Notes under the pieces: model-generated
Seen by the model: only the letters and a program-made list of their open reading frames with translations
Database searches by the model: none
What the model was told of the DNA's origin: nothing
Sequence record: NC_028829.1
DNA length: 64,000 nucleotides
Direction: 5' to 3' (one strand)
Part shown: piece after piece, positions 1-64,000 of the stretch
How positions within the stretch are numbered: position 1 is the stretch's first letter
How the letters are laid out: the number at the start of each line of letters is the position of its first letter
Program-made: the position numbers and the translations under genes

Positions 1-464
1 TCATCTGCAACAACTGTGATGAAATCATCATTACAAAACACAACTGTTGCTTCTTCTTGTCTCGGCTCGAATTGACAGTTCAAGTATACGTCAATCGTGT
101 CACCTTCGTTGATACGAACATATTCCATCTTCGTTTCAATCGTTTCTTTATTGTATGACAGCACACCGTCGTGATTAAACAATTCTTGAAACGTTTCTCG
201 TTCTTCAAAACGTGAAATGATACCAAAGCTAGAATTATCGCTGACTCGACTGCCTTGAACAATAAACGTCAAAGAACTCATATAATCATACAAAACACAG
301 TCGCCAGTTTCGTCTTGATATATAAATCGAGCATCTATAGTATCACTCGCACTTAAACTCAAGCTGCTACTACTCATAGGTTCGACGTATACTCTAACAT
401 CTTTACCAATTTCTAAAGCTGTCGGCGTGTATGTAGGTATTCTTCGTTCTTTTTGCGTAAACAT
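1..464 (-). CDS. Hypothetical protein, 3'-truncated by the window edge (MFTQKERRIPTYTPT..., >=154 aa); absent from the ORF track
   Basis: ATG at 464-462 preceded by GGAGT; I read the frame as open to position 1; starts 1 nt after the upstream stop. Confidence 0.75.
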   Translation of the reverse strand, partial: MFTQKERRIPTYTPTALEIGKDVRVYVEPMSSSSLSLSASDTIDARFIYQDETGDCVLYDYMSSLTFIVQGSRVSDNSSFGIISRFEERETFQELFNHDGVLSYNKETIETKMEYVRINEGDTIDVYLNCQFEPRQEEATVVFCNDDFITVVAD

Positions 465-465
465 T

Positions 466-882
466 TTAAAACTCCCAATTTATTTTAGACGTGTGACCAT
501 GTACTAACGTCCAACAGCCGCCCCGAACCCATTGACCAGACAACTTACGGCGATAGTATTTGCCACCCGTTGATGTCGTGATCATCTTCATTGTTTTTGA
601 AATCTTCGTGATTACACCGTCGGGATGACTGTCACCATTGAAACAATAGCTAACTGCATCACCTACACGTGGCTTTTTGATAATATCAAAGCGCGGCAAG
701 CAACCTGAACCTGCGTCCACAACCATGTATAGATCTTGGTCGAGCATGTTGCAGACTTCAGTAACTCGCTCTAATGTTTTCCAATCTCGTCGAGATTCAA
801 CAGTGTGACCCTCTTGGCGGCACTTTTTAGCTACTGAGTGTTCGTCGATAACGCTGCAAGTTGTCAAGTTGATGTATAGCAT
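466..882 (-). CDS. Hypothetical early protein (138 aa, probable start MLYINL...)
   Basis: ORF 466..936; ATG at 882 has a GAGAGAG SD-like motif and lies downstream of a sigma70-type promoter. Confidence 0.75.
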   Translation of the reverse strand: MLYINLTTCSVIDEHSVAKKCRQEGHTVESRRDWKTLERVTEVCNMLDQDLYMVVDAGSGCLPRFDIIKKPRVGDAVSYCFNGDSHPDGVITKISKTMKMITTSTGGKYYRRKLSGQWVRGGCWTLVHGHTSKINWEF

Positions 883-925
883 AATTTTTCTCTCTCTGTT
901 AGTCGATATCGTCTCGATGAAGTTA

Positions 926-954
926 ATATTACGCACTTATGATTCGTGTTGCAA
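926..954 (-). promoter_or_regulatory. sigma70-like early promoter TTGCAA-N17-TAATAT
   Basis: Read on the minus strand, between the nrdD terminator and the next ORF. Confidence 0.65.
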
Positions 955-970
955 CCTTTTTCTTCGTCAA

Positions 971-996
971 AAACAAAAAAAGCGCCCGAAGGCGCT
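971..996 (-). terminator. Rho-independent terminator after nrdD
   Basis: AGCGCC-TTCG-GGCGCT followed by a T run on the minus strand. Confidence 0.9.
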
Positions 997-999
997 TTC

Positions 1000-2835
1000 T
1001 CAACAGTGTTTAACTCGATTTTGCATTTCTACAGTCTTGCCGTGATTCCAACCACGAGCACCCGGGTTACCGAGATAGCCGCAGACACGTCTCGTTACAT
1101 TGAGCTTTTCAGGGTCGCGTTCACCGCAAACAGGACAAGAATAACCCAGTGAATCACCATGAGCTTCACCAGACCAACCACACGTACACTGATCAATCGG
1201 GGTATTCGTACCGAAGTAAGCTACTTTAGTGTAAGCATAATCCCATACGCGCTCTAGACCTTTGATGTTGTCTCGCATATTCGGGAACTCAGCATAACAG
1301 ATGAAACCACCGTTTGCATGAATTGGGTATGCAGCTTCAAAATCAATTTTCTCAAATGGGTTCACTTTCTTGAACACGTCTAAGTGAAACGAGTTTGTGT
1401 AATAGTCTTTGTCATTGATACCTGTAATAACACCGTATTTCTCTTGGTCGAGACGACAGAAACGATCACATAGCGATTCACTTGGTGTACTGTACAGACT
1501 GAAACCGTAGCCCGTCAGTTCTTTCCATGCATCGGTGTACGCTCTAAGAGTTTCCACAATCTTTTCAGCGAGGAATTGTTTGTGTTGTGACTCAAACGTA
1601 TGCATGTCTTTATCTGGCGAAAGCAACGTTACTGCTTCGTGTAACCCGATATAACCAAGCGAGATACTTGAACGACCGTGTTTGAAAACTTCACTGACTT
1701 TATCAGTTGGCTTCAAGCGTACGCCCATTGCACCTTCACAGTATAGAATTGGAGCAACTGATGCAGTTACATCATCAAAACGCTTAATACGCAACATCAA
1801 TGCTTCGTAAGCTAGTTTACAACGCTCGTGTAAGATCTCGAAGAAGCGTTCAGTATCACCCGATGCTTCAATAGCAATACGCGGGATATTGATTGAGACG
1901 ACGCCTAAGTTATTACGACCATCGAATACCGTTTCACCATCTTCGTTCTTCCAGTCACCCAAGAATGAGCGACAGCCCATTGGAGACTTAAACCCACCAG
2001 TCGTTTCAACTAGTTTGTCATAGTTCAAAATGTCTGGGTACATACGCTTACTTGCACATTCAAGAGCTAACTTTTTGATGCCGTAGCACGGGTCGCCTTC
2101 TTTCAGATTCACGCCGTCTCTCAATGTGAAAACAAGCTTAGGGAAAATAGCAGTTTTCTTAGTCTTACCTAGACCTGCAATACGATTCTGAAGAATACTT
2201 TTTTGAATAAGTTTTTCTTCCCACGACGTACCTAACCCGAAGTTGATTGTCGTGAATGGTGTCTGACCGTTTGAAGTCTGCATCGTATTGACTTGATATT
2301 CAAACGTCTGGAATGCATCGAACGTTTCCTTTTCAACACGCTTTCGTGCAAAGATAGCAGCTTTAGAATCAGAGTCGGGATGTTCTTCTCGACCTACTTC
2401 GAGCCATTTATAATATGACTTACGAACATAAGGTGCTAGGACTTCGTCGATTCTATTGATCGTGTTACCGCCGTAGATATGGCTACTTACTTGCTGAATA
2501 ATCTGAGTTACAACAGTGGCAGCAGTGCTAATACTGTTTGGTTCTTCGATTTCAGCATTACCCATTTTGAAGCCGCCTTCAAACATGCCTTTGATATCAA
2601 TAAGCATACAGTTGAATTGCGGGAATAATGGACTGTAGTCAAGGTCATGAAAATGAATATCGCCGTCGATATGTGCATCTGCAATATGCTTCGGTAGATA
2701 GTCTTCAAGTGCGTAATGTTTCGACACTGTGCCAGCTACTAAGTCACGCATTGTAGGGATTACTTTCGAATCTTTATTTGCATTCTCTTTGTTGTTACCC
2801 GAACCGCTAACAATGTCTAAAATGTCGTGTTTCAT
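1000..2835 (-). CDS. nrdD: Anaerobic (class III) ribonucleotide reductase, large subunit
   Basis: SPMGCRSFL, NLGVVSINIPRIA, C-terminal CxC/CxxC and glycyl-radical motif RRVCGYL; 611 aa, no intron. Confidence 0.97.
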   Translation of the reverse strand: MKHDILDIVSGSGNNKENANKDSKVIPTMRDLVAGTVSKHYALEDYLPKHIADAHIDGDIHFHDLDYSPLFPQFNCMLIDIKGMFEGGFKMGNAEIEEPNSISTAATVVTQIIQQVSSHIYGGNTINRIDEVLAPYVRKSYYKWLEVGREEHPDSDSKAAIFARKRVEKETFDAFQTFEYQVNTMQTSNGQTPFTTINFGLGTSWEEKLIQKSILQNRIAGLGKTKKTAIFPKLVFTLRDGVNLKEGDPCYGIKKLALECASKRMYPDILNYDKLVETTGGFKSPMGCRSFLGDWKNEDGETVFDGRNNLGVVSINIPRIAIEASGDTERFFEILHERCKLAYEALMLRIKRFDDVTASVAPILYCEGAMGVRLKPTDKVSEVFKHGRSSISLGYIGLHEAVTLLSPDKDMHTFESQHKQFLAEKIVETLRAYTDAWKELTGYGFSLYSTPSESLCDRFCRLDQEKYGVITGINDKDYYTNSFHLDVFKKVNPFEKIDFEAAYPIHANGGFICYAEFPNMRDNIKGLERVWDYAYTKVAYFGTNTPIDQCTCGWSGEAHGDSLGYSCPVCGERDPEKLNVTRRVCGYLGNPGARGWNHGKTVEMQNRVKHC

Positions 2836-3081
2836 TCATTCCTCTTCTAACAATTTGTCGATGCGAGATAAGACGCTCACACCCTCGCCTAGACATTCGC
2901 CATTGTAAAACGCTATTGGGTGGGCAATATAACCATCATCTTCAGCGATTTTCTGAAGTTCTTTATAGCGTTCACTAGGAACAAATGCGTCATAAAAAAT
3001 ATGTTTAATGTTTCTATCATTTAGCGAGTCGCACAACTTGCGACAAGCTAAACAATATTTTGACCCGATAATCTCTACCAA
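2836..3081 (-). CDS. Glutaredoxin/NrdH-like redoxin
   Basis: 81 aa, N-terminal CLAC (CxxC), HPIAF cis-Pro-like motif, adjacent to nrdD. Confidence 0.75.
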   Translation of the reverse strand: MVEIIGSKYCLACRKLCDSLNDRNIKHIFYDAFVPSERYKELQKIAEDDGYIAHPIAFYNGECLGEGVSVLSRIDKLLEEE

Positions 3082-4475
3082 TTTACCGCCTCTGCTTTCT
3101 GCGTCTGTTCTTTCTTCTGCGCGAAAGGAGTCGCCGATTGCGTTTGAGATTGAGCAGGCGCCGTATAACTCGCAGTACCATCTACATCACCCCAACGTTG
3201 TTTACCTTTGTTAACAGCAATCATAAATGTCTGGTCTTGGTTACGGTCAGCATAACGAGACTTAATCTGTTTCACTCGTTGTTGCCCGAGCGCGACAGTT
3301 TCTTCAGTTTCCATAATACCGAGAATCAAGTCAGCAGTATGAGCAAGACCAGCCGATTCAGCAATATCACCCATTCCCATGTCACTTGCATCCCATGCGT
3401 TACGTGTAGTCTGAGCAGCAGACCAAACAGCAACGTTATGTTCAACAGCAAAACCACGAATTTCTTCAGCAATAGCTTTAACGTGAACGTATGTATTTTC
3501 TGAACTTGCAACACGTGAACTTGCACAGATACCAAGATAATCGACAATCACAATGTCTGGGATTACGTCTTTCTTGGTGCGAAGCTCATTCATCAACGTA
3601 TTGAAGTGAGTTACATTCGCGCCCGCAGTCGGGAACTGTTTAATGAATAATTTACCTTGAGTTTTCTTCTCAAGATTCTGAATCTTAGTGCCGTATGTTT
3701 TTTCAGTAATAGTATCGAAATCGTCCATACTGATGTCCATTAAGTTGGCATCAATACGCTTCGACACTGCCGCTTCACTCATTTCCATACTGATGTATAG
3801 AACGTTGTAGCCTTGTAGAAGATACTCAGTTGCTAAATGACACAACGCAAGTGATTTACCCACGTTAGAACCCGCTAGAAGTAGGTTCAGAGTACTTCTT
3901 TCAACACCACCTTGAGTGATCTTGTTTAAAATGTTCATTTTGAATGGGATTTTTGCTGCTTTCTCGATATACGATTTGTATCGAGGTTCCCAATCTGCAA
4001 AATAATCATGACCAACTGATGTGTCAAAACAAACGTTCAATGCATCACGCATCAAATCGGGAATCGCACCAAGCGTTTTCATTCGTTTGTTTTGTTGATC
4101 AAGTGGTTTAGCTGCATTCTCTTGAATAGCAAGTGATTCACTAAGCGCGTTAAAAACGCTCTGTTCGATACAGAACTGTTCAGTCGTGTCAATCAACCAT
4201 CTCAGGTCGTGACTCGGGTGAGGTTCTAGTTCATTTATTGTTTGTTGTATCTCTGCATAGTCGTATTCACTAATCCCTGTCAATGACTCAAGACATACTT
4301 TCAAAACTTCAGGGGTCGCACGACGTTTGTACTCGTCTGCGTGGTTCTTAATCATCATAAAGATATGCTGATGAGCAGTTGACTGAAAGTATTCTTTTTT
4401 CAAGTGAGGGATTACGGTAGCAAAGTACTCTTGATTTTCGATAAGATTTGAGAAAATCGACTTCTCGATTTGCAT
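3075..4475 (-). CDS. 41: Replicative DNA helicase gp41
   Basis: Walker A GSNVGKS, IVDYLGI, ESAGLAHTAD, KSRY motifs; T4 synteny uvsX-40-41. Confidence 0.96.
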   Translation of the reverse strand: MQIEKSIFSNLIENQEYFATVIPHLKKEYFQSTAHQHIFMMIKNHADEYKRRATPEVLKVCLESLTGISEYDYAEIQQTINELEPHPSHDLRWLIDTTEQFCIEQSVFNALSESLAIQENAAKPLDQQNKRMKTLGAIPDLMRDALNVCFDTSVGHDYFADWEPRYKSYIEKAAKIPFKMNILNKITQGGVERSTLNLLLAGSNVGKSLALCHLATEYLLQGYNVLYISMEMSEAAVSKRIDANLMDISMDDFDTITEKTYGTKIQNLEKKTQGKLFIKQFPTAGANVTHFNTLMNELRTKKDVIPDIVIVDYLGICASSRVASSENTYVHVKAIAEEIRGFAVEHNVAVWSAAQTTRNAWDASDMGMGDIAESAGLAHTADLILGIMETEETVALGQQRVKQIKSRYADRNQDQTFMIAVNKGKQRWGDVDGTASYTAPAQSQTQSATPFAQKKEQTQKAEAVNW

Positions 4476-4714
4476 TGTTCTTTTACCCCATTCTTGTTCT
4501 GTTCTTCACGAATAAGTTTCATAATACACGCCTCAACATGCGGACGAATTTGTTCTTCTTTGTCTGGATGTTGAGTTACAAATTCAATTTTGAGTCTGCC
4601 GCTATTATCTACTAGAATGTCAGTAATATAAACTTCAATATCGTCAATCATTATACTAAATTTCACGCGCTCTTGAAGCTCGGTTAGCATTTCTGTTACT
4701 TGGTTCGGAGTCAT
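4412..4714 (-). CDS. 40: Head vertex assembly chaperone gp40 (probable start MTPNQV...)
   Basis: Position between uvsX and 41; PHVEACI resembles T4 gp40; ATG just after the uvsX terminator. Confidence 0.75.
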   Translation of the reverse strand: MTPNQVTEMLTELQERVKFSIMIDDIEVYITDILVDNSGRLKIEFVTQHPDKEEQIRPHVEACIMKLIREEQNKNGVKEQCKSRSRFSQILSKIKSTLLP

Positions 4715-4736
4715 ACGATTCGTCCCGTCTAAGGTG

Positions 4737-4759
4737 AAAAAGACCCGCAATTAAGCGGG
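4737..4759 (-). terminator. Terminator after uvsX
   Basis: CCCGC-TTAATT-GCGGG followed by TCTTTTT on the minus strand. Confidence 0.75.
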
Positions 4760-4768
4760 CCAGTATCG

Positions 4769-5869
4769 TTAATCGAATAAGCTATCGATTTCATCATTCA
4801 ATTCAGACTCGTCTAACTGACCTAAGCAGTAAAGTCGTTTCACGCCTTCTTTGAAAGTCGGTGAATTGATGATGTCTTTCCAGAAAGAAAGCGTTTGTGT
4901 TTCTTTCGCTCGATATTTCTTTTCTTCGACGATCATTTCGCCAGTTTCTTCATCAACAGTTGCACGTTGATACCAACCATTAGATGGTTTAACAACATGA
5001 CCGGTTTGAAGTGCAATATCAAGTAGACCAGAGAACATATCGATACCGTTTTCGTATGTAACCGTCAACGGAACTTTCATCTTCTCTTTCACGAAACGTG
5101 ATTTCTCGATATTCATAATGAAGTGATAGCCGACAATCTCTTTGCCGTCTTTTTCTTGCTGTTTACCAAGAATGATTACCGTATCAGCAGAGTACATGAT
5201 ACCCGTACCGCCAGACATGACAGTTTTAGAGTACATTTCTTGAGTTTGATACGTGTGGTTGATCGCGATACAAGGAATATCGAGCATTGTGAAATATGGT
5301 GTGATGATACGGAACAATGATTTCAATTGTTTCGCACGAGACATATCAGCAACTGACTTTTCGTTTTGCGCGTCATCGATTTCTTTTGCAGAAGCAACGT
5401 TACCTACCGAGTCAATAAAGAAAATTACGCGGTCTGGTTCGTCACCCGCTTTCTTAGCTCGCTTACGTTCTGCAAGGTCTTTAAGCTGATTCGCCATTTC
5501 GAATTTCATACGCTCAACGCTCTCACATTGTATATGAAGAACACGGTCTGGGTCAACACCTTGTGAGCGCAAATAAGACGGTGTGATACCGAATTCTGTA
5601 TCAATGAATACACAAATTGCCTCAGGGTATTTCTTCAAGTAAGCAGCTACGCCAACTAGACCCAAGTTCGATTTAAAGTGCTTTGACGGTCCCGCTAGTA
5701 CTGTCAACCCAGAAGTTAAACCACCATCTACTTCACCACTAAAAGCAATGTTAATCGCAGGCACGTAAGTACGTGTATGATCTTTTTCGAACATAAACTG
5801 ACTTTCTGATAACACTTGTGCGTAACCAGATGTGCTTGATTTTTTCAACGATTTCATTAAATCTGACAT
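4769..5869 (-). CDS. uvsX: RecA-like recombinase UvsX
   Basis: AGPSKHFKS Walker A, DSVGN, SGGTGIMYSAD. Confidence 0.97.
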   Translation of the reverse strand: MSDLMKSLKKSSTSGYAQVLSESQFMFEKDHTRTYVPAINIAFSGEVDGGLTSGLTVLAGPSKHFKSNLGLVGVAAYLKKYPEAICVFIDTEFGITPSYLRSQGVDPDRVLHIQCESVERMKFEMANQLKDLAERKRAKKAGDEPDRVIFFIDSVGNVASAKEIDDAQNEKSVADMSRAKQLKSLFRIITPYFTMLDIPCIAINHTYQTQEMYSKTVMSGGTGIMYSADTVIILGKQQEKDGKEIVGYHFIMNIEKSRFVKEKMKVPLTVTYENGIDMFSGLLDIALQTGHVVKPSNGWYQRATVDEETGEMIVEEKKYRAKETQTLSFWKDIINSPTFKEGVKRLYCLGQLDESELNDEIDSLFD

Positions 5870-5890
5870 TATTTTACCTTCTAACTAAGA

Positions 5891-5915
5891 AAGGAGCAGC
5901 AAAATGCTACCCCTT
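5891..5915 (-). terminator. Hairpin or probable terminator after the ClpP-like gene
   Basis: AAGGGGTAGC-ATTTT-GCTGCTCCTT, 10-bp stem with two G-U pairs on the minus strand. Confidence 0.55.
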
Positions 5916-5935
5916 AAATTACAACTGAGATTAAA

Positions 5936-6652
5936 TTAAGCTTTCTTTGCAGCACGCTTGCGTTTTGGCTTTGCGGGCTCATCTTCAACTTCTTCATCTT
6001 CAGGGTCGACCTTTAGTTTGCGAAGCTCTTCAGCTACGCGCTCTTGAATCTGCTCTTCAAGTTGAGATTCGATATCACCTGCAAGTTGAGCTTCAGCTTC
6101 TTTCATTTCATCTTCGAACTTCTTCGACATTTCTTGAAGACGTTCTGTAACCTCTTCTGGCGTCAGCCACAAGTCTTGGTTATGGTTGATGATTTCGTCG
6201 ATCTCGTCAGCATCAAAGAACGGTTCATAAAGAAGACCACATACGCGGTTTAAATGCTCTTCGTGAGATTTAGCCTGTTTCAACGTGTCTGGCATTTTAC
6301 CGATTTGACCGCCGCTCGATGTATGGAACATGAACGTTGCAAATGGGGATACGTGCCAACCATTACAAGCTAAGAAAATCATTGTACCTGCGCTGCACAC
6401 TTCACCCTCTGCGCACGCGATGACTGCACCTGCTTTAGATTGCATAATTGCATCACAGATTTGACATGCAGCATAGAAGTTACCACCAGGTGTATTCAAG
6501 TGCAAGTAAATCACGTCTGTTTCGGACGCCGTATGCAGAATTTGAAGCATTTCTTCATAATCATTCGGCTCTTCAATCGCACCGTTGATGTAGAAATCAT
6601 GACGTACAGAACCAGCCCCTGCGTACCATCCAATGTTATTTTTAAAAATCAT
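5936..6652 (-). CDS. clpP: ClpP-like serine protease with an acidic/basic C-terminal extension
   Basis: LNTPGG, VCSAG (catalytic Ser), FMFH (catalytic His), DLWLTPEE. Confidence 0.85.
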   Translation of the reverse strand: MIFKNNIGWYAGAGSVRHDFYINGAIEEPNDYEEMLQILHTASETDVIYLHLNTPGGNFYAACQICDAIMQSKAGAVIACAEGEVCSAGTMIFLACNGWHVSPFATFMFHTSSGGQIGKMPDTLKQAKSHEEHLNRVCGLLYEPFFDADEIDEIINHNQDLWLTPEEVTERLQEMSKKFEDEMKEAEAQLAGDIESQLEEQIQERVAEELRKLKVDPEDEEVEDEPAKPKRKRAAKKA

Positions 6653-7194
6653 AAGTCACCCTTTGTTAACTTTTCGATGAAAATCGTAGAGCCGTTCTGG
6701 CATTCGACGATCTCTGATTCCCCGTTGTGTGGGAAATACCAGAAAATTTTAGTTAAATCAATCGTAACGTCGTACGCTTCGATTTCATCAACGATTGTAG
6801 TTTTATATATGTGGTCTGCAAAAGGTAATGCAGACTCGATAACACTAGGGCCACCGATAACACTTATTTTATCAAAACCTTCTATCAGATAAACATTTTC
6901 GATGTTCTTAATCAGGTCTTGAAAGGAGTCACACTTGCAGTAAACATCGGCTTTTTGACCGTTTTTTGCAGTCGCTGTATCGCTGCTACTGAGCACAACG
7001 TGCGGGCGGTCTGCTAGTTTACCGGGAAGTGATTCGAATGTCTTAGAGCCCATTACAAGCACGCTATTCATAGTAACTGCTTTAAATCGAGCCAAGTCTT
7101 CTTTGTTATGTTTCCAAGGGAGTTTGTTTTGATTGCCGAAGGGCGCGTGTGGGGATTTACTCATACCGTGAGCGAAAACGATTTGAACTTTCAT
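6649..7194 (-). CDS. frd: Dihydrofolate reductase
   Basis: LPWK...EDLARFK, VMGSKTFESL, VIGG. Confidence 0.95.
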   Translation of the reverse strand: MKVQIVFAHGMSKSPHAPFGNQNKLPWKHNKEDLARFKAVTMNSVLVMGSKTFESLPGKLADRPHVVLSSSDTATAKNGQKADVYCKCDSFQDLIKNIENVYLIEGFDKISVIGGPSVIESALPFADHIYKTTIVDEIEAYDVTIDLTKIFWYFPHNGESEIVECQNGSTIFIEKLTKGDL

Positions 7195-7215
7195 TTAATC
7201 TCCTATAAAGAGAAC

Positions 7216-7237
7216 AAAGGGGCAATTAAGCCCCTTT
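7216..7237 (-). terminator. Terminator after gene 32
   Basis: Perfect stem AAAGGGGC/GCCCCTTT with a 6-nt loop. Confidence 0.8.
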
Positions 7238-7243
7238 AAATCA

Positions 7244-8170
7244 TTACTCGTCTAGCTCTAGGTCAGCTAGTAGTGCGTCTAGCTCGTCATCGACAGAATC
7301 AGTCACTGCCTCTTGTGAAGCAGGAGTGTCGTCAGTGTCGATAGTTGCGCTTGGTTTAGCAACTGTACGAGGTGCATTTGCTTGAGCAGGAGCACCAGTG
7401 TTCAGTTGAGCTTCAAGATTTTGAGCAGCCGTAGATGCTTTAGACTGAGCAGCGCCAGTCACTTGAAGAAAACGCTTCTGAAGGTCAGCTTCAGATTTAA
7501 ACGCAGACGGTGCAATGATTGCGTTTAGGTCGTGCATTTGGTCCCAGACTTCTTTCAGTTTAGCTTCGTCACCGCCGTATAGCTCAGTGCTTGGGCCGAA
7601 TTTAGAGTCGTCGTAGTTAGGGAAACCAGATACTTTCTTAGCTTTCAAGCTGAAGTTAGCACCATCGAATACACAAGTCACGTCCATGCCCGGTACACCT
7701 AGATCTTCATCTGCTTGAGCAGCTTGAGTGATCTTGTCAAGAATTTTCTTACCGAAACGGTATTTGAAAACTTTGCCTTCATTTTCTGGTGCAGCTTCAT
7801 CTTTGATTACAACGATGTTAGCCCAGTAAGAAAGAGTACGCTTGCGTTTACGTGCAATGTTTTGGTTATCTTCGTTTTCAGTTTTCCAAAGCTCGCCGTT
7901 AGCTTGGCAGCATGGACATGGAAGATCGATAGTCGAAGGACAGTTTTCGATGTACCAGTTACCGTTTTCTTTGAAACCGTGTGTGAAGATTTTTACAAAT
8001 GGTAGGTCGTCTTCGCCTTTAGCAGGCAGGAAGCGAATCACCGCAGAACCATTACCAAGCTTGTCAGTAGAAAGTTTCCACTCGTCAGCATTGTCGAATG
8101 ACTTTTTGCTTGACATTTGCTCTAGTTTTTCTTGAAGTTTTGCTGGAGATTTGCGTTTGAACATAGACAT
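7244..8170 (-). CDS. 32: Single-stranded DNA-binding protein gp32
   Basis: MFKRKS, AVIRFLP, HGFKENG.WYIENCPST...CPCC, KVFKYRFGKKI, acidic C-terminal tail. Confidence 0.97.
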   Translation of the reverse strand: MSMFKRKSPAKLQEKLEQMSSKKSFDNADEWKLSTDKLGNGSAVIRFLPAKGEDDLPFVKIFTHGFKENGNWYIENCPSTIDLPCPCCQANGELWKTENEDNQNIARKRKRTLSYWANIVVIKDEAAPENEGKVFKYRFGKKILDKITQAAQADEDLGVPGMDVTCVFDGANFSLKAKKVSGFPNYDDSKFGPSTELYGGDEAKLKEVWDQMHDLNAIIAPSAFKSEADLQKRFLQVTGAAQSKASTAAQNLEAQLNTGAPAQANAPRTVAKPSATIDTDDTPASQEAVTDSVDDELDALLADLELDE

Positions 8171-8171
8171 A

Positions 8172-8233
8172 TTGTATTTTACCTTGTATTTTATAGTATG
8201 ATATAGTATCGTATAGTGTGTTATTGTATTTTA
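8172..8233 (-). promoter_or_regulatory. Probable gp32 autogenous translational operator (unstructured A-rich repeats)
   Basis: TAAAATACAA x3 and three ACTATA units at 10-nt spacing in the gene 32 leader. Confidence 0.55.
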
Positions 8234-8874
8234 CTTTGATTTTTTATTTGAATAAACATTTCTTTAGCAAGAACTTCGTCGATTTTCAGCAACTTATCGT
8301 ATGCTAAAGCTCGTGTCTTGAACTCGTGCCAGAAGATATCGTCTCCGTAATCTTTGTCGATTACAGGTACGAAGTTCAATAATCTATTCAGAATTACGAA
8401 CGTCTCAATTGAGATAGTATTTCGTAACACGAGTTGCATTATAACGGGATGCCCTTCGCCTCTAAACAAATCTTTGAATTTTTTATTCTCTCTATTTATA
8501 AGAGTAAAAATCGAAAGTAGTTCATTTTTGTAGTGTTGACTGTAAATTTCCATAAATCCCGTATGTTTCAACCAGAATTCATGAGCGTCAGCACCTGCAA
8601 TCTCATAAGAAATCGCATTGGGGTTCGCTGCTAAGTTACTAACAAGCAACTGATAGCAATCATTCAATGTTAGCCGTTTGGCTAGCCGTTCAAAAAACAC
8701 CTTATCTGAACGCTTCTCGAACGCAGATCTAGGTGTTTTCATTCCGAGTTTATACTTGGAGATGTCGTACTTTCCGCCCATATGCGCCTTTACAGCACAA
8801 TAAACACGAAATACGCTATACCCATTGACCCAAGTCCGAGGCAGAACCAAATCGACTTCTAATAGTCTTTTCAT
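8221..8874 (-). CDS. 59: Helicase loader gp59
   Basis: 217 aa; KAHMGGKYDISKY, KRSDKVFFERL, ISIETFVIL align by eye with T4 gp59. Confidence 0.93.
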   Translation of the reverse strand: MKRLLEVDLVLPRTWVNGYSVFRVYCAVKAHMGGKYDISKYKLGMKTPRSAFEKRSDKVFFERLAKRLTLNDCYQLLVSNLAANPNAISYEIAGADAHEFWLKHTGFMEIYSQHYKNELLSIFTLINRENKKFKDLFRGEGHPVIMQLVLRNTISIETFVILNRLLNFVPVIDKDYGDDIFWHEFKTRALAYDKLLKIDEVLAKEMFIQIKNQSKIQ

Positions 8875-9112
8875 TTATCGCCTCAGTCTCAATTTTGTCT
8901 TTCAACGTCTGATTAATCAGATACGGGAAGCGACTAATGTCGTAATCGTATTGCTCAATGAAGAACAGACACGCTTCAAGATAGGTCATGGCGGGACAGC
9001 TATTATAAATCTCTTCAATTTCTAGAGAGATTTGCTGTCTAAGACTGCCTTTAATAGGCGGAACTAAATCACCAAGCTCTTCTTTTAAAACGTAGTTGTC
9101 TTTATTCATCAT
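8816..9112 (-). CDS. 33: Late transcription co-activator gp33
   Basis: TYLEAC...LKDKIETEAINE; position between dsbA and 59; start uncertain (9109-9124). Confidence 0.88.
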   Translation of the reverse strand: MMNKDNYVLKEELGDLVPPIKGSLRQQISLEIEEIYNSCPAMTYLEACLFFIEQYDYDISRFPYLINQTLKDKIETEAINEKTIRSRFGSASDLGQWV

Positions 9113-9383
9113 CTGCATCGTCAAAAAGCTTCTCGTATAGATTGTCTACCTTTTCATACTTCGCCTGTTCTTCTTGGCGGTTTTGTTTGTGATACATCTT
9201 CACAACTTTGTTGAAATCGGCAGGTTTGATTTCGAACTCTTCTTTTGCGCGATTCGCAATGTCTTTCATTAGATCGCGTTCAGAATCAATGCGCAACATG
9301 GAAGCAGACGCTTCTTTAACCATGTTAACTACTTCTTGCTTATCTTGCGGAGTAGAGATTGTTTCGTATTCAAGAATGTCCAT
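9102..9383 (-). CDS. dsbA: dsDNA-binding protein DsbA (T4 type)
   Basis: KDIANRAKEEFEI...FNKVVKMYHKQ; synteny rnh-dsbA-33-59-32. Confidence 0.9.
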   Translation of the reverse strand: MDILEYETISTPQDKQEVVNMVKEASASMLRIDSERDLMKDIANRAKEEFEIKPADFNKVVKMYHKQNRQEEQAKYEKVDNLYEKLFDDADDE

Positions 9384-9429
9384 CGTTACCTCAATATGTT
9401 TTGTTCAATGTCGTTGTTTCGTGCTGCTC

Positions 9430-9458
9430 ATTATACAGCAGCACATGTTGTTCTAAAC
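9430..9458 (-). promoter_or_regulatory. Promoter for dsbA: GTTTAG-N17-TATAAT, with the -10 enclosed by an 8-bp inverted repeat
   Basis: Read from sequence; an A-tract lies upstream of the -35. Confidence 0.65.
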
Positions 9459-9465
9459 ATTTTTT

Positions 9466-10398
9466 TTAGAATTCGCTCATGCTTTCAATAAGCTTATCTA
9501 ACTTCTTAGAAGCAAAATACATCATGATTTTACTTCTAGGCGCTGGCTTCTGCGCTTCAAACTGTTCGATTATGCTATCACTGATATTCTTAGGAATAAA
9601 CGCAAAATCTAACAATTTTCTGTTTTCTTCATAACGAGCAAATTGCTCTTCAGTTAAGAGCTTTTTAAGCTCATCTGGCGTTGATGTCATTAGCGTGCGC
9701 AACTCTTCTTTGCGAACAGATGGTGCACGACGACCATCGCCATGTGTGTAGTGATCATTCGGCGCTTTCAACGGTGCAATACCGTCTTTCTTATCACCTT
9801 TGATGCATTTAAACATGATGTCCATTTCTGGTGAACCATGCTTCGGCTTGACCCATTTCTTCTGAATCGGAGACCATTGACGTACAAGCTTGCTTGTGTG
9901 TAACTGAGTAAAGTCACCATCTGAAGAAGTAATCAAAACTGGAACGTTTTTACTCACGTAATAATTAGTCAAAACACCAATATGGTCATCGGCTTCGACG
10001 CCTTCAATGTCCATTACGTAATACGGCATGTTTTCTTTGATTTCTTCTTTAATCTGCGCCATTGCATTGAAAATCGTTTCGAAATCCCAGCCAGAGTCAT
10101 CACGCTGCTCACTACGTTTGTATTTGTAGTACCAAGCTTCTTTCTTGCGCCAATAACCGCCTTTACCGTTATCAATACACAAGATAATACGCGGGTATTT
10201 GAGTTTGTTCTTTAGCACGTTACTACGTAGCGTGTTAAGAACGATATGACGAATCAAATCAACTGTTAGTAGATCAGTCGGTTTGTATGTTGCCATGATT
10301 GTACTCAAGACAATCTGACTGAAGTCAACGAGATTAACACCCGCTGGCATACCATCAAACGATTTTGTCTTTCGCTTGAAGAACCCCTCTAAACTCAT
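9466..10398 (-). CDS. rnh: RNase H / 5'-3' exonuclease (T4 type)
   Basis: VDFSQI, EADDHIG, SSDGDFTQL, IKGDKKDG. Confidence 0.96.
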   Translation of the reverse strand: MSLEGFFKRKTKSFDGMPAGVNLVDFSQIVLSTIMATYKPTDLLTVDLIRHIVLNTLRSNVLKNKLKYPRIILCIDNGKGGYWRKKEAWYYKYKRSEQRDDSGWDFETIFNAMAQIKEEIKENMPYYVMDIEGVEADDHIGVLTNYYVSKNVPVLITSSDGDFTQLHTSKLVRQWSPIQKKWVKPKHGSPEMDIMFKCIKGDKKDGIAPLKAPNDHYTHGDGRRAPSVRKEELRTLMTSTPDELKKLLTEEQFARYEENRKLLDFAFIPKNISDSIIEQFEAQKPAPRSKIMMYFASKKLDKLIESMSEF

Positions 10399-10428
10399 GT
10401 GTCGTTTCCTATATGTTTATATCGTGTG

Positions 10429-10436
10429 TCTAAATA
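10429..10436 (+). promoter_or_regulatory. Late promoter variant TCTAAATA upstream of gene 34
   Basis: One mismatch to the T4 late consensus TATAAATA; recurs before other late genes. Confidence 0.65.
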
Positions 10437-10476
10437 TATCATAGCGAATTGCATATCTAAACAAAGGAGCAATGAA

Positions 10477-13400
10477 ATGTCAGAATTCCGCAGAGCATTT
10501 CGTGCGTCAGGTCTTGATGCAAGTGGTCAGAATGTCATTAACGTAGCAGACCCACGAGCAAATGAATTGTTCGACGGTATTAACCAAGGCTACTTTATTG
10601 AAGAGAACACTGTTCAAGAGTATGACCCAACACGAGATCACTATAAAGTAGACTTTATCGTTGAGTTCAATCAACGTCTATACAAAAACATTACCGAAAT
10701 CAATGCACCTGAACCTTTTGACTCGCAGAAGTGGCAGAAAATGCGTACCGACCCTGAATGGGAAGATACTGATTCATCGGTAGGCGCAAACGTCGGTGAC
10801 TTCTTGTTGTTAACAGCAAGCTCGGCAATCACTATTACACTGCCTGAAACACCATTAACAGGTGACACAGTTACAATCAAAGACGGTAAAGGCGTTCTTA
10901 CAACTTACCCTTGTACGATTGCAGCAGCGGGCGGCTTGACGATTCAACATTACGCCATTGACGGTTCAATTGAGTCTAAACCGAGTATTTCATTCAATAC
11001 CCCTAACAGCACTATATTCTTAGTGTACAACGGTATTGCATGGACATATCAGATCAATCAAGAGTTATACAATACGTATATTGACGACAGTCACCCAACT
11101 CAACAGGGTGGGTACTTATCAACTGGTGGTTATTTCACTAACGTTGGCGAGACAGTCACATATGACGGTTCAGTTAAGAAAATTGCAATTTCTGTACCAC
11201 TGAACCCGAACGTGGGCGATACAATTCATCTTAAAGATGTTGCGTATCTTGAGAATCAAACGTCGATTCAAATCGGTGTGAACCCGACTGCTACGGGTCA
11301 GGTTATTCAAGACCCTATTTCAGGCGAACGTAGTTCTGTTATCAGTCTTGATACTATCGGCGGCGCTGATATCACATTTATCGATGACAACGGTACTGGC
11401 GTATGGGTAATCACAATCGCGAACAACCCGCATTTATGGAACTATGTCGGGGATTCAAGCGCGGTTGAATTGAAGCCTCGTTCTCGTTACGCTATCGAAA
11501 TCGCAGATGCTGTTCCTGCAATGACGATCACACTACCAGAAAAACCAGCCGATGGTGACTGGATTGAGATCTCACACAACAAAACAGCTCATAAGAAAGT
11601 AACGATTCAAGTTCATCCGAATTTCGGTGATGATGACCCAGGTCACGGCCCCGATGAATACAAAGTATTCTTGGACTTTGAAACATATCGTTATCAAAAA
11701 TACCGTCATTACGTTGATTTCGTTCCATTCTTCGTTGAATCATTCGAAATTAGTGATTATGACAGCGGTTATTCACTAGTTCTATACTACGACGCGAGTC
11801 GTAAAGTATGGTCGTTCGGTAACATCGCGACTCGTATCGATATCGCTGATGAACTATACCGTAAACGCCCGGGTATCGTGCCATTAGCTGACCCAACGGA
11901 AGCTCTAGCACACGGGATTGAATATGCGCACCCTGAAGATGCAGCAGACCCTTGGGCTGATCAAAACCCACTGAAAGATCACGTAATCACGGTAGAGACG
12001 CTTGACGCTCGTCGTGCAGGTGAACAGCAAGTCGGTATGGCTCGTGTTGCTACTCTTGGAACTGATGAAGCTCTTGAAGAATCGCGTTCTGGTACGTTTG
12101 TTCGTTACCCAGATACAAACTTCAGACATGATCTGTTCATAACACCACGTAGCTTGAATGCGCGTACAGCAACTGAAACACGTCGCGGTGTAGTTGAAAT
12201 CGCAACTCAAAACGAGACGCGAAGCACAACTAACGATGTTCAAGTTCTAACACCGATGAAATTCCACGCTGCACAAGCTGAAGAAGATCTAACAGGTGTT
12301 GCGAAACTAGTCGAAGCGTCGAACAACATCAATGCTGGTGGTATTGTTACATCAACAGCGAATATGCGTTCAGACCGTTCAGTAAATGGTATTGACAATA
12401 CAGTATATGATAAAACTGATCATCTGCGTATCGTAACGCCTAAAATGCTTGATGAGTATCGCGCTACAGAGAATCAACCTGGTACATTATGGATTGCTAA
12501 GAGTAGTGAACTTCGCATCAACGACTCAACAGTTGATAACGCGATCATCACGCCTAAGAAATTAGCAGCGTGGAAAGCAAGCTCAACGGTTCGTGGTATT
12601 GCTCGTTCTGCTACACAATCTGAAGCAAATGCAACAACAGGAACTGGTGAATCGTGGACAACAGTCTTCATCACACCAGAAACGTTGAATAGCAGAACAG
12701 CAACTGAATCACGTCGTGGTGTTGCTGAAATCGCCACCCAAACTGAAGTTGACTCAGGTACAGACGATACTCGTATTGTTTCACCACTTAAACTGAAGAC
12801 ATGGCTTGACCGTGATCATTTCGTGACAGCAGGAACAGATGGTCTATCGCATACTGGTACAGTATGGGGCGACGTTACATTCAGCATCGCGTCAGCGACT
12901 GAAACACAACGTGGTACACTACAAGTTGCGACTCAAGCAGAAGCGAATGCTCAAACTGGTGCGCTTGATGATGTAATAATCACACCACAGAAGTTAAATG
13001 CGCGTCGTGCTACAGAAACACAAACTGGTATTGTACGTCTTGCAACTCAAGCTGAAGTAGAAGCGGCTACGGCAAGTACTGAAATTGTTGTTACCCCTAG
13101 TGATTTGCTTCACTGGACTAGATACTCTGATAGTTCACGTGCAAATGAAGCTCGATACGGTAATGTACAAATTGCAACGCCAGCAGAAACGTTCGTAGGT
13201 AACAGCACAGACGGTTCAACGCAAGCATATACTTCGTACTTGCGCGTTCCATATGCAGTATCACCTTACGGGTTACACTATGCATTGCGTAACTACTTGC
13301 CATTAAACGCTAAAGCTGATGACTCAGAATTACTAGATGGCTTGAACAGTACACAATTTGCACGCAGTGACGTTTCAGATACTATCTCAGGTGTTTACAC

Positions 13401-14160
13401 ATTCACAGAGAATGAAATTAAAATTCAGGGCGCAAACCCTCGAATCGAATTCACTGATACGACTGATGCAAACAGCACGCTTGAGCTTTACTACCAGTCT
13501 GGCAAGGTCGGGTTTACTGATGGGGTTGACAACTGGTTGCTTAGAGTAGCTAATGACGGTAATACTAACGTTTACGGTGCATTGACAACTGACAGCACGA
13601 TAACAGCAGGTTCAAGTATCACTGAAAACGAAGCAAGCGCAAACGTTGATGCAACATACGGGACTTATTCAAGCCCTGCAACAGGTTCACTTCGTAGCAA
13701 GTACTTGGGTATTAACAACGTGGCTAAAGCTTCTGAGAAGTGGGTTACAGCGCGTACAGTGACGTTCACTGGCGACTTGTCCGGTAACTTTACGTTAGAT
13801 GGTAGCGGAAACGTTACTTCAAACATTCAAGTTAACGATTATAGTCACGCTCACTCAGGTGAGAACATCACAACTGGTACAATTAACAATGATCGTTTGC
13901 GCAAATCAAGCCGCACGAATTCAGGTATTGTACAAGTAACAAGTGACGTGCGTACAGCAGACCCAGTGAATGCTTCAGACCCACACCAAGCTCTATCGGC
14001 TGGTGCTGGTAAGACTCTATCTGAGCGTATCGACTTGTTCACGCCAGACGGTGGTACAGGTGAGAGCGTTAAATACAGAGACTACATTCAAGTTGGTTCT
14101 GTAAGAATGTCAACTAATAATCAAGGCGTGTTGGAGTTTACGTACGGACACGCTATATAA
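10477..14160 (+). CDS. 34: Long tail fibre proximal subunit gp34 (start MSEFRRAF)
   Basis: FRASGLDASG.NVINVA N-terminus; many IATQxE...IITPxKL repeats; AAGGAG RBS before the ATG at 10477. Confidence 0.95.
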   Translation: MSEFRRAFRASGLDASGQNVINVADPRANELFDGINQGYFIEENTVQEYDPTRDHYKVDFIVEFNQRLYKNITEINAPEPFDSQKWQKMRTDPEWEDTDSSVGANVGDFLLLTASSAITITLPETPLTGDTVTIKDGKGVLTTYPCTIAAAGGLTIQHYAIDGSIESKPSISFNTPNSTIFLVYNGIAWTYQINQELYNTYIDDSHPTQQGGYLSTGGYFTNVGETVTYDGSVKKIAISVPLNPNVGDTIHLKDVAYLENQTSIQIGVNPTATGQVIQDPISGERSSVISLDTIGGADITFIDDNGTGVWVITIANNPHLWNYVGDSSAVELKPRSRYAIEIADAVPAMTITLPEKPADGDWIEISHNKTAHKKVTIQVHPNFGDDDPGHGPDEYKVFLDFETYRYQKYRHYVDFVPFFVESFEISDYDSGYSLVLYYDASRKVWSFGNIATRIDIADELYRKRPGIVPLADPTEALAHGIEYAHPEDAADPWADQNPLKDHVITVETLDARRAGEQQVGMARVATLGTDEALEESRSGTFVRYPDTNFRHDLFITPRSLNARTATETRRGVVEIATQNETRSTTNDVQVLTPMKFHAAQAEEDLTGVAKLVEASNNINAGGIVTSTANMRSDRSVNGIDNTVYDKTDHLRIVTPKMLDEYRATENQPGTLWIAKSSELRINDSTVDNAIITPKKLAAWKASSTVRGIARSATQSEANATTGTGESWTTVFITPETLNSRTATESRRGVAEIATQTEVDSGTDDTRIVSPLKLKTWLDRDHFVTAGTDGLSHTGTVWGDVTFSIASATETQRGTLQVATQAEANAQTGALDDVIITPQKLNARRATETQTGIVRLATQAEVEAATASTEIVVTPSDLLHWTRYSDSSRANEARYGNVQIATPAETFVGNSTDGSTQAYTSYLRVPYAVSPYGLHYALRNYLPLNAKADDSELLDGLNSTQFARSDVSDTISGVYTFTENEIKIQGANPRIEFTDTTDANSTLELYYQSGKVGFTDGVDNWLLRVANDGNTNVYGALTTDSTITAGSSITENEASANVDATYGTYSSPATGSLRSKYLGINNVAKASEKWVTARTVTFTGDLSGNFTLDGSGNVTSNIQVNDYSHAHSGENITTGTINNDRLRKSSRTNSGIVQVTSDVRTADPVNASDPHQALSAGAGKTLSERIDLFTPDGGTGESVKYRDYIQVGSVRMSTNNQGVLEFTYGHAI

Positions 14161-14168
14161 GGTGATTT

Positions 14169-16862
14169 ATGTACGAAAGACTTAAACGTGACGGCGATTG
14201 GCTATTAATCTTTCGCCATGATTCAACAGGAGGTGTGTTTTTCACCTCCGATGCTGAAGCACGCAGCGTCGGGACAGATCCCGACGTTGAACAAAAATTC
14301 AGTGCGTTGAACTCACTTGAGGAATTTCGCCGTGAAGACGGCAAATTCCAATTCAAGCTTCATTACCCAGAATTAGATGTAACAAACATTTGGAAGCAAA
14401 GCAGTAACTTTGCAGCTATTGATGTAGGTCAATATCTTACAAACGGTAACTTAGCGGGTGGGGAATACGTCACTGAACAAAATGCAAAAATCGGTTCTTG
14501 GGTTATTGTTGAGAAAGAAAACCCAGGGTCATCAAAATACGTCGTTGAGCAACCGACTGCGGCACTAGAAGATCAATTACGTTTTCAAGTTCCACAATCA
14601 CGTTTACTACCAAATAAAACATATACATTATCATGTTGGGTTGGGTATGAAGTAGACACTGATCACGATACGGCAGCTATATTTCACGCTCGTTGGTATG
14701 ATGGTTCAAATAATGACTATACATTAGGCGAACATACTGCGGGTGATGTGTTTGAATCGGCAGGAAACGAGTTGATAGTTGACGGGATTCTTTGGAAGCG
14801 TCATTATGCTCGTTTCACAACGCCTAGTACTCTTTCATCGAGTAGCATGTACTGGTATTGTTGTTATACAACTGATACAGGTAAATTACCAACAGGTAAG
14901 CGTTGGCTTACAAACTTCATGATTACAGACTCGCAAATCGTCAAAAACTATACTGGCGATTACGACGCTACAACTCGCGGCGTTAGAGGCTATGAACCGA
15001 TTTACATCGAAAGCACTGCAAATGATTGGGGTGGAATAGAATATAGCGTTTCAGCCAGTACGTTAGCAGACGGTTCAGTTGACATATCAAATTGGTATTG
15101 GGCTATTGGTGCAAAACGTTCTTGGCCAGACGCGACTACTACATTCCCGGGACCTGGTATAAACGTAAATCAAGCTGAATTGTGGGTATATGCTCCTGTT
15201 GGTTCTAGAATCGGTGAATATGAAGTATCAGCTAGGCATATCAGAGATTTTTCAAATAATAATATCAGACTGTTAGCAACAGGGGTCGCGGACGGAAGTT
15301 CAAACCTAGCATCATGTTATATAAACGATGTTAGCGTATTCACACCCGAAGCTAAACAACAATATCAAGTTCGTTTGATTATATTCAACGACGATATGAC
15401 AGTCAAAACTAATAGAAAATATCTTCTGAGTAGTTCTACAGAACGTAGCAACTTCATCAACGGTCTGAACGGGTTAACAACAGAGCCGTTTGTTATTCTA
15501 TCAAATGGGTCAATGTACGCAGATTCTGCGGTAGATGCTGCAATTCAACAGTATCACCCGATTGAGTATCGCGGTAGCTCTTACTTCAGTCAATACAGTT
15601 ATAGTTACTGTGCATTCGGTACAGGTCAATTGGGTATTGTATATGATCGTTGTATGTTCGACCATGAATCTGATGGTGACAGTGTTGTTGATACTGCATT
15701 CGAAGATAAAGCAGGGATTGGTTCAAACGGGTACGGAATTCCTCTAATCGAAACAATGACTGTTCCTACTGATACACGTCAACTTCTTTCAGATTATGGC
15801 GTGATAGACGGACAGTACTTGATTTACAAAGCTCGTGCATGTATTGATCGAAATTCAGCAATCGCAAATGAAGACAAAATGGCGAATCTTCGATTCTACA
15901 ACGTAGTTGGCGATGAAGTCGGCAGGCAGAATATTCATTTTTACAGTGCAGAGAAAAAAGAAACTCAAGAATTTTTCGTACAAGTACCAACAGGTGCAGT
16001 TAAATTTGCAGTTTGGTCTAACTTACAACCAGAGTACTTTGATTACGTCATATTGACTAAAGGCGGAATGTCAACCCCGAGTGGTATACCTCATATGATT
16101 TCGAACATAAACGGTATCGCTGCTCAAGAGATTGTCAATTCACCGATTACAGGTAACGTAGTTGATGACGATAGCTGGTGGCGAGCATATAACGCAGATT
16201 CAAACTTGTATGCAGGTATTAATATGCCAGTACAAGAAATTGACAACGTTCAATGGGGTAATTATGTGCTTTCAGGCGGTGAAAAGTGTTTCACACGTAC
16301 AGCAGGCTCATCATCTCCGATTGAAATGCAAGAAGTATCAATCGACCCATCTCGACCATACTTCTTATCGTTATGGGTTAATGCTATAGACAAGCAAAAT
16401 AGCTTCTTATATTTCAGTGTACGTGTCAAGAATTCATCTGGTGACTATAGAACTCTGAGATTATCAGACGGTAGTCGAACATCTACATATATCAATGTTG
16501 ACAGAGTGTACGGGTTTCCTGCTTCAAACAATCAATGGGTTTTATTGCAGGGGTATATTCTACCACATGATTGGACAGATGCACAACATCAAGCGTTTGC
16601 TGATAAGTTTAACAACTATTTCGGTGTAATAAACCCAGAAGATGATCCGACATATCAGACATCAAAGGGTGTAGGTTATTACACCACAAACGCAGACAAG
16701 TCTTTTAGATGGAATGCTGATGATGATAAGTTGATACTTCGATACAAAGATGAAACAACCGTTGAAAATCAAGTAATGTGGGCTTTCCCAATTGTTACTG
16801 AAGTCAATGTTGCTAGTTCGTTTGAAGACAACTTCACTGCAATCGACTTTGCAATGAAATAA
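14169..16862 (+). CDS. 35: Enlarged tail fibre hinge protein gp35 (897 aa) with extra N- and C-terminal domains
   Basis: Follows gene 34; central region (~aa 355-510) resembles T4 gp35 by eye; extra fibrinogen-like and jelly-roll-like segments. Confidence 0.7.
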   Translation: MYERLKRDGDWLLIFRHDSTGGVFFTSDAEARSVGTDPDVEQKFSALNSLEEFRREDGKFQFKLHYPELDVTNIWKQSSNFAAIDVGQYLTNGNLAGGEYVTEQNAKIGSWVIVEKENPGSSKYVVEQPTAALEDQLRFQVPQSRLLPNKTYTLSCWVGYEVDTDHDTAAIFHARWYDGSNNDYTLGEHTAGDVFESAGNELIVDGILWKRHYARFTTPSTLSSSSMYWYCCYTTDTGKLPTGKRWLTNFMITDSQIVKNYTGDYDATTRGVRGYEPIYIESTANDWGGIEYSVSASTLADGSVDISNWYWAIGAKRSWPDATTTFPGPGINVNQAELWVYAPVGSRIGEYEVSARHIRDFSNNNIRLLATGVADGSSNLASCYINDVSVFTPEAKQQYQVRLIIFNDDMTVKTNRKYLLSSSTERSNFINGLNGLTTEPFVILSNGSMYADSAVDAAIQQYHPIEYRGSSYFSQYSYSYCAFGTGQLGIVYDRCMFDHESDGDSVVDTAFEDKAGIGSNGYGIPLIETMTVPTDTRQLLSDYGVIDGQYLIYKARACIDRNSAIANEDKMANLRFYNVVGDEVGRQNIHFYSAEKKETQEFFVQVPTGAVKFAVWSNLQPEYFDYVILTKGGMSTPSGIPHMISNINGIAAQEIVNSPITGNVVDDDSWWRAYNADSNLYAGINMPVQEIDNVQWGNYVLSGGEKCFTRTAGSSSPIEMQEVSIDPSRPYFLSLWVNAIDKQNSFLYFSVRVKNSSGDYRTLRLSDGSRTSTYINVDRVYGFPASNNQWVLLQGYILPHDWTDAQHQAFADKFNNYFGVINPEDDPTYQTSKGVGYYTTNADKSFRWNADDDKLILRYKDETTVENQVMWAFPIVTEVNVASSFEDNFTAIDFAMK

Positions 16863-16863
16863 A

Positions 16864-16885
16864 AGAGCCCTTCGGGGCTTTTTTT
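16864..16885 (+). terminator. Terminator after gene 35
   Basis: AGCCC-TTCG-GGGCT followed by a T run. Confidence 0.92.
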
Positions 16886-16906
16886 ATACGCGAAGCGAAA
16901 AACGGT

Positions 16907-16972
16907 AAGAGGCGGAAAAATTCCGTCTCATCTTAGTAGTATTAGTGGTTTTAGTGATATTAGAAGTATTAG
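16907..16972 (+). repeat. Copy 1 of a 66-bp element; exact reverse complement of 42952-43017. Contains a hairpin and 9-bp TTAG tandem units
   Basis: Base-by-base comparison of the two loci. Confidence 0.95.
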
Positions 16973-16982
16973 AGGGATTAGT

Positions 16983-17012
16983 GTTTAAGCAACCAATGAT
17001 GAAATGTATACT
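16983..17012 (+). promoter_or_regulatory. Promoter for uvsY: GTTTAA-N18-TATACT
   Basis: Same geometry as the promoter at the second repeat copy. Confidence 0.6.
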
Positions 17013-17030
17013 TGATGACGCGAGGTTATT

Positions 17031-17444
17031 ATGAAGCTACAAGATTTAAAAATTGAATATCACGAAGACGTGAAAATTGACACAACTGCTTTAGAAACAG
17101 CAGCTATTCGAATTCCCGTTCTTCATGCGAAGTGGCTTGCATACCGAGCCGATGCAAGACAACTACTTATCAAAGCTGAAATGAAAATGGAAGCTGTGAG
17201 AAAAGACCGCTGGCTCTTTTATAGCGGCAAACATGACGATGAAGTTTGTGATTTCATCGTAGAAAAGAGTGAAATGAAATATGCTCTTGCGGGTGATGAA
17301 TATCTTCAACGTGCAATTGCTACTTTTCAACACATGAAAGATGTGTTATCATTCATCGAAGAAGCTTTGAAAGGCATTAGTCAAATGGGCTTCACAATCA
17401 AACACATTATTGACAACAGAAAAATTGAGAGTGGTATAGTATGA
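17031..17444 (+). CDS. uvsY: Recombination mediator UvsY
   Basis: 137 aa; EDVKIDTTALE, LHAKWL, KGISQMGFTIKHII. Confidence 0.93.
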   Translation: MKLQDLKIEYHEDVKIDTTALETAAIRIPVLHAKWLAYRADARQLLIKAEMKMEAVRKDRWLFYSGKHDDEVCDFIVEKSEMKYALAGDEYLQRAIATFQHMKDVLSFIEEALKGISQMGFTIKHIIDNRKIESGIV

Positions 17445-17854
17445 TCATCGAAACAATTAAAACAACACGCCTACAAGCTCGTAAAGACCGTAATAACGCA
17501 GTTGCGTCTGTACTCGGTGTCATTATGGGTGAACTTGACCGTCGTCAAAAACACGATGACGAGTCTTGCATCAAAGTAATCTCAAGCGCGATTGACAACA
17601 ACAAACTTGCTCTTGAACACGCACAAGGCGATCATGTAGACATTCTGAACGCAGAAAACGCAGTTCTTGAGTCTCTACTACCTGCAAAAATCTCTGAATC
17701 AGATCTAGACACGTTCGTTTCTAACTTTGTTCTAGAAACTGGTGCTGATTCTATGCGTGACATGGGTAAACTAATGGGCGCTCTAAAAGCTACAGGTAAA
17801 GTTTTCGATGGTGGTAAAGCGTCTCAGTTGTTCAAACTAGCAATCGGTCTGTAA
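17441..17854 (+). CDS. GatB/YqeY-domain protein
   Basis: E.AVLESLLP..ISE, MRDMGKLMGALK, DGGKASQ pattern typical of YqeY. Confidence 0.8.
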   Translation: MIIETIKTTRLQARKDRNNAVASVLGVIMGELDRRQKHDDESCIKVISSAIDNNKLALEHAQGDHVDILNAENAVLESLLPAKISESDLDTFVSNFVLETGADSMRDMGKLMGALKATGKVFDGGKASQLFKLAIGL

Positions 17855-17855
17855 T

Positions 17856-18020
17856 ATGCAGACTGATTACATTAAATACAAAGTAGTGCATGGCAATAAT
17901 TCAAGAACTTTTGAAGAAGAAGTGCAGAAACTACTTAACGAGGGATGGGAACTTCATGGCTCTTTACAAGTCGATGGGTTTTATCTCTATCAATCACTTA
18001 TAAAAAAGGGGTTAGACTAA
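17856..18020 (+). CDS. Small protein, 54 aa (MQTDYIKYKVV...EEVQKLLNEGWELHG...), DUF1737-like; absent from the ORF track
   Basis: Translated by hand; fills the gap between neighbours exactly; V..LL.EGW.L.G motif. Confidence 0.7.
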   Translation: MQTDYIKYKVVHGNNSRTFEEEVQKLLNEGWELHGSLQVDGFYLYQSLIKKGLD

Positions 18021-18190
18021 TGGCACATTGTGTTGTATGTAAACAACCTATTAAAGAAGGCGATGTCACTATTGATACGCCACAAGGCACAGTTCACGCA
18101 GGTCAATGTCAGCAACATTTATCAGAAATGTCTATTTCTGAGTCTGGTGGCGAAACGCAACTTGTAGAAACACAACTGCTAAACGGGTAA
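18020..18190 (+). CDS. UvsY.-2-like small protein (56 aa, MAHCVVCKQPI...ETQLLNG)
   Basis: CVVCK.PI, VH.G.C and ETQLL match T4 uvsY.-2 as I recall it; TAATG coupling at 18018-18022. Confidence 0.8.
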   Translation: MAHCVVCKQPIKEGDVTIDTPQGTVHAGQCQQHLSEMSISESGGETQLVETQLLNG

Positions 18191-18194
18191 AGAT

Positions 18195-18305
18195 ATGAGC
18201 AAGAATCGTAAACGAGATCGCGGGTTCTTCGACTGGCTATGGGCGCCATTTGAATTATTTTTTGAGTTAATCGGTGCGATTCTCTCAGCAATCTTTTCAG
18301 ACTAA
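18195..18305 (+). CDS. 36-aa amphipathic or membrane peptide; absent from the ORF track
   Basis: MSKNRKRDRGFFDWLWAPFELFFELIGAILSAIFSD; ends at the terminator. Confidence 0.6.
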   Translation: MSKNRKRDRGFFDWLWAPFELFFELIGAILSAIFSD

Positions 18306-18306
18306 T

Positions 18307-18335
18307 AAAAAAAGGGAGCAAATTGCTCCCTTTTT
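18307..18335. terminator. Bidirectional terminator between the uvsY operon and uvsW
   Basis: A7-GGGAGC-AAATT-GCTCCC-T5. Confidence 0.9.
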
Positions 18336-18340
18336 CGTAT

Positions 18341-19873
18341 CTATGCGGCAAGATCTACTTTCTTGACTGCGTATTTGAACTCTTCTTGGTTGTAAAGCTC
18401 AATACGTTGCATACCATGCTTCATAGTATAATTTACGTGAGTGTACGGCTTCTTAGCGTTCTTACGTTTCGGCTTGATTGCCAAGTTGTCGATAATGTCA
18501 AACAGCTTCGCCGTAACTTTCGAACCGTGTTTACGTAGAATACGACCAATCGACTGCAAGTTGATGATCTTACTCTTCGTTGGGTGTGCGAAAATTACAT
18601 TGTGTAGTTTCTTGATACTGATACCAGTCGAGAATACACCGTATGATGCGACAATGATCGCCCCATCAATATCTTCTGCAATCTTCTTCACATGCGTACG
18701 GTCGTCTGTTTTAGTCTCACCAGATACGTAGAACACTTTCTCTGGGTCATATACGCTCTTCAACGCTTCGTAAAGCAATTTACCGTGTTTGATGTTCTTG
18801 AATAGCAATAACGTATTTTCGCCTTTCTTCGCGCTTAAATGATGCGCAAGCTTAATCAAGTAACGATTTCGCTGCTTGTTCTCAAGAATGAATTTCATTT
18901 CTTCTTGATATGAACTACCTTTCATTTCGTCACGTAACGGCTGTGGGTATTCAAGCATCAAGCAATTGATCTTCAGATCTGTTACTTGCCCTTCTTCCAT
19001 TAGCTGTGCAGTTGAAACAGGTCGGAAAATATCACCGAATGAACCAACGTACTGTAGAATATTCGCTTTACCGTCTCGAAGTGAGCCAGTAAGACCGATT
19101 TTGTATTCACAGTTTGTCATTTTCTTGATTATACCGTCTAATGACTTACCTGTTGCCAAGTGACACTCATCGACTAAAAGCATACCGAATTGGTCAAACC
19201 ATTCTTTCGGTTGTTTTACAGCAGATTGCCATGTAGATACAACGATTCGGCAGTCACCGATTGCGTCTCGATCAACCCCACCACGAATCTGATAAATGTC
19301 GTTGTGTTCGAATAAACGATAATCTAAGAAGTCATCGCGCATTTGCTGGACAAGTGCAGTTGTAGGTACAATCACTAATACTTTCTGAAGTTCGTGCTCT
19401 TCTTGTGCTAAGAACCATTTAGTAATCAGCGACTGAATTAATGATTTACCCGCAGATGTTGGTAGATTCAATAGACTGTGTTGGTTGTTAATTCCGTGAA
19501 ACACAGAGTCCATCTGATACCAATACGGTGAAATCTTATTCGACCCTGAGTAGATGTCAATAGACTCAACCCATGCTTCGAAATCTTCACGAGAAATTTT
19601 CTCAATCGGATCTAGCATTGGATCGGTTTCAATCGTATACATCATATTTGATGCAAACGCTTTAGCTTGTCCGACTAGACCGTATGGTAATAGACCTTGA
19701 TACGTCATTAGTCGAATTTTGCCATCCCAAATGCCCATTTTAAATTTCGGGTTAAATTTGTACCCATCTGTTAGAAATGAGAAATAGTCAATCATTTCGT
19801 GAGTGATGCTTGGCTCGGCTACGACTCTCGCATAACTCTCATCGTGGTACTCAATTTTAATGTCACATGTCAT
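18341..19873 (-). CDS. uvsW: UvsW SF2 helicase (start MTCDIK; single ORF including the C-terminal helicase domain)
   Basis: PTSAGKS, VDECH, GLTGS, VASYGVFSTGISI, QSIGRILR. Confidence 0.96.
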   Translation of the reverse strand: MTCDIKIEYHDESYARVVAEPSITHEMIDYFSFLTDGYKFNPKFKMGIWDGKIRLMTYQGLLPYGLVGQAKAFASNMMYTIETDPMLDPIEKISREDFEAWVESIDIYSGSNKISPYWYQMDSVFHGINNQHSLLNLPTSAGKSLIQSLITKWFLAQEEHELQKVLVIVPTTALVQQMRDDFLDYRLFEHNDIYQIRGGVDRDAIGDCRIVVSTWQSAVKQPKEWFDQFGMLLVDECHLATGKSLDGIIKKMTNCEYKIGLTGSLRDGKANILQYVGSFGDIFRPVSTAQLMEEGQVTDLKINCLMLEYPQPLRDEMKGSSYQEEMKFILENKQRNRYLIKLAHHLSAKKGENTLLLFKNIKHGKLLYEALKSVYDPEKVFYVSGETKTDDRTHVKKIAEDIDGAIIVASYGVFSTGISIKKLHNVIFAHPTKSKIINLQSIGRILRKHGSKVTAKLFDIIDNLAIKPKRKNAKKPYTHVNYTMKHGMQRIELYNQEEFKYAVKKVDLAA

Positions 19874-19898
19874 GATTTTTCTCTCTATGCGAGTTTTG

Positions 19899-19924
19899 TC
19901 TAAATATGTATAACTGTATTTATA
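19899..19924. promoter_or_regulatory. Back-to-back late promoters: TCTAAATA (+, 19899-19906) and TATAAATA (-, 19917-19924)
   Basis: Read in the uvsW / accessory intergenic region. Confidence 0.7.
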
Positions 19925-19937
19925 GAGGTCTAAATTC

Positions 19938-20147
19938 ATGACAAGAGACGAAATGTTTTACAAGATGAAAGATGGTTGCTTTAAGTTTGAGCATAAAGGC
20001 AAGAAATATCACGCGACTTTATGCAAGCATTATCTACCACATCTTGATTGCAATCGAGAAGAACAACGTAAAAATGAAAACGGTGCAGATAATGAACTTA
20101 CATTTTTCGATTTAAATCGAAATGTGTGGGTAACAATTGAATGCTAA
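19938..20147 (+). CDS. Small hypothetical protein, possibly SH3/WYL_2-like
   Basis: C-terminal FFDLNRNVW resembles the FDLEK..W motif of WYL_2-type phage proteins. Confidence 0.55.
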   Translation: MTRDEMFYKMKDGCFKFEHKGKKYHATLCKHYLPHLDCNREEQRKNENGADNELTFFDLNRNVWVTIEC

Positions 20148-20156
20148 GGTAAAACT

Positions 20157-20669
20157 ATGATTAAAGAATATCTAAAGAAACAAACCAAGCGCGTAGTTGC
20201 AGAATTTGCAAAAGAGTACTACGACATCGAACTTGATAAATCGCTGACTAAAAGCAAGATGATCGACGAGTTATTCACACACGAGCTACGCGAGGTTAAA
20301 GAACTACCACTAGAATGCTCTGTAATCGAGTCTGAGACGCGCTGTGAATCAGTCGATGAATCGGACGCGATTGTAGTCAAAGAGCTTTCAGACGACGTTA
20401 AGAAAGAATTAGAAGGTGTTTCTGCTAATGCCCCTTTAGGTGATGAAAACGTAACATTAGTAATCAAGGACGAATTCAAGCCTAAATGGATGCCTACTTA
20501 TCGCCGTGGGGATGAGCTATATCAGCCAGTTGCGCATGATGTGATTCATGATTGGAATATAGGTCGACGCGACTCTCACGAATTGAAGACGATTGAATAT
20601 TGGGTTAAGCGAAATGGTCATCTTTTAGTTCACGACCGTCTTTCGAACAGCTTCATTTATCTGAGGTAA
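20157..20669 (+). CDS. inh: Inh (prohead protease inhibitor)-like protein, paralogue 1
   Basis: EFAKEYY.IELD N-terminal motif; C-terminus IEYWVKRNGHLLVHDRLSNSF; divergent from uvsW as in T4. Confidence 0.7.
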   Translation: MIKEYLKKQTKRVVAEFAKEYYDIELDKSLTKSKMIDELFTHELREVKELPLECSVIESETRCESVDESDAIVVKELSDDVKKELEGVSANAPLGDENVTLVIKDEFKPKWMPTYRRGDELYQPVAHDVIHDWNIGRRDSHELKTIEYWVKRNGHLLVHDRLSNSFIYLR

Positions 20670-20672
20670 TTT

Positions 20673-21161
20673 ATGTTACGATTTAATGAATATGAAAACA
20701 CGCTTTACGGTATCGAACTGAGTTTATCACTTGAAGAGGGGTGGGGTAATCATAACCTAGCCAAACTAATCCCTGAGCCGAAAATCGATGAGTTACTAGA
20801 AACGAAACCGAAGCACCCGTGGAAGATTGCTGCGAATGCTGCTCAATACCAGAACTTGCTCTTCAATATTGATTCAAGTCGAATCGTATTCAAGAACACT
20901 GTATATCAAGTTGCGTATCTAGGTAACTTATACCCGCCAGAAGAAGTCGGTAAACCTGAAGGTGGGTATAAGTTCGCAGTTAAAAAGTCGATTTATCACT
21001 CACACCCTAGTAGTGAATTTTATTCAGGGAAAAACCCAAAAGACCCTAAGTTAAATGATACTATTTCATTGGTCTGGTGGTTTCAGAGAGGTACAATCGT
21101 ATTCGACTTATGGAAGCATAGCGAATATGATGAAAAACTTGAGAGATGGCGAAGAAAGTAG
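20673..21161 (+). CDS. Hypothetical protein, candidate internal head protein
   Basis: 162 aa; starts MLRFNEY...LEE|G; co-transcribed with inh. Confidence 0.7.
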   Translation: MLRFNEYENTLYGIELSLSLEEGWGNHNLAKLIPEPKIDELLETKPKHPWKIAANAAQYQNLLFNIDSSRIVFKNTVYQVAYLGNLYPPEEVGKPEGGYKFAVKKSIYHSHPSSEFYSGKNPKDPKLNDTISLVWWFQRGTIVFDLWKHSEYDEKLERWRRK

Positions 21162-21190
21162 TTGACAACTCAAATGTTTTTGCTTATTAT
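21162..21190 (+). promoter_or_regulatory. Early promoter TTGACA-N17-TATTAT
   Basis: Near-consensus sigma70 promoter. Confidence 0.85.
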
Positions 21191-21227
21191 AGTCATCGTT
21201 AACACAACATAACTAAGAGAGCAGAAT

Positions 21228-21494
21228 ATGAACAAACTCGAAACAGCTTTTGCTGAACATAACGCTGTACAAGTTCCTGTTGAAAAACCTAGAGAGTTTT
21301 ATACACCGTGTGGCGTTAAATTCACAACTGAACCGATGTTTAATACTGCAACTGGTAAATATGACAGTATTTTATATTCATTTGATACTGGTGAAAAAAT
21401 AATTGTTGACGATGAACTTGACAGCTTTCATGAAGCATATCAAGAATTCACTGCCAAGACATTCATGGCTATTCAAGAGCCAATCGTAATTTAA
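21228..21494 (+). CDS. Hypothetical early protein (88 aa)
   Basis: ORF with AAGAGAG RBS after the early promoter. Confidence 0.75.
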   Translation: MNKLETAFAEHNAVQVPVEKPREFYTPCGVKFTTEPMFNTATGKYDSILYSFDTGEKIIVDDELDSFHEAYQEFTAKTFMAIQEPIVI

Positions 21495-21509
21495 TGAGAG
21501 AAATATATT

Positions 21510-22136
21510 ATGAAAGATTTAGACATCGTACGTAAAGCACTTGCAACTAACGAGTCACCTAAGCGTCGTAACTTCCGCAAAGCAGTAATTCAATTGCTTG
21601 AAAAGCGTGACTTGACAGTTGCAGAGATTGTATATTCACTTAATGGGGGTGAATATGATGAGCGTCTTCGTCGTCGTGTTCAAGCTAACGTTCAGAATGC
21701 ACCTGAAATCATGGTCACTCGATTCGAAACGTTCGGTCACACCGAGATTCCTGTATACACGTTGAAAGGTGACGGTAAATTAGAAGTACTCATGCCAAAA
21801 CGCGAGTCGCCACGTAAGCCTGTATTAGGGATGGAATCTCTATTGACACGTGTTCTCAATCTTGGTCTGGGGCGTGCAGTAGCTGTTGCGGGTCCACAAG
21901 CGGTTGATGCATTTAAAAAGCTTGAACCGAAACAGCAAGCTCGTTATATTTCAACGCTTGCATTGTCAGATCACGCACGTTCTATTCTTACGCTTGTACA
22001 TAGCGCGAACTTGTCAAAAGAGCAGTTGAAAGAACTGAACGTTAAACAACTTGTTCGTCAGAATGCATCGTATGTTGTAGCGAAACTACACGGTTCAACT
22101 GCGTTTTTCGACAATATCAAATCAGTATACGGTTAA
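21510..22136 (+). CDS. Early protein with a probable N-terminal winged-helix domain (208 aa)
   Basis: AVIQLLEKRDLTVAEIVYSL...PVYTL pattern. Confidence 0.65.
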   Translation: MKDLDIVRKALATNESPKRRNFRKAVIQLLEKRDLTVAEIVYSLNGGEYDERLRRRVQANVQNAPEIMVTRFETFGHTEIPVYTLKGDGKLEVLMPKRESPRKPVLGMESLLTRVLNLGLGRAVAVAGPQAVDAFKKLEPKQQARYISTLALSDHARSILTLVHSANLSKEQLKELNVKQLVRQNASYVVAKLHGSTAFFDNIKSVYG

Positions 22137-22152
22137 ATTAACCAATTTAAAA

Positions 22153-22176
22153 GGGTGACTTCGGTCGCCCTTTTTT
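22153..22176 (+). terminator. Terminator of the early two-gene cassette
   Basis: GGGTGAC-TTCG-GTCGCCC-T6. Confidence 0.92.
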
Positions 22177-22184
22177 CGTTTGCG

Positions 22185-22192
22185 TCTAAATA
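22185..22192 (+). promoter_or_regulatory. Late promoter variant TCTAAATA
   Basis: Directly after a terminator, 22 nt before an ATG. Confidence 0.65.
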
Positions 22193-22214
22193 ATAGTAAA
22201 CAAAGGGGTTAACA

Positions 22215-22808
22215 ATGATAGAATTTTTAACAGAAATGGACAAAGCTAAACAAACCGGTAGATGGGCTCAATTTAAAGCAGCAACATCGGGTTCGAAAGG
22301 TGAAGTTAAAAAGCGTATGCAGCGCAAAGGTGGCTTCTGGGGTGTGTTTGCAGGTTTGATCGCGAGTGCGACAGCATCGGGTGAACTTAGAAAGCACAAT
22401 AAGTCACTAGAAGACCATAAGCTAAGAATGGAGCGTGCAGCAGTGAACACAATTCACAGTCTGAATGTTCTTAAAGACGTAATCGAGCTTGAACGTCCTC
22501 GTGACGAAGTAATGAAAGCTGCAAAGCGTTTAAAGCTTGATAACATGGAAATGAAGAAATACGCAACCGAAATGATTCGTGTCGTAGATGAATACAAGCG
22601 TGTTCATGACGAAGATAAGCAGGCAGGTGCGTTTCGTTTTAATGTGAAAGAATACGACCGTCATGATTTTCGTGAGATTTACCATCACTTGAACATGATT
22701 GAAGATAGCACATTTTACGTCGATAAAGCAGCGTCATCGGCTATGACTGGCGATACTGAATACGCAATTCGTATGATTCGCAATATTACAAACGCAGCAA
22801 CGAGGTAA
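22215..22808 (+). CDS. Helical hypothetical late protein, candidate internal head protein
   Basis: MIEFLTE|M start; Gly-rich hydrophobic segment GGFWGVFAGLIASATASG. Confidence 0.7.
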   Translation: MIEFLTEMDKAKQTGRWAQFKAATSGSKGEVKKRMQRKGGFWGVFAGLIASATASGELRKHNKSLEDHKLRMERAAVNTIHSLNVLKDVIELERPRDEVMKAAKRLKLDNMEMKKYATEMIRVVDEYKRVHDEDKQAGAFRFNVKEYDRHDFREIYHHLNMIEDSTFYVDKAASSAMTGDTEYAIRMIRNITNAATR

Positions 22809-22810
22809 TA

Positions 22811-23731
22811 ATGAGCATAATTTTTGAACGCGCTACATTGAAAACTCGAAAAGGTAGTGCAGTAAAACGCAGCAAGTGGGGCGTGGGTAAAGACATTGGC
22901 GGTTCATTATATGTTCACATTGACTATATCCCAGATGAGTTCAAGCAAATGGTTGCTGATGCTCGTACTCAAGTATCAATTGCAAACTCACAATTTACTC
23001 CGAATGTAGTACGAATTGACTACAAGAAAGGTGGAGTTGCTTTCTACGATTCAGTTGAATTTGATACTGTACAAGAACCAGCCGCGGGTATGATGATTAC
23101 TTATAGAGACGGTGTTGTTTCCAAACCACGTCAAGTAAACCAAATATGGCATCACAAATGGTTGTGGGTTGGTGATGATTATAGAGGGTTTGATACTTCT
23201 CAGTCATATGACCGCTCGGCTCAGTGGCTAGATCATGACGATATCCCATTTGCCAAGATCGGTAATAAGAAGACATGGCGTGAATGGTTATCTTCAGTTA
23301 ACTTGACTGAGGCATTTGACCGACCATCTAAAATACACTGGGTTGAGAAGAGAATTCACAGTTGGGGTGGTACGTTCACGGTAAACGGGGACGAATACGC
23401 GATTGCAATACAGTATCAAGAACAAAACGATGCATGGGAACTTGTGTTCTTAGGTATGAACAGTTCGGGTGATTATACTTACAGCGCAACAGGTCGAGGC
23501 AATATGTATGGTGTGTTTGCGACAGTAATGAGCGGTATGCGTGAATTTATAGACGAGCGAGAGCCAGAAACAATTTATTTCAGTGCAGAGCGAGATATAA
23601 AAAACGACAGTGATTCGAGAATAAAACTATACAATCGTTTAGTAAAACGATATGCTGATACATTACCGAATTACACATATAAAACGGTCGAAGGGAAAGT
23701 CTCGACTAAAACATATTTCATTAGAAAATAA
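22811..23731 (+). CDS. Two-domain hypothetical late protein (306 aa) with internal NLTE|A
   Basis: ORF with GAGG RBS; N-terminal domain GVGKDIGGSLYVH...IWHHKW; C-terminal domain VFATV...FI...PETIYFSA...SRIKLYNRLV. Confidence 0.8.
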   Translation: MSIIFERATLKTRKGSAVKRSKWGVGKDIGGSLYVHIDYIPDEFKQMVADARTQVSIANSQFTPNVVRIDYKKGGVAFYDSVEFDTVQEPAAGMMITYRDGVVSKPRQVNQIWHHKWLWVGDDYRGFDTSQSYDRSAQWLDHDDIPFAKIGNKKTWREWLSSVNLTEAFDRPSKIHWVEKRIHSWGGTFTVNGDEYAIAIQYQEQNDAWELVFLGMNSSGDYTYSATGRGNMYGVFATVMSGMREFIDEREPETIYFSAERDIKNDSDSRIKLYNRLVKRYADTLPNYTYKTVEGKVSTKTYFIRK

Positions 23732-23738
23732 GAGAGCA

Positions 23739-23858
23739 ATGAAAACATTTCAAGATTTTCATGAATTCAGCAGATTTCGTCCCTGCTTGATAATTAAAAA
23801 GCGCATTTTTGCGCTTTTTTTGTATCTATTGGTTGACGACAACACCAAAAAGCCGTAA
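23739..23858 (+). pseudogene. Probable remnant of an internal-protein gene (MKTFQDFHEF...) whose frame runs through the terminator and the next promoter
   Basis: AAGAGAG RBS plus a T4 capsid-targeting-like N-terminus; codons 20-39 overlap the terminator and promoter. Confidence 0.45.
23796..23821 (+). terminator. Terminator of the late cassette
   Basis: AAAAAGCGCA-TTTT-TGCGCTTTTTT. Confidence 0.85.
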
Positions 23859-23861
23859 TAT
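23833..23861 (+). promoter_or_regulatory. Early promoter TTGACG-N17-TAATAT
   Basis: Read from sequence. Confidence 0.8.
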
Positions 23862-23903
23862 CTCTATCAACGAAACGAATCGTCCATTACAAGAGAGAAC
23901 ATT

Positions 23904-25088
23904 ATGACTTCACTAAACAAATTCGAAAACACTTACACAATCAAATCAATCTACATGAGCGAGTTTGAAGCGCGTATTGCATCTACTAACAAGATTGCAA
24001 AACGTCTCGGTGTTGCTGAAATTACATTTGAGTTCGGTGAAGTGTACTCAAAAGTCATTATTATCAATCACCAAAAGCATCGTGAATACTACGTTGATGT
24101 TACTATTCGCGGTGAATACCCGTCAACTAAAGGTTGGTCTTTCTTGACTCAACTTGACCACGCGACAAATCTTATTCGTTCAAACAACGAAACAAATCAC
24201 CGTCATCTTCTAGGCGACACAACATGCGATCACTGTAACTCTAATCGTCAACGCAATGTAACTTACGTCATTCAGAATGAAGAGACTAAAGAAGAAATGC
24301 GCGTCGGTGGTTCATGCTTGAAATACTACTTGCCGACTAAATCTATCGACTCACTAGCGACGTTCTACACTGCAATCGCTGATTTCGGTGATGAAGAGTC
24401 TTGGGGTGGTGGTTCTCGTAAAATTTCATATAACGCGCTTCAGATTCTTGCTTGGGCTGCTATGTATGTTGAACACAAAGGTTGTTATCACGGTGGCGGT
24501 GTGACTCGTCAATGGGTTCTTGACATGATTAATGCAGGTACACCTGCACTTCGTACCGAACGCGATGCAATGTTAGATGAATATGATTACGACAATTGTG
24601 AAGAGCAAGCAAAAGAGATTTTAGAATGGGTTGCAACTCAAGAAGCGACTAACGATTTCATGCATAACGTCATCGCGTCTTGTTCTGCACCATTCATCGA
24701 GTACAAACAAACTGGTTACATTGCAGCGGCTATCTTAGCTTTCAACAAAGCAAAAGAGCGCGAGATTCTAGCTAAACGCGAAGCTGAACGTAAAGCAGAT
24801 TTGCCAGAATCTGAGTACGTCGGTACTATCAAAAAACGCGAGAACTTTAATGTCACTCTTGAAGCGGTTATCGTTTCTGAAGGCTACTACGGTGACACGT
24901 TCATTCACAAGTTTCGCGATGAACAAAACAATCTAATCGTGTGGTTTGGTTCAAAGCGTCTACGTGATAACGACGGCGAAGCGATTGAGAAAGGCGTTTC
25001 AGTAACTGTAAAAGCGACTGTAAAAGCGCACGAAGAGTTTCGCGACGAAAAACAGACAATCGTACAGCGTGTAGCGTTCGTCGCTTAG
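23904..25088 (+). CDS. Conserved-looking phage protein (394 aa) with a CxxC...C motif and a C-terminal OB-fold-like domain
   Basis: CDHC...VGGSCL; C-terminal YVG...V.VKATVKAH...KQT...RV. Confidence 0.75.
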   Translation: MTSLNKFENTYTIKSIYMSEFEARIASTNKIAKRLGVAEITFEFGEVYSKVIIINHQKHREYYVDVTIRGEYPSTKGWSFLTQLDHATNLIRSNNETNHRHLLGDTTCDHCNSNRQRNVTYVIQNEETKEEMRVGGSCLKYYLPTKSIDSLATFYTAIADFGDEESWGGGSRKISYNALQILAWAAMYVEHKGCYHGGGVTRQWVLDMINAGTPALRTERDAMLDEYDYDNCEEQAKEILEWVATQEATNDFMHNVIASCSAPFIEYKQTGYIAAAILAFNKAKEREILAKREAERKADLPESEYVGTIKKRENFNVTLEAVIVSEGYYGDTFIHKFRDEQNNLIVWFGSKRLRDNDGEAIEKGVSVTVKATVKAHEEFRDEKQTIVQRVAFVA

Positions 25089-25116
25089 AAACGCATACAG
25101 CTCGATTTAGAGACAC

Positions 25117-25144
25117 AAAAAAGCCCGCACTGAGCGGGCTTTTT
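25117..25144. terminator. Bidirectional terminator
   Basis: A6-GCCCGC-ACTGA-GCGGGC-T5 between convergent genes. Confidence 0.9.
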
Positions 25145-25145
25145 A

Positions 25146-25481
25146 TTATTCAGCAGGTGTAGTAACAGTCCAAGCGATTCGGAAGAATCGGCTATTGGTA
25201 TGTTCTCTGCAAAGTGTAGTTGTTGAATCAACCGCGCCTGCAATAATGTCAACGCATTCTTGAGAAAGACCAGTAATTGAACTCAACGGACTAGCAGTTT
25301 CAATCGCAGCTTTAAGCTCTTCATAAGTTTGCTTGTCTACGATAATGTAAGATTCGCCTGAGTGATTAAGCACAGACGTTGTTACATCATCATACCCACT
25401 TTTCGCAGCGTCTGCCGCTGCTACAGTCGCATCATCAAGTTCGACTGCAAGGTTCATATCAGTATAGATTGGTGTTGTCAT
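25146..25481 (-). CDS. Hypothetical late protein (111 aa)
   Basis: ORF downstream of inh paralogue 2, AGGA RBS. Confidence 0.7.
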   Translation of the reverse strand: MTTPIYTDMNLAVELDDATVAAADAAKSGYDDVTTSVLNHSGESYIIVDKQTYEELKAAIETASPLSSITGLSQECVDIIAGAVDSTTTLCREHTNSRFFRIAWTVTTPAE

Positions 25482-25489
25482 TTCAGTTC

Positions 25490-25987
25490 CTATTTAATTG
25501 TGATGAATTGACTATTGCGAGTTTCACGCACTAGCACCTTGCCGTCTTTCTCGACATAATGCAAGATTGATTTAACTACGCGAAGATCTGATGCGAGTAC
25601 ATCATCAAGCGAACCATCCCCTGCGATAATAGCTTTCGCAGATGTAACCGCGCTATCAGAAGCAGTCATGAAAAATTCACGACCACGACGGAATGGCAAT
25701 GGCATTGGTTCAAATGATTCATCGATTGGTAGTTCTACTTTATCAACGACTTCAGTTTTCACTTCGGAAATTTCTTTAATTTCTTTGGTTTCATCTTTCG
25801 TCTCTACAAGAAGTTCTTCCCATGGTAGTTGTTTCAATGGCGTTTTACCTTCAGCTTCTTCTACAAGCTTCTTAGCCATTGCGCCTTTTGATTTACGACG
25901 GTCAAGTTCGATGCCGTAATATTCTTTTGCAAACTCGTCTAGTTTTTCTTTAGTTAACGACTCTGCGTGTTTTTTCAATTGACTCAT
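25490..25987 (-). CDS. inh: Inh-like protein, paralogue 2
   Basis: C-terminus SILHYVEKDGKVLVRETRNSQFITIK closely matches T4 Inh as I recall it. Confidence 0.82.
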   Translation of the reverse strand: MSQLKKHAESLTKEKLDEFAKEYYGIELDRRKSKGAMAKKLVEEAEGKTPLKQLPWEELLVETKDETKEIKEISEVKTEVVDKVELPIDESFEPMPLPFRRGREFFMTASDSAVTSAKAIIAGDGSLDDVLASDLRVVKSILHYVEKDGKVLVRETRNSQFITIK

Positions 25988-26017
25988 TGTGAATCTCCAA
26001 ATTTAATCATTCGTTTA

Positions 26018-26058
26018 TATTTAGACAGGTTGACTTATATTATTTAGTCTTGTACAGT
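26018..26058. promoter_or_regulatory. Divergent promoters: late TCTAAATA (-, 26018-26025) and sigma70-like TTGACT-N17-TACAGT (+, 26030-26058)
   Basis: Read from the intergenic sequence. Confidence 0.6.
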
Positions 26059-26082
26059 ATAGGTTCACATTGGAGAATAAAA

Positions 26083-27180
26083 ATGAAAGCGAAAATGAAC
26101 TTGATGCAAAAATACATTGTCGGGGGTGCAGTACGCGACTCCATACTGAAGCACGTAGATGGTTGGTCTAGCTTCCCGAAAGATATTGATTACGTCGTCA
26201 CTGGTTGTACACACGAACAAATGATGTCTATGTACGGTGAACCAATCGGCGTTGATTTCCCTGTTTGGCTCGATAAAGACAACAATGAAGTCGCGCTTGC
26301 TCGTGTAGAGCGTAGCACTGGCGGTAAAACCACTGACTTCACTTTCACAACTGAAGGTGTCACGTTAGAAGATGACTTATCACGACGAGATCTGACTATC
26401 AACTCGATGGCTATTCCTGACATGACGCCAAATAGTCTGTTTATGTTTGGGTCTACTGATGATGTAATCGACCCGTACGGCGGTCTAGATGACTTGAAGA
26501 ACAAGATTCTCCGTCATACAACTGAAGCGTTTGCCGAAGACCCGTTGCGTGTTCTGCGCGTCGCTCGTTTCTATGCTCGATACTACAGCATGGGATTCAC
26601 AGTCGCAGAAGAGACAGTTGATCTATGCAAGAAAATGATCAACGACGGTATGCTTGAGAATCTACCGAAAGAACGTGTTTGGCTTGAAACACAAAAAGCA
26701 CTGTCAGAGAAAGACGCGCACATGTACTTTGTGTTTCTAAGTCAGATTGGGTTCTCACCGAGACCATATGCACATGAGATTCATTCTCTCCGACACTTCA
26801 GACGAATGCCGTTTCACTGTGAAGATGATCAGTTGATGGCAAAATGGGCTGCGTTAAACCGTCGCCGACGTTTCGGGTCATACTTCGGTGAAACTAAGAA
26901 ATTCAGAAAGGCATCTGAGATTCTAATGAAGTTGGAATATGCAAGTGTTTTTGATGAAACAATCATTTTAATTCTCGAAACAATAGGCGCATACAAAGGG
27001 CATCTACCATTTCAAGTTGCACTTTCTCAGATCACAGATGAAGTTAAACGAAATGTAATCACTGAAATAATCGACTTAACTCGAAATGTCAAAGTTGACG
27101 TTGAACCGGGACCTGCATACGGCGAAGCTCTAACAGATGAACGTGTTAATATAGCCTACAAATATTTGCATAGTCTATAA
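26083..27180 (+). CDS. cca: tRNA nucleotidyltransferase (class II CCA-adding enzyme)
   Basis: VGGAVRD, DIDYVV, DLSRRDLTINSMA, DPYGG..DL, EDPLRVLRVARF; GGAG RBS before 26083. Confidence 0.95.
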   Translation: MKAKMNLMQKYIVGGAVRDSILKHVDGWSSFPKDIDYVVTGCTHEQMMSMYGEPIGVDFPVWLDKDNNEVALARVERSTGGKTTDFTFTTEGVTLEDDLSRRDLTINSMAIPDMTPNSLFMFGSTDDVIDPYGGLDDLKNKILRHTTEAFAEDPLRVLRVARFYARYYSMGFTVAEETVDLCKKMINDGMLENLPKERVWLETQKALSEKDAHMYFVFLSQIGFSPRPYAHEIHSLRHFRRMPFHCEDDQLMAKWAALNRRRRFGSYFGETKKFRKASEILMKLEYASVFDETIILILETIGAYKGHLPFQVALSQITDEVKRNVITEIIDLTRNVKVDVEPGPAYGEALTDERVNIAYKYLHSL

Positions 27181-27184
27181 ACGC

Positions 27185-27211
27185 AAAAAGGGACTCCGAA
27201 GAGTCCCTTTT
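27185..27211. terminator. Bidirectional terminator between cca and gene 23
   Basis: GGGACTC-TTCG-GAGTCCC-T5 on the minus strand; T4 run on the plus strand. Confidence 0.92.
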
Positions 27212-27236
27212 GTTGTCTGTTTCAATTAAGAGTCTA

Positions 27237-28781
27237 TTATAGACCCTTAACGAATACACGACGGAAGTAAGCGTTTTTACCCATTGAAGCTGCAACAGGC
27301 GCGCCGTTACCAACTTTTTCAGCAGACTTAGTAGGATCTGCGAATGGGTTAACTTGAATACCGTAACGAGTTTTGAAACCAATTACAGGTTGGAAGTTCT
27401 TGCTGTCTGAACCACGTAGTGGAGTCAGCGGTACGTAAGGTGAGTAGAACACACCAGCGTCCATTTCAGTAGAACCTTTGAAACCAACTGTGAAGTAATC
27501 GTTCACTGCGTATTGGTCGATGAACACTTTGAAGCGACCACCTAGAACACCCGCGAACACAGTTTGGTTTGTGTCAGTGTTCATTGAACCGTCTTGCATA
27601 CCTTGTGCAGCAGGGCCAACAAGAGTATCAGTCATTGATAGTGCAGAAACTACGTTGCGTGATGCAATGATGAAGTTACCGTTACCACGACCAGTTTGAC
27701 GACCGATTTCGTTCGCTTCTTTCTCAATTTGAATTAGTAGAGCTTTGTAAGCTTCACCAGCCCAACGAGCACCTTTAACGTCTACAGCGTCTGCGAAGTC
27801 GAATACACCCGCTGCGCCTTGACCTTGAGTCCAACCAGACTTACCGATTTGCGCTTGAGAGTTAACTAGGTTAACGATTTCGCGGTTAAGCTCAACCATA
27901 ACTTCGTTAGCAAGAATACCGCTAAGTTCAGCGTCAGCGTCTAGACCGTGTACAGCACGTAGATCTTGTGCAAGCTCGATTGAGTATTGAGCTTTCAATT
28001 GACGTGATTTCGCTTCAACAACTTGTTTGTCGATGCGGAATGACATCTCGTTCCACTCGTTGTTGCTTGAACCGTTGAAGTTCTCTTGTAGTTCAGCCTG
28101 AGATGTTGCCATACCAGCGTCGATCTCAACTAGAAGACCACCTGCAACTGCGTCAGTGTATTCTGTAGCAGTCATTTCACCTGCAACTGCTAGAGTAACA
28201 GCGCCAAGTGCTAGGAAGTAACGAGTGTCAACGTCGCCACCAGAAGTAGTTACTTCAGCTTTGTACGGAGTACCGTCAGTTGCAGCACCAGTAGTTGGGA
28301 AATCTGCAATTGTTGATGCAGCAGCTTGACCAGAGAACGAAGCGTCAGCTTGACGAGTCGGGTGGAAAGCTTCTTTACCAGTTAGCGGGTCTTTACCGTA
28401 TACTGAGCGAAGTGTGAATACTTGGCTAGTTGGGCCAGTCATTGGCTGAACACCAGCGATATCGAATGCGATAAGCTGAGGAATAGCACGACGAACCATA
28501 CCCATTACAGTTGGACCGATGTTTGTTACTGCACCAGTAGTAACACCTTGAGCGATGTTAGACGGATCGTAACCATGGTCACCGTTAACTACAGCTTCGT
28601 TTAGACCAGCATTGAATGCTTCGATTAGCTGTGGGTCACGGTACATTGGATCGTTGTTGATGTCGCGATCTTGGTTTTCAAAGATTTTCGACATGATTTT
28701 TTGCTTAGTTGCAGTCGCAATCTCTGGCATTTCCGCACCGTCTGCTTCAAGCAATTCTTTCCATTTTTCAGTTAGGTTCAT
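27237..28781 (-). CDS. 23: Major capsid protein gp23
   Basis: NE|AVVNGDHGYD, VRRAIPQLIAFDIAGVQPM, SRQLKAQYSIELAQDLRAVHG, GFKTRYG. Confidence 0.99.
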   Translation of the reverse strand: MNLTEKWKELLEADGAEMPEIATATKQKIMSKIFENQDRDINNDPMYRDPQLIEAFNAGLNEAVVNGDHGYDPSNIAQGVTTGAVTNIGPTVMGMVRRAIPQLIAFDIAGVQPMTGPTSQVFTLRSVYGKDPLTGKEAFHPTRQADASFSGQAAASTIADFPTTGAATDGTPYKAEVTTSGGDVDTRYFLALGAVTLAVAGEMTATEYTDAVAGGLLVEIDAGMATSQAELQENFNGSSNNEWNEMSFRIDKQVVEAKSRQLKAQYSIELAQDLRAVHGLDADAELSGILANEVMVELNREIVNLVNSQAQIGKSGWTQGQGAAGVFDFADAVDVKGARWAGEAYKALLIQIEKEANEIGRQTGRGNGNFIIASRNVVSALSMTDTLVGPAAQGMQDGSMNTDTNQTVFAGVLGGRFKVFIDQYAVNDYFTVGFKGSTEMDAGVFYSPYVPLTPLRGSDSKNFQPVIGFKTRYGIQVNPFADPTKSAEKVGNGAPVAASMGKNAYFRRVFVKGL

Positions 28782-28819
28782 TTGAATGATTCCTTAATTT
28801 GTTCTAAAATTTATAGATG

Positions 28820-28827
28820 TATTTATA
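28820..28827 (-). promoter_or_regulatory. Late promoter TATAAATA (gene 23)
   Basis: Exact T4 late consensus. Confidence 0.85.
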
Positions 28828-28851
28828 TAACGCTTTTTGACGTTTTATTGC

Positions 28852-29700
28852 TTATCGATTAGTACGAGCAGCTTTCAAGTATGCAGCCATAGATGGTACT
28901 GCGGATTCTTTCATATCTTTGTCGTCTTTCTTGTCAGCGTCGTCTTCACCGTCTTTTTTATCAGCCGGTTTTTTGTCGTCATCACTTGGCATATCTTCTT
29001 TCTCAGCAAGTTTGATGCCTGATGCGAACTTGATAACACTATTTAGATTGTCTTCAAAGTTCTCGTCGAAGCGAATTGATTCAGCTAGGTCAGAAACTTT
29101 CTCTTTTTGAGAGTCAGCCATACCAGCAGTCACGCGCTCGATGATGATATTTTTTTCTACGTAGTTAGCGTATTCTTTGTGTTGACGGTTCTCGATAACA
29201 ACTGTATCTAGACGACCTTCAAGATCTTGAATGTTTTCTTCAAGAGCTTCGATCATGTCGATCTTCTCGTCTGGGCAGTGAACGTTGTTCTCAATGAATA
29301 CATTCTTCATGCCTTCCATCAACCCGTCGAACATTGAAACTTTTAGACCGTTTTCAACAGCTAGTTTGTTTTCAGTCATCCATGTTTCAACAACGTGGTC
29401 TAGATATGAATCTAGTTTATTCGACATTTGCTCTGCTAGATGTTCACCGTATTTTTCAGCGGCTTCATCAAGCTCTGCTTTGTGTTCGTTGATTACTGCT
29501 TCTGCCTTTTCAGCAGCTTCAGCGATATGTGCTTCAGCAAGCTCAACGGCTTTAGTTTTGATTACACTTTCGAAAACAGTGCTGAACTTATTACGAACAT
29601 CTTCGGAAAGTTCAACTGATTCAAAAATGCCATCCAAAGCAGTAGTGATTTTTGCATCGTCTTGCGATACAGCTTCAAGTAGTTGCTCTTTGATTTGCAT
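28852..29700 (-). CDS. 22: Prohead core scaffold gp22
   Basis: Acidic coiled coil; YLDHVVETWMTENKLAVENGLK; synteny. Confidence 0.93.
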   Translation of the reverse strand: MQIKEQLLEAVSQDDAKITTALDGIFESVELSEDVRNKFSTVFESVIKTKAVELAEAHIAEAAEKAEAVINEHKAELDEAAEKYGEHLAEQMSNKLDSYLDHVVETWMTENKLAVENGLKVSMFDGLMEGMKNVFIENNVHCPDEKIDMIEALEENIQDLEGRLDTVVIENRQHKEYANYVEKNIIIERVTAGMADSQKEKVSDLAESIRFDENFEDNLNSVIKFASGIKLAEKEDMPSDDDKKPADKKDGEDDADKKDDKDMKESAVPSMAAYLKAARTNR

Positions 29701-29729
29701 CTTCTTCAATTCCTTAAATATGTTTTATA

Positions 29730-29737
29730 TATTTATA
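29730..29737 (-). promoter_or_regulatory. Late promoter TATAAATA (gene 22), overlapping the gene 21 stop
   Basis: Exact consensus. Confidence 0.8.
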
Positions 29738-30374
29738 AGAGAGTTTTTAACGTTTCCGCTAGTTTCGCAAATTCAGCGTCATTACTTTCTGTAATTTCTT
29801 CTGTTTTTACTGACTTAGCAGCTTCATTTGACTCAGTTACTGGTTTAACGTAAGCAGCAGGTGCACTAGGACCCCACACTACATCAACGCCTACTGTAAG
29901 ACGGAAATCTTGCACTTCGTTGATGCCGTCAACTTGCTTAACTGAACCAAGACCTCTTGAACTCACGCCCGGTACCCAACCACCTTCGATTAGACCTCGA
30001 ACTATTTGTCCCTTCGGTGTATTTAGTACGATAGCTTTACCCATTACGTTATCGCCGTCCCACCACAACTCAGTAATTCGAATCGCAGCTTCAGCGGGGT
30101 CAACGTTTGAACGACTTGGGTGATTAAGCTCGCCCAACGCTTGATTCGTGTTGACTTGTTCTTTCATGTATTTAGATACAGCATTTTCCATGACTTTTTT
30201 CGGGTATCGACGACCATTACGGTTTACGACATTCGATTGCATGAAAATACCTTCGATGTACAAGTCACCGCCCTTTTCCGTGGGCATTTTCGCTTCAACA
30301 AGAGGCTTTTCACCGAAGCTATCAGCGCAACCGCTAGATAAACCCCAGTCTTCAATTAAGAGTTGTAATTCCAT
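29733..30374 (-). CDS. 21: Prohead protease gp21
   Basis: LYIEGIFMQ, NRNGRRYP, ALGELNHP, GVSSRGLG. Confidence 0.97.
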   Translation of the reverse strand: MELQLLIEDWGLSSGCADSFGEKPLVEAKMPTEKGGDLYIEGIFMQSNVVNRNGRRYPKKVMENAVSKYMKEQVNTNQALGELNHPSRSNVDPAEAAIRITELWWDGDNVMGKAIVLNTPKGQIVRGLIEGGWVPGVSSRGLGSVKQVDGINEVQDFRLTVGVDVVWGPSAPAAYVKPVTESNEAAKSVKTEEITESNDAEFAKLAETLKTLL

Positions 30375-30376
30375 AA

Positions 30377-30868
30377 TTAAAGCCCCATTTGTTGACGCTT
30401 CTTCATCGACTTCTTACGCAATTTTTTTGCTTTACGATCTGCACTAGTGCCTTTCATACGCTTGCGTGTTTTAGCCGCTTTTCGCGCTGTTTTTTGTCTC
30501 TTCGATTTACTTAGACCAGTTGTTTGAGTCGCTTTTCGCGCTCTGGTTTTTCGGTCTTTGCGCTTCGTAATTAAACTACCGCCAGCTTTTTTGTTAGCAA
30601 TAGAAACTTGCTTAACTAGCTTTTCGGAAAGTTCGAATTTTTCACACGCTTCATCGATTGATAACCCGTCTTCAAGAGAACTTAGCACGTCAAGTACAAC
30701 TTCAACTTCGTTCGTGATGTCTTTATTGCTGTGAACGCCGATATCTTCAGCTTCAGCAAACGCTTTGATAGTGTCGCTGATATCTTGGCGATCTAACTGA
30801 CCACCAAGAACTGCTTCTACCAAATCTTCGACGATTTTCTCTTGAACGGCTTCGGAAATGAACTTCAT
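30377..30868 (-). CDS. 68: Prohead core protein gp68
   Basis: Basic C-terminus (TTGLSKSKRQ...ARKAAKT); synteny 20-67-68-21. Confidence 0.88.
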   Translation of the reverse strand: MKFISEAVQEKIVEDLVEAVLGGQLDRQDISDTIKAFAEAEDIGVHSNKDITNEVEVVLDVLSSLEDGLSIDEACEKFELSEKLVKQVSIANKKAGGSLITKRKDRKTRARKATQTTGLSKSKRQKTARKAAKTRKRMKGTSADRKAKKLRKKSMKKRQQMGL

Positions 30869-31036
30869 TTAGTCCTCCTGATTGATTTCACCGTCTACTG
30901 TAATTGAACGACCAAGTTCTTGCTTCATGTCGTCAATACGCGCCGCTACACGCTGACCGATTTCTTGGCGAAATTGAGATTCAAAATCTGCCAATTTACC
31001 GTCTCGTGCCGCTGCTACCATTGTTTCTAAGCTCAT
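30869..31036 (-). CDS. 67: Prohead core protein gp67 (55 aa); absent from the ORF track
   Basis: MSLETMVAAARDGKLADFESQF..., translated by hand; GAGG RBS; fills the gap between 20 and 68. Confidence 0.8.
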   Translation of the reverse strand: MSLETMVAAARDGKLADFESQFRQEIGQRVAARIDDMKQELGRSITVDGEINQED

Positions 31037-31049
31037 TATGTGCTACCTC

Positions 31050-32600
31050 TTAAAATCCGTGATCGTCTTGTTGGAACCTTGGGTTTGTCTCTTCTTCGTC
31101 AATCTCACTCTGCATAGCAGTGATTTGATCGTCAGACAAACGTAAAATGTTCTTCTGAATGTATTTATGACTGTAATATTTGCCCGCGTACTCTTGCACG
31201 TCGCGCATTGCGTTCATACGACTATTTAGAATCTCTAATTCCTTAGCTTCTTCAAAATACGAGTCTTGGTTGAAAACAACATACAGTTTTTCGTGGTTTG
31301 CATCCCACTCTTCTTCTGTTATGATGTTATTTACAATCAACTGATGTTTTAACGGGTCAGTGATTACAGTTTCGAATTTCGTCTGCAAACGCTTAACGAA
31401 TTTCGTGAATTTCAGCTCATCACGCGAAATTTCAGTGCCTTGACCGAAGTTGATACCACCATTTTGATCTTCTGTCGCTGCGCGTGATGTAGGAATACGC
31501 ATCGCTTTGTACAACTTACGATTGAAGTACAGAACGTCTTCGATGTCACCAAGTGACTGACCGCCAGGTAGTGTGCTTACTTCTGTACCCTTCGAACCTT
31601 CTCGGCGAGGAAGATAGTAATCTTCAAGCATTGACATTGCGTTAGTCGTATTCTTGACTTTACCTGTTGATGTATCATACACAATGCGGTTTTTAACGTT
31701 TTGCATGATGCCGTTTACGTATTGCTGTGCTTTCTGAGTTGGCAAGTTACCTACGTCAACATAAAACACTCGACGTTCAGGTGCACGTGCTAGACGGTAT
31801 ATTACCAATGCGTCTTCTAGCATCTTCAACTGGTTCGCAGGTTTAATTGCGCGATCTAAGTAGCCGATAATATACGGCTCGTCAGCACATCCCTTCATTA
31901 ACCCGCTGTGAGCAAATACGATAGCATCTTTCGGAATTCTGAATGATGATTGTGAGCGAGAAGAACCACTCATCCATGACGGCATTTTGTAATCAGATTG
32001 CTTGTAAACGTAATACTCAAGCGTGCCCTTTACAACTTCAACACCATCAATAGTCTCTTTTTGAATTTCGCGAACTAGTTCCATTTTTGTCGGGTCTAGT
32101 GGGCGCAACTCAATGATATTATCTTCTTTGTCTAGAATTTTGTGAAAGTAGATTCGAGAATCAACGTACCATTTTCGAAACCACTTGTAGCCGTGCTTAC
32201 GCATCTGTAGTAAGCCAACCACTCGATCAAATTCTTCGTTAATTTTAGTCTTGATATTTTCTGAGAAGTCAGTGTTGTCTAAGTTCAACCACACAACTTC
32301 TTTATCGTTTTCATAAACGATAGCTTCATCGACGATTTCTTGAATAGCATCATCGACTTCGTGATATTCTGCTAGTGCTCGATATCCCTTTATCAACTCT
32401 TTTACGGGTACTGTCCCTTGAGCAGATTGACCGTCAGTCGGGATAAAGTTAGTTCCCATTTGAGGTGCTAATAAGTTAGTATGAATCTCTTTAGCACCAT
32501 CTACGTTATCTGGCGCAGAAAACGAACGAACAGGGTTTTTATCGATTTGTTGTATTTCCTGTTCTTCTTCTTTCGCCCAGAATTTCATAAACTCTAACAT
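31050..32600 (-). CDS. 20: Portal protein gp20
   Basis: FRKWYVDSR, LEDALVIYRLARAPERRVFYVDVG, EDYYLPRREG. Confidence 0.98.
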   Translation of the reverse strand: MLEFMKFWAKEEEQEIQQIDKNPVRSFSAPDNVDGAKEIHTNLLAPQMGTNFIPTDGQSAQGTVPVKELIKGYRALAEYHEVDDAIQEIVDEAIVYENDKEVVWLNLDNTDFSENIKTKINEEFDRVVGLLQMRKHGYKWFRKWYVDSRIYFHKILDKEDNIIELRPLDPTKMELVREIQKETIDGVEVVKGTLEYYVYKQSDYKMPSWMSGSSRSQSSFRIPKDAIVFAHSGLMKGCADEPYIIGYLDRAIKPANQLKMLEDALVIYRLARAPERRVFYVDVGNLPTQKAQQYVNGIMQNVKNRIVYDTSTGKVKNTTNAMSMLEDYYLPRREGSKGTEVSTLPGGQSLGDIEDVLYFNRKLYKAMRIPTSRAATEDQNGGINFGQGTEISRDELKFTKFVKRLQTKFETVITDPLKHQLIVNNIITEEEWDANHEKLYVVFNQDSYFEEAKELEILNSRMNAMRDVQEYAGKYYSHKYIQKNILRLSDDQITAMQSEIDEEETNPRFQQDDHGF

Positions 32601-32616
32601 ATTTTTACCTCAATAA

Positions 32617-32634
32617 AGGGGCAATTAAGCCCCT
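32617..32634 (-). terminator. Hairpin or terminator after gene 19
   Basis: AGGGGC-TTAATT-GCCCCT then TT; same stem-loop sequence as the gene 32 terminator. Confidence 0.7.
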
Positions 32635-32639
32635 AGTCT

Positions 32640-33140
32640 TTAGTCCATTGTGAAGTAGTCTAGGCTGAATGTTACTTCAAACGTTTCGATTTCGTTGTTT
32701 GAGTCCCAATCAAGCGCAACTTCACCGACCATTGTTGGGAAGATACCGAATACAGTTGCTGAAGTAGTCGGGTCGCCATTACGGTCTAATTGCGTGATTG
32801 TACCAGTACGCTTGTACTGATCTGGCGTCTCACCTGAAATGTCTTTACCTAAGCCTACTGCACGAGCTTGCCATGCCAAGATAGCTTTACGAATGTCGTG
32901 ATTCTCATCATTGTAAACCGTAACGTTCCAATCATCGAAAGTACGATCACCTGCGATGTTGTATTTACGGTTCTGATATGAGACCTCAAGCTTTTCAACG
33001 CTGCCCGGTGGCATAGAAGAAGCTCGACATTGGAATTTAAAATTTTGTCCCAGATACGGAATCTCAACTTCGAACAAGTTTGGACGAGCGAAATCACCGT
33101 TACTGAAAGCTCTTTTAATGTTGTCTACATTAAGTGCCAT
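32640..33140 (-). CDS. 19: Tail tube protein gp19
   Basis: FARPNLFEVEIP, AGDRTFDDW, EVALDWD. Confidence 0.97.
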   Translation of the reverse strand: MALNVDNIKRAFSNGDFARPNLFEVEIPYLGQNFKFQCRASSMPPGSVEKLEVSYQNRKYNIAGDRTFDDWNVTVYNDENHDIRKAILAWQARAVGLGKDISGETPDQYKRTGTITQLDRNGDPTTSATVFGIFPTMVGEVALDWDSNNEIETFEVTFSLDYFTMD

Positions 33141-33155
33141 TTTCTCTTACCTTAT

Positions 33156-33180
33156 TATTTAGAGGGGCTAAAAAGCCCCT
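33156..33180 (-). promoter_or_regulatory. Hairpin AGGGGCT-TTTT-AGCCCCT abutting the late promoter TCTAAATA of gene 19
   Basis: Read from sequence. Confidence 0.65.
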
Positions 33181-33191
33181 CGTGATTGCTC

Positions 33192-35207
33192 TTAGCCGAT
33201 GATTTCTGCAAAGTCAGCGTCAGTTGACGTTGCTACGAAGTTCAGCGTAATGTAGTTGATTGACTTAGCAGGTTTCACGTAGATACTTGCTACAAACTCG
33301 TTTCTGTCGATGACAGACCCTGGGTTGTTTGTCTCATCACATACAACACGGAAATCGTAAATACCGCCTAGATCTTGAATGTTAGTCAAGTAAGCGTCGA
33401 TTTCTGATTTGAAGCTTGAGCGTGTGAACTCATCGTTCAATTCGAATAGACGATACTTAGCAGCATCTGAGATCGCTTTCTTCAGCAAGTTAAACAGACG
33501 ACGCACGTTAATGCGATCAAATGCACTTGCTTGCTGTGTAGCAGTCTTATCACCGTATAGTACGAAGCCTTGACCTGCAAAGCCCACTACAGGGTTAATA
33601 CCGATTTGATATAGCGCATCACGGTGAGCACGACGTAGATCAACTGCTAGACGGTTTACGCCCTTGATTTGACCACGATTGAAGCCCGCTGGTGACATCC
33701 AAGGTTGAGAAACTTGGTCAGTATAAGCACATAGACCTGCAATATCACCCGCTAGAGGAACCCAACGATTGCGATCTGAGTACTTGTCGTACTGATACTT
33801 ATAGTTACCGTCAACCACTGCATAAGTCGTGCTTACGTTTAGATTGTCAGTTACAGGTTGACCGTTAGTCGGGTCGATACCCGTGCGCCAGCCTTGAATA
33901 TTCGCTACTGCAACATGCGCTTGTTTGTTGATTACGTGAACACCCGGTGGCGATACGAAAACAACACAGTCTTGACGTACATTACCGACTGAGTCAATCG
34001 CGTATTTTTGAACAGTCGATGCAATTGATAGTTCTTCTGCCGCAGCATTACCCGCAATGATCAAGTTTGTGTAAAGAACTTCTGGGTCAGATAGCATATC
34101 TAGACCAAGCATCCAGTCGTCTGCGCCAGCGTTAGCGTCGTAACCACCACCAAGATTGTATGCACCTGAGCCAGTATTCCAACCTTCTGCAATCGCAGTG
34201 ATGTACGCAGAACCGCTATTTTCAAAGTACTCGTCGATGAAAATAGATTGACCGTTCACGTCTTTGTCACCTGGGTTCGTAGAAACGATGAACGCTTCTT
34301 CAACTTCACCAGATACGCGAACAATTACAGCGTATTGGTTGCTGTTTGCAGGGCCGAAAGTGAAGTAACTAGCTAGGTTGATTGAACGAGTACCACCATC
34401 TGGGTAGATTGGTAGATCGATATCGCCTAGTGTATGACCAGCCGCGAATGCAAATGCAGTCTGATAGTCGGAGTAGTTAATCACTTCAACAGAAATGTTG
34501 TCACCATAGCTACCAACATAACGTGCAGCAATACGAGAGAAACCTTGCTTCTCGATTAGATCAGCGTATTTCAATGCACCGCCTTCAGTTTCAATCTCTG
34601 TTAACGCACCTGTTGACAATTCGATATTAGGGAAGTATACTGAACCAGTATCAATAATTTCAATCGCAGAAAGTGCAATATCACCTTGAGTTGGTTGTAG
34701 TGTAACTGTACCCACGCCCGGGTAGTTCCCGTCAGCTTTAGCAGCCGCAACGATCTCTGCCGAAGGCAAGAAAATCTTAGTTGCTGCGTTGTTGTTACCC
34801 GCATCTACTTCAAGTACTTTACCCTTTTCAGTAAGCGAACCAACACCTGAGTAAGTAATCGTGATTTCATCACCAACAACACAGCCGTTTGATGCACCTA
34901 GAGTGTATTCAACAGCGTTGTATAATGCAGTCGCGTTCTGAGCACTTGACTCATCACAGATACGCACTAGACGTAGATCGTTACCATACTTCAAGAAGTT
35001 GTTCGCAGTCATGAATGATGCTGCGGTATAGTCGTTTGGACGACCGAAAATAGTAACCAAGTCGGACTCTGAAGTTACTTGAGTGATGCTGTATGCTGGA
35101 CCCCACTCAAATTTCCCCACCATAGCAGCACGCCCTGTAGACGCACGACCGATAGCACTTGCAAGGTTAATCTCTTTATTTTCGACACCCGGAGATAAAA
35201 GAGTCAT
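33192..35207 (-). CDS. 18: Tail sheath protein gp18
   Basis: LLSPGVE.KE, WMSPAGFNRG, FDRINVRRLF, KPAKSINYI. Confidence 0.98.
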   Translation of the reverse strand: MTLLSPGVENKEINLASAIGRASTGRAAMVGKFEWGPAYSITQVTSESDLVTIFGRPNDYTAASFMTANNFLKYGNDLRLVRICDESSAQNATALYNAVEYTLGASNGCVVGDEITITYSGVGSLTEKGKVLEVDAGNNNAATKIFLPSAEIVAAAKADGNYPGVGTVTLQPTQGDIALSAIEIIDTGSVYFPNIELSTGALTEIETEGGALKYADLIEKQGFSRIAARYVGSYGDNISVEVINYSDYQTAFAFAAGHTLGDIDLPIYPDGGTRSINLASYFTFGPANSNQYAVIVRVSGEVEEAFIVSTNPGDKDVNGQSIFIDEYFENSGSAYITAIAEGWNTGSGAYNLGGGYDANAGADDWMLGLDMLSDPEVLYTNLIIAGNAAAEELSIASTVQKYAIDSVGNVRQDCVVFVSPPGVHVINKQAHVAVANIQGWRTGIDPTNGQPVTDNLNVSTTYAVVDGNYKYQYDKYSDRNRWVPLAGDIAGLCAYTDQVSQPWMSPAGFNRGQIKGVNRLAVDLRRAHRDALYQIGINPVVGFAGQGFVLYGDKTATQQASAFDRINVRRLFNLLKKAISDAAKYRLFELNDEFTRSSFKSEIDAYLTNIQDLGGIYDFRVVCDETNNPGSVIDRNEFVASIYVKPAKSINYITLNFVATSTDADFAEIIG

Positions 35208-35244
35208 TTATTTTTCCTTACCATTAAGTTGTTTGTTCATTTAA

Positions 35245-35252
35245 TATTTATA
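35245..35252 (-). promoter_or_regulatory. Late promoter TATAAATA (gene 18)
   Basis: Exact consensus. Confidence 0.85.
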
Positions 35253-35253
35253 A

Positions 35254-37564
<2,311 letters not shown>

Positions 37565-37576
37565 ACGTTCCTCTCT

Positions 37577-37598
37577 AAAACGCTCTGTGAGCGTTTTT
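37577..37598. terminator. Hairpin AAAACGCTC-TGT-GAGCGTTTT just upstream of the gene 16 RBS
   Basis: Perfect 9-bp stem. Confidence 0.55.
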
Positions 37599-37674
37599 CA
37601 ATAATATGAGTACAAACACTCAATACAATAGACAAACGCTGCGTACGTTAAGCACACAGCGATATAAACAGGTA

Positions 37675-38223
37675 TTAAGCGTCAGTGTCTCCACGAACAG
37701 TAATAGTTGCAGCTTCTAATGCTGCCGCTGCACCTGCATTGATAGTACGTCTAACCCAAATTGCTCGATATTCGCCTGCTGCTAAATTACCGATATCAAG
37801 CCCAGATTCGAATGTCGAATGTTCACCGAATATAACTGTTGACAATTCAGTACCCGAATCAACTTCGTCATCTAGAGTGATAAGCGAATCAACGCCGTTA
37901 AGCGCCACTGGGTCTAGACCTAGCTCGATAGTAGAATCTGCCGATGCTGTATTGGCAGACATATACACCATTGCATCATACAAAGTTAGCGATGGGTGGT
38001 TATTTTTGACGTAAATTAAGCGATACTCAACACGACCTGAAGAAGCTTCAGATGAAGGTACCGCATCGAAAAGATCATGAACTTGACCTGAAACTAGCTC
38101 GGTAGCACTGATACCACCACCCAGTGAATCAACTTCTTGATCGTTTGTGTTGCCGTTTCCCGGCGAAGCCGCAACTACGTGCAGACTTTTATTAAATCTT
38201 AAATCACCTGTTACGATAGGCAT
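37675..38223 (-). CDS. Hypothetical virion-like protein inserted between genes 15 and 16 (182 aa, beta-rich)
   Basis: Own late promoter and GGAG RBS; SLGGGIS...DLFD.V...VEYR.IYVKN...AIWVRRT pattern. Confidence 0.8.
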   Translation of the reverse strand: MPIVTGDLRFNKSLHVVAASPGNGNTNDQEVDSLGGGISATELVSGQVHDLFDAVPSSEASSGRVEYRLIYVKNNHPSLTLYDAMVYMSANTASADSTIELGLDPVALNGVDSLITLDDEVDSGTELSTVIFGEHSTFESGLDIGNLAAGEYRAIWVRRTINAGAAAALEAATITVRGDTDA

Positions 38224-38248
38224 GATTTCTCTCCAAAAAGATAAGGAC

Positions 38249-38269
38249 GGTCTTCATATTTAGAAGACC
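38249..38269 (-). promoter_or_regulatory. Late promoter TCTAAATA (38257-38264) inside the inverted repeat GGTCTTC/GAAGACC
   Basis: Read from sequence. Confidence 0.6.
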
Positions 38270-38275
38270 ACCATA

Positions 38276-39337
38276 TTAGTTTTCAATGTTGTACGTCACG
38301 TCAGTAGAGCTAATGACAGATTCACGAGAATGATCCCAAACTACACCGTACGAGGCGCCCACTTCATCTCTGTTATACCAGTAGATGTTATAATCGCTAT
38401 CAATTGTAGAGCGAGTAGACCAATCAAATTCACTCGATGCGCTCACTGAACTATATGTCGAATACTCAACATCAATATTACCGCTCGTGCTAAATCGTCT
38501 CGACCAATCAACATCAAGGTCGCTACTTATATCACTACGTATATTCCAATCAACATCGTATGATGATTCGATTCTATATCGCCAGCTAATTGAACTAGCA
38601 GCATCGACTTGAGAACGAACGCTCCAATCAATGTCACATGAACTAGAAACAGCTTCACGTTCTGCATGAATGATTGATTGCTCTTCGTCTTGGAAGTTCA
38701 AGTAAATCGTTCTAATCTCACCGAACTGAGAATTTGTAGGTGGGTATAACCAACCTTTAAGACGCAAGTTCAATGTCCATTCGATATGTCGCATATCGCC
38801 AGCCGCGCCTTCAAATGTCGCTTCGGGTACGGCTGATTCTAATATAATAGGAATATCACGCTCATCTACTACAACCTCATTTTCATCAAGCTCTTTAATC
38901 ATAGTGTTAAATTGTGGTTGAAAATAAGGAAGTATTTGTTCTATAATTTGAAATGCATCATCTTGATGACGTGTATAAACACTGACTTCAAATTCAAAGT
39001 CGTAAGGGACTGAGTTAAAGAGCTTATTCGATTTAGGTCGATCACCCGTATAATCACGTGTCAGCTTACGGTTTGAAACGTTAGTTTTTCTCGTCGCGTC
39101 ATAAGTACACGACACCATGTCCAAGCCAATTCTTGGTAGCAGCGTAGCTACATTCGCTACGCTACCGTCGCCGTTAAGCTCTTGACTATTCAAAGATGCA
39201 ACGAATTGCTCCTTTGAAGAAACTGTAATTGGCACCTTTCTATACGTATCTCCGCGAGATACGTATATGTTAGAGAACAAGTTTCCCATCAAGAGAACGT
39301 ATTTGCGTATCGATCTGTGATAGAAATACCCTTTCAC
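38276..39337 (-). CDS. 15: Tail terminator gp15 with a C-terminal extension of ~14-aa repeats
   Basis: YFYHRSIRKYV.LMG.LFS, QIIEQILPYFQP; repeats over aa 229-353. Confidence 0.93.
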   Translation of the reverse strand: MKGYFYHRSIRKYVLLMGNLFSNIYVSRGDTYRKVPITVSSKEQFVASLNSQELNGDGSVANVATLLPRIGLDMVSCTYDATRKTNVSNRKLTRDYTGDRPKSNKLFNSVPYDFEFEVSVYTRHQDDAFQIIEQILPYFQPQFNTMIKELDENEVVVDERDIPIILESAVPEATFEGAAGDMRHIEWTLNLRLKGWLYPPTNSQFGEIRTIYLNFQDEEQSIIHAEREAVSSSCDIDWSVRSQVDAASSISWRYRIESSYDVDWNIRSDISSDLDVDWSRRFSTSGNIDVEYSTYSSVSASSEFDWSTRSTIDSDYNIYWYNRDEVGASYGVVWDHSRESVISSTDVTYNIEN

Positions 39338-39346
39338 GATGCCCCC

Positions 39347-40186
39347 TTAAAAACTGTCAAATGGATTACTGTTATTTACACTAAACCCAACTGGTGCTTC
39401 TTGACGTGGGTCTGTTGGTTTAACATCACTACCCTGAGGCACAACTTGCTCAGATTCGTAGTATTTTTCAACTTCATCTTCGATTTGAGTAATTTCATCA
39501 CCCTGCTCGATTCCGATGTCCCAGCGACCATCAAGTGAATTAATCTTGTCAATATCAATCATTTCGTCAGTATCTTGACCAAAGTTTAAAATGTCGTCAA
39601 TCGAGTCAACAACTGCGTCTGGCTTCTCAAGATTGATTTCCTCACCAGAGTATACAAATTTCGTCATTTTCATCTTACGCATAGGTAAAACACCATTCAT
39701 ATACCACGGGTCTTCTCTCTCAACCCAACTAATCTCAAATAGACTGTTAGCAAGCGGGAAATATATCAAGTCGCCCATTAGCGGTTGATTACCGTCGCCT
39801 TGTTGAGCGAACAGTTTTGGGTTGATACAGACATTCATTTCATCGTTAACTTGAAAGCCGAACTTACTATACCAATCGCCGTCGCCATCCCAGCCGTCAA
39901 ATGATTCAACATACAACGCCATTCTGAAGTTCTTGGTAAATTTACTCAACGGGTCTTCGCCGAATACAAGATCGACGTTTTGCATTTCACGTCGAATGTA
40001 AACACATTCAACGCCACGGTTGATGATAGACTCTGCAACAAGCATGTCTGTTAAATTCTGTTCGTTGGTATGATTTACCCAGTTGAAATAAGGGTTGACT
40101 AAATGATCATTGTAGATCTTGTCAAACCCTTTTTGACTTTCCAACTTAGCGAACATACCACCTGTATTGTCGTCGTATGCTCCCAT
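39347..40186 (-). CDS. 14: Neck protein gp14
   Basis: NPYFNW, DLVFGED, SKFGFQVNDE, GDLIYFP. Confidence 0.95.
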   Translation of the reverse strand: MGAYDDNTGGMFAKLESQKGFDKIYNDHLVNPYFNWVNHTNEQNLTDMLVAESIINRGVECVYIRREMQNVDLVFGEDPLSKFTKNFRMALYVESFDGWDGDGDWYSKFGFQVNDEMNVCINPKLFAQQGDGNQPLMGDLIYFPLANSLFEISWVEREDPWYMNGVLPMRKMKMTKFVYSGEEINLEKPDAVVDSIDDILNFGQDTDEMIDIDKINSLDGRWDIGIEQGDEITQIEDEVEKYYESEQVVPQGSDVKPTDPRQEAPVGFSVNNSNPFDSF

Positions 40187-40189
40187 AAA

Positions 40190-41119
40190 TCACCCCATGA
40201 ATACGCCAAGCGGAACGGTCAGTGACATAAGTTCTTCACGCAAGCGATTCATTTCTTCTTCTGCCTCTGCGTAAATCTCTTTACCGTCTACTGTAATACC
40301 ACCTGGTAATTGAAGCCCTTGGTGCTTCTTCAGAATCGTACCGTTAAGCTGTTTAACCATAGCAGTAGCCATGTCTTTAACCCAACGCACCGAATATGCG
40401 TTCTGTTCAGCGAACTGGTTAGGGTTACCGATTGTGTTATTCTGTCTTAGAATCGCATACGGGTCATCCCAACGCTCTTGCGCTGTAGTGTCTTCATATG
40501 AACCAATTGTTGCTGCTTTGTTACCGATGATACCAGTCGCAGATTCAGAAACTAACAATGCACTAGGAACATATGCTTCGACTACAACAACTTCATTCGG
40601 TTGCAAATTGGCATTGATGCGCAATTGTTTGTTAACACCATTATACCAGTAATCGTGTTCTGGTGACATTAAGTCCATCATCAAACTTTTGTATGACATC
40701 AAGTTCCAATAATCACTTAAACCGCCACCACTACCACCTAACATACCTTGATGATACGAATTGCATGAACCTTGTCCTGCACCACCCGCTAGACCTTGTA
40801 AAAAGTCGCTGAACCATGAGTATGTCGCAGTTCCGTCCATGGTGAAGAAGCTACTTTCACCGCGCAAAATTTTCGTGATCGCAGTCGCGGGGATATCAAG
40901 ATCTATGATACCTGTTTGAGCTTGTTCTTCAGACAATGAAATGATAGAATATGTTTTGTTCACCCCATCTGGGTGATATTCAATGTAAAGTTCTAGCGCA
41001 CGTGAAATGCAGTCGTATATCTGATCTTCAGACACTTCGACATTGACAATAGGCGCACCAAGGCGCCTTAAAATCAAATCTTTCATTTCACGAGGCGATG
41101 TAGCGTTATACGCTTGCAT
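40190..41119 (-). CDS. 13: Neck protein gp13
   Basis: ILRRLGAP, RWVKDMAT, QLPGGITVDG. Confidence 0.95.
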   Translation of the reverse strand: MQAYNATSPREMKDLILRRLGAPIVNVEVSEDQIYDCISRALELYIEYHPDGVNKTYSIISLSEEQAQTGIIDLDIPATAITKILRGESSFFTMDGTATYSWFSDFLQGLAGGAGQGSCNSYHQGMLGGSGGGLSDYWNLMSYKSLMMDLMSPEHDYWYNGVNKQLRINANLQPNEVVVVEAYVPSALLVSESATGIIGNKAATIGSYEDTTAQERWDDPYAILRQNNTIGNPNQFAEQNAYSVRWVKDMATAMVKQLNGTILKKHQGLQLPGGITVDGKEIYAEAEEEMNRLREELMSLTVPLGVFMG

Positions 41120-41129
41120 AACTTACCCC

Positions 41130-42812
41130 TTATACTTTTAGTACAAATGATTCATGGTCGATAGTAACGTTAGCCGCTGTGCTAGCCAATACTCGAATCT
41201 CACTCAAGTCATCTAGATTCGCAACGTTAGTGATTGTAACTGGAGTAACTTGGTTTGCACGAAGCGTACGTGTTTTCTCGATTGATGAGCTTGTGCCGTT
41301 ATCATGGTCGAAATCAATTCGAATCGTGATTGTAGTGTTTATCGGTGAAACAACAACCCAGTGAATAGACATCGTTTTGCTCAGTGATAGACCGTTACGT
41401 GTCAATACACCCCCTGCATACGTGTAGCCACTTACATCTGTATCAACGTTGAATAAACTAAACACATCTGTCGGAGTAGTTGTAAGATCAACAGTGCTCG
41501 GGGTATCAGAAGTCAACAATGCATGATCAAGCTGTGATTCGAGTTCTAGAACACGCGCACGTAAGGTGCCCACTTCACTATCACTCTGACCAACTACAGC
41601 CAATAGACCGTCAACGTCTGCTTGAGCAGAATCAACCAAACCACGGTTTTCTTGAATTGTGTACCATGCAGTAAATTCAACGGGGTTTGTACGCTCACCT
41701 AGACTAGACTCAAGCTGTGACACTCTGTAAGACACTGTGCCAGTTTCTGCGTCAGTAGCCCCTAAACGACCCCACAAGCTATTAATATCGTCGTTAAACG
41801 TCGATAGACGAGCTTTCATGCTACCAGAGTACACGTCACCTACTGCGTATGATCCGATATCAGTTGACACTTCAATATATAAGTTAGTAACGGCGCCAAT
41901 CTGTGACTGATTATCTGCAATTGTAACTTCATTCGCGCTAACGCGATCAAGTAGACCTGTAGTCGGTGTCTCAACTTCCTGTTGTAATAATGCAATATCT
42001 GATGCATTGTCTGAAATAGAACTTTCAGCATCATCAAGACGAAGATACACGGGACGAGCAGGGTCGGCATCTGCCGTTTCACCTAGTTCATCACGAATCT
42101 GATCAACAGAACCAACTTGCGAGTTTTGCTCTAGTTCGTATAAACGACCGTTGATTGAAAGCGGGATTGCGTTCTCGCCGATTTCAGCGTTGATCGTAGC
42201 TGTTTTGTTGTACAGATCTTCAATCTGATATTTCATACCAGTTGGGTTTGTACTAGGCGATGGGTTGCCATTGACATCGTAGTTACGATCATTACCAATA
42301 CGACGCTTGATGAAATATAGGTCTTTACGAACTGTATCGTTGTTTTCAACTTCGTTTGGAATATCTAGGCTGTTACGAACACCAATATCTGCTTCAACAT
42401 CTTCGATGCCTTTATGCAGACCTGTTGCAAGTACGTCAACACTACTCGGTACACCGATGTCATCAATGACGTTAGTCATTTGACCTTCAAGTACATCAAT
42501 ATCAAACTCGTTTTGTGACACACGAGAACCCAAGTTAGCGTCACCGCCACCTGTCAGTTCGTTAACAGTATCAACAAGTTCTTCAATTGCGCTTTGCTGT
42601 GCTTTTGTGTTGTAATGAGAGTTTAGAACGTTTTCTTGAATCTGTACTCCTGCGCGGTTTAATACACCGTCTGAAGTCGTGTCACCAGAAGCACCGTTGA
42701 TGCTTTCACCGTTCTTAGCCCAATTGATTCGAGTCTGATCGGGACGTTGAGAAGGATCTGGTTGACCATTTACATATCTAAGCTCTTCAATGATAGGCTT
42801 TTGAATTGTCAT
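41130..42812 (-). CDS. wac: Fibritin (whisker/collar), start MTIQKP
   Basis: YVNGQP...RINWAKNGE, GVLNRA; long segmented coiled coil. Confidence 0.9.
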   Translation of the reverse strand: MTIQKPIIEELRYVNGQPDPSQRPDQTRINWAKNGESINGASGDTTSDGVLNRAGVQIQENVLNSHYNTKAQQSAIEELVDTVNELTGGGDANLGSRVSQNEFDIDVLEGQMTNVIDDIGVPSSVDVLATGLHKGIEDVEADIGVRNSLDIPNEVENNDTVRKDLYFIKRRIGNDRNYDVNGNPSPSTNPTGMKYQIEDLYNKTATINAEIGENAIPLSINGRLYELEQNSQVGSVDQIRDELGETADADPARPVYLRLDDAESSISDNASDIALLQQEVETPTTGLLDRVSANEVTIADNQSQIGAVTNLYIEVSTDIGSYAVGDVYSGSMKARLSTFNDDINSLWGRLGATDAETGTVSYRVSQLESSLGERTNPVEFTAWYTIQENRGLVDSAQADVDGLLAVVGQSDSEVGTLRARVLELESQLDHALLTSDTPSTVDLTTTPTDVFSLFNVDTDVSGYTYAGGVLTRNGLSLSKTMSIHWVVVSPINTTITIRIDFDHDNGTSSSIEKTRTLRANQVTPVTITNVANLDDLSEIRVLASTAANVTIDHESFVLKV

Positions 42813-42852
42813 TTTTTGTTCCCTTGTATTGTAAATGAACATAGCTTACTAC

Positions 42853-42860
42853 TATTTATA
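42853..42860 (-). promoter_or_regulatory. Late promoter TATAAATA (wac)
   Basis: Exact consensus. Confidence 0.85.
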
Positions 42861-42900
42861 GCAATACAAAGAAACAGAGAGGGAATGTCTTTATGTGTTA

Positions 42901-42930
42901 ATAATAGCAAGCATATTCATGGTATTAAAC
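42901..42930 (-). promoter_or_regulatory. Promoter GTTTAA-N18-TATTAT at the end of repeat copy 2
   Basis: Same geometry as 16983-17012. Confidence 0.55.
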
Positions 42931-42951
42931 ACGTATTTAATACTAATCATA

Positions 42952-43017
42952 CTAATACTTCTAATATCACTAAAACCACTAATACTACTAAGATGAGACG
43001 GAATTTTTCCGCCTCTT
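42952..43017 (-). repeat. Copy 2 of the 66-bp element (inverted relative to 16907-16972)
   Basis: Base-by-base comparison. Confidence 0.95.
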
Positions 43018-43041
43018 GCCATTTCTTCGCTGCGCTAATAC

Positions 43042-43070
43042 AAAAAAAGGGTGAGAAATCAATCTCACCC
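43042..43070 (-). terminator. Terminator after the second gp12-like gene
   Basis: GGGTGAGA-TTGATT-TCTCACCC-T7. Confidence 0.9.
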
Positions 43071-43110
43071 GTTTATTAGCATTGACTTTCAAGCTATAAT
43101 ATGCTTGTCT

Positions 43111-44538
43111 TTATGCAGTTCTTTCCCACATGTAAACAGTATAGTATGGCTGTACGTTATTATGTGGTTGACCACCACCTTCTGGTGATGAGTAATACAA
43201 GTAGTTGTCGTTATCAGTGCGACCTGAACCTGGGTTGCTTCTACCATATTCGTATGCAACTCCAAACCCTAGTCCGTTGCCACCGTAAGTCCAACGATCA
43301 CCCCAACCCGCGTGTTTGTGAGTTGGCATTGTTTCTTCAGTTAAGATAACTTCGTATTCACCACCTGTTTGTCTTACGTTGAATGTTCTACCACCATGTG
43401 TACCTTCAGATACAAGCACGCGACCTTCTGCAATTCTAGACCATGTTCCGCCGAATAGCGTAGCTGGTGATGTAGATTCAAGTGACATGTAAATAGCACC
43501 GACAGGGTACATATTCAACATAGCTGATGATTCAATCAGACCATTTGTCATTAACTGAGTACCACTTACAGATTGAACATCGTCAATTTTCAATGTACCA
43601 GTTACTGTCCCGCCTGAAACCCCAATCTTTTCATTATTCAACTTATAACCCATTGCAGCACTTAGTGCTTGAGTCGCGTCGTTTGTTGTTAGATTGTTTG
43701 CAAGTTTCGCAACACCGACACGTGAGCTAGTCGCAGTGAATAAATCTAATGTACCGACTGTGACTGCATGGTCATTAGATGTACGCGCATTTGCAACTGT
43801 TGAGTTCGGTAGATAGAAACCTGCCTTTCTCGTAGTTGTCGCTGTGCGTTCATTGAATCGATACGGTGAAATTGCTAGATTGTTTTCTGATGCTGATGTG
43901 CTGTTTACTTCAGTTGCATTTGCTAATCGAATCAACCCTTTCGTCGTTTCTGTAGCATCTGATGCGGTAGTATTCGCCCACACGTCAAGCATTTCCTTAA
44001 CTCGCTGTGGGGTCATAGCCACACTATTAGACAATGTGCCTGTTGTCGTTGCTTGTGCATATGTCGCTAGCCGTACAGCACCCGGCGAAGATTCAGTTGC
44101 ATAGAAACGAGTATTCAACGCGTAGTTCAATGTTTTAAGCGTGAATGCATGTTTCTGTGCTTCTTCTACTGCGGCTGTCGGGTCAATGTTATCAATCGTG
44201 CTGTTTGTAATCAGCTTCACAAAACCGTATTGAAGTTCTGTTGCAGTCGCGTGATTTTCCATCCAATAATTTAATGCAGATGGTGTCACTGCGCTTGTGT
44301 TATTAAGCTCATCTGCGACTGCTGCATTATCACTTAACAATGTAATACCCGCGACAGATGTTGATGCTATAGGGTAATCGGGTAATGGTTGAAGTGCATG
44401 AGCTTGTACAAGCTCAAGACACGTTTGGAGATCGTTATTACCCCCAGTAAGACCATCAAAGGAAGTACCTTCGACTTCAACTGTAACCGTACCCGCATCG
44501 TCAATCACGTGATTGAAAATTTGAGTTCCTTTACTCAT
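43111..44538 (-). CDS. 12: Short tail fibre gp12-like protein B (475 aa)
   Basis: gp12-type N-terminal repeats (ATETTKGLIRLA); YPVGAIY collar; HKH motif. Confidence 0.8.
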   Translation of the reverse strand: MSKGTQIFNHVIDDAGTVTVEVEGTSFDGLTGGNNDLQTCLELVQAHALQPLPDYPIASTSVAGITLLSDNAAVADELNNTSAVTPSALNYWMENHATATELQYGFVKLITNSTIDNIDPTAAVEEAQKHAFTLKTLNYALNTRFYATESSPGAVRLATYAQATTTGTLSNSVAMTPQRVKEMLDVWANTTASDATETTKGLIRLANATEVNSTSASENNLAISPYRFNERTATTTRKAGFYLPNSTVANARTSNDHAVTVGTLDLFTATSSRVGVAKLANNLTTNDATQALSAAMGYKLNNEKIGVSGGTVTGTLKIDDVQSVSGTQLMTNGLIESSAMLNMYPVGAIYMSLESTSPATLFGGTWSRIAEGRVLVSEGTHGGRTFNVRQTGGEYEVILTEETMPTHKHAGWGDRWTYGGNGLGFGVAYEYGRSNPGSGRTDNDNYLYYSSPEGGGQPHNNVQPYYTVYMWERTA

Positions 44539-46073
44539 TTAACTCGTCTCCAAATGTAAACTGGGTAGTATGGCATCATATTCTCATGCGGCTCATTACC
44601 ACCAACTGCTTCGTTGTAATACATGTAATTATCACGATCAGTAGATTTCGAACCGGGATTATTACGCGAACCTGTTATACCGAATCTCCAGTAACTGACA
44701 GTATTATATTCATCACAAGTATACGTTACACCATACGGACTTCGATGCGTTTCGTAGCGAATACACCCCTCGCGTGAGCCTGTATATGCTTCACCCCAAC
44801 CTGCATGTTGGTGTTGTGGTAAATTACTCTCGTATAACTGAACACGGTCGATGTCACTAAACGAACCCGCTGCATAATATCTGCGAGTGAACCCATCATC
44901 ACCGATACCCTGCCCCATCATAGTTCGACCTGCTCTCATCTTATACCATACGCCACCGAAAATCTCATTCGGGTCAACTGATGAAGTACAGTGAAAAATA
45001 CTACCAACAGGGCGCCCTTCAAGACCGATCTTCGCGTCTAATTGATTGTTCGGGAACATTTCCCTCTGCTCTTGAACAGTTGTGTAATATGTTCCGCCAT
45101 AACTGCTCTGCTTTTGACGAGAAATGATGTTTGTGTAAATGTTGTCACATTTCAAAACACCCGTAATTGTCCCACCGTCTGGGCCTAATAGTGTATTCAA
45201 ATCAACGCCAAGTGCAGCACTTGTTGCTTTTGTTGAGTCGTTTACATACGAGCTTGGTAGTTCAAAGAACCCGTGTTTAGTCGGTGTCGCTATTAGATTG
45301 TCGATTGTACCGGGAGTTATAGCATATTCATCTGAATCGCTTGCATTGCGGTCATAGTTGTTCTGTGTTAATTTGAATGCACCACGCTTAGATGTCGTCG
45401 CTTTAACGTAATTAAGACCTTTAACTGTAATTGCAATCGAACCGTCTGATTTATACCCGTCTCGTTCTGCTACAGTACGAAGCACACCCGTGTATGTTTC
45501 TGTCGCTTGAGCCCAAGGGTTTGGTATCTCTGCTTTAATTAAGTTCCACGTTCTAAGTGGAGAAATGAATCGGTCAGGGTTATATGCTAAAGTTTCGCTT
45601 AGATTTGCAAACTCAGCAAAACCTTGTGATTCGTTTGTTGTGTCATCTGCTAGTGCATTACGAGTCGTCATCATTTCATTTAGACGGCGATATGACAGCA
45701 AACGACTTGCATCTGATGACGAATATGTTCTTGTCAAATCAGTATTACGCAATTCTTGTAGATTACCTAACTGAGTACTGGTTGCTGGAGACACGAACTG
45801 GTCAACCCCGTCTAGTGACGCTGGTGTGATTACAGTTAATAAGTCGTCAAGTGCATTAGCTTCTGCTTGAGTTGCGTACTCAACAATACCAACCTCAGTC
45901 GTTGTCGCATACGGAAGTGACGGAAGTGGTGCTAATGCGCTATCGTCAAATAGCTCCATTATACTCTGCACATCACCGCCTGACTCAAACGCTGAACCAG
46001 GCGATGTGAAGGGCTGTAGGTAAACATATTGCGCTGCATCACTAGCGTGCGTGAATATGTTTGTTCCTGACAT
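44535..46073 (-). CDS. 12: Short tail fibre gp12-like protein A (512 aa)
   Basis: N-terminus like T4 gp12 (FTHASD.AQYV); ATTTEVGIVEYATQAE; PVGSIF collar; HQH motif. Confidence 0.8.
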   Translation of the reverse strand: MSGTNIFTHASDAAQYVYLQPFTSPGSAFESGGDVQSIMELFDDSALAPLPSLPYATTTEVGIVEYATQAEANALDDLLTVITPASLDGVDQFVSPATSTQLGNLQELRNTDLTRTYSSSDASRLLSYRRLNEMMTTRNALADDTTNESQGFAEFANLSETLAYNPDRFISPLRTWNLIKAEIPNPWAQATETYTGVLRTVAERDGYKSDGSIAITVKGLNYVKATTSKRGAFKLTQNNYDRNASDSDEYAITPGTIDNLIATPTKHGFFELPSSYVNDSTKATSAALGVDLNTLLGPDGGTITGVLKCDNIYTNIISRQKQSSYGGTYYTTVQEQREMFPNNQLDAKIGLEGRPVGSIFHCTSSVDPNEIFGGVWYKMRAGRTMMGQGIGDDGFTRRYYAAGSFSDIDRVQLYESNLPQHQHAGWGEAYTGSREGCIRYETHRSPYGVTYTCDEYNTVSYWRFGITGSRNNPGSKSTDRDNYMYYNEAVGGNEPHENMMPYYPVYIWRRVK

Positions 46074-46759
46074 TATGCAATCCTTCTGTAATAATACACA
46101 GGGTCTGTGAATGTAGTTGAATCAGTGTGATATAATTCCCACTCGCCGTAACCAAGACTCGTCTGACCGTCTGATGTACCCGTGACAACGCTTTTCGCTT
46201 GAATCCCAGTTGGTGCCCCTAAAGGGTCTAGAATGTCTGCAAACGTCGCTGTGTACGCTGTATTGTGCGGTCTTGAGCTTCGGTGCTTCAAAAGAAACGT
46301 GTTTGATGGTGGTACATGATCTGTCGGAACCATGTCAAACAGATCTGATTCTAGTAACGCAGTGAACACTTTCTCTGCAATATCGTTATCAGAATCGCCT
46401 ACTTCTAGTTGAACAGGAACACCGTATAGCGTTATGTATTCAACTCCCGATGTACCATTGTAAGTAATCGTTTCATTAAATTGGTTTGTGTTGAATGGGT
46501 TCGAAGCGTCAGTTGAAGCAATGATTGTCCCTACTGGCATAATTGCTGCCATAGCAAGCTGCATAATCGCAGCTTGCACGTTTGGGTCCCACGCACCGTC
46601 TTGAATCTCATCGATTGTCGAATCGCCCAATACCGCACCGCGGAAATTGAAGCGATCACCCGGGAATAATCCCGAGTCGCTAATCGCATCTTGATCGAAA
46701 ACTTTCATGCGTGAGTCATTACTCCACACTTGTGACGCATGTCTTGCTTTAGTCGTCAT
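46073..46759 (-). CDS. 11: Baseplate wedge gp11
   Basis: Follows gene 10; MPVGTII; ends YYYRRIA. Confidence 0.8.
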   Translation of the reverse strand: MTTKARHASQVWSNDSRMKVFDQDAISDSGLFPGDRFNFRGAVLGDSTIDEIQDGAWDPNVQAAIMQLAMAAIMPVGTIIASTDASNPFNTNQFNETITYNGTSGVEYITLYGVPVQLEVGDSDNDIAEKVFTALLESDLFDMVPTDHVPPSNTFLLKHRSSRPHNTAYTATFADILDPLGAPTGIQAKSVVTGTSDGQTSLGYGEWELYHTDSTTFTDPVYYYRRIA

Positions 46760-49005
46760 TATGCAGTCCTTATCCAAGTGTATGCAGTGATATATGGCTG
46801 AGTTACGTCAACCGCCTGAGCCACCTGACCATGATTGACCTTGATTGGCTCTTCTTTGTAGTAAGCTAGTGGCGTAGTGTTTTCAGGGTCGCCTAAACAA
46901 CCATTCAAGTTAATGTCACCGCCTGAAGTAGCTGAACGTGCAACTAAACTGTATTGTTCTGTGATGTTGTTAATATCACGTGAAGAATCATTCGCGTAAT
47001 CTGGGTTTGTTGTACTGATTAGCTCAGGGATATTCTCTTGAGTAAGAGTCACACCAATCGAACCACCCGTACCACCTGCTTGAACGATATTTTCATTGTT
47101 ATTGTTTCGATGGAACTTACCGTCGTCATTTGGGTTCCAACCCACGACAGTACGCCCTTCTGCATATCGAACCCATGTACCAAAGCCCATATAATCGGCT
47201 GGGTTATTCGGGTTGTTTGCATTTGTGTATACCGAACCAATAGGGAAGATACTTTCAAACAGTGATGTCAGCGTACCGCCCGGTGCAAACGTCTCAGGGT
47301 CTGGCAGAACTTCAGTTACTGCCGCTGATGGGTTTTGCGGGTCGGTGTACATGATCTTGTTTGAGCGTCGTACGTCTGCCCAGTCGTCACGTGAAACGAA
47401 AATCTCACGGGTTCTTTGTTGCAAGTTATCGTCGCCGTCATCCCACGTAAGCAATGTACCTATCACGTTGTCATACCAACGAACTGTTACAATGTCGCTA
47501 TCGATTAACGGGTCAGCGAAAACAATCGTATTCCAACGACCTTCCGAGTCTTGAATATAATCGTAATCATACTCACCGCCTGCTAGACTATCACCGTTAC
47601 CTGCTGTATTCGACTTGGTTAACTGAGAACCATTGACTAATACTTCTAGTGTTTCGGTGTTAAACTGCGTATAATCAGGAAGACCGAAATCACTCAACGT
47701 GATTTGCATGTCAGGTACGAAATCTTTACGTACGATTTGTCCCGGTGATTCGTCTACCGCGTAGTTGTTTTGGTCGATTACTTTAATTGATTTTAAAACG
47801 TAGCTACTACGGAAGCTCGACACGTCACTCAAGTATGTAATAAACGCAATTGGGTCAGCGTCATTTGCAGCCAAACGCAAACGAATCGTTCTACCGTCAA
47901 GCGGAGCTAGATCATCGTTTGTCAACTGTCTCCAACGAGAATCAGCCGTTAGATCTGTATATCCCGATGCTGATGTATGTGAAATCAAACATTCAAATGT
48001 CTGAGAGTAACCATTGTGGTCTTGAGTTACGATATCACCAACTGCATATGCAGTACTACCCGCGTGGTCTACATACTCTGGGAAATCTGCGAATTCAGCC
48101 CATTTAGACTCTTCCCATGCGCCGATGCTGTTGTGTTCTTCTAGACATTGCCAGATGCGGTCATCACGACCTGTAACAGCGTCACCTCGTACTAAATCAC
48201 CAACGTGATATGTTTCTGGGTTGTTTGATACCCATGCTTCAACAGTGTGAAGCGGGATTGAACCATAGTCGCTGAAGTCGCTAAGTTCGTCACCGAAGTA
48301 TAACAAGTTACCACGACGATACACTTCTACCGCAGCTTGGTTGTATAACCCGCCATTTAATTCAAGTGATACGTTGAAATCACGCTGGTCTTGTCGTGCG
48401 ATGATTGCTCGACGTAGAACACTAGGAATGTCACCGAATGTCAAACCGTTTACGTATTTCTGTGCAACATATTCCCAATGACGTGGTGGGGTGAATACAA
48501 GCTCAAGATCTTGATATGCATTCCCGAATTCCGCGCCAGAACCTAAGTCGTTTTGAGTTGAACCTGCGACACGTTTTATCGAGTCTTTAGGGTCTGGGTA
48601 TACTGTTACAAGCTGCTTAGACCATGTACCTTTAACGTCACGCAAACGAATCGCTTTACCGTAGTCTGCTTCTTCAACACCACTCGGTAGATATACATCA
48701 ACTGGACCCAGTGACGTATCGATAGTCCATGATTCACCAAAACTTACGCGCAATTCAGGTCCCTGACCATCGCCGTTCTCGTCGAAATACAGTTCAGCGT
48801 TAGCAGGGTTGTACGATGTATCACCGTTTAGGTATGTAGATGCAAATTTCCAATTGCGCCAAGCACCGGCAGCATATAATCTGCTACCGTCGCCTAATTG
48901 ACTGTATATTTCGTCGAAGTTGTCACGGGTCTTAATGCCACCTACTCTTAGGTAATCACCAGTACCGTCATCAACAATTTGTCCGACGTTGATCGTCTGT
49001 TTCAT
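46759..49005 (-). CDS. 10: Baseplate wedge gp10 with an internal insertion (748 aa)
   Basis: MKQTINVGQIVDDGTGDYLR.GG.K, FPIGSVY.N, VTQPYITAYTWIRTA. Confidence 0.95.
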   Translation of the reverse strand: MKQTINVGQIVDDGTGDYLRVGGIKTRDNFDEIYSQLGDGSRLYAAGAWRNWKFASTYLNGDTSYNPANAELYFDENGDGQGPELRVSFGESWTIDTSLGPVDVYLPSGVEEADYGKAIRLRDVKGTWSKQLVTVYPDPKDSIKRVAGSTQNDLGSGAEFGNAYQDLELVFTPPRHWEYVAQKYVNGLTFGDIPSVLRRAIIARQDQRDFNVSLELNGGLYNQAAVEVYRRGNLLYFGDELSDFSDYGSIPLHTVEAWVSNNPETYHVGDLVRGDAVTGRDDRIWQCLEEHNSIGAWEESKWAEFADFPEYVDHAGSTAYAVGDIVTQDHNGYSQTFECLISHTSASGYTDLTADSRWRQLTNDDLAPLDGRTIRLRLAANDADPIAFITYLSDVSSFRSSYVLKSIKVIDQNNYAVDESPGQIVRKDFVPDMQITLSDFGLPDYTQFNTETLEVLVNGSQLTKSNTAGNGDSLAGGEYDYDYIQDSEGRWNTIVFADPLIDSDIVTVRWYDNVIGTLLTWDDGDDNLQQRTREIFVSRDDWADVRRSNKIMYTDPQNPSAAVTEVLPDPETFAPGGTLTSLFESIFPIGSVYTNANNPNNPADYMGFGTWVRYAEGRTVVGWNPNDDGKFHRNNNNENIVQAGGTGGSIGVTLTQENIPELISTTNPDYANDSSRDINNITEQYSLVARSATSGGDINLNGCLGDPENTTPLAYYKEEPIKVNHGQVAQAVDVTQPYITAYTWIRTA

Positions 49006-49014
49006 TATTGTCCC

Positions 49015-49971
49015 TTACGATAGTCTGATTGTTTCGATAGATTTGATAGCAATTGAAACATTGTCGTCGTTTGATGTAATATCAAGAACGATGTTGCCAG
49101 CGTCAACTCGCGGTTCAATCAGAATCAAGTTACCAAAATCTTTGTCTGTATTGATTACTGAGTATTCATCAATATAAACGTCTGTTATGTTATTTAGCAG
49201 CAACAATTCCGATGACATGCGTCGAGTAACAGCACCACCCTGTAGAGGGTCGCTATTCTCTGCATAAACCATCAATTTACATGCTGCATACGATTGAATA
49301 TCGAATAGCGGCATTGTAACTGTCACCGTGTCTGGAATTGAGTAAATCGTGTCATTAACTGGCGCACCGAAGTCACCTGCAATTGGGTTGATTTTGACAC
49401 CCCACTGCGGTGTTCCTGCTAATCCCGTACCGTCGTCAATAACAGTACATATGATATGACAGCGATTTGTACGAACAATTTGAGTTCCGTCAAGTTCAGG
49501 TGCACCTACAATAGCATCGCCAGATGATGGTGCTAATACAATCGGGTTTGTATCTAATGTTGCAGTTGTGTTCTGAAACTCGATTCGCTCACCACGTTTT
49601 GCCATCCCTGCTGTCGTGCCAATCTTCGGTAAATTCAACGTCATCGATGCACCGCCGCCTAATGATGACGTGTCGATGTCATATTTACCACCTGTTACGA
49701 TTGATGTCAGTAAGTTTGTATTGTTCGGACCACCCGAACCGCCCGCAGTAGAACTCGGTGGAATTCTCTGCCAATAACCACCTGCATGAGGTCTAGGTGC
49801 GATGTCATTATATGCAGGGATATAGTTTTCACCTGCATCGGTTAGCTCAAAGTCTGCATTAATATGGTAAAACTCATCTGAGTTATCACGCAGCTTATTA
49901 CCACCATTGTGAATTGTATCACCAGTACCGACCGAACCCGCCGTACCAGTTTCTAATCTATTACGTCCCAT
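49015..49971 (-). CDS. 9: Baseplate wedge gp9 (long tail fibre socket)
   Basis: GSVGTGDTIHNGG.K, PHAGGYWQ; GGAG RBS before ATG 49971. Confidence 0.9.
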   Translation of the reverse strand: MGRNRLETGTAGSVGTGDTIHNGGNKLRDNSDEFYHINADFELTDAGENYIPAYNDIAPRPHAGGYWQRIPPSSTAGGSGGPNNTNLLTSIVTGGKYDIDTSSLGGGASMTLNLPKIGTTAGMAKRGERIEFQNTTATLDTNPIVLAPSSGDAIVGAPELDGTQIVRTNRCHIICTVIDDGTGLAGTPQWGVKINPIAGDFGAPVNDTIYSIPDTVTVTMPLFDIQSYAACKLMVYAENSDPLQGGAVTRRMSSELLLLNNITDVYIDEYSVINTDKDFGNLILIEPRVDAGNIVLDITSNDDNVSIAIKSIETIRLS

Positions 49972-49985
49972 TTCTTTCTCCAAGA

Positions 49986-50003
49986 AAGGCGCATATGCGC
50001 CTT
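49986..50003. other. Perfect 18-bp palindrome AAGGCGCATATGCGCCTT between genes 8 and 9
   Basis: Read from sequence; possible terminator or processing hairpin. Confidence 0.7.
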
Positions 50004-50024
50004 ATGAGTTATTTACTGTATTTA

Positions 50025-51056
50025 TTAGAAGTTGTAGATCAGATTGAATTCTTCTACCTGGTCTAATGTTTTACGAATCGGCTGACGATTTTCCATGTAG
50101 ATGATTTGACCTGTTCCTGCTTGTATCTCATGCGGGTCGTATCTAACTTCAGTCGCTTTCGTGTCTTCGGTATCACCTTCTTGACGAATCAATAATGGGT
50201 TCTGAACAAGTGAAATCTGACGATACCCGTTATTCCCGGGACCGAATAAGTGAATAAAGTCAGAGCCTGCTAATTTAGCTCGGAATCGTAACTGAACTGC
50301 ACCTACGTTGAAAATAGTTTCGTCGTAGTTCTCGTTGAATACGATATTCTGATCAAGACCCCACGCAACTCGATTTTCGATGATGTCGTTAGGGAACGGA
50401 CAAACGATGTATTCTTTTGTCACGTTCGTTAAGACTTCATTCGGCGGGATAGTGTATAGATATTCCCATACGTAACCGTCACCTGTTTCAATCGCATTCC
50501 CTGTACCATGAGGGATATTCTCTTGGTTACCGGGTGATGACGGTGCATTCCATTCACCCCCAACTGCTACACAATCATTTTTATTTGTGACTGTTGATAT
50601 TGAACATGTACCACGAATGTTTGTGTTATTCGGGTCAGTCTCTGGAATATCGACACATCGATAAACCATATAGCCGTTCAATGCGCTCGGGTGACTGTTG
50701 ATTGACATCGTATTAACTGTCACGATATCGCCAAATGTGAAACGAAGTGAATCGTTTAGGTCAGGGTCGCCCCAGTCCTTGCGAGGAAGAACAGGGCGAA
50801 GCTGTGATTTCGGAATCTTAATCAGACCTAGCGCACGCGCCCAAACGTCTGCTTTCCCATCTGGGCTATCGTTTGGGTAAGGTGGCGCGAAGTTTATTTC
50901 ATCTTCGCGGTCTGACCAAGGCTCGTTACGACCGAACATAAGGTAAATTGTGTTCTTGTCGTCGTCATCACCTACGTTTTCGTAGAAGTTCATCAAGTTA
51001 TTAACTCGATATTCTGTTGTGATTGTTGATCTGTAAATTTTTGCCACTTTATTCAC
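50025..51056 (-). CDS. 8: Baseplate wedge gp8
   Basis: YRSTITT.YR..N, PRKDWGD, DGYVWEYLYTIP, YMENRQPI. Confidence 0.96.
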   Translation of the reverse strand: MNKVAKIYRSTITTEYRVNNLMNFYENVGDDDDKNTIYLMFGRNEPWSDREDEINFAPPYPNDSPDGKADVWARALGLIKIPKSQLRPVLPRKDWGDPDLNDSLRFTFGDIVTVNTMSINSHPSALNGYMVYRCVDIPETDPNNTNIRGTCSISTVTNKNDCVAVGGEWNAPSSPGNQENIPHGTGNAIETGDGYVWEYLYTIPPNEVLTNVTKEYIVCPFPNDIIENRVAWGLDQNIVFNENYDETIFNVGAVQLRFRAKLAGSDFIHLFGPGNNGYRQISLVQNPLLIRQEGDTEDTKATEVRYDPHEIQAGTGQIIYMENRQPIRKTLDQVEEFNLIYNF

Positions 51057-54000
51057 CTATTTGTTTTTGAGTCGGCGTTACTGGGTCATATGGGTTACCA
51101 ACGTTGTCTTTCAATCTGTAATCAGAATCTTCGTACATATCTGAAATACTCGTCGATGCTGCTGACCAGTCAAACATAAATGCAGGAGCTCGTTCGTATG
51201 CCGTCATTCCCCAATATACCGACCCGTTTGCGTCTGCTGATTGAACTTTCGCCGTTGGGTTGTAATTGGGATTCAGAACACGTTTCTTACCGCCCCATTC
51301 ATCGTTGATATCACCCGTGTCTGTTTCTATATATCGTTGCTCGTCGATAGCTGAATACTCATCTAAAGCAATCACACGATCATTAGCCCAGTAGTTGTTG
51401 TAGTCGATGATTGTAATACCCTGTGTATTAGTCAATCGATCTTGAATCGCATGATCAAGCGGGTCTTCTAGTGCTAACGGATGTGGCTTCAATTGAAGTT
51501 CACCAAACGAGTTGTAAATTCTATCTTCGTTACCATCAAGCAATGAAGTTTCTTCAGTGAAGTTATTCCCTATACCGTTGTCATAGCGAATCAATCTGTA
51601 TGAATCTACAATCGTTTCGTGATGATTGACTGAGATACCGTGATTAATCAATACTGTCAGCAACGTAATACCTAAGAACCCAAACCCAATTGGGTGTACA
51701 AATCGAATTACATCATCTTTGTACTGACTAAGCTGAATCTCAGAACGAATCTTCATAACGTAGTATGATTTGCTTCGATCAAGAAATTCATTTGAATCGT
51801 AGTCGATTCGTTCACCTTGTACGCGAGTAATCGCAGTTGCGGTGAATTCCAGACCGTCGATTTCTAACGTGTCGCCGATGTTCAACTCACCGATTAAGTT
51901 GTTCAAAGTCAATTTCCAGTAACGTTTACCTTCAATGTAATGACGGTCAACATATGTCACGTCTGCGTTGCCTGTCTCTGAATAAATTCTACGACCTACT
52001 ACATCATCGGTTACGTCATTTGAGTTAACAACGATTGAATATTCAAACGTGTTAAGCGATTCTATTTCAACTTCAACATCTTCGTTGTATAGCAACTTGA
52101 ACAAGAACTTGTATGAGTCTAAAATACCTTTAGTGCTGTAAAAATCTGCACGTCGTGCCAAGAAAAATTTAACAACTGCATCACGTTTCTCTGGCTCTAG
52201 AATACGATTTCGCTCGTATACTAATTTGTGTAGATACTCAGTGTAATGGTCGTCAAGTGGGTTTTTGCTGTTAAGCAAGTTATACACGTTATTATAAGCC
52301 GTACCATCACCTTTACTGATGAAATCTAAGTAGTGCTTTGCAAAACTCTTGTAAAACCCGTCTGCATCGAGATAATTCTCTGGCATCATCTTGTAAATCA
52401 ATGGTGTCAGAGTCGGGTCGAGCATACTTGTTGGGTCTTCTTCAGGCGGCTCGATAATTACAGGTGAATAATTCGACAAACTAGCCGTGATTACACGACG
52501 CTCTGGAGACCAGCGAATTGGCGCTGTGATATCAACTCGGTATGGAAACTTGTAGTAACCTATTACCTTGTTGTCGTTCGCGCTGTGAATGATCGCACCT
52601 GCTGCATAACCATTAAACCCGAAAATCGATAGATTTGGAGCTTCTAGTTTGTATTCACCCTCGTCAAATGTCTCTTTCCATTTATATTCGTCGAGATCTT
52701 CAAAGTCGCTTCTGAAAATTGACTCTTTCTTGTAGTACATGATTTCATTTGCCCAAGATTTCCAATCACGTGTTTCAGCACGCTGCATCCAGTTGAAATG
52801 CGCGGATCCGTAATAATCTTGCGGCTTGTAGTACCAATCATCGCCGTCTTTCGTCGCGATGATCTGTGTCATCGGCTTAACGTATGTTGTAAAGAACGGT
52901 TTAGTGAACATACGAACAGCTTCGTCAACTTCATCGTTGTCTGAAACTAGATACGGGTCATCTATTGTACCGTAGTTATCACCCGCAGTTGAGTGGAAAT
53001 TACCAGGTGCACCGCTAGACTCTTGACGATTGTCGTAAGCTGGGTTGCCTTCTTCACCGTAGTTCTTTGTTAGATCGTGACCTACAATCAAATGAGTGTT
53101 GTCACGTGAAATAACTGAACGTTCGTTTAGAAGTTCGCGCTCTTCTTCAATGTTTCCGTATACACGTTCCCATGTCAAGCCAGTGTAACCAATAACGATA
53201 CCATCTCTCAATGTCGCTGTGCGATTTAGTCGATAAACACCGCGAATCTCATTCGGGTCAGATGTACCGATTCGTTTACCGTTCTCGTCATGCTCCCACT
53301 CACCTATGACTAGCGCGAACATATTGCCGTCTTGATAATCGAGACCTTGCTCTGGGTCGTCGAAGTACTGAATTTTCTTAACACACACATCTGCTGTGTT
53401 TTCATCAAAATTAGGTCGACTCGCGTCGTTTTTCACAATCTTATCTTCAAAGTAAACAGGTTCGTTGTTTAATTCGCCCGTTGTTTCGAAAATACGTTCG
53501 CCATATAGTTCTGATAATACGTTATCGAAAATGCGCGGGATCCTGTTGTTATGCCACACGTAGGTGTTTGCGTATGTTACAACGGACATTACATCATCAA
53601 CGCCGAAAGCGTCTGCTTTGTTACGCACTTGTGGTGGTAATATAGCCAAATCTTTGAAACGCTCAACATCGAACCCAAACCCTAAGTCGAAGTCTAGTTT
53701 ATCGAACGTCAAATCAACCGATGCATGTGAATATTCAAGCCCATTATCGTGCGAGTAATCAACGTCATTCGATTGTACGCCTTGAATAAGGTAATCATAC
53801 CCTAGTAGGTAACTAAATGCGTTAGACTGCTTACAGATGCAATCATAGACTGGGTTCCCTAGTCTTGAGTTCGTTGCTTTATATGTCTGCCATGTTCTAC
53901 CGCCGTCGTTAGACACTTTACAAACTTGTTGCCAGCGTTCGAACGCATATATAACATCGTCTATAACAACAGGGATTACGCGATCAACGTTCTGACATAC

Positions 54001-54546
54001 AGTTGGGACTTTGCCATAATTTGCACTAAAACCGGGATTTGTAACAAACCAATATGCCGCTGAATCGACGTTAAACATATTAGGGTCAAATTCAAAACCT
54101 GGTCGCACTAGGGTAGCTTGTAGGTTGTTACGACTGTTTAGGTATTGGTCGTTGTCGTTATTCAAACGCTCTTCAATGAATGAAGATGCGGGAATGAATT
54201 CGTCTTGAGTCGTGATGTCGTAATCGTTTGTGTCCGACGTATACCCGATATCAGATGTGACCCACTCACTCGGTTCAAAACCCTTGTAAACAGAACGAAT
54301 TCTCCATTGATAATAACGAACAGAACTGTTAATATTCGTAAACAGTCTCGTTTCGCTAGTAAACGGGTTAGGGTATAACGCTGTGAAACTTTGTGTTAGA
54401 AGAATTTCTGCACTAACAGCCGAACGAACATGAATCTCGTAGCGAAAGTTTTCACCTACGGTTGACCATGAAAGTTCAGCATAGTTTCGCGTCAATTTGT
54501 CAATAGACACCCCCATAATTGGAGGTGCTTGTAATACGTTTGCCAT
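51049..54546 (-). CDS. 7: Baseplate wedge gp7
   Basis: N-terminal FN3-like region, SNDGGRTW Asp-box, FYSTKG...SYKFLFKLLYNE, FVHPIGF. Confidence 0.93.
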   Translation of the reverse strand: MANVLQAPPIMGVSIDKLTRNYAELSWSTVGENFRYEIHVRSAVSAEILLTQSFTALYPNPFTSETRLFTNINSSVRYYQWRIRSVYKGFEPSEWVTSDIGYTSDTNDYDITTQDEFIPASSFIEERLNNDNDQYLNSRNNLQATLVRPGFEFDPNMFNVDSAAYWFVTNPGFSANYGKVPTVCQNVDRVIPVVIDDVIYAFERWQQVCKVSNDGGRTWQTYKATNSRLGNPVYDCICKQSNAFSYLLGYDYLIQGVQSNDVDYSHDNGLEYSHASVDLTFDKLDFDLGFGFDVERFKDLAILPPQVRNKADAFGVDDVMSVVTYANTYVWHNNRIPRIFDNVLSELYGERIFETTGELNNEPVYFEDKIVKNDASRPNFDENTADVCVKKIQYFDDPEQGLDYQDGNMFALVIGEWEHDENGKRIGTSDPNEIRGVYRLNRTATLRDGIVIGYTGLTWERVYGNIEEERELLNERSVISRDNTHLIVGHDLTKNYGEEGNPAYDNRQESSGAPGNFHSTAGDNYGTIDDPYLVSDNDEVDEAVRMFTKPFFTTYVKPMTQIIATKDGDDWYYKPQDYYGSAHFNWMQRAETRDWKSWANEIMYYKKESIFRSDFEDLDEYKWKETFDEGEYKLEAPNLSIFGFNGYAAGAIIHSANDNKVIGYYKFPYRVDITAPIRWSPERRVITASLSNYSPVIIEPPEEDPTSMLDPTLTPLIYKMMPENYLDADGFYKSFAKHYLDFISKGDGTAYNNVYNLLNSKNPLDDHYTEYLHKLVYERNRILEPEKRDAVVKFFLARRADFYSTKGILDSYKFLFKLLYNEDVEVEIESLNTFEYSIVVNSNDVTDDVVGRRIYSETGNADVTYVDRHYIEGKRYWKLTLNNLIGELNIGDTLEIDGLEFTATAITRVQGERIDYDSNEFLDRSKSYYVMKIRSEIQLSQYKDDVIRFVHPIGFGFLGITLLTVLINHGISVNHHETIVDSYRLIRYDNGIGNNFTEETSLLDGNEDRIYNSFGELQLKPHPLALEDPLDHAIQDRLTNTQGITIIDYNNYWANDRVIALDEYSAIDEQRYIETDTGDINDEWGGKKRVLNPNYNPTAKVQSADANGSVYWGMTAYERAPAFMFDWSAASTSISDMYEDSDYRLKDNVGNPYDPVTPTQKQIGE

Positions 54547-56504
54547 TAAGAAATACCCTCAAGAACGATATCTGTGTATTGAGGACGAAGCTCGTTCTCA
54601 TATACGATCAAGCTACCGTCATCTGTGTATATATTAGATCGAGTAGGCGAAGCTGATACAATCAAATTACCAGTCACATCCCAATCTGCTGAGTTTATCC
54701 CCAAGTTGATGAAATCATAGTCCATCATACCTGATGCGTAGTTGATAGTACCGATTCGGTAGTATAAGCTGCGCGAGCCGATTACTTCACGATCAAAGTC
54801 GTTATCAGTATAAGCACCCGTAGGCAAGCCAGTTTCTGGGTCTAGCGGGTTTGTAATATCACCGGGTGCAAATGGACCCAATAACATCGTACCGATATCT
54901 TCTTCAGTCGGTGCAGTTCGTGCGGCTGTCGTTCTGATCTGCACGTCATACCCGCCCGGGGTGAACATGATATCTTCTGATTTTACAGAACGCTCGGTAA
55001 TCGGGTTTAAGAAACTATACCCACTCATAGGCGTTTGAGCGAAATTCGCTAATTCACGAATTAAACTAATGTCACATCTAGAACCTAGAATTGACGGGTG
55101 AGCTTCATCAACATAGCTCAACATCTTAGAAACATGGAACGATGCATTGAAGATCTCAACATCATTGTAGTAATAATCTGAAATCGCATTGATGATTTGA
55201 GCTTTCAAATAATCGGCACCTTCAGCCAATGAACCTGTACGGTAGTTGATTCTTAGATTGTGTTTTACATACAAGTAATCTGGGTCAACAACTTTAGGTG
55301 TCACTGTAACAATATTGAATTCTTTCAAATATTCTTCGATGTCTTGTCGCGCTACTTGTGGAAGTGTCAACCCGCTCTTCGGCTTAATCGAGATAAACAC
55401 ATAACCTGGCTTATCTGAGCTTCCGAACGCCTGAACAGACTGAACGATGTTACCGAACTTCTGAGAAACAAATGTTTCATAGTCAAGTTTAGTAACACAA
55501 CGACGCTGCGACTCTCTGAAAATAGGGGCTAGTTCGCGAATACGCTCCGTGCCTTCAGCATAACCACCACCAATCGAACCAACAAAGTTTTCATCGTTAT
55601 TCGGGTTATCGTCGATGTTTTTATCATCTAACTGGAAGTTAGGAATGTCATCTGCCCATGTGAATCGTTTTGAGCCGTTAGCAACTGGTCCCTGTGTTTT
55701 CACATATTGAACACGAATGCGCTGACCTTCGATTGGACGCAGACCGCCGATATAACCCGGGTCGTAAGCACCACCACTTTCTACAAAGTCAGTTAGTTCG
55801 CCTTCACCGAAGTAAACCTCAGTGTAACCATCTACAGTTTCACGCAGATAGAATACGTTTGAACCGCCTGTTACATTGACTATCGATTTGTCTGTCCAGT
55901 TAGTCCATTCCGTGTTATCAACGAACACGCGCACATAGTTTCGATCTAAATCTGGGTCTTTGATCGTAATCGATTCGGTTTCACTAAATAGCGCCTCATA
56001 TCGACCTAGAGTGCCTTGAACGAGGTCTATCTGGTCTTGATATACAAGCGGGCTTTGTGGGTCTAATGGGTCCTGCTTTGCACCGATTAGAATGTGAGGT
56101 TCCCACACGATGTAGCTGTAGTAATCAACCCCGTCAACGTCAGCACTGAAACGAGTACCCGTACCTAGCGTAATTTCAACTGGGTTTTCAGCGTGATACG
56201 CTTTGATACCGATTGTATGTGTTGCTGCCGATAAAGAACTAGGCGCGTAACCCATATCTTGAGCGTGCTGAACTACACTGCTGTGTTTTTGAGCAGTGCG
56301 AATAAAACTCTCGAACAATGCTGCATTCGAGTAGTGCTGCATGTACATTGTGCTGTATGCAAGCAAATCTGTTAGTACGTTCAGACGACTTCCCTTGAAG
56401 TCATAATCCTTGAACTCGTCTTGACCTTTCAGATATTGAATAAGATCTTGCTTGATTGTCTCAAACGAGCCAGAACTAACAGGCAAATTCGAGTTAGTTG
56501 TCAT
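54546..56504 (-). CDS. 6: Baseplate wedge gp6
   Basis: EFKDYDFKGSRLNVLTDLLAY, QRRCVTKLDY. Confidence 0.97.
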   Translation of the reverse strand: MTTNSNLPVSSGSFETIKQDLIQYLKGQDEFKDYDFKGSRLNVLTDLLAYSTMYMQHYSNAALFESFIRTAQKHSSVVQHAQDMGYAPSSLSAATHTIGIKAYHAENPVEITLGTGTRFSADVDGVDYYSYIVWEPHILIGAKQDPLDPQSPLVYQDQIDLVQGTLGRYEALFSETESITIKDPDLDRNYVRVFVDNTEWTNWTDKSIVNVTGGSNVFYLRETVDGYTEVYFGEGELTDFVESGGAYDPGYIGGLRPIEGQRIRVQYVKTQGPVANGSKRFTWADDIPNFQLDDKNIDDNPNNDENFVGSIGGGYAEGTERIRELAPIFRESQRRCVTKLDYETFVSQKFGNIVQSVQAFGSSDKPGYVFISIKPKSGLTLPQVARQDIEEYLKEFNIVTVTPKVVDPDYLYVKHNLRINYRTGSLAEGADYLKAQIINAISDYYYNDVEIFNASFHVSKMLSYVDEAHPSILGSRCDISLIRELANFAQTPMSGYSFLNPITERSVKSEDIMFTPGGYDVQIRTTAARTAPTEEDIGTMLLGPFAPGDITNPLDPETGLPTGAYTDNDFDREVIGSRSLYYRIGTINYASGMMDYDFINLGINSADWDVTGNLIVSASPTRSNIYTDDGSLIVYENELRPQYTDIVLEGIS

Positions 56505-56558
56505 GTTATTCCCCTGTTGGTAAAATTATGTAAATTTCGTTTCTTATATTTAATATAC

Positions 56559-56584
56559 AAAAAAGCCCACTCAATGAGCGGGCT
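56559..56584 (-). terminator. Terminator after gene 25
   Basis: AGCCCGCTC-ATT-GAGTGGGCT-T5 on the minus strand. Confidence 0.8.
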
Positions 56585-56589
56585 ATCGT

Positions 56590-57009
56590 TTATAGACGAT
56601 TTACTAGTCTAGTTGACAAGGCAAACAATCTATCGAAGTTAGTTTTTAAGTGATACTGTATAGACACGTCATACGTGTTTTCATCATATACAGGGATGAC
56701 ATCAATTCGCTGAATAGCAACACGAGGTTCCCATCTTGAAATCGCATTTTCAATACTATATTTGATTGAGAACGCGCTTGCTGGGGAAATATTCTCAAAC
56801 AATTGATTGTTAATGTCACAGCCGAATTCAGGGTTGAACGGTCGTTCTCCTTTATTCGTACTCACGATACCTACGATAGATTCTTGTATTGCTTTTAAGT
56901 CATACGATGCGCTCAAGTCATTGTTTACAACACTTTTATTAAAGTTTGCAGGGATGTCACTGAAATAGAAACTCCCTGGCTTTAACGTGTTCAACTCTGC
57001 AATTGCCAT
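56590..57009 (-). CDS. 25: Baseplate wedge gp25
   Basis: TNKGERPFNPEFGC, WEPRV. Confidence 0.95.
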   Translation of the reverse strand: MAIAELNTLKPGSFYFSDIPANFNKSVVNNDLSASYDLKAIQESIVGIVSTNKGERPFNPEFGCDINNQLFENISPASAFSIKYSIENAISRWEPRVAIQRIDVIPVYDENTYDVSIQYHLKTNFDRLFALSTRLVNRL

Positions 57010-57032
57010 AGTTTTTTCTCCGATTTTAAATT

Positions 57033-57077
57033 TATTTATAGAAAAGTGTTGACAGGCATATCTTATTTACCTATTAT
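57033..57077. promoter_or_regulatory. Divergent promoters: late TATAAATA (-, 57033-57040) and early TTGACA-N17-TATTAT (+, 57049-57077)
   Basis: Read from sequence. Confidence 0.85.
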
Positions 57078-57151
57078 GTACTCCTCAGCGCAACGAAGCG
57101 CACAAACAAAATAGATTGTGATATTAACTTCATTAACTAAGAGAGCAAAAC

Positions 57152-58027
57152 ATGTTTAAGAAACTTGCAAAACTATTATCAGTATCTGCGCTCGGTCTAG
57201 CACTTGTAGGCTGTGGCACACCTGCTGAAATCCCAACGGGTTTCGTCGGTAAGATTCAAACGCCTAATGGCTTCAATTTAGAAGCAGAGCCGCGACAACC
57301 GTCTAAATTTCGTCTCGATTGGGCATGGCGCTACCCAGATCGTCTAGTACTTCTTGACGTATCTGACAGCTTCTACCAAATGAACTTCAACACGTTCATG
57401 CCAAAAGATGAGCTTATGCTTGCTTACTCAGTCGAAATGACAATGGCGATTGACCCTGCGAAGTACAACTTCGTATTCGCTAAAGTGCCGTTCCGAGCAC
57501 AAACAGACCAGCTAGGTGTAATTGATCAGAAAGACGTGTTTAAACGTTATGCGAAAGCTAAACTGAATACGATTGTACCTAGTATTGTAGCTGAATACAG
57601 CATCAAACAGGTTGCGTCTGAACGTCAAAAACTGAACTCGTTCGTTCTTAATCGCTTGAATCAAGAGCTGAAAGATACGCCGTTCGTTCTTAAAGTCGTA
57701 GGTGTTACTAACGTAGATTACCCTAAGACAATCACAGACGCACAAATCAAATCTGCTGAACGTCGTCAAGAAGAAGACACAGTTAAAGCACAACGTAAGC
57801 TAGACTTGCTACAAATCGCAACACGTGAAGAAGTATCAAAGCGTCAGCGTGAAATCGAGCTGTACGAAGCTGAAACTAAAAAGTTAGTAGCTGACAAGCT
57901 GATGAACTCTAACGTGCGATTCATCGAAGAGCAAAAAACTCTACGTGAACTTGCGAAGTCGAATAACAAAGTGTTCGTACCAACGAAAATGCTTGATGAT
58001 ATCGCAGTACAAACACCAATCAAATAA
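57152..58027 (+). CDS. SPFH/Band-7 (prohibitin-like) lipoprotein
   Basis: Signal peptide with lipobox LVG-C; IPTGFVG; VTNVDYPKTITDAQ followed by a coiled coil. Confidence 0.8.
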   Translation: MFKKLAKLLSVSALGLALVGCGTPAEIPTGFVGKIQTPNGFNLEAEPRQPSKFRLDWAWRYPDRLVLLDVSDSFYQMNFNTFMPKDELMLAYSVEMTMAIDPAKYNFVFAKVPFRAQTDQLGVIDQKDVFKRYAKAKLNTIVPSIVAEYSIKQVASERQKLNSFVLNRLNQELKDTPFVLKVVGVTNVDYPKTITDAQIKSAERRQEEDTVKAQRKLDLLQIATREEVSKRQREIELYEAETKKLVADKLMNSNVRFIEEQKTLRELAKSNNKVFVPTKMLDDIAVQTPIK

Positions 58028-58036
58028 TAACCACAA

Positions 58037-58057
58037 AGGGCAGTGTTTCACTGCCCT
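58037..58057 (+). terminator. Hairpin after the SPFH gene
   Basis: AGGGCAGTG-TTT-CACTGCCCT, weak T tail. Confidence 0.55.
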
Positions 58058-58076
58058 CTCTTAAAAAGGAAACGTA

Positions 58077-58436
58077 ATGGAATTTCTTCTACCTGTTTTG
58101 CCAATTATTGGCATGTTTGTAATATTACTTCTAATTCTAGCAGTGTCTTTCTTCATGGCGAAGATTTTCAAGCTAGACATTAAACTACCTTACGGTAAAA
58201 TCATCACTGCTGCACTTCTACTCACAGTTGCTGCGAGTGGTTTTAAAATTGCAACGTCGCCAATTACTCGTCCTACCATGAACGAAGCAGTCAACGACAC
58301 AGCCAAGTACAAAGTAGACGAATTCACTGAGCTTGAAGCACCTGTACTAGAAGACAAGTCATTCAAAGCTGAAGATGTTGATGTTACTACGCTAGACAGC
58401 GAAGAGCGTATCAAAAATCACACTAAGAACTTGTAA
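58077..58436 (+). CDS. Small membrane protein (two predicted TM helices)
   Basis: Two hydrophobic N-terminal stretches and an acidic C-terminal tail. Confidence 0.75.
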   Translation: MEFLLPVLPIIGMFVILLLILAVSFFMAKIFKLDIKLPYGKIITAALLLTVAASGFKIATSPITRPTMNEAVNDTAKYKVDEFTELEAPVLEDKSFKAEDVDVTTLDSEERIKNHTKNL

Positions 58437-58719
58437 CCTTCCCTGCGCCCCCTGCAACCGTATCGCCACATGTTAGCGTGTCACCGATACGGATTGCATT
58501 ACTCCCTTCTATAAACACCTTCGGGCTAAAAGTCGCTGCGCTACCTGAATGACAATCATAGTTCGGTACTGTATTACAGTGCGTTACGTGAACTAAGTTA
58601 TCTTTAGACAACGCAGGCTTACCTTGCACTGTTACTTTCCCACTCCCACCCGTTACTACTGTTGGCGGGTATGTCCCGTGACCTGTTGTTGGTTCATCTG
58701 CACCTGCTAGAGCTGGCAT
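58423..58719 (-). CDS. 5.4: PAAR spike-tip protein gp5.4
   Basis: GHGTYPPT, V.V.GKPA, H...C..H, RIGDTLTCG. Confidence 0.9.
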   Translation of the reverse strand: MPALAGADEPTTGHGTYPPTVVTGGSGKVTVQGKPALSKDNLVHVTHCNTVPNYDCHSGSAATFSPKVFIEGSNAIRIGDTLTCGDTVAGGAGKVTSS

Positions 58720-59204
58720 TAGTTACCTCCTGCTGCTATATAATCTCTAAGTTGCTGCGCCCATGTATCCCACTTACCTTTAACGTTCTGAGTAAATGTT
58801 TCAACGAGCTGCCGCTCTTCAATTACTCCCGGTACAAGCGGGTCTTCGTATTCGTAATCAACTGTAACTGTATATGTGTAGTCAGTTGATAACACGCTCG
58901 GCGCTTCGAATCGATACACGTGACCATGTTCAGGGTTGTTCGGTAGATCGCTAAATCTACTCACTTCATGATAGCTATTGTCTCGTGTATCCCTGTATTT
59001 CAGACCACTAGGTCCCAGATCAAACGAATCTTGATACTGACCGTAATATCTTGCGCCTGAGACATTAATACCCGCATTCGCCCGATGATCAGTTATTGAT
59101 ATCTGAACAAGTGTCTCACCTTCGTCCATAACCGCGGAGAACGTCACATCGACGTTCTCCCCTTCTGTAATGATCGGTAAAGTGATTGGTGTAATACTAG
59201 CCAT
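58719..59204 (-). CDS. 5.1: gp5.1-like protein
   Basis: EGENVDVTF...ISITD...LKYR; position after gene 5. Confidence 0.8.
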   Translation of the reverse strand: MASITPITLPIITEGENVDVTFSAVMDEGETLVQISITDHRANAGINVSGARYYGQYQDSFDLGPSGLKYRDTRDNSYHEVSRFSDLPNNPEHGHVYRFEAPSVLSTDYTYTVTVDYEYEDPLVPGVIEERQLVETFTQNVKGKWDTWAQQLRDYIAAGGN

Positions 59205-59208
59205 TCAA

Positions 59209-60426
59209 TTACCCTAGGCTCACTGTTGAACCGTCTAATGCCGCAGCCCCTGCGAGACTAAGCGTTGCGCCACCACCGTCATCACTAATTGATGACGCCG
59301 AACGTGTATAAGACGAACTAACGCTTTCTGACATCGAGCCACCGACTGTTATTGTGTAATTACCGCTGATATTCTGCGTGTAATCGCCCGTGACGTTACT
59401 TTGAACATTCCCGCCCACAGTTTGATTAACATTCCCGTCAACGTTCTGTGTGACGTTCTGATGCACTGTCTGACTAACATCTTTATCAACTGTTTGAGTA
59501 ACATTCATTTCAACATGCTGTTCAACATTACCCTTAACATGCTGCTTCAAATCACCATCAACTTGCTGCGTGACATTTTGCTGGCAATAGAACGTCGCGT
59601 CACCGACAACGGTTATATTCAAGTTCCCTTTGATAAAGACATTCTGATCTTTTTGAACAATCTCAAAATCATCACCAACAATCTTTGTAACTTTACTGCC
59701 GTCAGGGTGAATTTCTTCAAATGTACCTGTTCGATGATACGTATGTAAACGCTCTGCACCCACAGTGTCATCAACCTCTCTGATGTGCCCAGATTCAGAC
59801 TCGTGTACATGATTGAACGGGTACTGCGCTGCGTACGGCGTCTCTTTCTCGTTATAAACGGGACCGTTTTGATTATATCCCGCAATCGGAATGTCTTTCT
59901 CTTCGGCTGCGCGTTTACTAGCGATTATTTCATGTGGTCTATACACATAAGGCGCATCGCCACTATCAAAATCGCTCTGAGATTGATTTTCATCATACAC
60001 ATCGGGATCTACATCGTTTCGAGCTAAACGGTTTGTATCGGGCTCATTAAGTTTATCAGCTAACGGGTATTTTTCGTTTGGGTCATTAAACCCCTTACTG
60101 CCGTTAGCTAATTCTTCAGGTATACCAGGCAAAACACCCATCGCAATTGCATCTTGATGCAACTTATCTCTGAAAAAGCCGAATACCCATGTACCTTCAA
60201 CTACCCCTATTGGTGTATTACCAATCCCGTTCATTGCAGCGTTATCAAGCGACTGCATAGGGTGAACCCAAAGAAGTTCTTCAGTTCGAATACCTTGATT
60301 TGAACTTTTCTTCTCGGGGTGAAACCCAATCATTCTGACTTTAATTCTACCGAGTTTGAGTGGGTCGTTTGTTCTATCTTCAACAACACCAGTCCACCAA
60401 TCAAACCCATCTAATCCCATAAACAT
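59209..60426 (-). CDS. 5: Central spike gp5 (OB fold plus beta-helix, no lysozyme domain)
   Basis: WWTGVVEDR.DPLKLGR.KVR, YPFNHVHESESGH, VxGxxxxx octapeptide repeats. Confidence 0.95.
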   Translation of the reverse strand: MFMGLDGFDWWTGVVEDRTNDPLKLGRIKVRMIGFHPEKKSSNQGIRTEELLWVHPMQSLDNAAMNGIGNTPIGVVEGTWVFGFFRDKLHQDAIAMGVLPGIPEELANGSKGFNDPNEKYPLADKLNEPDTNRLARNDVDPDVYDENQSQSDFDSGDAPYVYRPHEIIASKRAAEEKDIPIAGYNQNGPVYNEKETPYAAQYPFNHVHESESGHIREVDDTVGAERLHTYHRTGTFEEIHPDGSKVTKIVGDDFEIVQKDQNVFIKGNLNITVVGDATFYCQQNVTQQVDGDLKQHVKGNVEQHVEMNVTQTVDKDVSQTVHQNVTQNVDGNVNQTVGGNVQSNVTGDYTQNISGNYTITVGGSMSESVSSSYTRSASSISDDGGGATLSLAGAAALDGSTVSLG

Positions 60427-61697
60427 TATTTCTTGCTCCCCGCAACTGCTACATTCATCGACGAATCACTTGATAATTCAAGCGTAGTAATGAATGAATT
60501 AGGCTCAACGCGATGCTTCAATTCATGAACAATCCATTTCCCTGACACATCAAGACTCGAATGGTTGTCACCAGTTACTGCGTGATAGTCAAGAAACACA
60601 ACATCACCAACTGTAATGTTCGTATTACCTGGTATTTCTACAAGTATCTGTTTTGCATTCAAGTACGTTTCTTCCATTAATGAAACGCCATGAACAGACC
60701 CCAAAGGGTGTTTATTGTCATGCTCGTAAAAGCCGTCGTTTGATATCAATTGAATGCTATTCAACGGTTGTTCGGTTACTGGAACTTCACTAGGAAATTC
60801 TGATTCACTCGTGTACATATGAGCTTTGTCATTTAAAATCCCAACCTTTTCAATATAATCACCACGACGAACATCTTTAGTCGTCAACTTTTTGCGAATT
60901 AAACTATGAGAATATGTTCTAGAACCGAATAAACCACTAGAAATCTCATGCATATTAGACTGTTCTTTCACTACAACGCGCAATGCTGTGATTGTTTTAC
61001 CGCGACCCGATGTCCATTTACCATCACCCGTGTCAGCACCTTTACGAATTATATAATCGTAATCTTTGTTTCTAATCGTGCCAAGAGACGCGAATTTAAC
61101 TGAGTCTCGATCTTCGTAAAACATGAACTTACAACTGTTGTTCACGTCAGTGCTTGCATGGTCTACAAGACTGCTGATGATGTCGTAAGGTTTACCGATC
61201 TTAGTCACGTAATCGCGTTGATATAGAGAAGATTCAATTTCATACACGGGCTTCTCATCACCCAAATTGTCTAAAATCGTTTTGATTATGTTCGATATAC
61301 TAGTTTTCTTGAACACATACGGGCGTTTAACGTAATCATTCAATGTCAATAGATTATTAGTAAAACGAACAATTATAGTTTCGAAACCACCAGTCGTTGA
61401 CGGCATTCTTGATATGCCAGTAGCACGAAACGTTTTTCGATATACCTTGTTTGCTTGCTCCCCGACATATGAAGCAAAATCAACATCGATAGCTTCAAAC
61501 CCCGTCATTCGAACGGTGTCTACGATTCCGACTGAATCTGTGAACATGAACATGCCCGAAACTAACCCGTCAAGCGACTCATAAATTTCCATGTGTGTGA
61601 TTTCATTTTCAACAGCCGAGGCGAAATCAACACCACGAATGTGAATTTTGCTAACCACAAAGTTCTCAATTGGGTTAGCGGAGCGCATTTCAAACAT
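60426..61697 (-). CDS. 27: Baseplate hub gp27/VgrG-N-like protein
   Basis: IYESLDG, FMFYEDR, C-terminal EIPGN..ITVGD...SGKWIVHELKH; immediately before gene 5. Confidence 0.75.
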   Translation of the reverse strand: MFEMRSANPIENFVVSKIHIRGVDFASAVENEITHMEIYESLDGLVSGMFMFTDSVGIVDTVRMTGFEAIDVDFASYVGEQANKVYRKTFRATGISRMPSTTGGFETIIVRFTNNLLTLNDYVKRPYVFKKTSISNIIKTILDNLGDEKPVYEIESSLYQRDYVTKIGKPYDIISSLVDHASTDVNNSCKFMFYEDRDSVKFASLGTIRNKDYDYIIRKGADTGDGKWTSGRGKTITALRVVVKEQSNMHEISSGLFGSRTYSHSLIRKKLTTKDVRRGDYIEKVGILNDKAHMYTSESEFPSEVPVTEQPLNSIQLISNDGFYEHDNKHPLGSVHGVSLMEETYLNAKQILVEIPGNTNITVGDVVFLDYHAVTGDNHSSLDVSGKWIVHELKHRVEPNSFITTLELSSDSSMNVAVAGSKK

Positions 61698-61698
61698 G

Positions 61699-62277
61699 TT
61701 ATACCCCTGCTAATTTCATAAACGTGCTGATGTATGTACTAATATCGTCACGCGAAAGAATGTTAATCACGCGATTCGTTTCATTCTTATTGAACTCAAA
61801 CTCATCAACTGATACTGGAATCATAACGCCGTGATACAACAGTTCTCGAAAATCTTCCTGACCTTCTTCAGGGACATTATTTTCCCAGTCGAACTTGTTA
61901 TACCAATTACGCGGGTTTTCAGGGTCTTCAATCATATCAAACCACCAACGACCTTGTTCATCGACGTGATGATGAACTTGCTCATTCCCACCAATATACT
62001 GATAACGATAAATAGCATTCTCAGCTACAGATTCATTGGGCTGAACCCAATCATAAAACGGGTCAACGCGCTGATTGAGAAGTAATATCAACCAATACAA
62101 CGACGTGTCGCCGTACAATTCATATGCAATTTGTTCAGGGCGATAATCGCCCCTTATTTTATACTGAATAGTCGTAAACGACGGGATGATCTGCTTATGA
62201 TAATAATTCAAATTCTTGAATATGTCCGCAGTTTCAACCCCTTGATAATCAGTCTTTTCAAATATCGAAAAAATCAT
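61699..62277 (-). CDS. 53: Baseplate wedge gp53 (LysM-like)
   Basis: RPEQIAYELYGD..LYWLILLLN...DPFYDW. Confidence 0.95.
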   Translation of the reverse strand: MIFSIFEKTDYQGVETADIFKNLNYYHKQIIPSFTTIQYKIRGDYRPEQIAYELYGDTSLYWLILLLNQRVDPFYDWVQPNESVAENAIYRYQYIGGNEQVHHHVDEQGRWWFDMIEDPENPRNWYNKFDWENNVPEEGQEDFRELLYHGVMIPVSVDEFEFNKNETNRVINILSRDDISTYISTFMKLAGV

Positions 62278-63410
62278 TTAATCAATCCCTCAATATCACC
62301 AAAGAACGAACCAGAGTTTGTATTACTACCACTAGCCGTTTGCGTTCCACTGTCATAACCTCGAACATTACTGTTAAGATCGCGTTGATACATAGCACGA
62401 TCAAGTGGGATAAGTTCGCTAAATGTAATCTCAAGTTCAATACCCGCTGGGTCACCAGCCGTACCTCTAAATGTGCGCCAGTACTGATCGGGTGTACGAT
62501 TTAACTTCACAGATGTGATACCCGCTGGACCGAAAATAAAGCGAGGTGTGTATCGCGTCGCGTCTGTGTCTGACACTTCTTCAATCATCCATACAGGCGG
62601 AGTTTTCAATAACGTCGCGTATTTCGCAAAACCTGCTGCAAACCCCGAGCCTAAATTTGCTGTCCCTGTATCTAATAACTGCGAATCAATCTGACCTTTC
62701 ACTGGTAACGATAGCCCATAGAACGTTTTTATAATCTCTGCAACTACTTTCAGTTCGTCTAACGACTTAGGGTGGAATTGATATACCATTGTTTGTGTAC
62801 GCTGCGCTGTACCTTTATACGCAGTTACAGTTACGTTGTCTGTTACGACGCTGCTGTTCTTCTCCAACTGCCCTGCTGCATTCGATTGAATGAATGAACG
62901 TTTAATCTGAGCTAGTGTTGCACCTGCTGCTGTCGCAACTGCACGTTTACCACGATCAACGCCTTCAGACACTGTATCTGAGCCTGCTGCTGAAGCCGCA
63001 CTAGCAAGAAAGTCATTTAATACTGAAGTCGGTGTTTTATCATATTCGTGAGACACTTCTTCAACGATATTAGGCGCGTAAAGTGCAAGCGTAGCTTTCA
63101 ATTCGCTTGGAACTTCACCAGATTGTTCATTTTCAGTTTGCGCGGCAGTAAACGAACTACGCATGTCCGTATAGTGTTGTTTTGTTGTGTGTGCCAAGTC
63201 ATACGCTCTAAAAATAAAGAAATTCGGGTGTCCAGACTCAGCCCCTAAATTAAGCGGGTATGTCAATGCTACATTATTCGAGTCACGACCGAGTTTAGTA
63301 ACATCTTCACCTGTCGAAAGCTCTTGTGTAGTACTTTGAACTCCTCCTGATATTGTTTCTACTAGAGTGCTACTTTTTGCAGCGATTGTACTAGTAAGAC
63401 TCATTTTCAT
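62274..63410 (-). CDS. 48: Baseplate tail-tube cap gp48
   Basis: RTQTMVYQFHPKS, FGPAGITSV, LEITFSEL. Confidence 0.88.
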   Translation of the reverse strand: MKMSLTSTIAAKSSTLVETISGGVQSTTQELSTGEDVTKLGRDSNNVALTYPLNLGAESGHPNFFIFRAYDLAHTTKQHYTDMRSSFTAAQTENEQSGEVPSELKATLALYAPNIVEEVSHEYDKTPTSVLNDFLASAASAAGSDTVSEGVDRGKRAVATAAGATLAQIKRSFIQSNAAGQLEKNSSVVTDNVTVTAYKGTAQRTQTMVYQFHPKSLDELKVVAEIIKTFYGLSLPVKGQIDSQLLDTGTANLGSGFAAGFAKYATLLKTPPVWMIEEVSDTDATRYTPRFIFGPAGITSVKLNRTPDQYWRTFRGTAGDPAGIELEITFSELIPLDRAMYQRDLNSNVRGYDSGTQTASGSNTNSGSFFGDIEGLIK

Positions 63411-63437
63411 GATCTCCTTTTTAAAAATATATATCTG

Positions 63438-63459
63438 TATTTAGATGCGATACTAAATA
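63438..63459. promoter_or_regulatory. Divergent late promoter variants TCTAAATA (-, 63438-63445) and ACTAAATA (+, 63452-63459)
   Basis: Read from the 48/4 intergenic region. Confidence 0.65.
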
Positions 63460-63477
63460 TATGAAAGGAGGCGCTAC

Positions 63478-63933
63478 ATGGCATATTCTGGAAAATTTGT
63501 TCCGTCGAACAAGTCGAAATACAAAGGCAATTATCAAAAGATTGAGTATAGAAGCTCATGGGAATTGTCGTTTATGCGTTGGTGTGACAACAACCCACAC
63601 GTAGTTCGCTGGAATTCTGAAGAGATTGTAATCCCATATGTTAGTTCTGCTGATGGAGGGAAAAAACGTAGATATTTTATGGACTTTTACGTGAAGTTCA
63701 GTGATGGGCGCGAATTTATATTTGAAATTAAACCGCACAAAGAAACGATGCCGCCTGAGAAGCCACAGAGGCTTACTGAAAAGGCTAAGAAACGTCTTTT
63801 AAAAGAAGTGTATACGTTTCAAGTGAATCAAGATAAATGGGCTGCTGCGATTAAATTCGCAAAGCAGAAAGGTTGGCAATTCAAAGTCTTGACTGAACAC
63901 GGACTAAGAAAATTGATAGGACTGAGAGTGTAA
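63478..63933 (+). CDS. 4: Head completion protein gp4 (TnsA-like nuclease fold)
   Basis: YSGKF.P.N..KY.G, YRSSWE, WNSEE..IPY, RYFMDF, EIKP. Confidence 0.96.
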   Translation: MAYSGKFVPSNKSKYKGNYQKIEYRSSWELSFMRWCDNNPHVVRWNSEEIVIPYVSSADGGKKRRYFMDFYVKFSDGREFIFEIKPHKETMPPEKPQRLTEKAKKRLLKEVYTFQVNQDKWAAAIKFAKQKGWQFKVLTEHGLRKLIGLRV

Positions 63934-63934
63934 T

Positions 63935-64000
63935 ATGGCTAGACCAGAAAGAGCAAAGAAGAAAAAAGAAAGTTTGCTTGATAGTTTCAAAGCTCAAACG
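63935..64000 (+). CDS. 5' fragment, probably gene 2 (DNA end protector)
   Basis: ATG one base after the gene 4 stop (MARPERAKKKKESLLDSF...); identity inferred from T4 synteny only. Confidence 0.55.
   Translation, partial: MARPERAKKKKESLLDSFKAQT

Follow-up and report, generated by a model that had tools for sequence, protein, structure and literature searches.

A module of about 100 non-coding bases is repeated at six evenly spread, syntenic sites in the genomes of KVP40-like vibriophages and is also present, as a single copy beside an origin-like iteron array, in chromosomal islands of Vibrio. We propose, with a probability of about 0.4, that it is a portable and strand-specific cis-acting DNA site for the initiation of replication or the loading of the replisome. 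The stretch of DNA analysed (64,000 nucleotides, here called the window) corresponds with 100% identity to genome positions 124001-188000 of ValKK3 (NC_028829.1 / KP671755.1), a KVP40-like phage of the genus Schizotequatrovirus, family Straboviridae.

Two copies of the module are found in the window, within the arms of an inverted repeat detected by a repeat search (16900-16988 and 42936-43024; 89 nt, 92% complementary). Their features are listed in Table 1. The 66/66 identity noticed in a first, sequence-only reading of this DNA (16907-16972 against 42952-43017) corresponds to columns 5-70 of alignment A1, which contains 27 module copies, and holds without a mismatch. The 21-nt hairpin string had its sole window matches at 16909-16929 (+) and 42995-43015 (-), with 0/100 in shuffled sequences, and a pattern of three phased units gave seven overlapping matches in the window, every one within the two copies, when 0.05 were expected. 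Sequence and scans confirmed in both copies the order that had been described, i.e., terminator, hairpin, six 9-nt units and promoter-like hexamers, and the Pfam match to UvsY did the same for the placement of copy 1 immediately 5' of uvsY. The promoter proposed in that reading stood only in part: the hexamers fit the T4-type early consensus, but of the two copies a sigma-70 scan called just the second, and weakly. Its description lacked one conserved part of the module, the GCG...AGC box at the 5' side.

Table 1. Features of the two module copies and their neighbours (window coordinates).
Feature	Position	Strand	Evidence or remark
Gene 35-like long-tail-fibre hinge connector, 5' neighbour of copy 1	14169..16862	+	ORF list; RefSeq NC_028829.1 gp263
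Intrinsic terminator of the tail-fibre gene, copy 1	16863..16885	+	GC stem 16866-16879 and T run; terminator scan
5' box, copy 1 (GCGAAGC)	16890-16896	+	"Mini-hairpin DNA" motif, definition from PMC13037366
Hairpin HP1, copy 1	16909..16929	+	9-bp stem, 3-nt loop, one G-T/G-U pair
10-nt junction of hairpin and first unit, copy 1	16928..16937	+	Columns 26-35 of A1, invariant in 27/27
Six phased 9-nt units, copy 1	16933..16986	+	Alignment A1, periodic scan
Early-type promoter-like hexamers, copy 1 (TTTAAG-17-TATACT)	16984..17012	+	Overlap the last unit; no sigma-70 scan call
uvsY, 3' neighbour of copy 1	17031..17444	+	Pfam PF11056 UvsY, E 3.6e-50
Short-tail-fibre-like gene, 5' neighbour of copy 2	43111..44538	-	Gp10_C domain and fibre repeats; Pfam PF21939, E 3.7e-23
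Intrinsic terminator 5' of copy 2	43042..43070	-	Stem 43070-43049 and T run; terminator scan
5' box, copy 2 (GCGCAGC)	43029-43035	-	Same motif as copy 1
Hairpin HP1, copy 2	42995..43015	-	Unique 21-mer; pairing across 27 copies
Six phased 9-nt units, copy 2	42938..42991	-	Alignment A1, periodic scan
Early-type promoter-like hexamers, copy 2 (TTTAAT-17-TATTAT)	42901..42929	-	Overlapping a weak scan site, 42928-42901
Fibritin (wac), 3' neighbour of copy 2	41130..42842	-	phrog_1056 fibritin neck whisker, E 1.8e-102

Read 5' to 3', the module consists of a GCG-N(1-2)-AGC box, a 9-bp hairpin (HP1) and an array of 5-7 units of nine nucleotides. The box was found in 19 of the 27 copies, always 5' of the hairpin; the distance is 18-24 nt in 16 copies and 57 nt in three metagenome island copies. 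Its variants are GCGAAGC (most copies), GCGCAGC, GCGTTAGC and GCGTCAGC, with the variation confined to the loop letters. They match the definition of mini-hairpin DNA, GCGNAGC or GCGNNAGC, all of them differing at N alone. Such mini-hairpins have an extraordinary stability as DNA but far less of it as RNA. They have been reported at the priming sites of G4 and St-1/alpha3, at ssiA of RSF1010 and at N4 promoters (PMC13037366). The box is absent at site 4 in every genome compared, apparently by a deletion that fused box and stem. At sites 3 and 6 it forms the final codons of unrelated upstream genes; that these genes were paralogues bringing the box along was considered and rejected, as they fall in different PHROGs.

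In HP1, 88% of the alignment cells over the 27 copies are paired. Two adjacent pairs are swapped from GC to CG in three copies, a compensatory double change that is probably one event, and 13 copies have a G-T/G-U pair that forms on the sense strand only. HP1 is predicted to fold both as RNA and as DNA. No indel interrupts the stretch between hairpin and unit 5 in any of the 27 copies, and the unit period is exactly 9 nt. Over 135 units the letter counts are T 135 at positions 1 and 2; A 133 and C 2 at position 3; G 135 at position 4; T 98, A 29 and G 8 at position 5; A 70 and G 65 at position 6; G 67, A 57, T 6 and C 5 at position 7; T 95, A 32, G 7 and C 1 at position 8; and A 89, T 25, G 14 and C 7 at position 9. 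That is, the units share the same four opening letters, fixed in 133-135 of 135, and position 6 is always a purine. The array is 74% A+T and very poor in C (15/1215 letters; 13/675 at positions 5-9). Since it is rigid inside while its distance to the promoter or start codon varies, the module appears to act as a unit of its own. A coding peptide was rejected: the copies share neither start codon nor frame, and one frame has a stop in each unit. Upstream ORFs run into the module in differing frames, and the opening letters of the units never vary synonymously.

A blastn search with the module found six copies per record in KVP40-like phages, so that the description of copy 1 as one of two is true of the window alone; the periodic scan and a covariance model agree on six for the full genome. 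In ValKK3 they are located at ca. 53.0, 98.2, 140.9, 167.0, 192.9 and 245.9 kb, those at 140.9 and 167.0 being the window copies, and each of the six lies between genes, in the sense orientation of both neighbours. The same six syntenic sites are occupied in ValKK3, KVP40, VH7D and the distant 6E35.1a. The periodic scan and the covariance model (R1) both recovered 6 + 6 copies in ValKK3 and 6E35.1a, with the next-best match at 14 bits. At the uvsY site (site 1) the alignment is continuous across the module in 50/50 near-complete relatives, and the loss in relatives that the sequence-only reading had contemplated was seen in none of them. Identity between ValKK3 and 6E35.1a is 82-95% in the hairpin with the first four units and 50-80% in most of the flanking sequence, i.e., this part of the module is a local peak of conservation.

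The gaps between the six sites are 45, 43, 26, 26, 53 and 55 kb on the 248-kb map. This is more even than six random points (P = 0.007 for the minimum gap and 0.005 for the CV), in a post hoc comparison that the synteny of the sites reduces to one independent sample; the figures are equal in 6E35.1a. The genes 3' of the sites are uvsY, those for fibritin, glutaredoxin, a dNMP kinase and a lipoprotein, and one of unknown function. The copies within a genome seem to evolve in concert, judging from their letters: at position 8 of unit 1 one letter is common to all six ValKK3 copies and another to four KVP40 copies, and hairpin variants shift between sites. In phage 1.081.O the module is tandemly duplicated. 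A blastn search of 50,697 phage records gave no match outside Vibrio phages. Scans of IMG/VR, metagenomes and GTDB with patterns that were IUPAC generalisations of the copies returned KVP40 and VH7D, six metagenome contigs and chance matches, and nothing further.

The surroundings of the module are similar at most sites. An intrinsic terminator is found on its 5' side at sites 1, 2, 4 and 5 (in 6E35.1a also at site 3), and a pair of hexamers like those of T4-type early promoters (consensus of Comeau et al., PMC4122927) on its 3' side at sites 1, 2, 4 and 5. At site 3 the hexamers are of the classical sigma-70 type and 37 bp from the module. At site 6 there is no promoter, and the Shine-Dalgarno and start codon of the lipoprotein gene are within the last units. 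The distance from module to promoter is 0-37 bp at 5/6 phage sites. Being absent at site 6, of another type at site 3 and at a variable distance elsewhere, the promoter does not count as a constant component of the module. The module is placed between terminator and promoter at 4/6 sites (5/6 in 6E35.1a), in a gap that is, to judge from these signals, poorly transcribed.

As RNA, the sense strand folds at ca. -25 kcal/mol (z -2.9 to -3.7 in 4/6 copies) and the antisense strand at -9. Part of the sense fold is a fold-back helix of the array, with 87% of its cells paired, by A-U and G-U alone, never G-C, and with no compensatory change; we rejected the array as a selected RNA hairpin on these grounds and regard the helix as a by-product of the unit sequence. 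When folded as DNA, the box and HP1 are the sole structured parts, and both strands of the array remain open. An antisense Rho-loading site, considered for the G-free and unstructured antisense strand, was rejected as well, since box, phase and island copies would be left unaccounted for.

The module is not restricted to phages. A metagenome scan found four contigs that contain it and have otherwise no similarity to ValKK3. One of them (L063) carries a Thoeris system (SIR2-STALD and TIR proteins) and restriction-modification genes, and the 84-nt module (94% identity) is all that it shares with any phage record. The gene directly 3' of the module in this contig has 83 homologues, all of them chromosomal, in Vibrio or Photobacterium, with V. 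alginolyticus and V. parahaemolyticus, hosts of these phages, among the species. In V. alginolyticus (L088) the gene is part of an island of ca. 13 kb between core genes that contains also a large serine recombinase, a resolvase, an HTH protein and a clamp-loader-like AAA+ protein. A non-coding stretch of 1.2 kb in this island contains the module (72 bits) and, ca. 500 bp downstream of it, about ten iterons of 11 nt that immediately precede the gene, which we call rep-like. Three further islands from other species have the module at 88-98 bits. In all, it is present in 4/4 Vibrio chromosomal islands and four metagenome contigs at 72-100 bits and 84-94% identity, and its orientation is locked to the downstream gene in the 4/4 islands as at the 6/6 phage sites.

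The island iterons are helically phased, have 11 or 12 nt and lie ca. 450-550 bp downstream of the module. Where the N-terminal part of the rep-like protein differs and alignment is limited to the C-terminal 148 residues (80% identity), the iteron type differs with it (there the period is 12 nt), and the module remains unchanged. The module is thus independent of the island's own specificity and would therefore have a shared reader, from phage or host. The region is arranged like an iteron origin and its initiator and is origin-like in this sense, a candidate origin. The rep-like protein had no match in Pfam, PHROG, NCBIfam or PDB, a fold search with its predicted model (pLDDT 60.7) was uninformative, and PLSDB gave no match to the island region. 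The islands have no capsid genes and carry defence cargo.

If the module is a replication signal, it would mark six evenly spread sites of replication start or of replisome or primosome loading, and would be read by a trans-acting factor, most likely from the DNA-replication machinery of the phage. Opening of the A+T-rich array would be aided by negative supercoils arising behind the early promoter nearby, or by transcription passing through. The sense strand would thus be exposed, and its mini-hairpin box and 9-bp hairpin would then fold and mark the site. The six phased units, unstructured as DNA, may bind an oligomeric protein, much as short tandem repeats do on a single strand within the unwinding elements of bacteria and plasmids. 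The Vibrio islands, whose single copy accompanies iterons and a rep-like gene of their own, would tap the same machinery during infection. Of the explanations considered, a replication signal best joins the fixed and even sites, the DNA-type box, the poorly transcribed gaps, the open array and the island copies; even syntenic sites, DNA-type box and presence in the origin-like region of the islands point the same way, to an origin-type element. A more specific version is doubtful, namely that the module is the replication entry site of Schizotequatrovirus (T4-family phages of ca. 250 kb) and was copied into island origin regions for parasitising that machinery during infection. The islands in question have a serine recombinase, a swappable pair of iterons and rep-like gene, a clamp-loader-like ATPase and defence cargo. 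Such a satellite-helper system, if real, would be new for T4-like phages and recognisable by a shared cis element.

Next comes transcription control, which we think unlikely. The units would be double-strand sites for a DNA-binding oligomer of phage or host that switches the early-type promoters or blocks read-through from late operons; in the islands, with no better prospects, the same sites would sense infection and turn on the rep-like gene. The closeness of the promoter at five of six sites is what would be expected (the last unit at site 1 overlaps the -35 hexamer), as are the four invariant positions together with purine-only or A/T-only ones, usual in a protein site, and the orientation locked to the downstream gene at every phage site and in every island. 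However, the promoter varies in distance and type and is missing at site 6, the six downstream genes make no coherent regulon, and even spacing, mini-hairpin box and sense-strand wobble pairs are left unaccounted for. The sharing with islands would also fit a phage-responsive transcription switch, or a recombination "hook", and to that extent weighs against a replication signal.

An RNA element is somewhat less probable. Hairpin and array would be part of the mRNA, as a site of processing, stability or translation control, either an operator for a cooperative RNA-binding protein or, with the same low odds, an intercistronic entry site for RNase. It would explain that the module is invariably on the sense strand, with wobble pairs that form on this strand only, and the large difference in folding energy between sense and antisense. 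Sites 3 and 6 have no preceding terminator, and in the islands a promoter-like motif may precede the copy. Site 6, with no promoter and with the ribosome-binding site in the last units, looks more like an mRNA leader than a replication site. Nevertheless, at 4-5 of the 6 sites a strong terminator is followed by the module with no promoter in between, the helix of the array has A-U and G-U pairs only, and there is no Rfam match (with Rfam 15, 0 matches in the window reached the gathering score, and the best of those below it had 26 bits against a cut-off of 60). The placement between terminator and promoter at most sites and a box that is weak as RNA argue against an RNA role.

A recombination cassette, i.e., a dispersed repeat kept for homologous exchange like the PeSLs, has equally poor chances in our estimate, and so has its extension to the islands, where the module would be a homology "hook" into the recombination-dependent replication and packaging of the phage. 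Plasmids with homology to the phage replicate in T4-infected cells, and the cassette gains by this fact. Concerted evolution within the genome, the hairpin variants shifting between sites, the tandem duplication in 1.081.O and the PeSL-like flanks of terminator and promoter are also in its favour. On the other hand, the sites are stable and syntenic across the genus, away from indels and hyperplastic regions, unlike PeSLs; the invariant junction, the strict phase and the loop-only variation of the box exceed what homology needs; and copies in both orientations would risk inversions. Least probable of all is a host-factor site, where the array would bind a Vibrio protein (nucleoid or replication factor) exploited by phage and islands, two unrelated kinds of element that share the host genus alone: a general host site is disfavoured because it would be expected to recur on Vibrio chromosomes, and scans of one genome per bacterial species with two patterns gave no copy save three chance-like matches in unrelated phyla.

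We found no prior description of the module in Rfam or in the literature searched, which did not include the KVP40 genome paper. GenBank records have either no feature under it or only small and doubtful "hypothetical protein" ORFs. A 2025 study of Schizotequatrovirus does not mention repeats, and neither a KVP40 transcriptome paper nor replication data for any KVP40-like phage turned up in the literature searched. The even spacing, the absence of any loss at the uvsY site in 50 genomes and the presence in unrelated islands are new results. Replication origins have been mapped in T4 alone, where the role of the oriE repeats is still open, and a whole genus now offers six fixed and precisely bounded candidate sites. 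In addition, the module is a sequence tag that links broad-host-range vibriophages to previously unnoticed Vibrio islands with Thoeris and restriction-modification genes, and may help to show in what way these defence islands sense T4-like phages or exploit them.

Among known systems, the regulatory cassettes PeSL and PmSL are mobile elements of T4-like phages that have been described for nt-1 and KVP40 (PMC4122927). The flanks of the module are like those of a PeSL at four sites, with a terminator-like stem-loop, early promoter, Shine-Dalgarno and start codon, but the published PeSLs (PMC4122927) have neither a second hairpin nor a 9-nt array, and the module would be an extra insert between stem-loop and promoter. 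PeSLs are also found in hyperplastic regions near indels (PMC4122927), whereas the six sites of the module are fixed across the genus. The sequence-only reading had offered a PeSL-like cassette as an alternative; the resemblance extends to the flanks at 4/6 sites and ends at the location, fixed in four genomes and not hyperplastic.

The PLE of V. cholerae is a satellite of ICP1 that has its own iteron origin and initiator and uses the replisome of its helper. The Vibrio islands are similar to PLE-type satellites in their large serine recombinase, the iteron array before a gene of swappable specificity, the absence of capsid genes and the defence cargo. They differ in that a helper is hypothetical and the rep-like protein unclassified, and we know of no counterpart of the shared cis module in PLE. 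The forms of the box in the module include the variant reported for St-1/alpha3, and the box, as at the mini-hairpin priming sites, is located beside a larger hairpin, here with a 3-nt loop. The systems with mini-hairpins (G4, St-1/alpha3, RSF1010 ssiA and N4) have single-stranded genomes or extruded promoters, in contrast to the module, and to our knowledge no link of mini-hairpin DNA to a T4-type primosome has been described.

T4 has at least five origins; oriE has evenly spaced direct repeats and an early promoter, and oriF is located at uvsY. The similarity of the module to oriF (uvsY) and oriG (gene 34) is one of place and size: copy 1 is directly 5' of uvsY, just after genes 34-35, and its ca. 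100 bp are the size of a minimal T4 origin, a length that is enough for phage-dependent replication of such an origin. However, oriF and oriG have a MotA-dependent middle promoter and, 3' of it, an A+T-rich unwinding zone with a persistent R-loop, while the promoter of the module is early-type and the A+T-rich array lies 5' of it. A middle promoter of this kind has a MotA site near -30 and a sigma-70 -10 element, the letters of the Mot box being TGCTT (PMC4122927). There is no TGCTT between array and -10 in copy 1, and in copy 2 it lies 2 nt before the -10 and not near -30. Being upstream of the promoter, the module is not the downstream unwinding zone of a uvsY-type R-loop origin, and it fails the defining features of such an origin, both in the class of its promoter and in lying on the wrong side of it. 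The parallel with the R-loop origin at uvsY that had been drawn earlier is in this respect not supported. That in T4 the unwinding zone of an R-loop origin is 3' of a middle-mode promoter, and the module 5' of an early-type one, also tells against replication.

The closest parallels for a replication signal are two. Like T4 oriE, the module has evenly spaced short direct repeats (5-7 units with an exact 9-nt period) beside an early-type promoter, with the match being early-type at sites 1, 2, 4 and 5, sigma-70-type at site 3 and none at site 6; the role of the repeats is unproven in both. In T4 the activity of oriE depends on its early promoter. The module differs in its units of 9 instead of 12 nt, in the six copies per genome instead of one, in the joining of the array to two hairpin motifs and in a blastn similarity confined to Vibrio phages. 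Of the iteron-plus-promoter origin that the sequence-only reading had suggested, the phased array beside an early-type promoter, as in oriE, is retained, and the two convergent copies give way to six. The second parallel is with the single-strand repeats of unwinding elements, such as the DnaA-trios after a GC-rich 5-mer, the six ATCA at V. cholerae ori2 and the four GGTT in RK2. Those, like the module, are short tandem repeats on one strand, A+T-rich and beside a GC-rich element; ori2 has six repeats, as the module does, and the first units of the module can also be read as in-phase TAG triplets. Their period is 3-4 nt as against 9 nt, and no double-strand initiator boxes were recognisable beside the phage copies. 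By analogy, the module resembles oriE in its architecture and the repeats of unwinding elements in its logic.

Outside the phages, the module was found in a family of Vibrio chromosomal islands, of which the example in V. alginolyticus is listed in the table below together with the other features described here. The islands encode a large serine recombinase. They also encode an AAA+ protein of clamp-loader-like type, which shows 25% identity to the phage's clamp loader, and their iterons form with a rep-like gene a swappable pair. The metagenome island contig L063 additionally carries Thoeris and restriction-modification genes. The islands as a family are possibly undescribed satellites or defence islands. 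In the non-coding region of the islands the module is surrounded by three repeats of a 20-nt motif, and further small hairpin motifs with a GAA loop are found there.

Coordinates of the module-related features and of other repeats and signals
Feature	Sequence	Position	Strand
Chromosomal island (family also in L063 and L089-L091)	V. alginolyticus GCA_049394175.1 (L088)	4100-17300	
Island non-coding region	L063	3300-4080	
Island non-coding region	L088	8836-10001	
Tandem module pair, site 5	Vibrio phage 1.081.O (L046)	1495-1578 + 1659-1742	
Array-like sequence	IMGVR_UViG_3300030114_000018 (L051)	12141-12208	-
9-nt tandem repeat	6E35.1a, ~224.1 kb (L084)	around 24100	opposite coding strand
Three 76-nt direct repeats	window	12136-13051	+
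35-nt inverted repeat	window	20202-20236 / 25902-25936	
Late-promoter-like octamer	window	42853-42860	-

Among Vibrio phages, 1.081.O has a tandem duplication of the entire module, including the box, flanked by a tail-completion gene on one side and a dNMP kinase gene on the other. The GenBank records of the D480-group phages, F86 and CZ01 overlay the module with a short "hypothetical protein" CDS. Since the frames and starts of these calls disagree among copies, they are probably spurious.

An array-like sequence was also detected, with 42.8 bits under the covariance model R1, in an unrelated phage-like contig of 22% GC. Here the junction letters of the module are followed by five 9-nt units with identical opening four letters, the GC hairpin is absent, and a gene with an HTH_36 domain directly precedes the sequence. 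The periodic scan also returned a five-copy perfect 9-nt tandem repeat in the distant relative 6E35.1a; this repeat is unrelated to the module. In the record of this phage (L081, L083, L084), nrdD and nrdA are each annotated as two fragments, with a single break per gene and a pseudogene label.

Two other repeats were observed in the window. The three diverged direct repeats (64–78% identity) lie within the proximal long-tail-fibre gene and are probably a coding repeat, and the arms of the inverted repeat, 89% complementary, are separated by 5.7 kb. Finally, between the early-type hexamers of copy 2 and the fibritin start there is an octamer that resembles a late promoter of the T4 type; transcription of the fibritin gene may thus begin at an early-type as well as at a late start site.

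Follow-up and report, generated by a model that had tools for sequence, protein, structure and literature searches.

Virion proteins of phage T4 shed propeptides of 7–65 residues (PMC9026906), and mass spectrometry has shown that the propeptide of T4 Alt is cut at ITE-6, with a second site at LTE-619 (PMC5694885). Polyvalent proteins are multi-domain phage proteins that are encoded late and contain GNAT, Pol-beta nucleotidyltransferase and other domains, with capsid-delivered effectors as their theme (PMC5512222). Here, we describe a late transcription unit of Vibrio phage ValKK3, a KVP40-like, T4-related phage, and consider whether it belongs with these systems. The window analysed is a stretch of 64 000 nt from record NC_028829.1, in which position 20000 corresponds to position 144000 of the record; over the 6 kb compared, it was 100% identical to ValKK3. 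Our main interpretation, to which we assign a probability of about 0.5, is that the cassette is a conserved late head-cargo unit of KVP40-like vibriophage. The cassette contains two coupled genes, ORF275 and ORF276, both annotated as hypothetical, and is located between uvsW and gp23 with an inh paralogue on either side. The relevant features, in window coordinates, are as follows.

22149..22174, + strand: intrinsic terminator at the left boundary of the cassette (11-bp stem with 5 GC pairs, then a T run)
22185..22192, + strand: T4-type late promoter variant TCTAAATA, 23 nt 5' of the ORF275 ATG
22215..22808, + strand: ORF275, 197 aa, basic, with the leader MIEFLTE
22811..23311, + strand: ORF276 N domain (aa 1–167), a conserved alpha/beta enzyme-like domain with the leader MSIIFE, ending at LTE-167
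23312..23731, + strand: ORF276 C domain (aa 168–306), predicted GNAT-like fold, Pfam DUF6934
23739..23858, + strand: third ORF ('MKTFQDF'), remnant of an internal-protein (IP) gene, with a leader that fits M-K-T-[YFW]-x-[DE]-[FYW]
23796..23819, + strand: intrinsic terminator at the right boundary of the cassette, kept in KVP40, nt-1, QD01, D481 and 1.081.O
20157..20669, + strand: first inh paralogue (prohead protease inhibitor; annotation, phrog_8608 E 8e-69), in a neighbouring late unit
25490..25987, − strand: second inh paralogue (annotation), with TCTAAATA at 26025

An earlier, sequence-only reading of this DNA had proposed a self-contained late unit, and its architecture was confirmed: a terminator, the TCTAAATA promoter, two coupled genes and a second terminator are all present. 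Both bounding terminators were graded strong. The left one closes the upstream ORF273–ORF274 unit, which is driven by a sigma-70-type promoter, and is kept in KVP40 and 1.081.O. Sigma-70-type promoters were located in the flanking units at 21162–21190 and at 23833–23861, the latter serving ORF277. The window, only ~5.5% of which is intergenic, contains 17 copies of the late motif T[AC]TAAATA; 12 of them, correctly oriented, lie 11–41 nt 5' of a start codon, and a 13th lies 44 nt 5' of the annotated uvsW start. Among the genes served by the motif are gp23, gp22, gp18, gp19 and inh, with TATAAATA upstream of gp23, gp22 and gp18, and the variant used by the cassette also upstream of inh2, gp19 and several baseplate genes. 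In 10 related phages a late promoter lies at −23 to −27 (in D479 as the variant CATAAATA), and the position of the promoter, the N-terminal leaders and the linker motif are conserved across these 10 phages. Late-only expression of the ORF275–ORF276 unit, predicted from the conserved late promoter in the 10 phages, is well supported. The ORF at 20673, which the sequence-only reading had listed along with the cassette genes, proved to sit in a separate late unit, in which TCTAAATA at 19899 is followed by ORF270, inh1 and ORF272.

The ORF275 product (22.8 kDa, pI 9.5) is small, basic and late, as is characteristic of IP-type proteins. Homologues were found in KVP40-like phages only; residues 1–7 are invariant, and the remaining segments are 78–86% conserved. 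The predicted layout consists of a low-confidence N-terminal region (residues 1–38), a weakly hydrophobic G/A/S-rich helix (residues ~39–56) and a four-helix bundle. The AF2 model (pLDDT 69) gave no fold matches, holin-like folds included. We considered whether ORF275 could be a holin of the T4 type or another membrane protein, and rejected this. The maximum 19-residue Kyte–Doolittle score is 1.09, which does not indicate a clear membrane helix, compared with 2.99 for a true membrane helix encoded elsewhere in the 64 000 nt; there is no match to a holin family, and the transmembrane helix that a holin would carry near residues 35–55 was not found.

ORF276 (22811–23731, + strand; 35 kDa, pI 8.4), likewise small, basic and late, combines a strongly conserved enzyme-like N domain with a swappable GNAT-like module, with an L-x-E motif at the junction. 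The AF2 model has a pLDDT of 87.8, with values of mostly 85–98 in the N domain and only 55 for residues 1–10; a sequence search of the PDB gave no matches. The N domain is 96.4% identical to that of KVP40 and has near-invariant residues K27, H36, D85, E89 and H114-H115-K116. No Pfam family matched it, and with 1,167 cluster representatives (E≤1e-3) it defines a large, so far unannotated family with an invariant H-H-K motif. The family is widespread beyond T4-like phages. Leader-bearing homologues were also found on a contig encoding a multisubunit RNA polymerase, and a leaderless homologue in a myovirus carrying UvsY/UvsW. Additionally, 35 phage proteins of 2,000–6,451 aa contain the N domain; these very large proteins have almost no recognizable domains besides DnaJ.

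The other associations of the N domain raise the possibility, which we consider unlikely, that ORF276, with ORF275 as partner, is an unpackaged cytoplasmic late enzyme of RNA/tRNA or nucleotide metabolism, the N-terminal motifs being incidental or serving translation or folding. The domain is fused to Pol-beta nucleotidyltransferases, to the RNA-binding domain NFACT-R and, on a 368-kb T4-like contig, to a complete CCA-adding enzyme (PolyA_pol + HD) with an adjoining NUDIX gene. In D479, a solo N-domain gene adjoins a CCA-adding/tRNA nucleotidyltransferase gene, and in ValKK3 the distance to the tRNA nucleotidyltransferase gene is 2.3 kb. A catalytic role is suggested by the invariant H, K, D and E residues. 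However, a cytoplasmic enzyme would leave the late-only, insulated expression of the unit unexplained, together with three observations detailed below: the near-identical leader on two unrelated D479 proteins, the preference of the leader for N-terminal copies of the domain, and the IP-type gene that shares the transcription unit in D481.

The C domain of ORF276 is the variable part of the protein, being only ~25% identical to its KVP40 counterpart and missing from 1.081.O and D479. In the predicted model it shows the strand–helix order of the GNAT fold, and the best 50 Foldseek matches in the PDB were all GNAT acetyltransferases (best E 2.4e-3, probability 0.75–1.0). The isolated domain scored 26.9 bits against DUF6934 (E 5.4e-6), 0.1 bit short of the gathering cut-off of 27, and a relative, P0025, scored 41 bits. 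A GxG-containing loop precedes the conserved helix in the ValKK3-type allele and in solo DUF6934 proteins, but not in the KVP40-type allele. The exact acetyl-CoA loop signature (Q/R-x-x-G-x-G/A, between strand 4 and helix 3) was not seen in the C domain of either allele. When the whole ORF276 model was compared with BFVD by Foldseek, several Alt-annotated phage proteins were recovered (E 4.5e-6 to 3e-3); the relatives included Alt-annotated ADP-ribosyltransferases and proteins with zeta-toxin, deaminase or ParB domains. The C domain may be the source of the matches to Alt-annotated proteins.

Downstream of ORF276, the 'MKTFQDF' ORF does begin with the leader noted in the sequence-only reading; it is not an intact gene, since its frame continues through the terminator at 23796–23819 and is not conserved in KVP40. 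We therefore do not regard the third ORF as a genuine gene of 39 aa and have reinterpreted it as a gene remnant. It matches the IP heptapeptide without a canonical [IL]xE, and its body has been lost, which we counted as one deletion. The third ORF is what is left of a classical T4-type IP gene, formerly part of the cassette. The IP leader pattern, taken from the T4 record KJ477685.1, matched only two of 8,170 ATG starts in the 214 kb of ValKK3, where 0.019 matches were expected. The second match, ORF327 (98 aa, pI 9.2), fits the full 10-residue IP layout, with LIE-10 and with CATAAATA ~30 nt upstream, and lies outside the ORF275–ORF276 cassette. ValKK3 has one intact IP-type gene, ORF327, away from the cassette. 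In D481, the same slot at the end of the cassette is occupied by an intact 84-aa gene (D481_0017, pI 8.8), an ORFan with an IP-type leader, FNE-9 and LNE-16; six other phages have no gene at this position.

The N-termini quoted in the sequence-only reading, the internal LTE-167|A of ORF276 and the GLNE|A site of gp23 at E62/A63 were all found in the sequence. An IP-type capsid-targeting leader had also been assigned to ORF275 and ORF276, and this assignment did not hold, as neither fits M-K-T-[YF]-x-[DE]-F with [IL]-x-E at residues 10–19. MIEFLTE and MSIIFE seem rather to resemble the T4 Alt propeptide: both end, as far as sequence can tell, in the manner of an Alt-type propeptide, with [IL]-x-E at residue ~6–9. 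The [LI]xE motifs of the cassette are LTE-7, the only one anywhere in ORF275, and IFE-6 and LTE-167 in ORF276. They mark the N-terminus and the domain junction, and in the KVP40-like set none is internal to ORF275 or to the ORF276 N domain, an absence that is only mildly improbable by chance (P = 0.12 and 0.17). As [LI]-x-E falls within the first 12 residues of 12/63 window genes (19%), the motif by itself is weak evidence.

What carries weight is the conservation and portability of the leaders. The D479 homologues of ORF275 and ORF276 begin MIEFITE and MIEFIAE, respectively, and have unrelated mature parts. Among N-terminal copies of the N domain, 50 of 86 follow a hydrophobic-x-E leader, versus 11 of 65 internal copies (Fisher p = 3e-7, for sequences that are not independent). 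The leader behaves as an N-terminal add-on that is separate from the fold. It is conceivable, although we regard it as very improbable, that the leaders are a chance resemblance on late proteins of unrelated role, such as the timing of lysis or a membrane process. The frequency of the motif in the window, the weakly hydrophobic segment of ORF275 and the empty family annotation searches are consistent with this explanation, but ORF275 falls far below the hydropathy of a membrane helix and has no holin-like fold match, the leader shows conservation, portability and enrichment where the domain copy is N-terminal, and the IP-type slot also speaks against chance.

Two head genes of the window bear on how such leaders might be processed.

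29733..30374, − strand: gp21 prohead protease, homologue of KVP40 gene 21 and presumed trans-acting processing enzyme
27237..28781, − strand: gp23 major head protein, with a propeptide containing [LI]xE motifs as expected for gp21 sites

Residues 1–62 of gp23 contain five [LI]xE motifs, the last being LNE-62|A, and the N-terminus of gp21 bears LIE-8. More generally, [LI]xE ends at residues 4–8 in ValKK3 gp23, gp22, gp21, gp68 and Inh1. The similarity of the motif to those of gp68, gp22 and gp21, the position of the unit among head genes with inh paralogues on both sides, and the basic, helical and highly charged nature of ORF275, like that of gp68 (pI ~10), could mean that one or both products are prohead-core or assembly accessories (compare gp67, gp68 and Inh) that are processed by gp21, mostly cleared and not injected. 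We consider this quite unlikely. Core proteins are usually cleaved at many sites, in contrast to the single motif of ORF275; ORF276 is enzyme-like with a swappable effector-type domain, and its N-domain family is common outside T4-like phages and within very large multidomain phage proteins.

Packaging of ORF275 and ORF276, their cleavage, their injection and their action in the host are what we infer for the head-cargo unit. The two proteins would be produced alongside the head proteins, and their leaders, ending in I/L-x-E as in Alt, would draw them into the prohead scaffolding core. The gp21 prohead protease would then trim both leaders, possibly with an extra cut of ORF276 at the linker LTE-167 that would release the conserved enzyme-like N domain and the variable GNAT-like domain. 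The mature proteins would be retained in the head until they enter a new host along with the DNA. The chances that at least one of ORF275 and ORF276 is packaged are roughly even, and the two could plausibly be added to the T4 class of head cargo.

Capsid cargo was also the interpretation offered by the sequence-only reading. Late-only expression, the IP slot and Alt-like leaders speak for it, whereas the IP leader on ORF275 and ORF276 and the intact third ORF on which it had drawn were not found. Counting against the cargo interpretation, both proteins differ in leader type from ORF327, whose IP-type leader ValKK3 evidently uses. The leader-bearing homologues on the RNA polymerase contig, the leaderless homologue in the UvsY/UvsW myovirus, the N-domain links to CCA-adding enzyme and NFACT-R, and the negative comparisons with Alt also count against it. 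An anti-defence payload, which had been suggested as the function of the cargo, found no matching family in PADLOC, Pfam or PHROGs searches; the PADLOC search returned one stray weak match and no known anti-defence family. A literature search turned up no virion proteome for KVP40-like phages.

We also considered a broader possibility, which is tentative and somewhat unlikely: that ORF276 represents a new class of capsid-delivered enzyme. Such a protein would have an Alt-like mini-propeptide, a linker split by the prohead protease, and catalytic and exchangeable GNAT-like modules; ORF275 would be co-packaged, and the giant N-domain proteins would be injected effectors. The N module of such an enzyme might act on tRNA/RNA ends or on nucleotides.

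Should the head-cargo interpretation be correct, KVP40-like vibriophages, which are used in aquaculture phage work, would inject at least one enzyme-like protein at infection. In T4, proteins that arrive by this route shape the takeover of the host and the range of hosts. If the new enzyme class is real, the N-domain proteins of 2,000–6,451 aa would be widespread and unrecognized injected effectors. Regardless of the cargo interpretation, the T4 IP leader is conserved out to the KVP40 group (ORF327 and D481_0017), and the end of the cassette contains a variable IP slot. The ORF276 N-domain family merits a Pfam entry and a structure.

Compared with the T4 internal proteins, the locus shares the IP heptapeptide on the third ORF, the small basic D481 gene in the slot and the layout of ORF327. 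The gene content of the slot differs among close relatives, as it does at the T4 IP locus (PMC4122927, PMC9026906). However, ORF275 and ORF276 lack the IP leader, the ORF in the window is a remnant, and in their bodies the proteins bear no relation to T4 IPs. The C domain shares its fold order with GNAT/DUF6934 proteins, whereas no acetyl-CoA loop signature of the usual form can be made out and the loop differs between alleles.

The resemblance to T4 Alt lies in a late gene, an enzyme-like product and a very short leader (ITE-6 in Alt versus LTE-7 in ORF275 and IFE-6 in ORF276), together with a further [IL]TE site (LTE-619 in Alt versus LTE-167 in ORF276). Unlike Alt, ORF276 has no ADP-ribosyltransferase domain: the Pfam family ADPrib_exo_Tox matched neither ORF275 nor ORF276, and matched Alt of T4, IME08 and Aes012. 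No sequence or profile similarity was detected between ORF276 and Alt of T4, IME08, Aes012 or ValKK3 with HMMs and hhalign. ValKK3's own Alt-like protein, ORF202, is encoded elsewhere; it has LNE-9, and its gene has a late promoter. Next to gp48 of phiAS5 and phT4A there is no alt gene.

In comparison with the polyvalent proteins of Iyer et al. (2017), ORF276 has only two domains, and fusions to MuF or portal proteins were not observed. The giant N-domain proteins have almost no recognizable domains, so that for those proteins the polyvalent label is inferential. The likeness consists in the occurrence of the N domain inside proteins of this size, its nucleotidyltransferase fusions, the fold relatives with zeta-toxin, deaminase, ParB and ART domains, the GNAT-like module and the late unit in which ORF276 is encoded.

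The genes ORF275 and ORF276 of Vibrio phage ValKK3, together with the short third ORF that follows them, are best explained as a head-cargo cassette, and we estimate a probability of about 0.5 that one or both of the ORF275 and ORF276 proteins are packaged and trimmed. Window positions 20000-26000 were 100 % identical to ValKK3 over the stretch compared. Because window position 20000 matches record position 144000, the window represents record positions 124001-188000. ValKK3 is a KVP40-like phage of the T4-related Straboviridae, genus Schizotequatrovirus. In its annotation, the cassette falls between uvsW and gp23, with one paralogue of inh, the prohead-protease inhibitor gene, on either side. 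ORF275 and ORF276 are coupled, the ORF276 ATG being 2 nt past the ORF275 stop codon, and the homologues of these genes overlap in several relatives. The features, in window positions, are:

22149-22174, strong intrinsic terminator, left end of the cassette
22185-22192, late promoter of the cassette, TCTAAATA
22215-22808, ORF275, 197 aa, annotated as hypothetical, KVP40 counterpart KVP40.0372
22811-23731, ORF276, 306 aa, annotated as hypothetical, KVP40 counterpart KVP40.0371
23739-23858, third ORF, short 3' member of the cassette
23796-23819, strong intrinsic terminator, right end of the cassette
21162-21190, sigma-70-type promoter of a neighbouring unit, TTGACA-17-TATTAT
23833-23861, sigma-70-type promoter of a neighbouring unit, TTGACG-17-TAATAT
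within 19899-21161 and 25490-26032, inh1 and inh2, each preceded by TCTAAATA
29733-30374, gp21, prohead protease, the proposed trimming enzyme

ORF270 and ORF272, the latter the third candidate of the sequence-only reading, share a transcription unit with inh1; ORF272 homologues in the related phages KVP40 and 1.081.O retain the N-terminus and the L-[ED]-E motif at residue 22. The gp23 gene (27237-28781, minus strand) encodes five [LI]xE motifs in propeptide residues 1-62, a pattern that would fit T4-like multi-site propeptide trimming.

The proposal of a self-contained late unit was borne out by the promoter, the bracketing terminators and the retention of the promoter 23-27 nt 5' of the ORF275 ATG in ten phages, across which ORF275 identity falls to about 65 % (F86 being the most distant measured). 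T[AC]TAAATA occurs 17 times in the window, with 12 copies correctly oriented 11-41 nt 5' of a start codon, and the genes behind it include gp23, gp22, gp18, gp19, inh2 and baseplate genes. Given this placement and the scarcity of intergenic DNA (~5.5 % of the window), we consider that the C variant functions as a T4-type late promoter in ValKK3. A thirteenth copy, TATAAATA, is located at 19924 on the minus strand, 44 nt ahead of the annotated start of uvsW; the longest uvsW ORF (18341-19939, minus strand) begins 66 nt 5' of that start (19873), and the position of TATAAATA supports the annotated start and late uvsW transcription. The cassette is a late unit with early units on both sides. At 23796-23861 a terminator is followed immediately by a sigma-70-type promoter, and another such promoter is found at 21162-21190. 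These junctions look like modules known from nt-1 and KVP40 as promoter-stem-loops (PeSL; PMC4122927), and may mediate the gene swaps seen around the cassette.

The sequence-only reading had assigned T4-type cargo tags to ORF275 and ORF276. Both proteins lack a leader of the T4 internal-protein (IP) type, but their leaders do resemble the propeptide of Alt, the head-packaged ADP-ribosyltransferase of T4. The six-residue Alt leader ends in ITE and a second motif, LTE, stands at 619 in the T4 record; mass spectrometry detected gp21 cuts at both (PMC5694885), and the propeptides removed from T4 virion proteins are 7 to 65 residues long (PMC9026906). The ValKK3 motifs are LTE-7 in ORF275, and IFE-6 and LTE-167 in ORF276. 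Across the ten phages, the ORF275 leader reads MIEF[LI]TE, the ORF276 leader terminates in [IF]-x-E, and an L-x-E-[AS] motif occurs at residue 167-172 of the ORF276 homologues. ValKK3 also encodes an Alt-like protein with a motif at LNE-9 and a late promoter in front:

record 99853-101481 (comparison stretch L026, 25853-27481), outside the window, strand opposite to its neighbours, ORF202, 542 aa, Alt-like ADP-ribosyltransferase, CATAAATA upstream

A single gene separates ORF202 from the DNA ligase gene, 1 kb away, a position that recalls the T4 layout, in which alt is beside gene 30.

The bare motif is common, being present within the first 12 residues of 12/63 window genes (gp23, gp22, gp21, gp68 and Inh1 included), and three observations carry more weight. 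ORF275 residues 1-7 are invariant, against 78-86 % conservation of the remaining segments. In D479, two unrelated proteins, the ORF275 and ORF276 homologues, begin MIEFITE and MIEFIAE. Finally, a hydrophobic-x-E leader precedes 50/86 N-terminal copies of the ORF276 N domain vs 11/65 internal copies (Fisher p = 3e-7, for sequences that are not independent). This enrichment, and a pLDDT <50 for residues 1-5 of the ORF276 model, indicate that the leader is an N-terminal appendage outside the fold. In the KVP40-like set, no [LI]xE occurs inside the ORF276 N domain and ORF275 has a single, N-terminal one; this sparseness is suggestive, though by itself only mildly improbable.

ORF276 has two domains (AF2 model, pLDDT 87.8). 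The N domain (1-167) shares 96.4 % identity with KVP40, has near-invariant residues K27, H36, D85, E89 and H114-H115-K116, and matched no Pfam family. A profile search recovered 1,167 cluster representatives; the 183 scored copies comprise 63 solo proteins, 85 fusions of 211-1,999 aa and 35 copies in proteins of 2,000-6,451 aa. Solo proteins stop one to three residues past the L-x-E motif. One 3,363-aa carrier is encoded on a temperate siphovirus-like contig (L010, 6615-16706), and the large carriers checked (from P0052-P0183) match phrog_22978 and are nearly devoid of Pfam domains, one having DnaJ. Fusion partners include Pol-beta nucleotidyltransferases and NFACT-R. On a 368-kb T4-like contig (L011, 8001-10235) the domain is fused with a complete CCA-adding enzyme (PolyA_pol + HD), with a NUDIX gene adjacent, and in D479 (L020, 1598-3225) a solo N-domain gene abuts a tRNA nucleotidyltransferase gene. 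The fusions to CCA enzyme and nucleotidyltransferase suggest the main rival to head cargo, a late enzyme related to RNA or tRNA that acts in the cytoplasm.

The C domain (168-306) is GNAT-like by fold search, borders on the threshold of Pfam DUF6934 (26.9 against 27 bits), shares only about 25 % identity between ValKK3 and KVP40, and is missing from 1.081.O and D479. Viral-model fold relatives of ORF276 include Alt-annotated ADP-ribosyltransferases as well as zeta-toxin-, deaminase- and ParB-domain proteins. Since the N domain is confined, among isolated phages, to 51 KVP40-like Vibrio phages, these matches probably stem from the C domain. No kinship of ORF276 with four Alt proteins emerged from sequence and profile comparisons.

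ORF275 is basic and very charged, with homologues restricted to KVP40-like phages. Residues 1-38 were modelled with low confidence, and a weakly hydrophobic G/A/S-rich helix follows, whose hydropathy of 1.09 is too low for a clear membrane helix; the remainder is modelled as a four-helix bundle, for which a fold search gave no relatives. Elsewhere in the window, next to PAAR and gp5.1, the homologue of KVP40.0338 (58077-58436, plus strand, 119 aa) has a strongly hydrophobic stretch at its N-terminus (hydropathy 2.99). Across 214 kb of ValKK3, Rz-like spanins are annotated but a holin gene is not.

The third ORF, previously proposed as a "MKTFQDF ORF", is no intact gene, because its frame crosses the terminator and is not conserved in KVP40. 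Its first seven residues match the T4 IP leader (T4 record KJ477685.1), and the pattern M-K-T-[YFW]-x-[DE]-[FYW] matches 2 of 8,170 ATG starts across 214 kb of ValKK3, where 0.019 matches would be expected. In D481 the slot of the third ORF, after the ORF276 homologue and before the terminator, is occupied by an intact gene, and the second ValKK3 match is an intact late gene:

D481 OZ195932.1 (L019, 2583-2837), VPHD481_0017, 84 aa, basic (pI 8.8), IP leader followed by FNE-9 and LNE-16
record NC_028829.1 197547-197843 (L025, 9547-9843), outside the window, ORF327, 98 aa, pI 9.2, CATAAATA about 30 nt upstream

VPHD481_0017 is an ORFan in the protein collection searched. The slot is empty in six phages (nt-1, QD01, 6E35.1a, D527, F86 and 1.081.O) and holds no more than a remnant in ValKK3 and KVP40; the ValKK3 stump has lost its body, counted as one deletion, and the KVP40 stump has one further stop. 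The third ORF is very likely the remnant of an IP-type gene, and the cassette holds a variable slot for such genes. The ten-residue ORF327 leader has the same layout as those of T4 IPII and IPIII, its cleavage motif falling at residue 10, and ORF327, like T4 ipI, sits in the vicinity of 57B, gene 1 and gene 3. As a genuine internal protein in ValKK3, ORF327 is a strong candidate. Together, the D481 slot gene and ORF327 argue that a T4-type internal-protein system is present in the KVP40-like group.

A literature search found no virion proteome for KVP40-like phages, and we infer packaging, cleavage, injection and function of ORF275 and ORF276. A PADLOC search gave a single stray, weak match, which weighs neither in favour of an anti-defence function nor against one. 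As head cargo, the two proteins would be synthesised late, taken into the prohead core by their Alt-like leaders, trimmed by gp21, possibly with a further cut in the ORF276 linker, and delivered together with the DNA. The head-cargo reading follows the same logic as that of late-encoded phage effectors and polyvalent proteins (PMC5512222, PMC9503650).

Follow-up and report, generated by a model that had tools for sequence, protein, structure and literature searches.

ORF276 of Vibrio phage ValKK3 encodes a two-domain protein in the neighbourhood of the head genes, and the locus raises the question of which family its N-terminal half belongs to and what that half does in infection. A preliminary description of this DNA had likened the N-terminal half to the C-terminal domain of the DNA phosphorothioation-associated methyltransferases of family TIGR04096 (dnd_rel_methyl). 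It had also suggested that the protein is packaged, cleaved by gp21 and injected, and that it could bind or mimic a component of phosphorothioate (PT)-based restriction. We examined these points by profile searches, fold searches and comparison of gene contexts. The N-terminal domain is referred to below as D.

The ORF276 locus

The window is the whole stretch of NC_028829.1 (Vibrio phage ValKK3) that was analysed, 64,000 nt in length, and positions are given in its numbering. The features of the locus are as follows.

22149..22174, plus strand: intrinsic-terminator-like hairpin, an 11-bp stem followed by a T run
22185..22192, plus strand: candidate late promoter TCTAAATA, with one mismatch to the T4-type TATAAATA, 23 nt 5' of ORF275
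22215..22808, plus strand: ORF275, 197 aa, conserved partner gene upstream of ORF276, with leader MIEFLTE and a hydrophobic segment
22811..23731, plus strand: ORF276 (AJT61117.1 in KP671755), 306 aa, PHROG 16075, two-domain protein
22811..22828, plus strand: leader MSIIFE (aa 1-6) of ORF276, ending in an I-x-E prohead-protease-type site
22829..23305, plus strand: domain D (aa 7-165) of ORF276, homologue of the repeated TIGR04096 accessory domain and of a polyvalent-protein domain
23303..23311, plus strand: L-T-E (aa 165-167) of the linker between the two domains of ORF276, candidate second protease site
23318..23728, plus strand: C-terminal GNAT-like domain (aa 170-306) of ORF276, DUF6934 type, from Pfam and fold search
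23796..23819, plus strand: terminator-like hairpin at the cassette end, from a sequence scan
23833-23861: sigma-70-like promoter for ORF277, after the hairpin at 23796..23819

The stop codon of ORF275 and the start codon of ORF276 are 2 nt apart. The two genes are syntenic in phage 1.081.O as well. The hairpin at 22149..22174 lies at the end of the upstream early genes and borders the ORF275-ORF276 cassette. The sequence TATAAATA is the T4-type late promoter consensus, and a sequence scan between the upstream terminator and ORF275 found no good sigma-70 site. ORF276 lies in the neighbourhood of head genes: two paralogues of the prohead protease inhibitor flank it, and the genes for gp23, gp22 and gp21 are near. 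The tRNA nucleotidyltransferase gene of ValKK3 lies 2.3 kb downstream. The flanking 18.5 kb contains T4-type phage genes only, with no dnd or ssp phosphorothioation genes beside ORF276, and PADLOC gave no match for the whole of ORF276 or for either half.

Domain D and the TIGR04096 accessory domain

The four motifs picked out in the preliminary description are present in ORF276: GVGKDIGGSLYVH (aa 24-36, nt 22880-22918), EFDTVQEP (aa 83-90, nt 23057-23080), QIWHHKWLWVGDDY (aa 111-124, nt 23141-23182) and KIGNKKTWREWL (aa 149-160, nt 23255-23290). They are the best-conserved columns of a real family. Judged by profile comparison, residues ~7-165 of ORF276 are almost certainly homologous to the accessory domain of TIGR04096. 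In hmmscan, aa 1-165 of ORF276 gave a weak match to TIGR04096 (11.6 bits, E 0.085) that was in register, aa 20-161 falling on positions 320-464 of the 478 of the model; full-length ORF276 gave no match to this model. Intermediate sequences matched the model at E 1.3e-5, and the phage D profile found eight PGAP-annotated TIGR04096 proteins, four of which were verified at 478-873 bits (curated cut-off 150 bits). Profile-profile comparison with hhalign bore out the proposed likeness to the C-terminal, model-covered copy of the domain (93%, E 3.6e-7) and extended it to the N-terminal copy (98.6%, E 8.8e-16). The TIGR04096 motifs named in the preliminary description, GK..ALYVH, FD..PHP, ILHRKE.FV..DYP and IG...W, are recognisable in the alignments of TIGR04096 with D.

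ORF276 is not itself a TIGR04096 protein: it carries the C-terminal accessory domain of the family (model ~301-464), but its score is below the cut-off, and the class-I SAM methyltransferase domain (model ~1-300) was not found in it. Like TIGR04096 proteins such as WP_011153563.1 from Synechocystis pSYSM and WP_011316602.1 from Trichormus variabilis, ORF276 contains D, with the same motif order GK / Y.H / FD..P / H.K / Y / G...W. TIGR04096 proteins have the order D-methyltransferase-D in one chain of 666-918 aa, whereas the phage has two genes and an added GNAT-like domain. The phage subfamily has a Trp-rich QIWHHKWLWV at the site of PILHRKETFV in TIGR04096, and its locus is devoid of PT genes, unlike the PT-associated loci of TIGR04096. 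The core set GK, Y.H, FD, H.K and Y is kept in the N-terminal copies of TIGR04096 and eroded in the C-terminal copy. In this degenerate second copy the conserved Lys is gone, as is the His in one member, and this loss points to a functional pocket in D.

The C-terminal domain

With Pfam, the C-terminal domain of ORF276 scored just under the cut-off of DUF6934 (E 5.7e-6, 26.9 bits against 27 bits) and had no GNAT match. In the predicted model (pLDDT ~75-89 for this part) it has a GNAT fold. A VIA fold search returned almost only GNAT acetyltransferases at Z 8.6-7.4, values that the tool calls 'middling', and nearly all of the top 50 matches were GNATs; Foldseek also gave GNATs, with probabilities of 0.95-1.0 and E 1e-3 to 1e-2. 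When the C-domain only was compared, Sulfolobus PAT (Z 8.6) and the anti-CRISPR protein AcrVA5 (Z 8.1, 93 of 95 residues aligned) were among the similar GNATs. The acetyl-CoA pyrophosphate loop [QR]xxGx[GA] was not found in ORF276, which has a partial SATGRG at the expected place. The pattern was matched only in nt-1 (RATGAG) and is absent in KVP40-type C-domains. The N domains of ValKK3 and KVP40 are 96% identical and the C domains only 34%. The C-domain is mosaic between close phages and is absent in phage 1.081.O.

The partner methyltransferase ORF195

In KVP40-like phages, the fusion partner of D in ORF276 is a GNAT-like domain that varies, and a gene of its own encodes the methyltransferase. 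The separate gene, ORF195 (KP671755 94262-94909), is outside the window and 52 kb from ORF276. ORF195 matched the methyltransferase half of a metagenomic D-methyltransferase fusion, P0036 (D at 1-170, methyltransferase at 199-374), at E 6e-45, and it also matched the D-adjacent methyltransferase of ~25 further D proteins. The resemblance of ORF195 to the TIGR04096 methyltransferase takes in the stretch preceding motif I as well as the VLNV(I/V) motif, and its NCBIfam match to TIGR04096 was at E 0.12 only. This methyltransferase half was missing from the preliminary description.

A search of 50,697 phage records found D in 51 and ORF195 in 49, all from Vibrio phages. The D records, which were listed in full, and the ORF195 records among the matches listed belong to KVP40-like phages; the two D-only records identified among the matches listed are partial genomes. 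As only one phage group shows the co-occurrence of D and ORF195, the cases are not independent of one another phylogenetically.

In methyltransferases of the ORF195 type, the DPPY/NPPY and PC/ENV motifs of DNA base methyltransferases are absent, and the similarity to solved relatives covers the SAM loop only (TehB-like, E 0.013). A DNA target is therefore not indicated. No conclusion was drawn on a chalcogen link through TehB.

A partnership between D and the methyltransferase is likely from the sequence comparisons, and because the phage encodes the matching methyltransferase as its own gene, ORF276 and ORF195 probably act together, as a modification tool carried by the virion. The chances that ORF276 and ORF195 are the two halves of a split module are in our estimation about even.

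Spread of the D family

The D family comprises 1127 clusters at 50% identity. D occurs alone, immediately adjacent to a TIGR04096-type class-I methyltransferase (on either side of it), and within giant polyvalent proteins of the DarB-like kind. Proteins of stand-alone size (up to 220 aa) numbered 67 of 184. Among the 176 D proteins from the searches that are not TIGR04096, 54 have a TIGR04096-type methyltransferase immediately adjacent to D; by reading of these pairs, D comes first in ~28 and the methyltransferase in ~25. Giants of more than 2500 aa make up 30 of the 176, and 22 of these 30 have the adjacent methyltransferase. Four giants were scanned with Pfam. Three of them (P0040, P0043, P0046) each contain LPD38 and an SNF2 helicase, together with LPD3 and DarA_C in P0046 and an Eco57I-type methylase in P0040; the fourth, P0037, had no Pfam match. 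D thereby recurs in giant multi-effector proteins, as polyvalent-associated domains do, although unlike the polyvalent LPD domains it has no Pfam LPD model. In DarB-type polyvalent proteins D and the methyltransferase are embedded in chains of 3000-6400 aa, whereas ORF276 is small and has two domains. Passages of Iyer, Burroughs, Anand, de Souza and Aravind (2017, PMC5512222) describe polyvalent domains that also occur solo near phage structural genes and are presumed to be early-invasion factors; the D-methyltransferase pair does not appear in these passages.

A D-motif scan of genome contigs gave one locus, on a 3-kb MAG contig. TIGR04096 was absent from that MAG genome and from 14 control genomes, and a word search with the D protein P0088 gave no named relatives.

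D is also fused to CCA-adding enzymes with HD domains (P0069, P0108), to NFACT-R RNA-binding domains (two proteins), to a Tpt1/KptA RNA 2'-phosphotransferase and to a YafQ RNase toxin. Such partners would suit a module directed at RNA or tRNA, in which D binds the end or the body of tRNA and recruits RNA-modifying or repair enzymes, so that the translation apparatus is protected or repaired and DNA restriction is not the issue. The P0036 gene, which is located between genes for an RNA ligase, a SpoU 2'-O-methylase and an AAA_18 kinase-like protein, is consistent with this, as are the tRNA nucleotidyltransferase gene 2.3 kb downstream of ORF276 and a methyltransferase without DNA-methylase motifs. 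However, the RNA-type fusions are few (~7 of 61 mid-size proteins), and polyvalent proteins join unrelated effectors, so that adjacency to something other than the methyltransferase may mean little. Moreover, the D-methyltransferase pair adjoins DarB-like DNA methylase-helicase modules in the three annotated giants, and the cellular context of D is DNA phosphorothioation. We consider an RNA-directed module unlikely.

Conserved residues and fold of domain D

Among 15 stand-alone homologues of 39-72% identity, 25 columns of D are invariant, including the polar residues K27, Y34, H36, D85, E89, H114, H115, K116 and Y124. Of these, K27, H36, D85, H114, K116 and Y124 could mark an enzyme just as well as a binding module. 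L-[TS]-E is conserved at the boundary of D (aa 165-167), with E167 invariant. Stand-alone homologues terminate just past it, which is why the L-T-E of ORF276 is regarded as a candidate second protease site. D is Trp-rich (6-8 Trp). The N-domain of ORF276 has a pI of 9.05, and 13 of the 15 family members have a pI above 8.5. D does not show the strongly acidic surface of DNA mimics of the Ocr/ArdA type; mimicry of DNA, as had been suggested for this domain, is unlikely because D is basic.

No Pfam model matched D, even at E 5 (15 members), and a PDB sequence search with the D profile gave a chance match only (E 0.57). The AF2 model of D has a pLDDT of 88. Foldseek found no match for it in the PDB, which is not proof of a new fold. 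The VIA-wide fold search gave cystatin/BLIP/PepSY-like folds with a best Z of 3.9, the BFVD search returned a homologue only, and the ESM Atlas had no usable match. Three candidate motifs were considered and rejected: an HKD nuclease motif, for which the spacing from H-x-K to D is wrong and variable; a Walker-A loop, since GVGKD lies within a beta-hairpin and is without the following S/T; and a KxDG ligase motif, which is not conserved in TIGR04096. We found no paper describing D.

The nine invariant polar residues, kept at 39-72% identity, raise the alternative that D is itself an enzyme, for instance a hydrolase or transferase with a nucleotide or small-molecule signal as its substrate, with the methyltransferase or GNAT-like domain performing a second step on the same substrate. 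The intact N-terminal and eroded C-terminal copies in TIGR04096 look like a typical active plus degenerate pair, and the 67 short proteins among 184 suggest that D works without a fused partner. Against this, D resembled none of the catalytic folds and motifs that are known (the candidates HKD and Walker-A failed on spacing or secondary structure), and its best structural neighbours are the cystatin/BLIP/PepSY-like folds, which are binding folds, at Z 3-4 only. An enzymatic D is quite unlikely.

TIGR04096 genes and phosphorothioation

Of 8 bacterial TIGR04096 loci that were inspected, 4-5 have phosphorothioation genes of the Ssp/Dnd type beside the TIGR04096 gene. In L004, L005, L007 and L008 the gene is beside DUF4007/SspB-like, PAPS-reductase, cysteine-desulfurase or DndB genes, in L006 a cysteine desulfurase gene is near, and in the other three no PT genes were found nearby. 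Our literature search found no paper naming TIGR04096 or giving its function, and the passages retrieved from the Dnd reappraisal and from the BREX type 4 PT paper do not mention a TIGR04096-type methyltransferase. Both Ssp and Dnd systems are present in vibrios, according to a passage of PMC12839542 that cites Xiong et al. 2020.

It is conceivable that D recognises PT-DNA or a Dnd/Ssp component and masks, mimics or alters the mark, alone or with ORF195, so that SspE or DndFGH fail. TIGR04096 is the only cellular family carrying D, its genes adjoin PT genes at the loci named above, Ssp and Dnd systems occur in vibrios, and a methyltransferase outside the DNA-base type makes an unusual acceptor conceivable. 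The link is nevertheless one of association, with three of the eight TIGR04096 loci lacking PT genes nearby. Most D proteins come from phages or polyvalent proteins without PT context, PADLOC gave no match, D is basic and not an acidic DNA mimic, and no paper on the function of D or TIGR04096 was found. This explanation appears quite unlikely, and so does a PT-specific role of any kind, whose tie to PT defence is by association. In its most explicit form, D and ORF195 would be a virion-delivered pair that recognises host PT marks or the Ssp/Dnd machinery and alters or masks them, and PT-sensing restriction (SspE, DndFGH) would be disarmed; we rate this as very unlikely.

Leaders and detection in particles

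In T4, the internal head proteins and Alt carry a short N-terminal leader that targets them to the prohead; gp21 cuts them at [LI]xE, and they are then injected. T4 IPI* blocks GmrSD. The leaders of ORF276 (MSIIFE, followed by R), ORF275 (MIEFLTE) and ORF195 (MKQFGEFLTE) all end in [LI]xE and are similar to the leaders of gp23, gp22, gp21 and the core protein. Among 94 family members with D at the N-terminus, 51 have a leader of 6-18 aa ending in [LIM]xE and 43 start at D. The background of [LI]xE leaders is high: 13 of the 61 long ORFs in the window have one, as do 7 of 55 when the known head proteins and the cassette are set aside.

The particle proteome of the related phage 6E35.1a (PMC12028318, Tables S4 and S8) was obtained from particles that were PEG-precipitated only, with soluble enzymes present, and is given as spectral counts in two replicates. 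The orthologue of ORF195 had 31/79 counts, that of ORF275 (VP6E351A_0019) 21/34 and that of ORF276 9/14. On the same scale, the Alt-like ADP-ribosyltransferase had 122/233 and the prohead protease 17/28. The 9/14 counts of the ORF276 orthologue are within the range of obvious contaminants such as dUTPase (7/10) and helicase (7/19).

ORF276 is similar to the T4 internal proteins and Alt in that the leaders end in [LI]xE, the orthologues were detected in particles beside an Alt-like protein and the genes are near head genes. It differs in having no sequence similarity to T4 IPI-III or Alt, and its leader is 6 residues only, with a motif that is common in the genome. Virion packaging is somewhat probable, and packaging plus injection of ORF276 and ORF195 is plausible, given the detection of both orthologues in particles and the [LI]xE leaders. 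The preliminary proposal of a packaged, gp21-trimmed and injected protein is thus partly sustained: the leader, the L-[TS]-E at the domain boundary, the particle counts and the occurrence of D in polyvalent proteins favour it circumstantially, and the frequency of [LI]xE leaders in the window weakens it.

The head-gene neighbourhood and the detection of the orthologue in particles (PMC12028318) would also suit a plain minor component or assembly factor of the head, with a similarity to TIGR04096 that is irrelevant to what the protein does in infection. This is highly improbable, since D occurs mostly in polyvalent effectors, methyltransferase fusions and bacterial plasmids, and since close relatives have exchanged or lost the C-half, as would not be expected of a fixed structural part.

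Proposed role of ORF276 and ORF195

We prefer the reading in which ORF276 and ORF195 are the two parts of a split module. D may be the recognition or docking subunit for a partner transferase, either ORF195 in trans or the GNAT-like domain in cis, and would bring each of them to its substrate, which is most probably nucleic acid. ORF276 and ORF195 would enter the prohead by means of their short T4-type leaders, be trimmed by the prohead protease, be injected with the DNA and be active at the very start of infection. This timing would be like that of the DarB-type polyvalent proteins, as those are thought to act. An early counter-defence role of ORF276 and ORF195 is a serious possibility, at slightly less than even chances.

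D is a common but unnamed domain, for which no Pfam model, solved structure or paper was found. It links three subjects that tend to be studied separately: PT-adjoining methyltransferases, the injected polyvalent proteins of the DarB-like kind, and a gene pair that is core to KVP40-like vibriophages, which are used in aquaculture phage work. The split into ORF276 and ORF195 provides two small, deletable genes, and thus a tractable route to the function of D with its methyltransferase; orthologues of both have been found in the particles of a related phage that can be cultured. If the target is a nucleic acid at entry, the module would represent a new anti-restriction chemistry. If the PT reading were true, it would be the first phage counter-defence against a DNA backbone modification and the first anti-PT factor, and a function would be assigned to the bacterial TIGR04096 proteins.

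Organization of the ORF276 locus

ValKK3 is a KVP40-like Schizotequatrovirus, and the window is 100% identical to KP671755 (window position = record position - 124000). The domain under study, hereafter D, is encoded by codons 1-165 of ORF276, which is annotated as hypothetical and belongs to PHROG 16075. With ORF275 this gene forms a two-gene cassette bounded by terminator-like hairpins:

22149-22174, terminator-like hairpin, upstream bound
22185-22192, candidate late-promoter-like TCTAAATA, one mismatch
22215-22808, + strand, ORF275, 197 aa
22811-23731, + strand, ORF276, 306 aa
23796-23819, terminator-like hairpin, downstream bound
25490-25987, - strand, ORF279, the prohead-protease inhibitor Inh, outside the cassette

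No good sigma-70 site was found upstream of the cassette, which is flanked by uvsW on one side and by inh and the gp23-22-21 head genes on the other. ORF275, for which no family match was found, has the leader MIEFLTE, a single hydrophobic segment near aa 40-58 and a pI of 9.5, and in KVP40-like phages it always lies 5' of the D gene. ORF271 (20157-20669, + strand) is a full-length paralogue of Inh (28% identity, E = 1e-13), so that the ORF272-278 block is bracketed by two Inh-like genes in opposite orientation; both are labelled inhibitors in the KVP40 annotation. A tRNA nucleotidyltransferase gene (26050-27180, + strand) lies 2.3 kb downstream of ORF276.

D is homologous to domains of TIGR04096 proteins

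The preliminary description had noted by eye a resemblance between the N-terminal domain of ORF276 and the C-terminal domain of the 'DNA phosphorothioation-associated putative methyltransferase' family (TIGR04096). Bridging sequences and profile-profile comparison confirm that it is real. The four motifs then named lie at aa 24-36, 83-90, 111-124 and 149-160, and the register holds, with aa 20-161 aligning to positions 320-464 of the 478 in the TIGR04096 model. Taken alone, the match of ORF276 to this NCBIfam model is insignificant (E = 0.085, 11.6 bits).

A word search gave 23 relatives of ORF276, 13 of them stand-alone proteins of 168-192 aa, which indicates that residues 1-165 are an autonomous domain. 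The alignment of these stand-alone relatives has 25 invariant columns, and its profile retrieved 1127 proteins at E ≤ 1e-3, of which 805 remain at E ≤ 1e-10, in a HMMER search of 1.84 billion cluster representatives. Several mid-size matches bridge to TIGR04096, among them P0139, whose aa 245-399 correspond to model positions 301-462 (E = 1.3e-5). A tblastn search of plasmids with P0139 led to genes given the TIGR04096 name by PGAP; eight were fetched and four checked against the model, all four being bona fide members (478-873 bits).

The stand-alone profile matches all eight proteins and finds D in them twice, giving the architecture D-methyltransferase-D. The N-terminal copy is well conserved (27-43 bits) and lies outside the TIGR04096 model; the C-terminal copy, which the model covers, is degenerate. 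A part of the protein is therefore not represented in the curated model. Profile-profile comparison, proposed earlier as a check, matched D to the N-terminal copies at 98.6% (E = 8.8e-16, 140 columns) and to the C-terminal copies at 93% (E = 3.6e-7). The full-length proteins of these bacterial plasmids (L004-L011) have 666-918 aa. P0139 itself (L020 5083-9218, a MAG contig) is a methyltransferase-D protein with a signal-peptide-like start, its gene being divergently oriented to a radical-SAM gene and to one for a class-V aminotransferase/cysteine-desulfurase-like protein.

Predicted fold and conserved residues

D has no Pfam model, no PADLOC match and no PDB relative by sequence search. A confident AF2 model (pLDDT 88) predicts a beta-hairpin, a long helix, a four-stranded sheet and a helical tail. 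Foldseek returned no solved neighbour, and the VIA matches, of which cystatin/BLIP/PepSY-like alpha+beta folds scored highest (Z 3.9), were not convincing. Tryptophan is unusually frequent in the phage copies (6-8 per 170 residues), which have a basic pI of ~9. A polar core of K27, Y34, H36, D85, P90, H114, K116 and Y124 is common to phage D and the N-terminal copy of TIGR04096 proteins. Several C-terminal copies have another residue in place of the Lys, and one in place of the His, a pattern that suggests a functional pocket and not a purely structural role.

D is paired with a methyltransferase

We surveyed 176 D-bearing proteins outside TIGR04096, drawn mostly from the HMMER search: 67 solo proteins (≤ 220 aa), 79 of 221-1000 aa and 30 giants of > 2500 aa. 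Four giants were scanned, and three of them (P0040, P0043, P0046) are polyvalent proteins of DarB-like type, each with LPD38 and an SNF2 helicase; P0046 additionally has LPD3 and DarA_C, and P0040 an Eco57I-type methylase. The fourth, P0037, had no Pfam match. The gene of one D-bearing giant lies on a phage-like 55-kb contig.

The main partner of D is a class-I methyltransferase of TIGR04096 type, which adjoins it in 54 of the 176 proteins, including 22 of the 30 giants. As read from the architectures, D comes first in ~28 and the methyltransferase in ~25, and this direct adjacency in either order marks a conserved pair. In the paired enzyme the SAM loop reads DYGCG.G.D and is accompanied by the motif VLNVIE. 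The enzyme lacks the signatures that mark DNA base methyltransferases, DPPY/NPPY and PC/ENV, and its match to solved relatives is confined to the SAM loop. Rarer partners are a CCA-adding enzyme with HD, NFACT-R, Tpt1, YafQ, ART-PolyVal, GNAT, ParB and NlpC/P60. In the metagenomic proteins P0069 and P0108 the HD-bearing CCA-adding enzyme fused to D is homologous to the phage tRNA nucleotidyltransferase. The module also circulates on replicons of the genus that hosts the phage: a D-methyltransferase fusion is encoded on an 882-kb replicon of V. parahaemolyticus (L017 5956-6981) and a solo D on a 96-kb Vibrio plasmid (L018 5986-6438).

The phage encodes the methyltransferase separately

The profile of the paired methyltransferase matched a 215-aa ORF in the nearest genome searched. 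Its ValKK3 copy is ORF195:

KP671755 94262-94909 (L021 5001-5648), ORF195, outside the window, 52 kb from ORF276

The genes that immediately precede ORF195 are gp24, that of the late sigma factor and one of 481 aa. ORF196 (481 aa, KP671755 94917-96362), just upstream of it, has the leader-like start MLGNFDSFLSE; its orthologue in phage 6E35.1a is labelled 'Defense?' by the authors and was undetected in particles (PMC12028318).

The metagenomic protein P0036 consists of D (1-170) fused to a methyltransferase (199-374) that ORF195 matches at E = 6e-45, and ORF195 also matches the D-adjacent methyltransferase in ~25 other D proteins. Judged from these sequences, the connection is a classical gene-fusion (Rosetta-stone) link. 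The best NCBIfam match of ORF195 is TIGR04096 at only E = 0.12, so that it is the fusion proteins, and not the curated model, that place it in the family. Searching 50,697 phage records by tblastn gave 51 with D and 49 with ORF195. Every one is a Vibrio phage, the matches listed are KVP40-like, and the two D-only records identified among those are partial genomes. This co-occurrence agrees with a partnership of D and ORF195, but the carriers are not phylogenetically independent.

The neighbours of the P0036 gene (L022 217-5395, a metagenomic phage contig) are RNA-ligase, SpoU 2'-O-methylase and AAA_18 kinase-like genes. Because of this RNA-ligase/SpoU context and the fusions of D with the CCA-enzyme, Tpt1, NFACT-R and YafQ, an RNA- or tRNA-directed role of the module is a serious rival reading.

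The C-terminal half of ORF276 is variable

Residues 170-306 match DUF6934 just below the Pfam threshold and PHROG 6387 at E = 2e-20. Their predicted fold is GNAT-like: with few exceptions, the top 50 structural matches are GNAT acetyltransferases (Z 8.6 to 7.4; anti-CRISPR AcrVA5, Z 8.1). Of the acetyl-CoA loop motif only a part is present. This half is mosaic and is exchanged between phages that are nearly identical elsewhere, identity between ValKK3 and KVP40 (L002 4714-5676) being 96% in D and 34% in the C-domain (23318-23728). The syntenic gene of phage 1.081.O encodes D without the GNAT-like half. D is thus the constant part. The swap junction is a conserved L-[TS]-E linker.

Leaders and association with particles

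The starts of ORF276 (MSIIFE/R), ORF275 (MIEFLTE/M) and ORF195 (MKQFGEFLTE/V) resemble those of the phage's own gp23, gp22, gp21 and core protein. The leader is an add-on: of the 94 family members in which D is N-terminal, 51 carry a leader of 6-18 aa ahead of the first conserved strand, with [LIM]xE at its end, and the other 43 begin at D itself. The conserved L-[TS]-E linker between D and the GNAT-like domain occupies aa 165-167, the point at which the solo homologues stop. An [LI]xE occurs in the first 12 residues of 13 of the 61 long ORFs of the window, and ORF276 has three such sites against 1.6 expected; the motif alone is weak evidence.

Published proteomics of the related phage 6E35.1a are listed below.

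Spectral counts in two replicates of 6E35.1a particles, PEG-precipitated only (PMC12028318, Tables S4, S8)
Alt-like ADP-ribosyltransferase: 122 / 233
ORF195 orthologue VP6E351A_0103: 31 / 79
Tail tube: 47 / 58
ORF275 orthologue: 21 / 34
Prohead protease: 17 / 28
ORF276 orthologue VP6E351A_0018: 9 / 14
DNA helicase: 7 / 19
dUTPase: 7 / 10
SSB: 4 / 2

By these orthologue counts, the ORF195 methyltransferase is convincingly particle-associated and ORF276 only marginally. VP6E351A_0154 (288 aa, PHROG 6387) had 37/51 counts in the same data, seemingly a second virion-associated protein of DUF6934 type in these phages.

Interpretation

Antagonism of phosphorothioate-based restriction, as first proposed for D, is improbable, its sole basis being the genomic company of TIGR04096 genes. 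No paper mentioning TIGR04096 was found, and the passages available from the polyvalent-protein, Dnd reappraisal and BREX type 4 PT papers contain nothing on D or its pairing.

With homology, pairing, fusion and co-occurrence shown by computation, and particle detection of the ORF276 and ORF195 orthologues taken from published data, the reading with the best support makes ORF276-D and ORF195 two halves of a D-methyltransferase module that is carried in the virion and acts at entry. Both proteins would be processed and injected with the DNA. D would bind the ORF195 methyltransferase and be the recognition or docking part for it as well as for its own GNAT-like domain, and the module may serve in counter-defence.

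Follow-up and report, generated by a model that had tools for sequence, protein, structure and literature searches.

KVP40-type vibriophages carry a fixed, cis-acting DNA element, of which the copy ahead of the fibritin gene wac is one of six. In this element a short GC hairpin precedes an array of five or six 9-bp TTAGnnnnn iterons set end to end, and the usual place of the element is just past a terminator and 0-25 bp ahead of an early-type promoter. Its function we infer from sequence, and on that footing the module is a good but unproven candidate for phage replication origins or for a special promoter control site. The wac copy was analysed in a stretch of 64,000 nucleotides (record NC_028829.1), which as a whole is called the window. 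A 4-kb query around this copy matched Vibrio phage ValKK3 at 100%; the window is DNA of that phage, a Schizotequatrovirus and KVP40-like relative of T4, and positions in the ValKK3 record equal window position + 124000.

The wac copy lies on the minus strand between gp12-2, the second gp12 paralogue (43111-44538, minus, stop at 43111), and the late gene wac downstream (41130-42812, minus, ATG at 42812), both of them within the late virion block. Along the minus strand, the intrinsic terminator of gp12-2 (43042-43070; an 8-bp GC-rich stem at 43070-43049, then a T7 run) is followed by the sequence box GCGCAGCGAAG (43025-43035) and by the module hairpin, a palindrome GAGGCGGAA-AAA-TTCCGTCTC (42995-43015) whose fold has a stem of 9 bp, one of them G.T, and AAA as its loop. 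The trinucleotide ATC (42994-42992) separates the hairpin from an array of six 9-bp TTAGnnnnn units (42938-42991), which is iteron-like and nearly C-free on the minus strand. Beyond the array lies a predicted early-type sigma70 promoter (42901-42930), with GTTTAA as -35 (42930-42925), 18 nt of spacer, TATTAT as -10 (42906-42901) and a start predicted near 42894. The terminator stem (43070-43049) is 113 bp upstream of the -35, and the module stands in between. The earlier note had set out this order of terminator, hairpin, six units and GTTTAA-N18-TATTAT, and every part of it is present, the units exactly as written there; the late promoter that it assigned to wac about 40 nt further on is likewise found, as TATAAATA (42860-42853, minus), 40 nt past the -10. 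Its description of the early promoter as sigma70-type holds for the hexamers and the N18 spacing and needs correction in one respect: because a conserved TGn (42909-42907) precedes the -10 (TGcTATTAT, 42909-42901), the promoter is of the extended -10 kind. The 54-nt array had 0 matches in 100 shuffles and so is not a product of chance, and TRF reports a period of 9 at both the wac and the uvsY copies.

Other repeated sequences were observed in the same window. The junction of the two gp12 paralogues (44483-44534) has an overlapping 32-nt imperfect palindrome with CACGTG at its centre. Directly 5' of gene 32, which encodes the ssDNA-binding protein (7244-8170, minus strand), there is a tandem repeat of period 10/20 (TATAGTATGA-like; 8192-8229) that may be the counterpart of the autoregulatory leader of T4 gene 32. 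Tandem repeats of 24 nt (59465-59569) within a gp5-like baseplate hub/lysozyme gene are consistent with 8-residue beta-helix repeats.

The module had been described as present in two copies; BLAST and nhmmer searches of the whole ValKK3 genome find exactly six, with E-values of 1e-19 to 1e-22, the next match having E > 4. All six are intergenic and point the same way as their flanking genes. They lie between gp126 and gp125 (g125 site), between a SprT-like gene and a glutaredoxin gene (nrdC site), between a tail-fibre gp35-like gene and uvsY, between gp12-2 and wac, between gp3 and the dNMP kinase gene (gene 1 site), and between gp386 and gp385 (g385 site), the upstream gene being named first in each case. 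The uvsY copy, copy 1 of the earlier note, occupies 16890-17012 on the plus strand, with GCGAAGC at 16890-16896, the hairpin at 16909-16929 and the array at 16933-16986; its promoter has GTTTAA as -35 (16983-16988) and TATACT as -10 (17007-17012), and the ATG of uvsY is at 17031. An intrinsic terminator precedes the module at the wac, uvsY, nrdC and gene 1 sites, whereas the g385 and g125 sites are without one upstream. A GTTTA-type -35/-10 pair follows 0-25 bp past the module at five of the six sites, at distances between array and -35 of 0, 0, 7, about 17 and 22 bp, and the distance at gene 1 differs between orthologues as well (17, 18 and 14 bp). The array of the g385 copy runs directly up to the start codon, without a promoter downstream of the module, which is therefore more than a promoter cassette. 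Around the 248-kb circular map the copies are separated by gaps of 45.2, 42.8, 26.0, 26.0, 53.0 and 55.2 kb; they are over-dispersed (probability of a minimum gap at least as large, 0.007; of a standard deviation at most as large, 0.005), with a p of about 0.006 overall for a spacing test that was picked after seeing the data.

Every copy has five or six contiguous 9-bp units, and a half-site search found the hairpin motif in the six modules and nowhere else. The box upstream of the hairpin occurs at four to five of the six sites and is absent from the nrdC site; in place of the GCGCAGCGAAG seen at wac, most other copies carry (A)GAGCGAAGCG, which includes the mini-hairpin motif GCGAAGC (window 16890-16896; L002:3040-3058 and others). 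As DNA, this heptamer folds into a mini-hairpin of unusual stability, and it has been noticed at origins of phages; since it occurs 49 times in the genome, the match is weak evidence alone.

The same six sites, with the same flanks, carry the six copies in KVP40, VH7D and nt-1, the last of which belongs to another genus (Mylasvirus) than ValKK3, and orthologous copies are also present in D480, K566 and one metagenomic contig. Orthologous modules share about 85-99% identity; for the 201-nt wac region of ValKK3 and KVP40 the value is 89.7%, while the mostly coding 4 kb around it reaches about 78%. An alignment of 28 copies shows no variation in the loop, the 3' arm, CATC, any TTAG, most of units 1-3 or the first 30 nt, and conservation falls off toward the 3' end. 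At the g385 site, nt-1 (L144:1273-1400) and ValKK3 (L005:45855-45964) share the module and the upstream gene and differ in the downstream ORF; it is the sole one of the six sites where the module marks replacement of a downstream gene. At the uvsY site of K566 the stem is shortened and units 1-2 are gone while the downstream promoter is kept, and comparison of the sequences thus shows that the module can decay while the promoter stays. A metagenome scan found the module on three contigs. Two of them (L140:4562-4671 and L141:3601-3710, metagenome Ga0207798) have it in a further, seventh setting, where it directly adjoins the ATG of an ORF starting with MSFLVETT, and no promoter lies between array and start codon; in L140 the hairpin is broken (GGCTCAA / TTCCGC).

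These patterns point to constraint on nucleic acid rather than protein, since the third position of the would-be TTA codon is invariant in all 28 copies. A coding reading (L-V-V frame; 43-aa ORF at 42891-43022) was rejected on the same invariant third-position A and on start codons that are unconserved, and a compensatory change in the hairpin would alter the peptide. Nothing is annotated under the module in the GenBank records of ValKK3 and KVP40. A 'hypothetical protein' is annotated across it in several other sequences (L139:3012-3185, PG216, VH1_2019, QD01, CZ01 and, in K566, L270:552-704); as neither frame nor start codon is conserved between copies, these ORFs are probably spurious.

The hairpin itself is maintained: 88% of cells in the alignment are paired, compared with 35-54% when the partners are slid, and a double compensatory change affects two pairs (CGG/CCG to CCC/GGG). 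This bears on an improbable alternative, namely that the module acts in RNA, its hairpin and regularly spaced UAG binding an oligomeric protein of the TRAP, HutP or RegA kind or directing processing, and thereby controlling stability or translation of the downstream gene in read-through or polycistronic transcripts. The compensatory changes preserve the stem, the G.U pair is tolerated on the sense strand only, and orientation always matches transcription; moreover, in the g385 copy and in those of L140 and L141 the array that abuts the start codon contains the Shine-Dalgarno (SD) sequence, and there is a precedent in RegA of RB69, which selects RNAs with UAA triplets (PMC3014915). However, at four sites a strong terminator lies directly upstream and a promoter downstream, so that most transcripts would lack the module. 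The compensatory change may also be a single event spread by conversion, and an Rfam search of the module gave no family match, returning only noise at E up to 10.

Further searches and candidate functions were also considered. A scan of IMG/VR with a specific pattern returned KVP40 and VH7D only, and with the degenerate pattern (TTAG-N5)x5 it was non-specific, returning coding repeats of giant viruses. The only match in a scan of bacterial genomes was an unrelated Flavobacteriaceae element with two TTAG in phase; many Flavobacteriaceae genomes (L150-L229; for example L150:6440-6520) have a conserved stretch that ends in TCATCTTAGTAGTATTAGTGCG just before a terminator. An internal promoter, with TAG(T/A)AT of units 1-2 as -10 and the palindrome centred at -30, is weakened by K566, whose uvsY site has lost units 1-2 and yet keeps the downstream promoter. 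No DnaA box lies near the module, which removes a DnaA box/DnaA-trio reading, and the position past terminators and ahead of promoters does not suit a lambda nut site (boxA/boxB). For an antisense Rho-loading site the antisense strand is suitably G-free but its YC dinucleotides are irregular. The resemblance of TAGTATTAG to the nonanucleotide of CRESS viruses was treated as chance.

The relations among copies bear on two suggestions of the earlier note, that recent conversion or strong selection had made the wac and uvsY copies alike and that recombination between them could flip the intervening segment. The two copies form an inverted repeat of 89 nt (92%; 16900-16988 on the plus strand for uvsY), within which 66 nt are identical (16907-16972 vs 43017-42952). 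Orthologous copies are mostly more similar than paralogous ones, with exceptions in the paralogue identities of ValKK3 wac-uvsY (0.96), ValKK3 gene1-g125 (0.99) and KVP40 g385-g125 (0.95). Units 3-4 of the wac copy are uvsY-type in ValKK3 and of a different type in VH7D and KVP40; the 66-bp identity is therefore attributed to recent uvsY-to-wac conversion in the ValKK3 lineage, one of the two causes that the note had proposed. No inverted order was seen among the 30 listed relatives that match the 4-kb gp12-wac query colinearly along 80% or more of its length, nor at any of the six sites in KVP40, VH7D or nt-1, and no breakpoint falls at the module in those 30 records or at the six sites in KVP40, VH7D and nt-1; the inverted copies are real and the isomers hypothetical. 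Rare isomers are nevertheless plausible, since T4-type recombination gets by with homologous patches of < 50 bp (PMC2839356), less than the 66 bp shared here, and since a crossover within the module would fall between terminator and promoter and leave the transcription units intact. That the module is nothing else than a recombination substrate or selfish repeat, shuffled in the manner of PeSL cassettes and without function of its own, its copies kept alike by gene conversion and inverted pairs sometimes flipping segments, seems to us the least probable of the readings. The episodic conversion just described, the short homology requirement (PMC2839356) and the different downstream gene at the g385 site of nt-1 would fit it; but the six positions are fixed in two genera with both flanks conserved, no rearrangement ends at a module, orthologues are mostly closer than paralogues, and conversion alone does not explain why none of the 28 copies departs from TTAG or differs in its first 30 nt.

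The promoter that follows the wac copy is conserved in a telling way. In six lineages the -35 GTTTA[A/G/T], the TGn, the -10 TA[T/A][T/A]AT and a spacing of 17-18 nt are kept while the spacer sequence is largely replaced, and since the hexamers, TGn and spacing persist as the spacer diverges, the promoter is under selection, in the pattern that a working promoter leaves behind. Unlike the promoter spacer, a box C(A/G)TAAAGACA just past the -10 (window 42885-42896, minus) is kept in all six lineages; it may be the start region or a separate signal. AsiA does not inhibit TGn/-10 promoters, and this clade, KVP40 included, encodes AsiA without a recognisable MotA (PMC2988021); the wac-site promoter may therefore, judging from its sequence, stay active beyond the earliest phase.

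Its transcript would nonetheless make no fibritin. In the predicted early transcript the wac leader folds into a stem-loop (42818-42876, minus) with a 15-bp stem (dG -19.3 kcal/mol, z -2.75) whose 5' arm is at 42876-42862 and whose 3' arm (42832-42818) covers the SD AAGGGAA (42825-42819). The late promoter TATAAATA lies in the loop, and late wac transcripts therefore lack the 5' arm. According to this fold, the ribosome-binding site is buried in the leader hairpin of early transcripts, from which wac would thus not be translated. No strong terminator follows downstream until about 38.2 kb; by analogy with known silenced late genes the arrangement implies that early transcription enters wac without being meant to yield fibritin. 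The claim that this promoter has no obvious early gene to drive agrees well with a leader whose stem sequesters the ribosome-binding site and whose loop holds the late promoter. The stem-loop is invariant across the six lineages, so no covariation is available. The design is that of T4 gene e and I-TevI, in which the ribosome-binding site is sequestered in early transcripts and the late promoter lies inside the structure (PMC3014915), the 5' arm being upstream of TATAAATA and the 3' arm over the SD; here it concerns wac and is known by folding and conservation alone. The wac leader is thus a further example of translational silencing by a late promoter in a hairpin. We know of no report of such a gene e-type silencing leader for wac.

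What the module does for such promoters can be read in two main ways. It might be a purely transcriptional upstream cassette, a specialised form of PeSL in which the hairpin and iterons act as an activating, insulating or UP-like element and boost or time a few prereplicative promoters (uvsY, gene 1, nrdC and others), possibly as the binding site of a postulated MotA-like partner of the clade's AsiA. We hold this to be a somewhat doubtful reading, albeit nearly as likely as that of an origin. In T4, both uvsY and gene 1 are under middle promoters. Of the six copies, five stand 0-25 bp upstream of a sigma70-type promoter and four past a terminator, which is the PeSL layout (PMC4122927); every copy is co-oriented with genes, units 5-6 occupy about -44 to -60, the zone of action of UP elements, and KVP40 has the AsiA without recognisable MotA that such a partner would serve (PMC2988021). 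On the other hand, array-to--35 distances that vary between sites and between gene 1 orthologues leave no fixed helical phasing, the g385 site has no promoter, and about 15-20 similar GTTTA-type promoters elsewhere in the ValKK3 genome are without the module. Six sites are also too few for a general middle class, and their even spacing is not expected of a promoter element.

An origin is the reading that we tentatively prefer. Replication would start where iterons that bind a factor, or melt readily, are combined with transcription from the promoter beside them: the 9-bp array would melt or bind an initiator specific to the clade, and the promoter next to it, early or immune to AsiA, would give the activating or priming transcription. 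The six copies would then be dispersed early origins of the phage and would parallel oriE, oriF (uvsY) and oriG (whose transcript, within a late gene, is non-coding) of T4. Within this reading the primer or R-loop role that the earlier note suggested for the wac-site transcript is an attractive hypothesis. That the modules are T4-type transcription-coupled origins is, by this analogy, possible at rather less than an even chance; that early replication in the KVP40/nt-1 clade starts from the six modules, which would make them the first T4-type origin set with one shared motif, is more doubtful. In favour of an origin stand the six co-oriented copies fixed at the same sites in four phages, their even spacing, and the joint presence of iterons, a GC hairpin and an adjacent promoter. 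Each array marks the lowest 50-bp duplex stability within +-1 kb and ranks at the genome's 99.6th percentile or higher, and four of the six are among the 20 least stable loci; however, other AT-rich intergenic regions are equally unstable, and the g385 copy and the two metagenomic copies abut a start codon without a promoter. Among neighbouring ORFs considered as initiator candidates, gp125, gp126, gp385, gp386 and ORF291 lack any Pfam domain and fall into PHROGs without an assigned function. In the literature searched, no replication or transcription data for KVP40-type phages were found.

The original KVP40 genome paper is said to have reported no early or middle transcription features. Hinton's review left open what the partner of KVP40 AsiA is (PMC2988021). 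The element bears on this matter and on origins beyond T4, and because it is compact, present in six copies, conserved across genera and evenly spaced, both questions can be tested with six defined targets, for which the non-pathogenic nt-1/Vibrio natriegens system is available.

Among known systems, the PeSL cassettes are the closest in layout. PeSL and PmSL cassettes made up of a terminator stem (A3-4G3-loop-C3T3-4) and a promoter are reported for nt-1 and KVP40 (PMC4122927), in a text that mentions neither the hairpin nor the 9-bp repeats. The likeness (Arbiol 2010, PMC2839356; Comeau 2014, PMC4122927) extends to a terminator stem-loop, an AT-rich stretch and a sigma70-like early promoter, to multiple copies co-oriented with genes, and to copies that recombine or convert mutually. 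The terminator is found upstream at the wac, uvsY, nrdC and gene 1 sites, and the promoter at the wac site as the predicted GTTTAA-N18-TGcTATTAT of six lineages. The SD and start codon at the 3' end of PeSLs are present at the uvsY, nrdC and gene 1 sites but not at wac, where an 80-nt structured leader with a late promoter intervenes. Unlike PeSLs, the module inserts about 90 bp with its own hairpin and strict 9-bp TTAG periodicity between terminator and promoter, has only six copies, which lie at conserved core-gene boundaries and not in hyperplastic ORFan regions, and is without associated indels or rearrangements, only the downstream gene at g385 having been replaced. Neither the motif strings nor a description of the element was found in the phage literature searched. 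We place the element with the composite cassettes, regulatory or origin, known from T4-type phages, as a variant not described in that literature.

To our knowledge, origins of this phage type have been mapped in T4 itself only. T4 has 5-7 origins without a common motif, most early DNA synthesis starting in late-gene regions, and at its oriE iterons of unproven role stand with an early promoter (PMC3016281). The copy number of six fits that range. Evenly spaced direct repeats, at least three of which mark iteron-type origins (T4 oriE, plasmid, lambda), are present in all module copies, and as at oriE they lie beside an early-mode promoter in a late-gene region at wac. However, oriE, in the late baseplate region, has 12-nt iterons, whereas the module has contiguous 9-bp units of unrelated sequence, six copies per genome and no RepEA/RepEB-like neighbour that could be found. 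The promoters of the R-loop origins oriF and oriG are MotA-dependent middle promoters with an unwinding element downstream; those of the module are early-type, one of them TGn/-10, the wac-site promoter has no MotA box at -30, and the least stable DNA lies upstream. Two likenesses favour an origin by analogy: one copy stands at the uvsY promoter, the position of oriF, and at wac a conserved promoter in a late region yields a transcript that nevertheless hides its ribosome-binding site and so would have no translatable product, as at oriG (gene 34).
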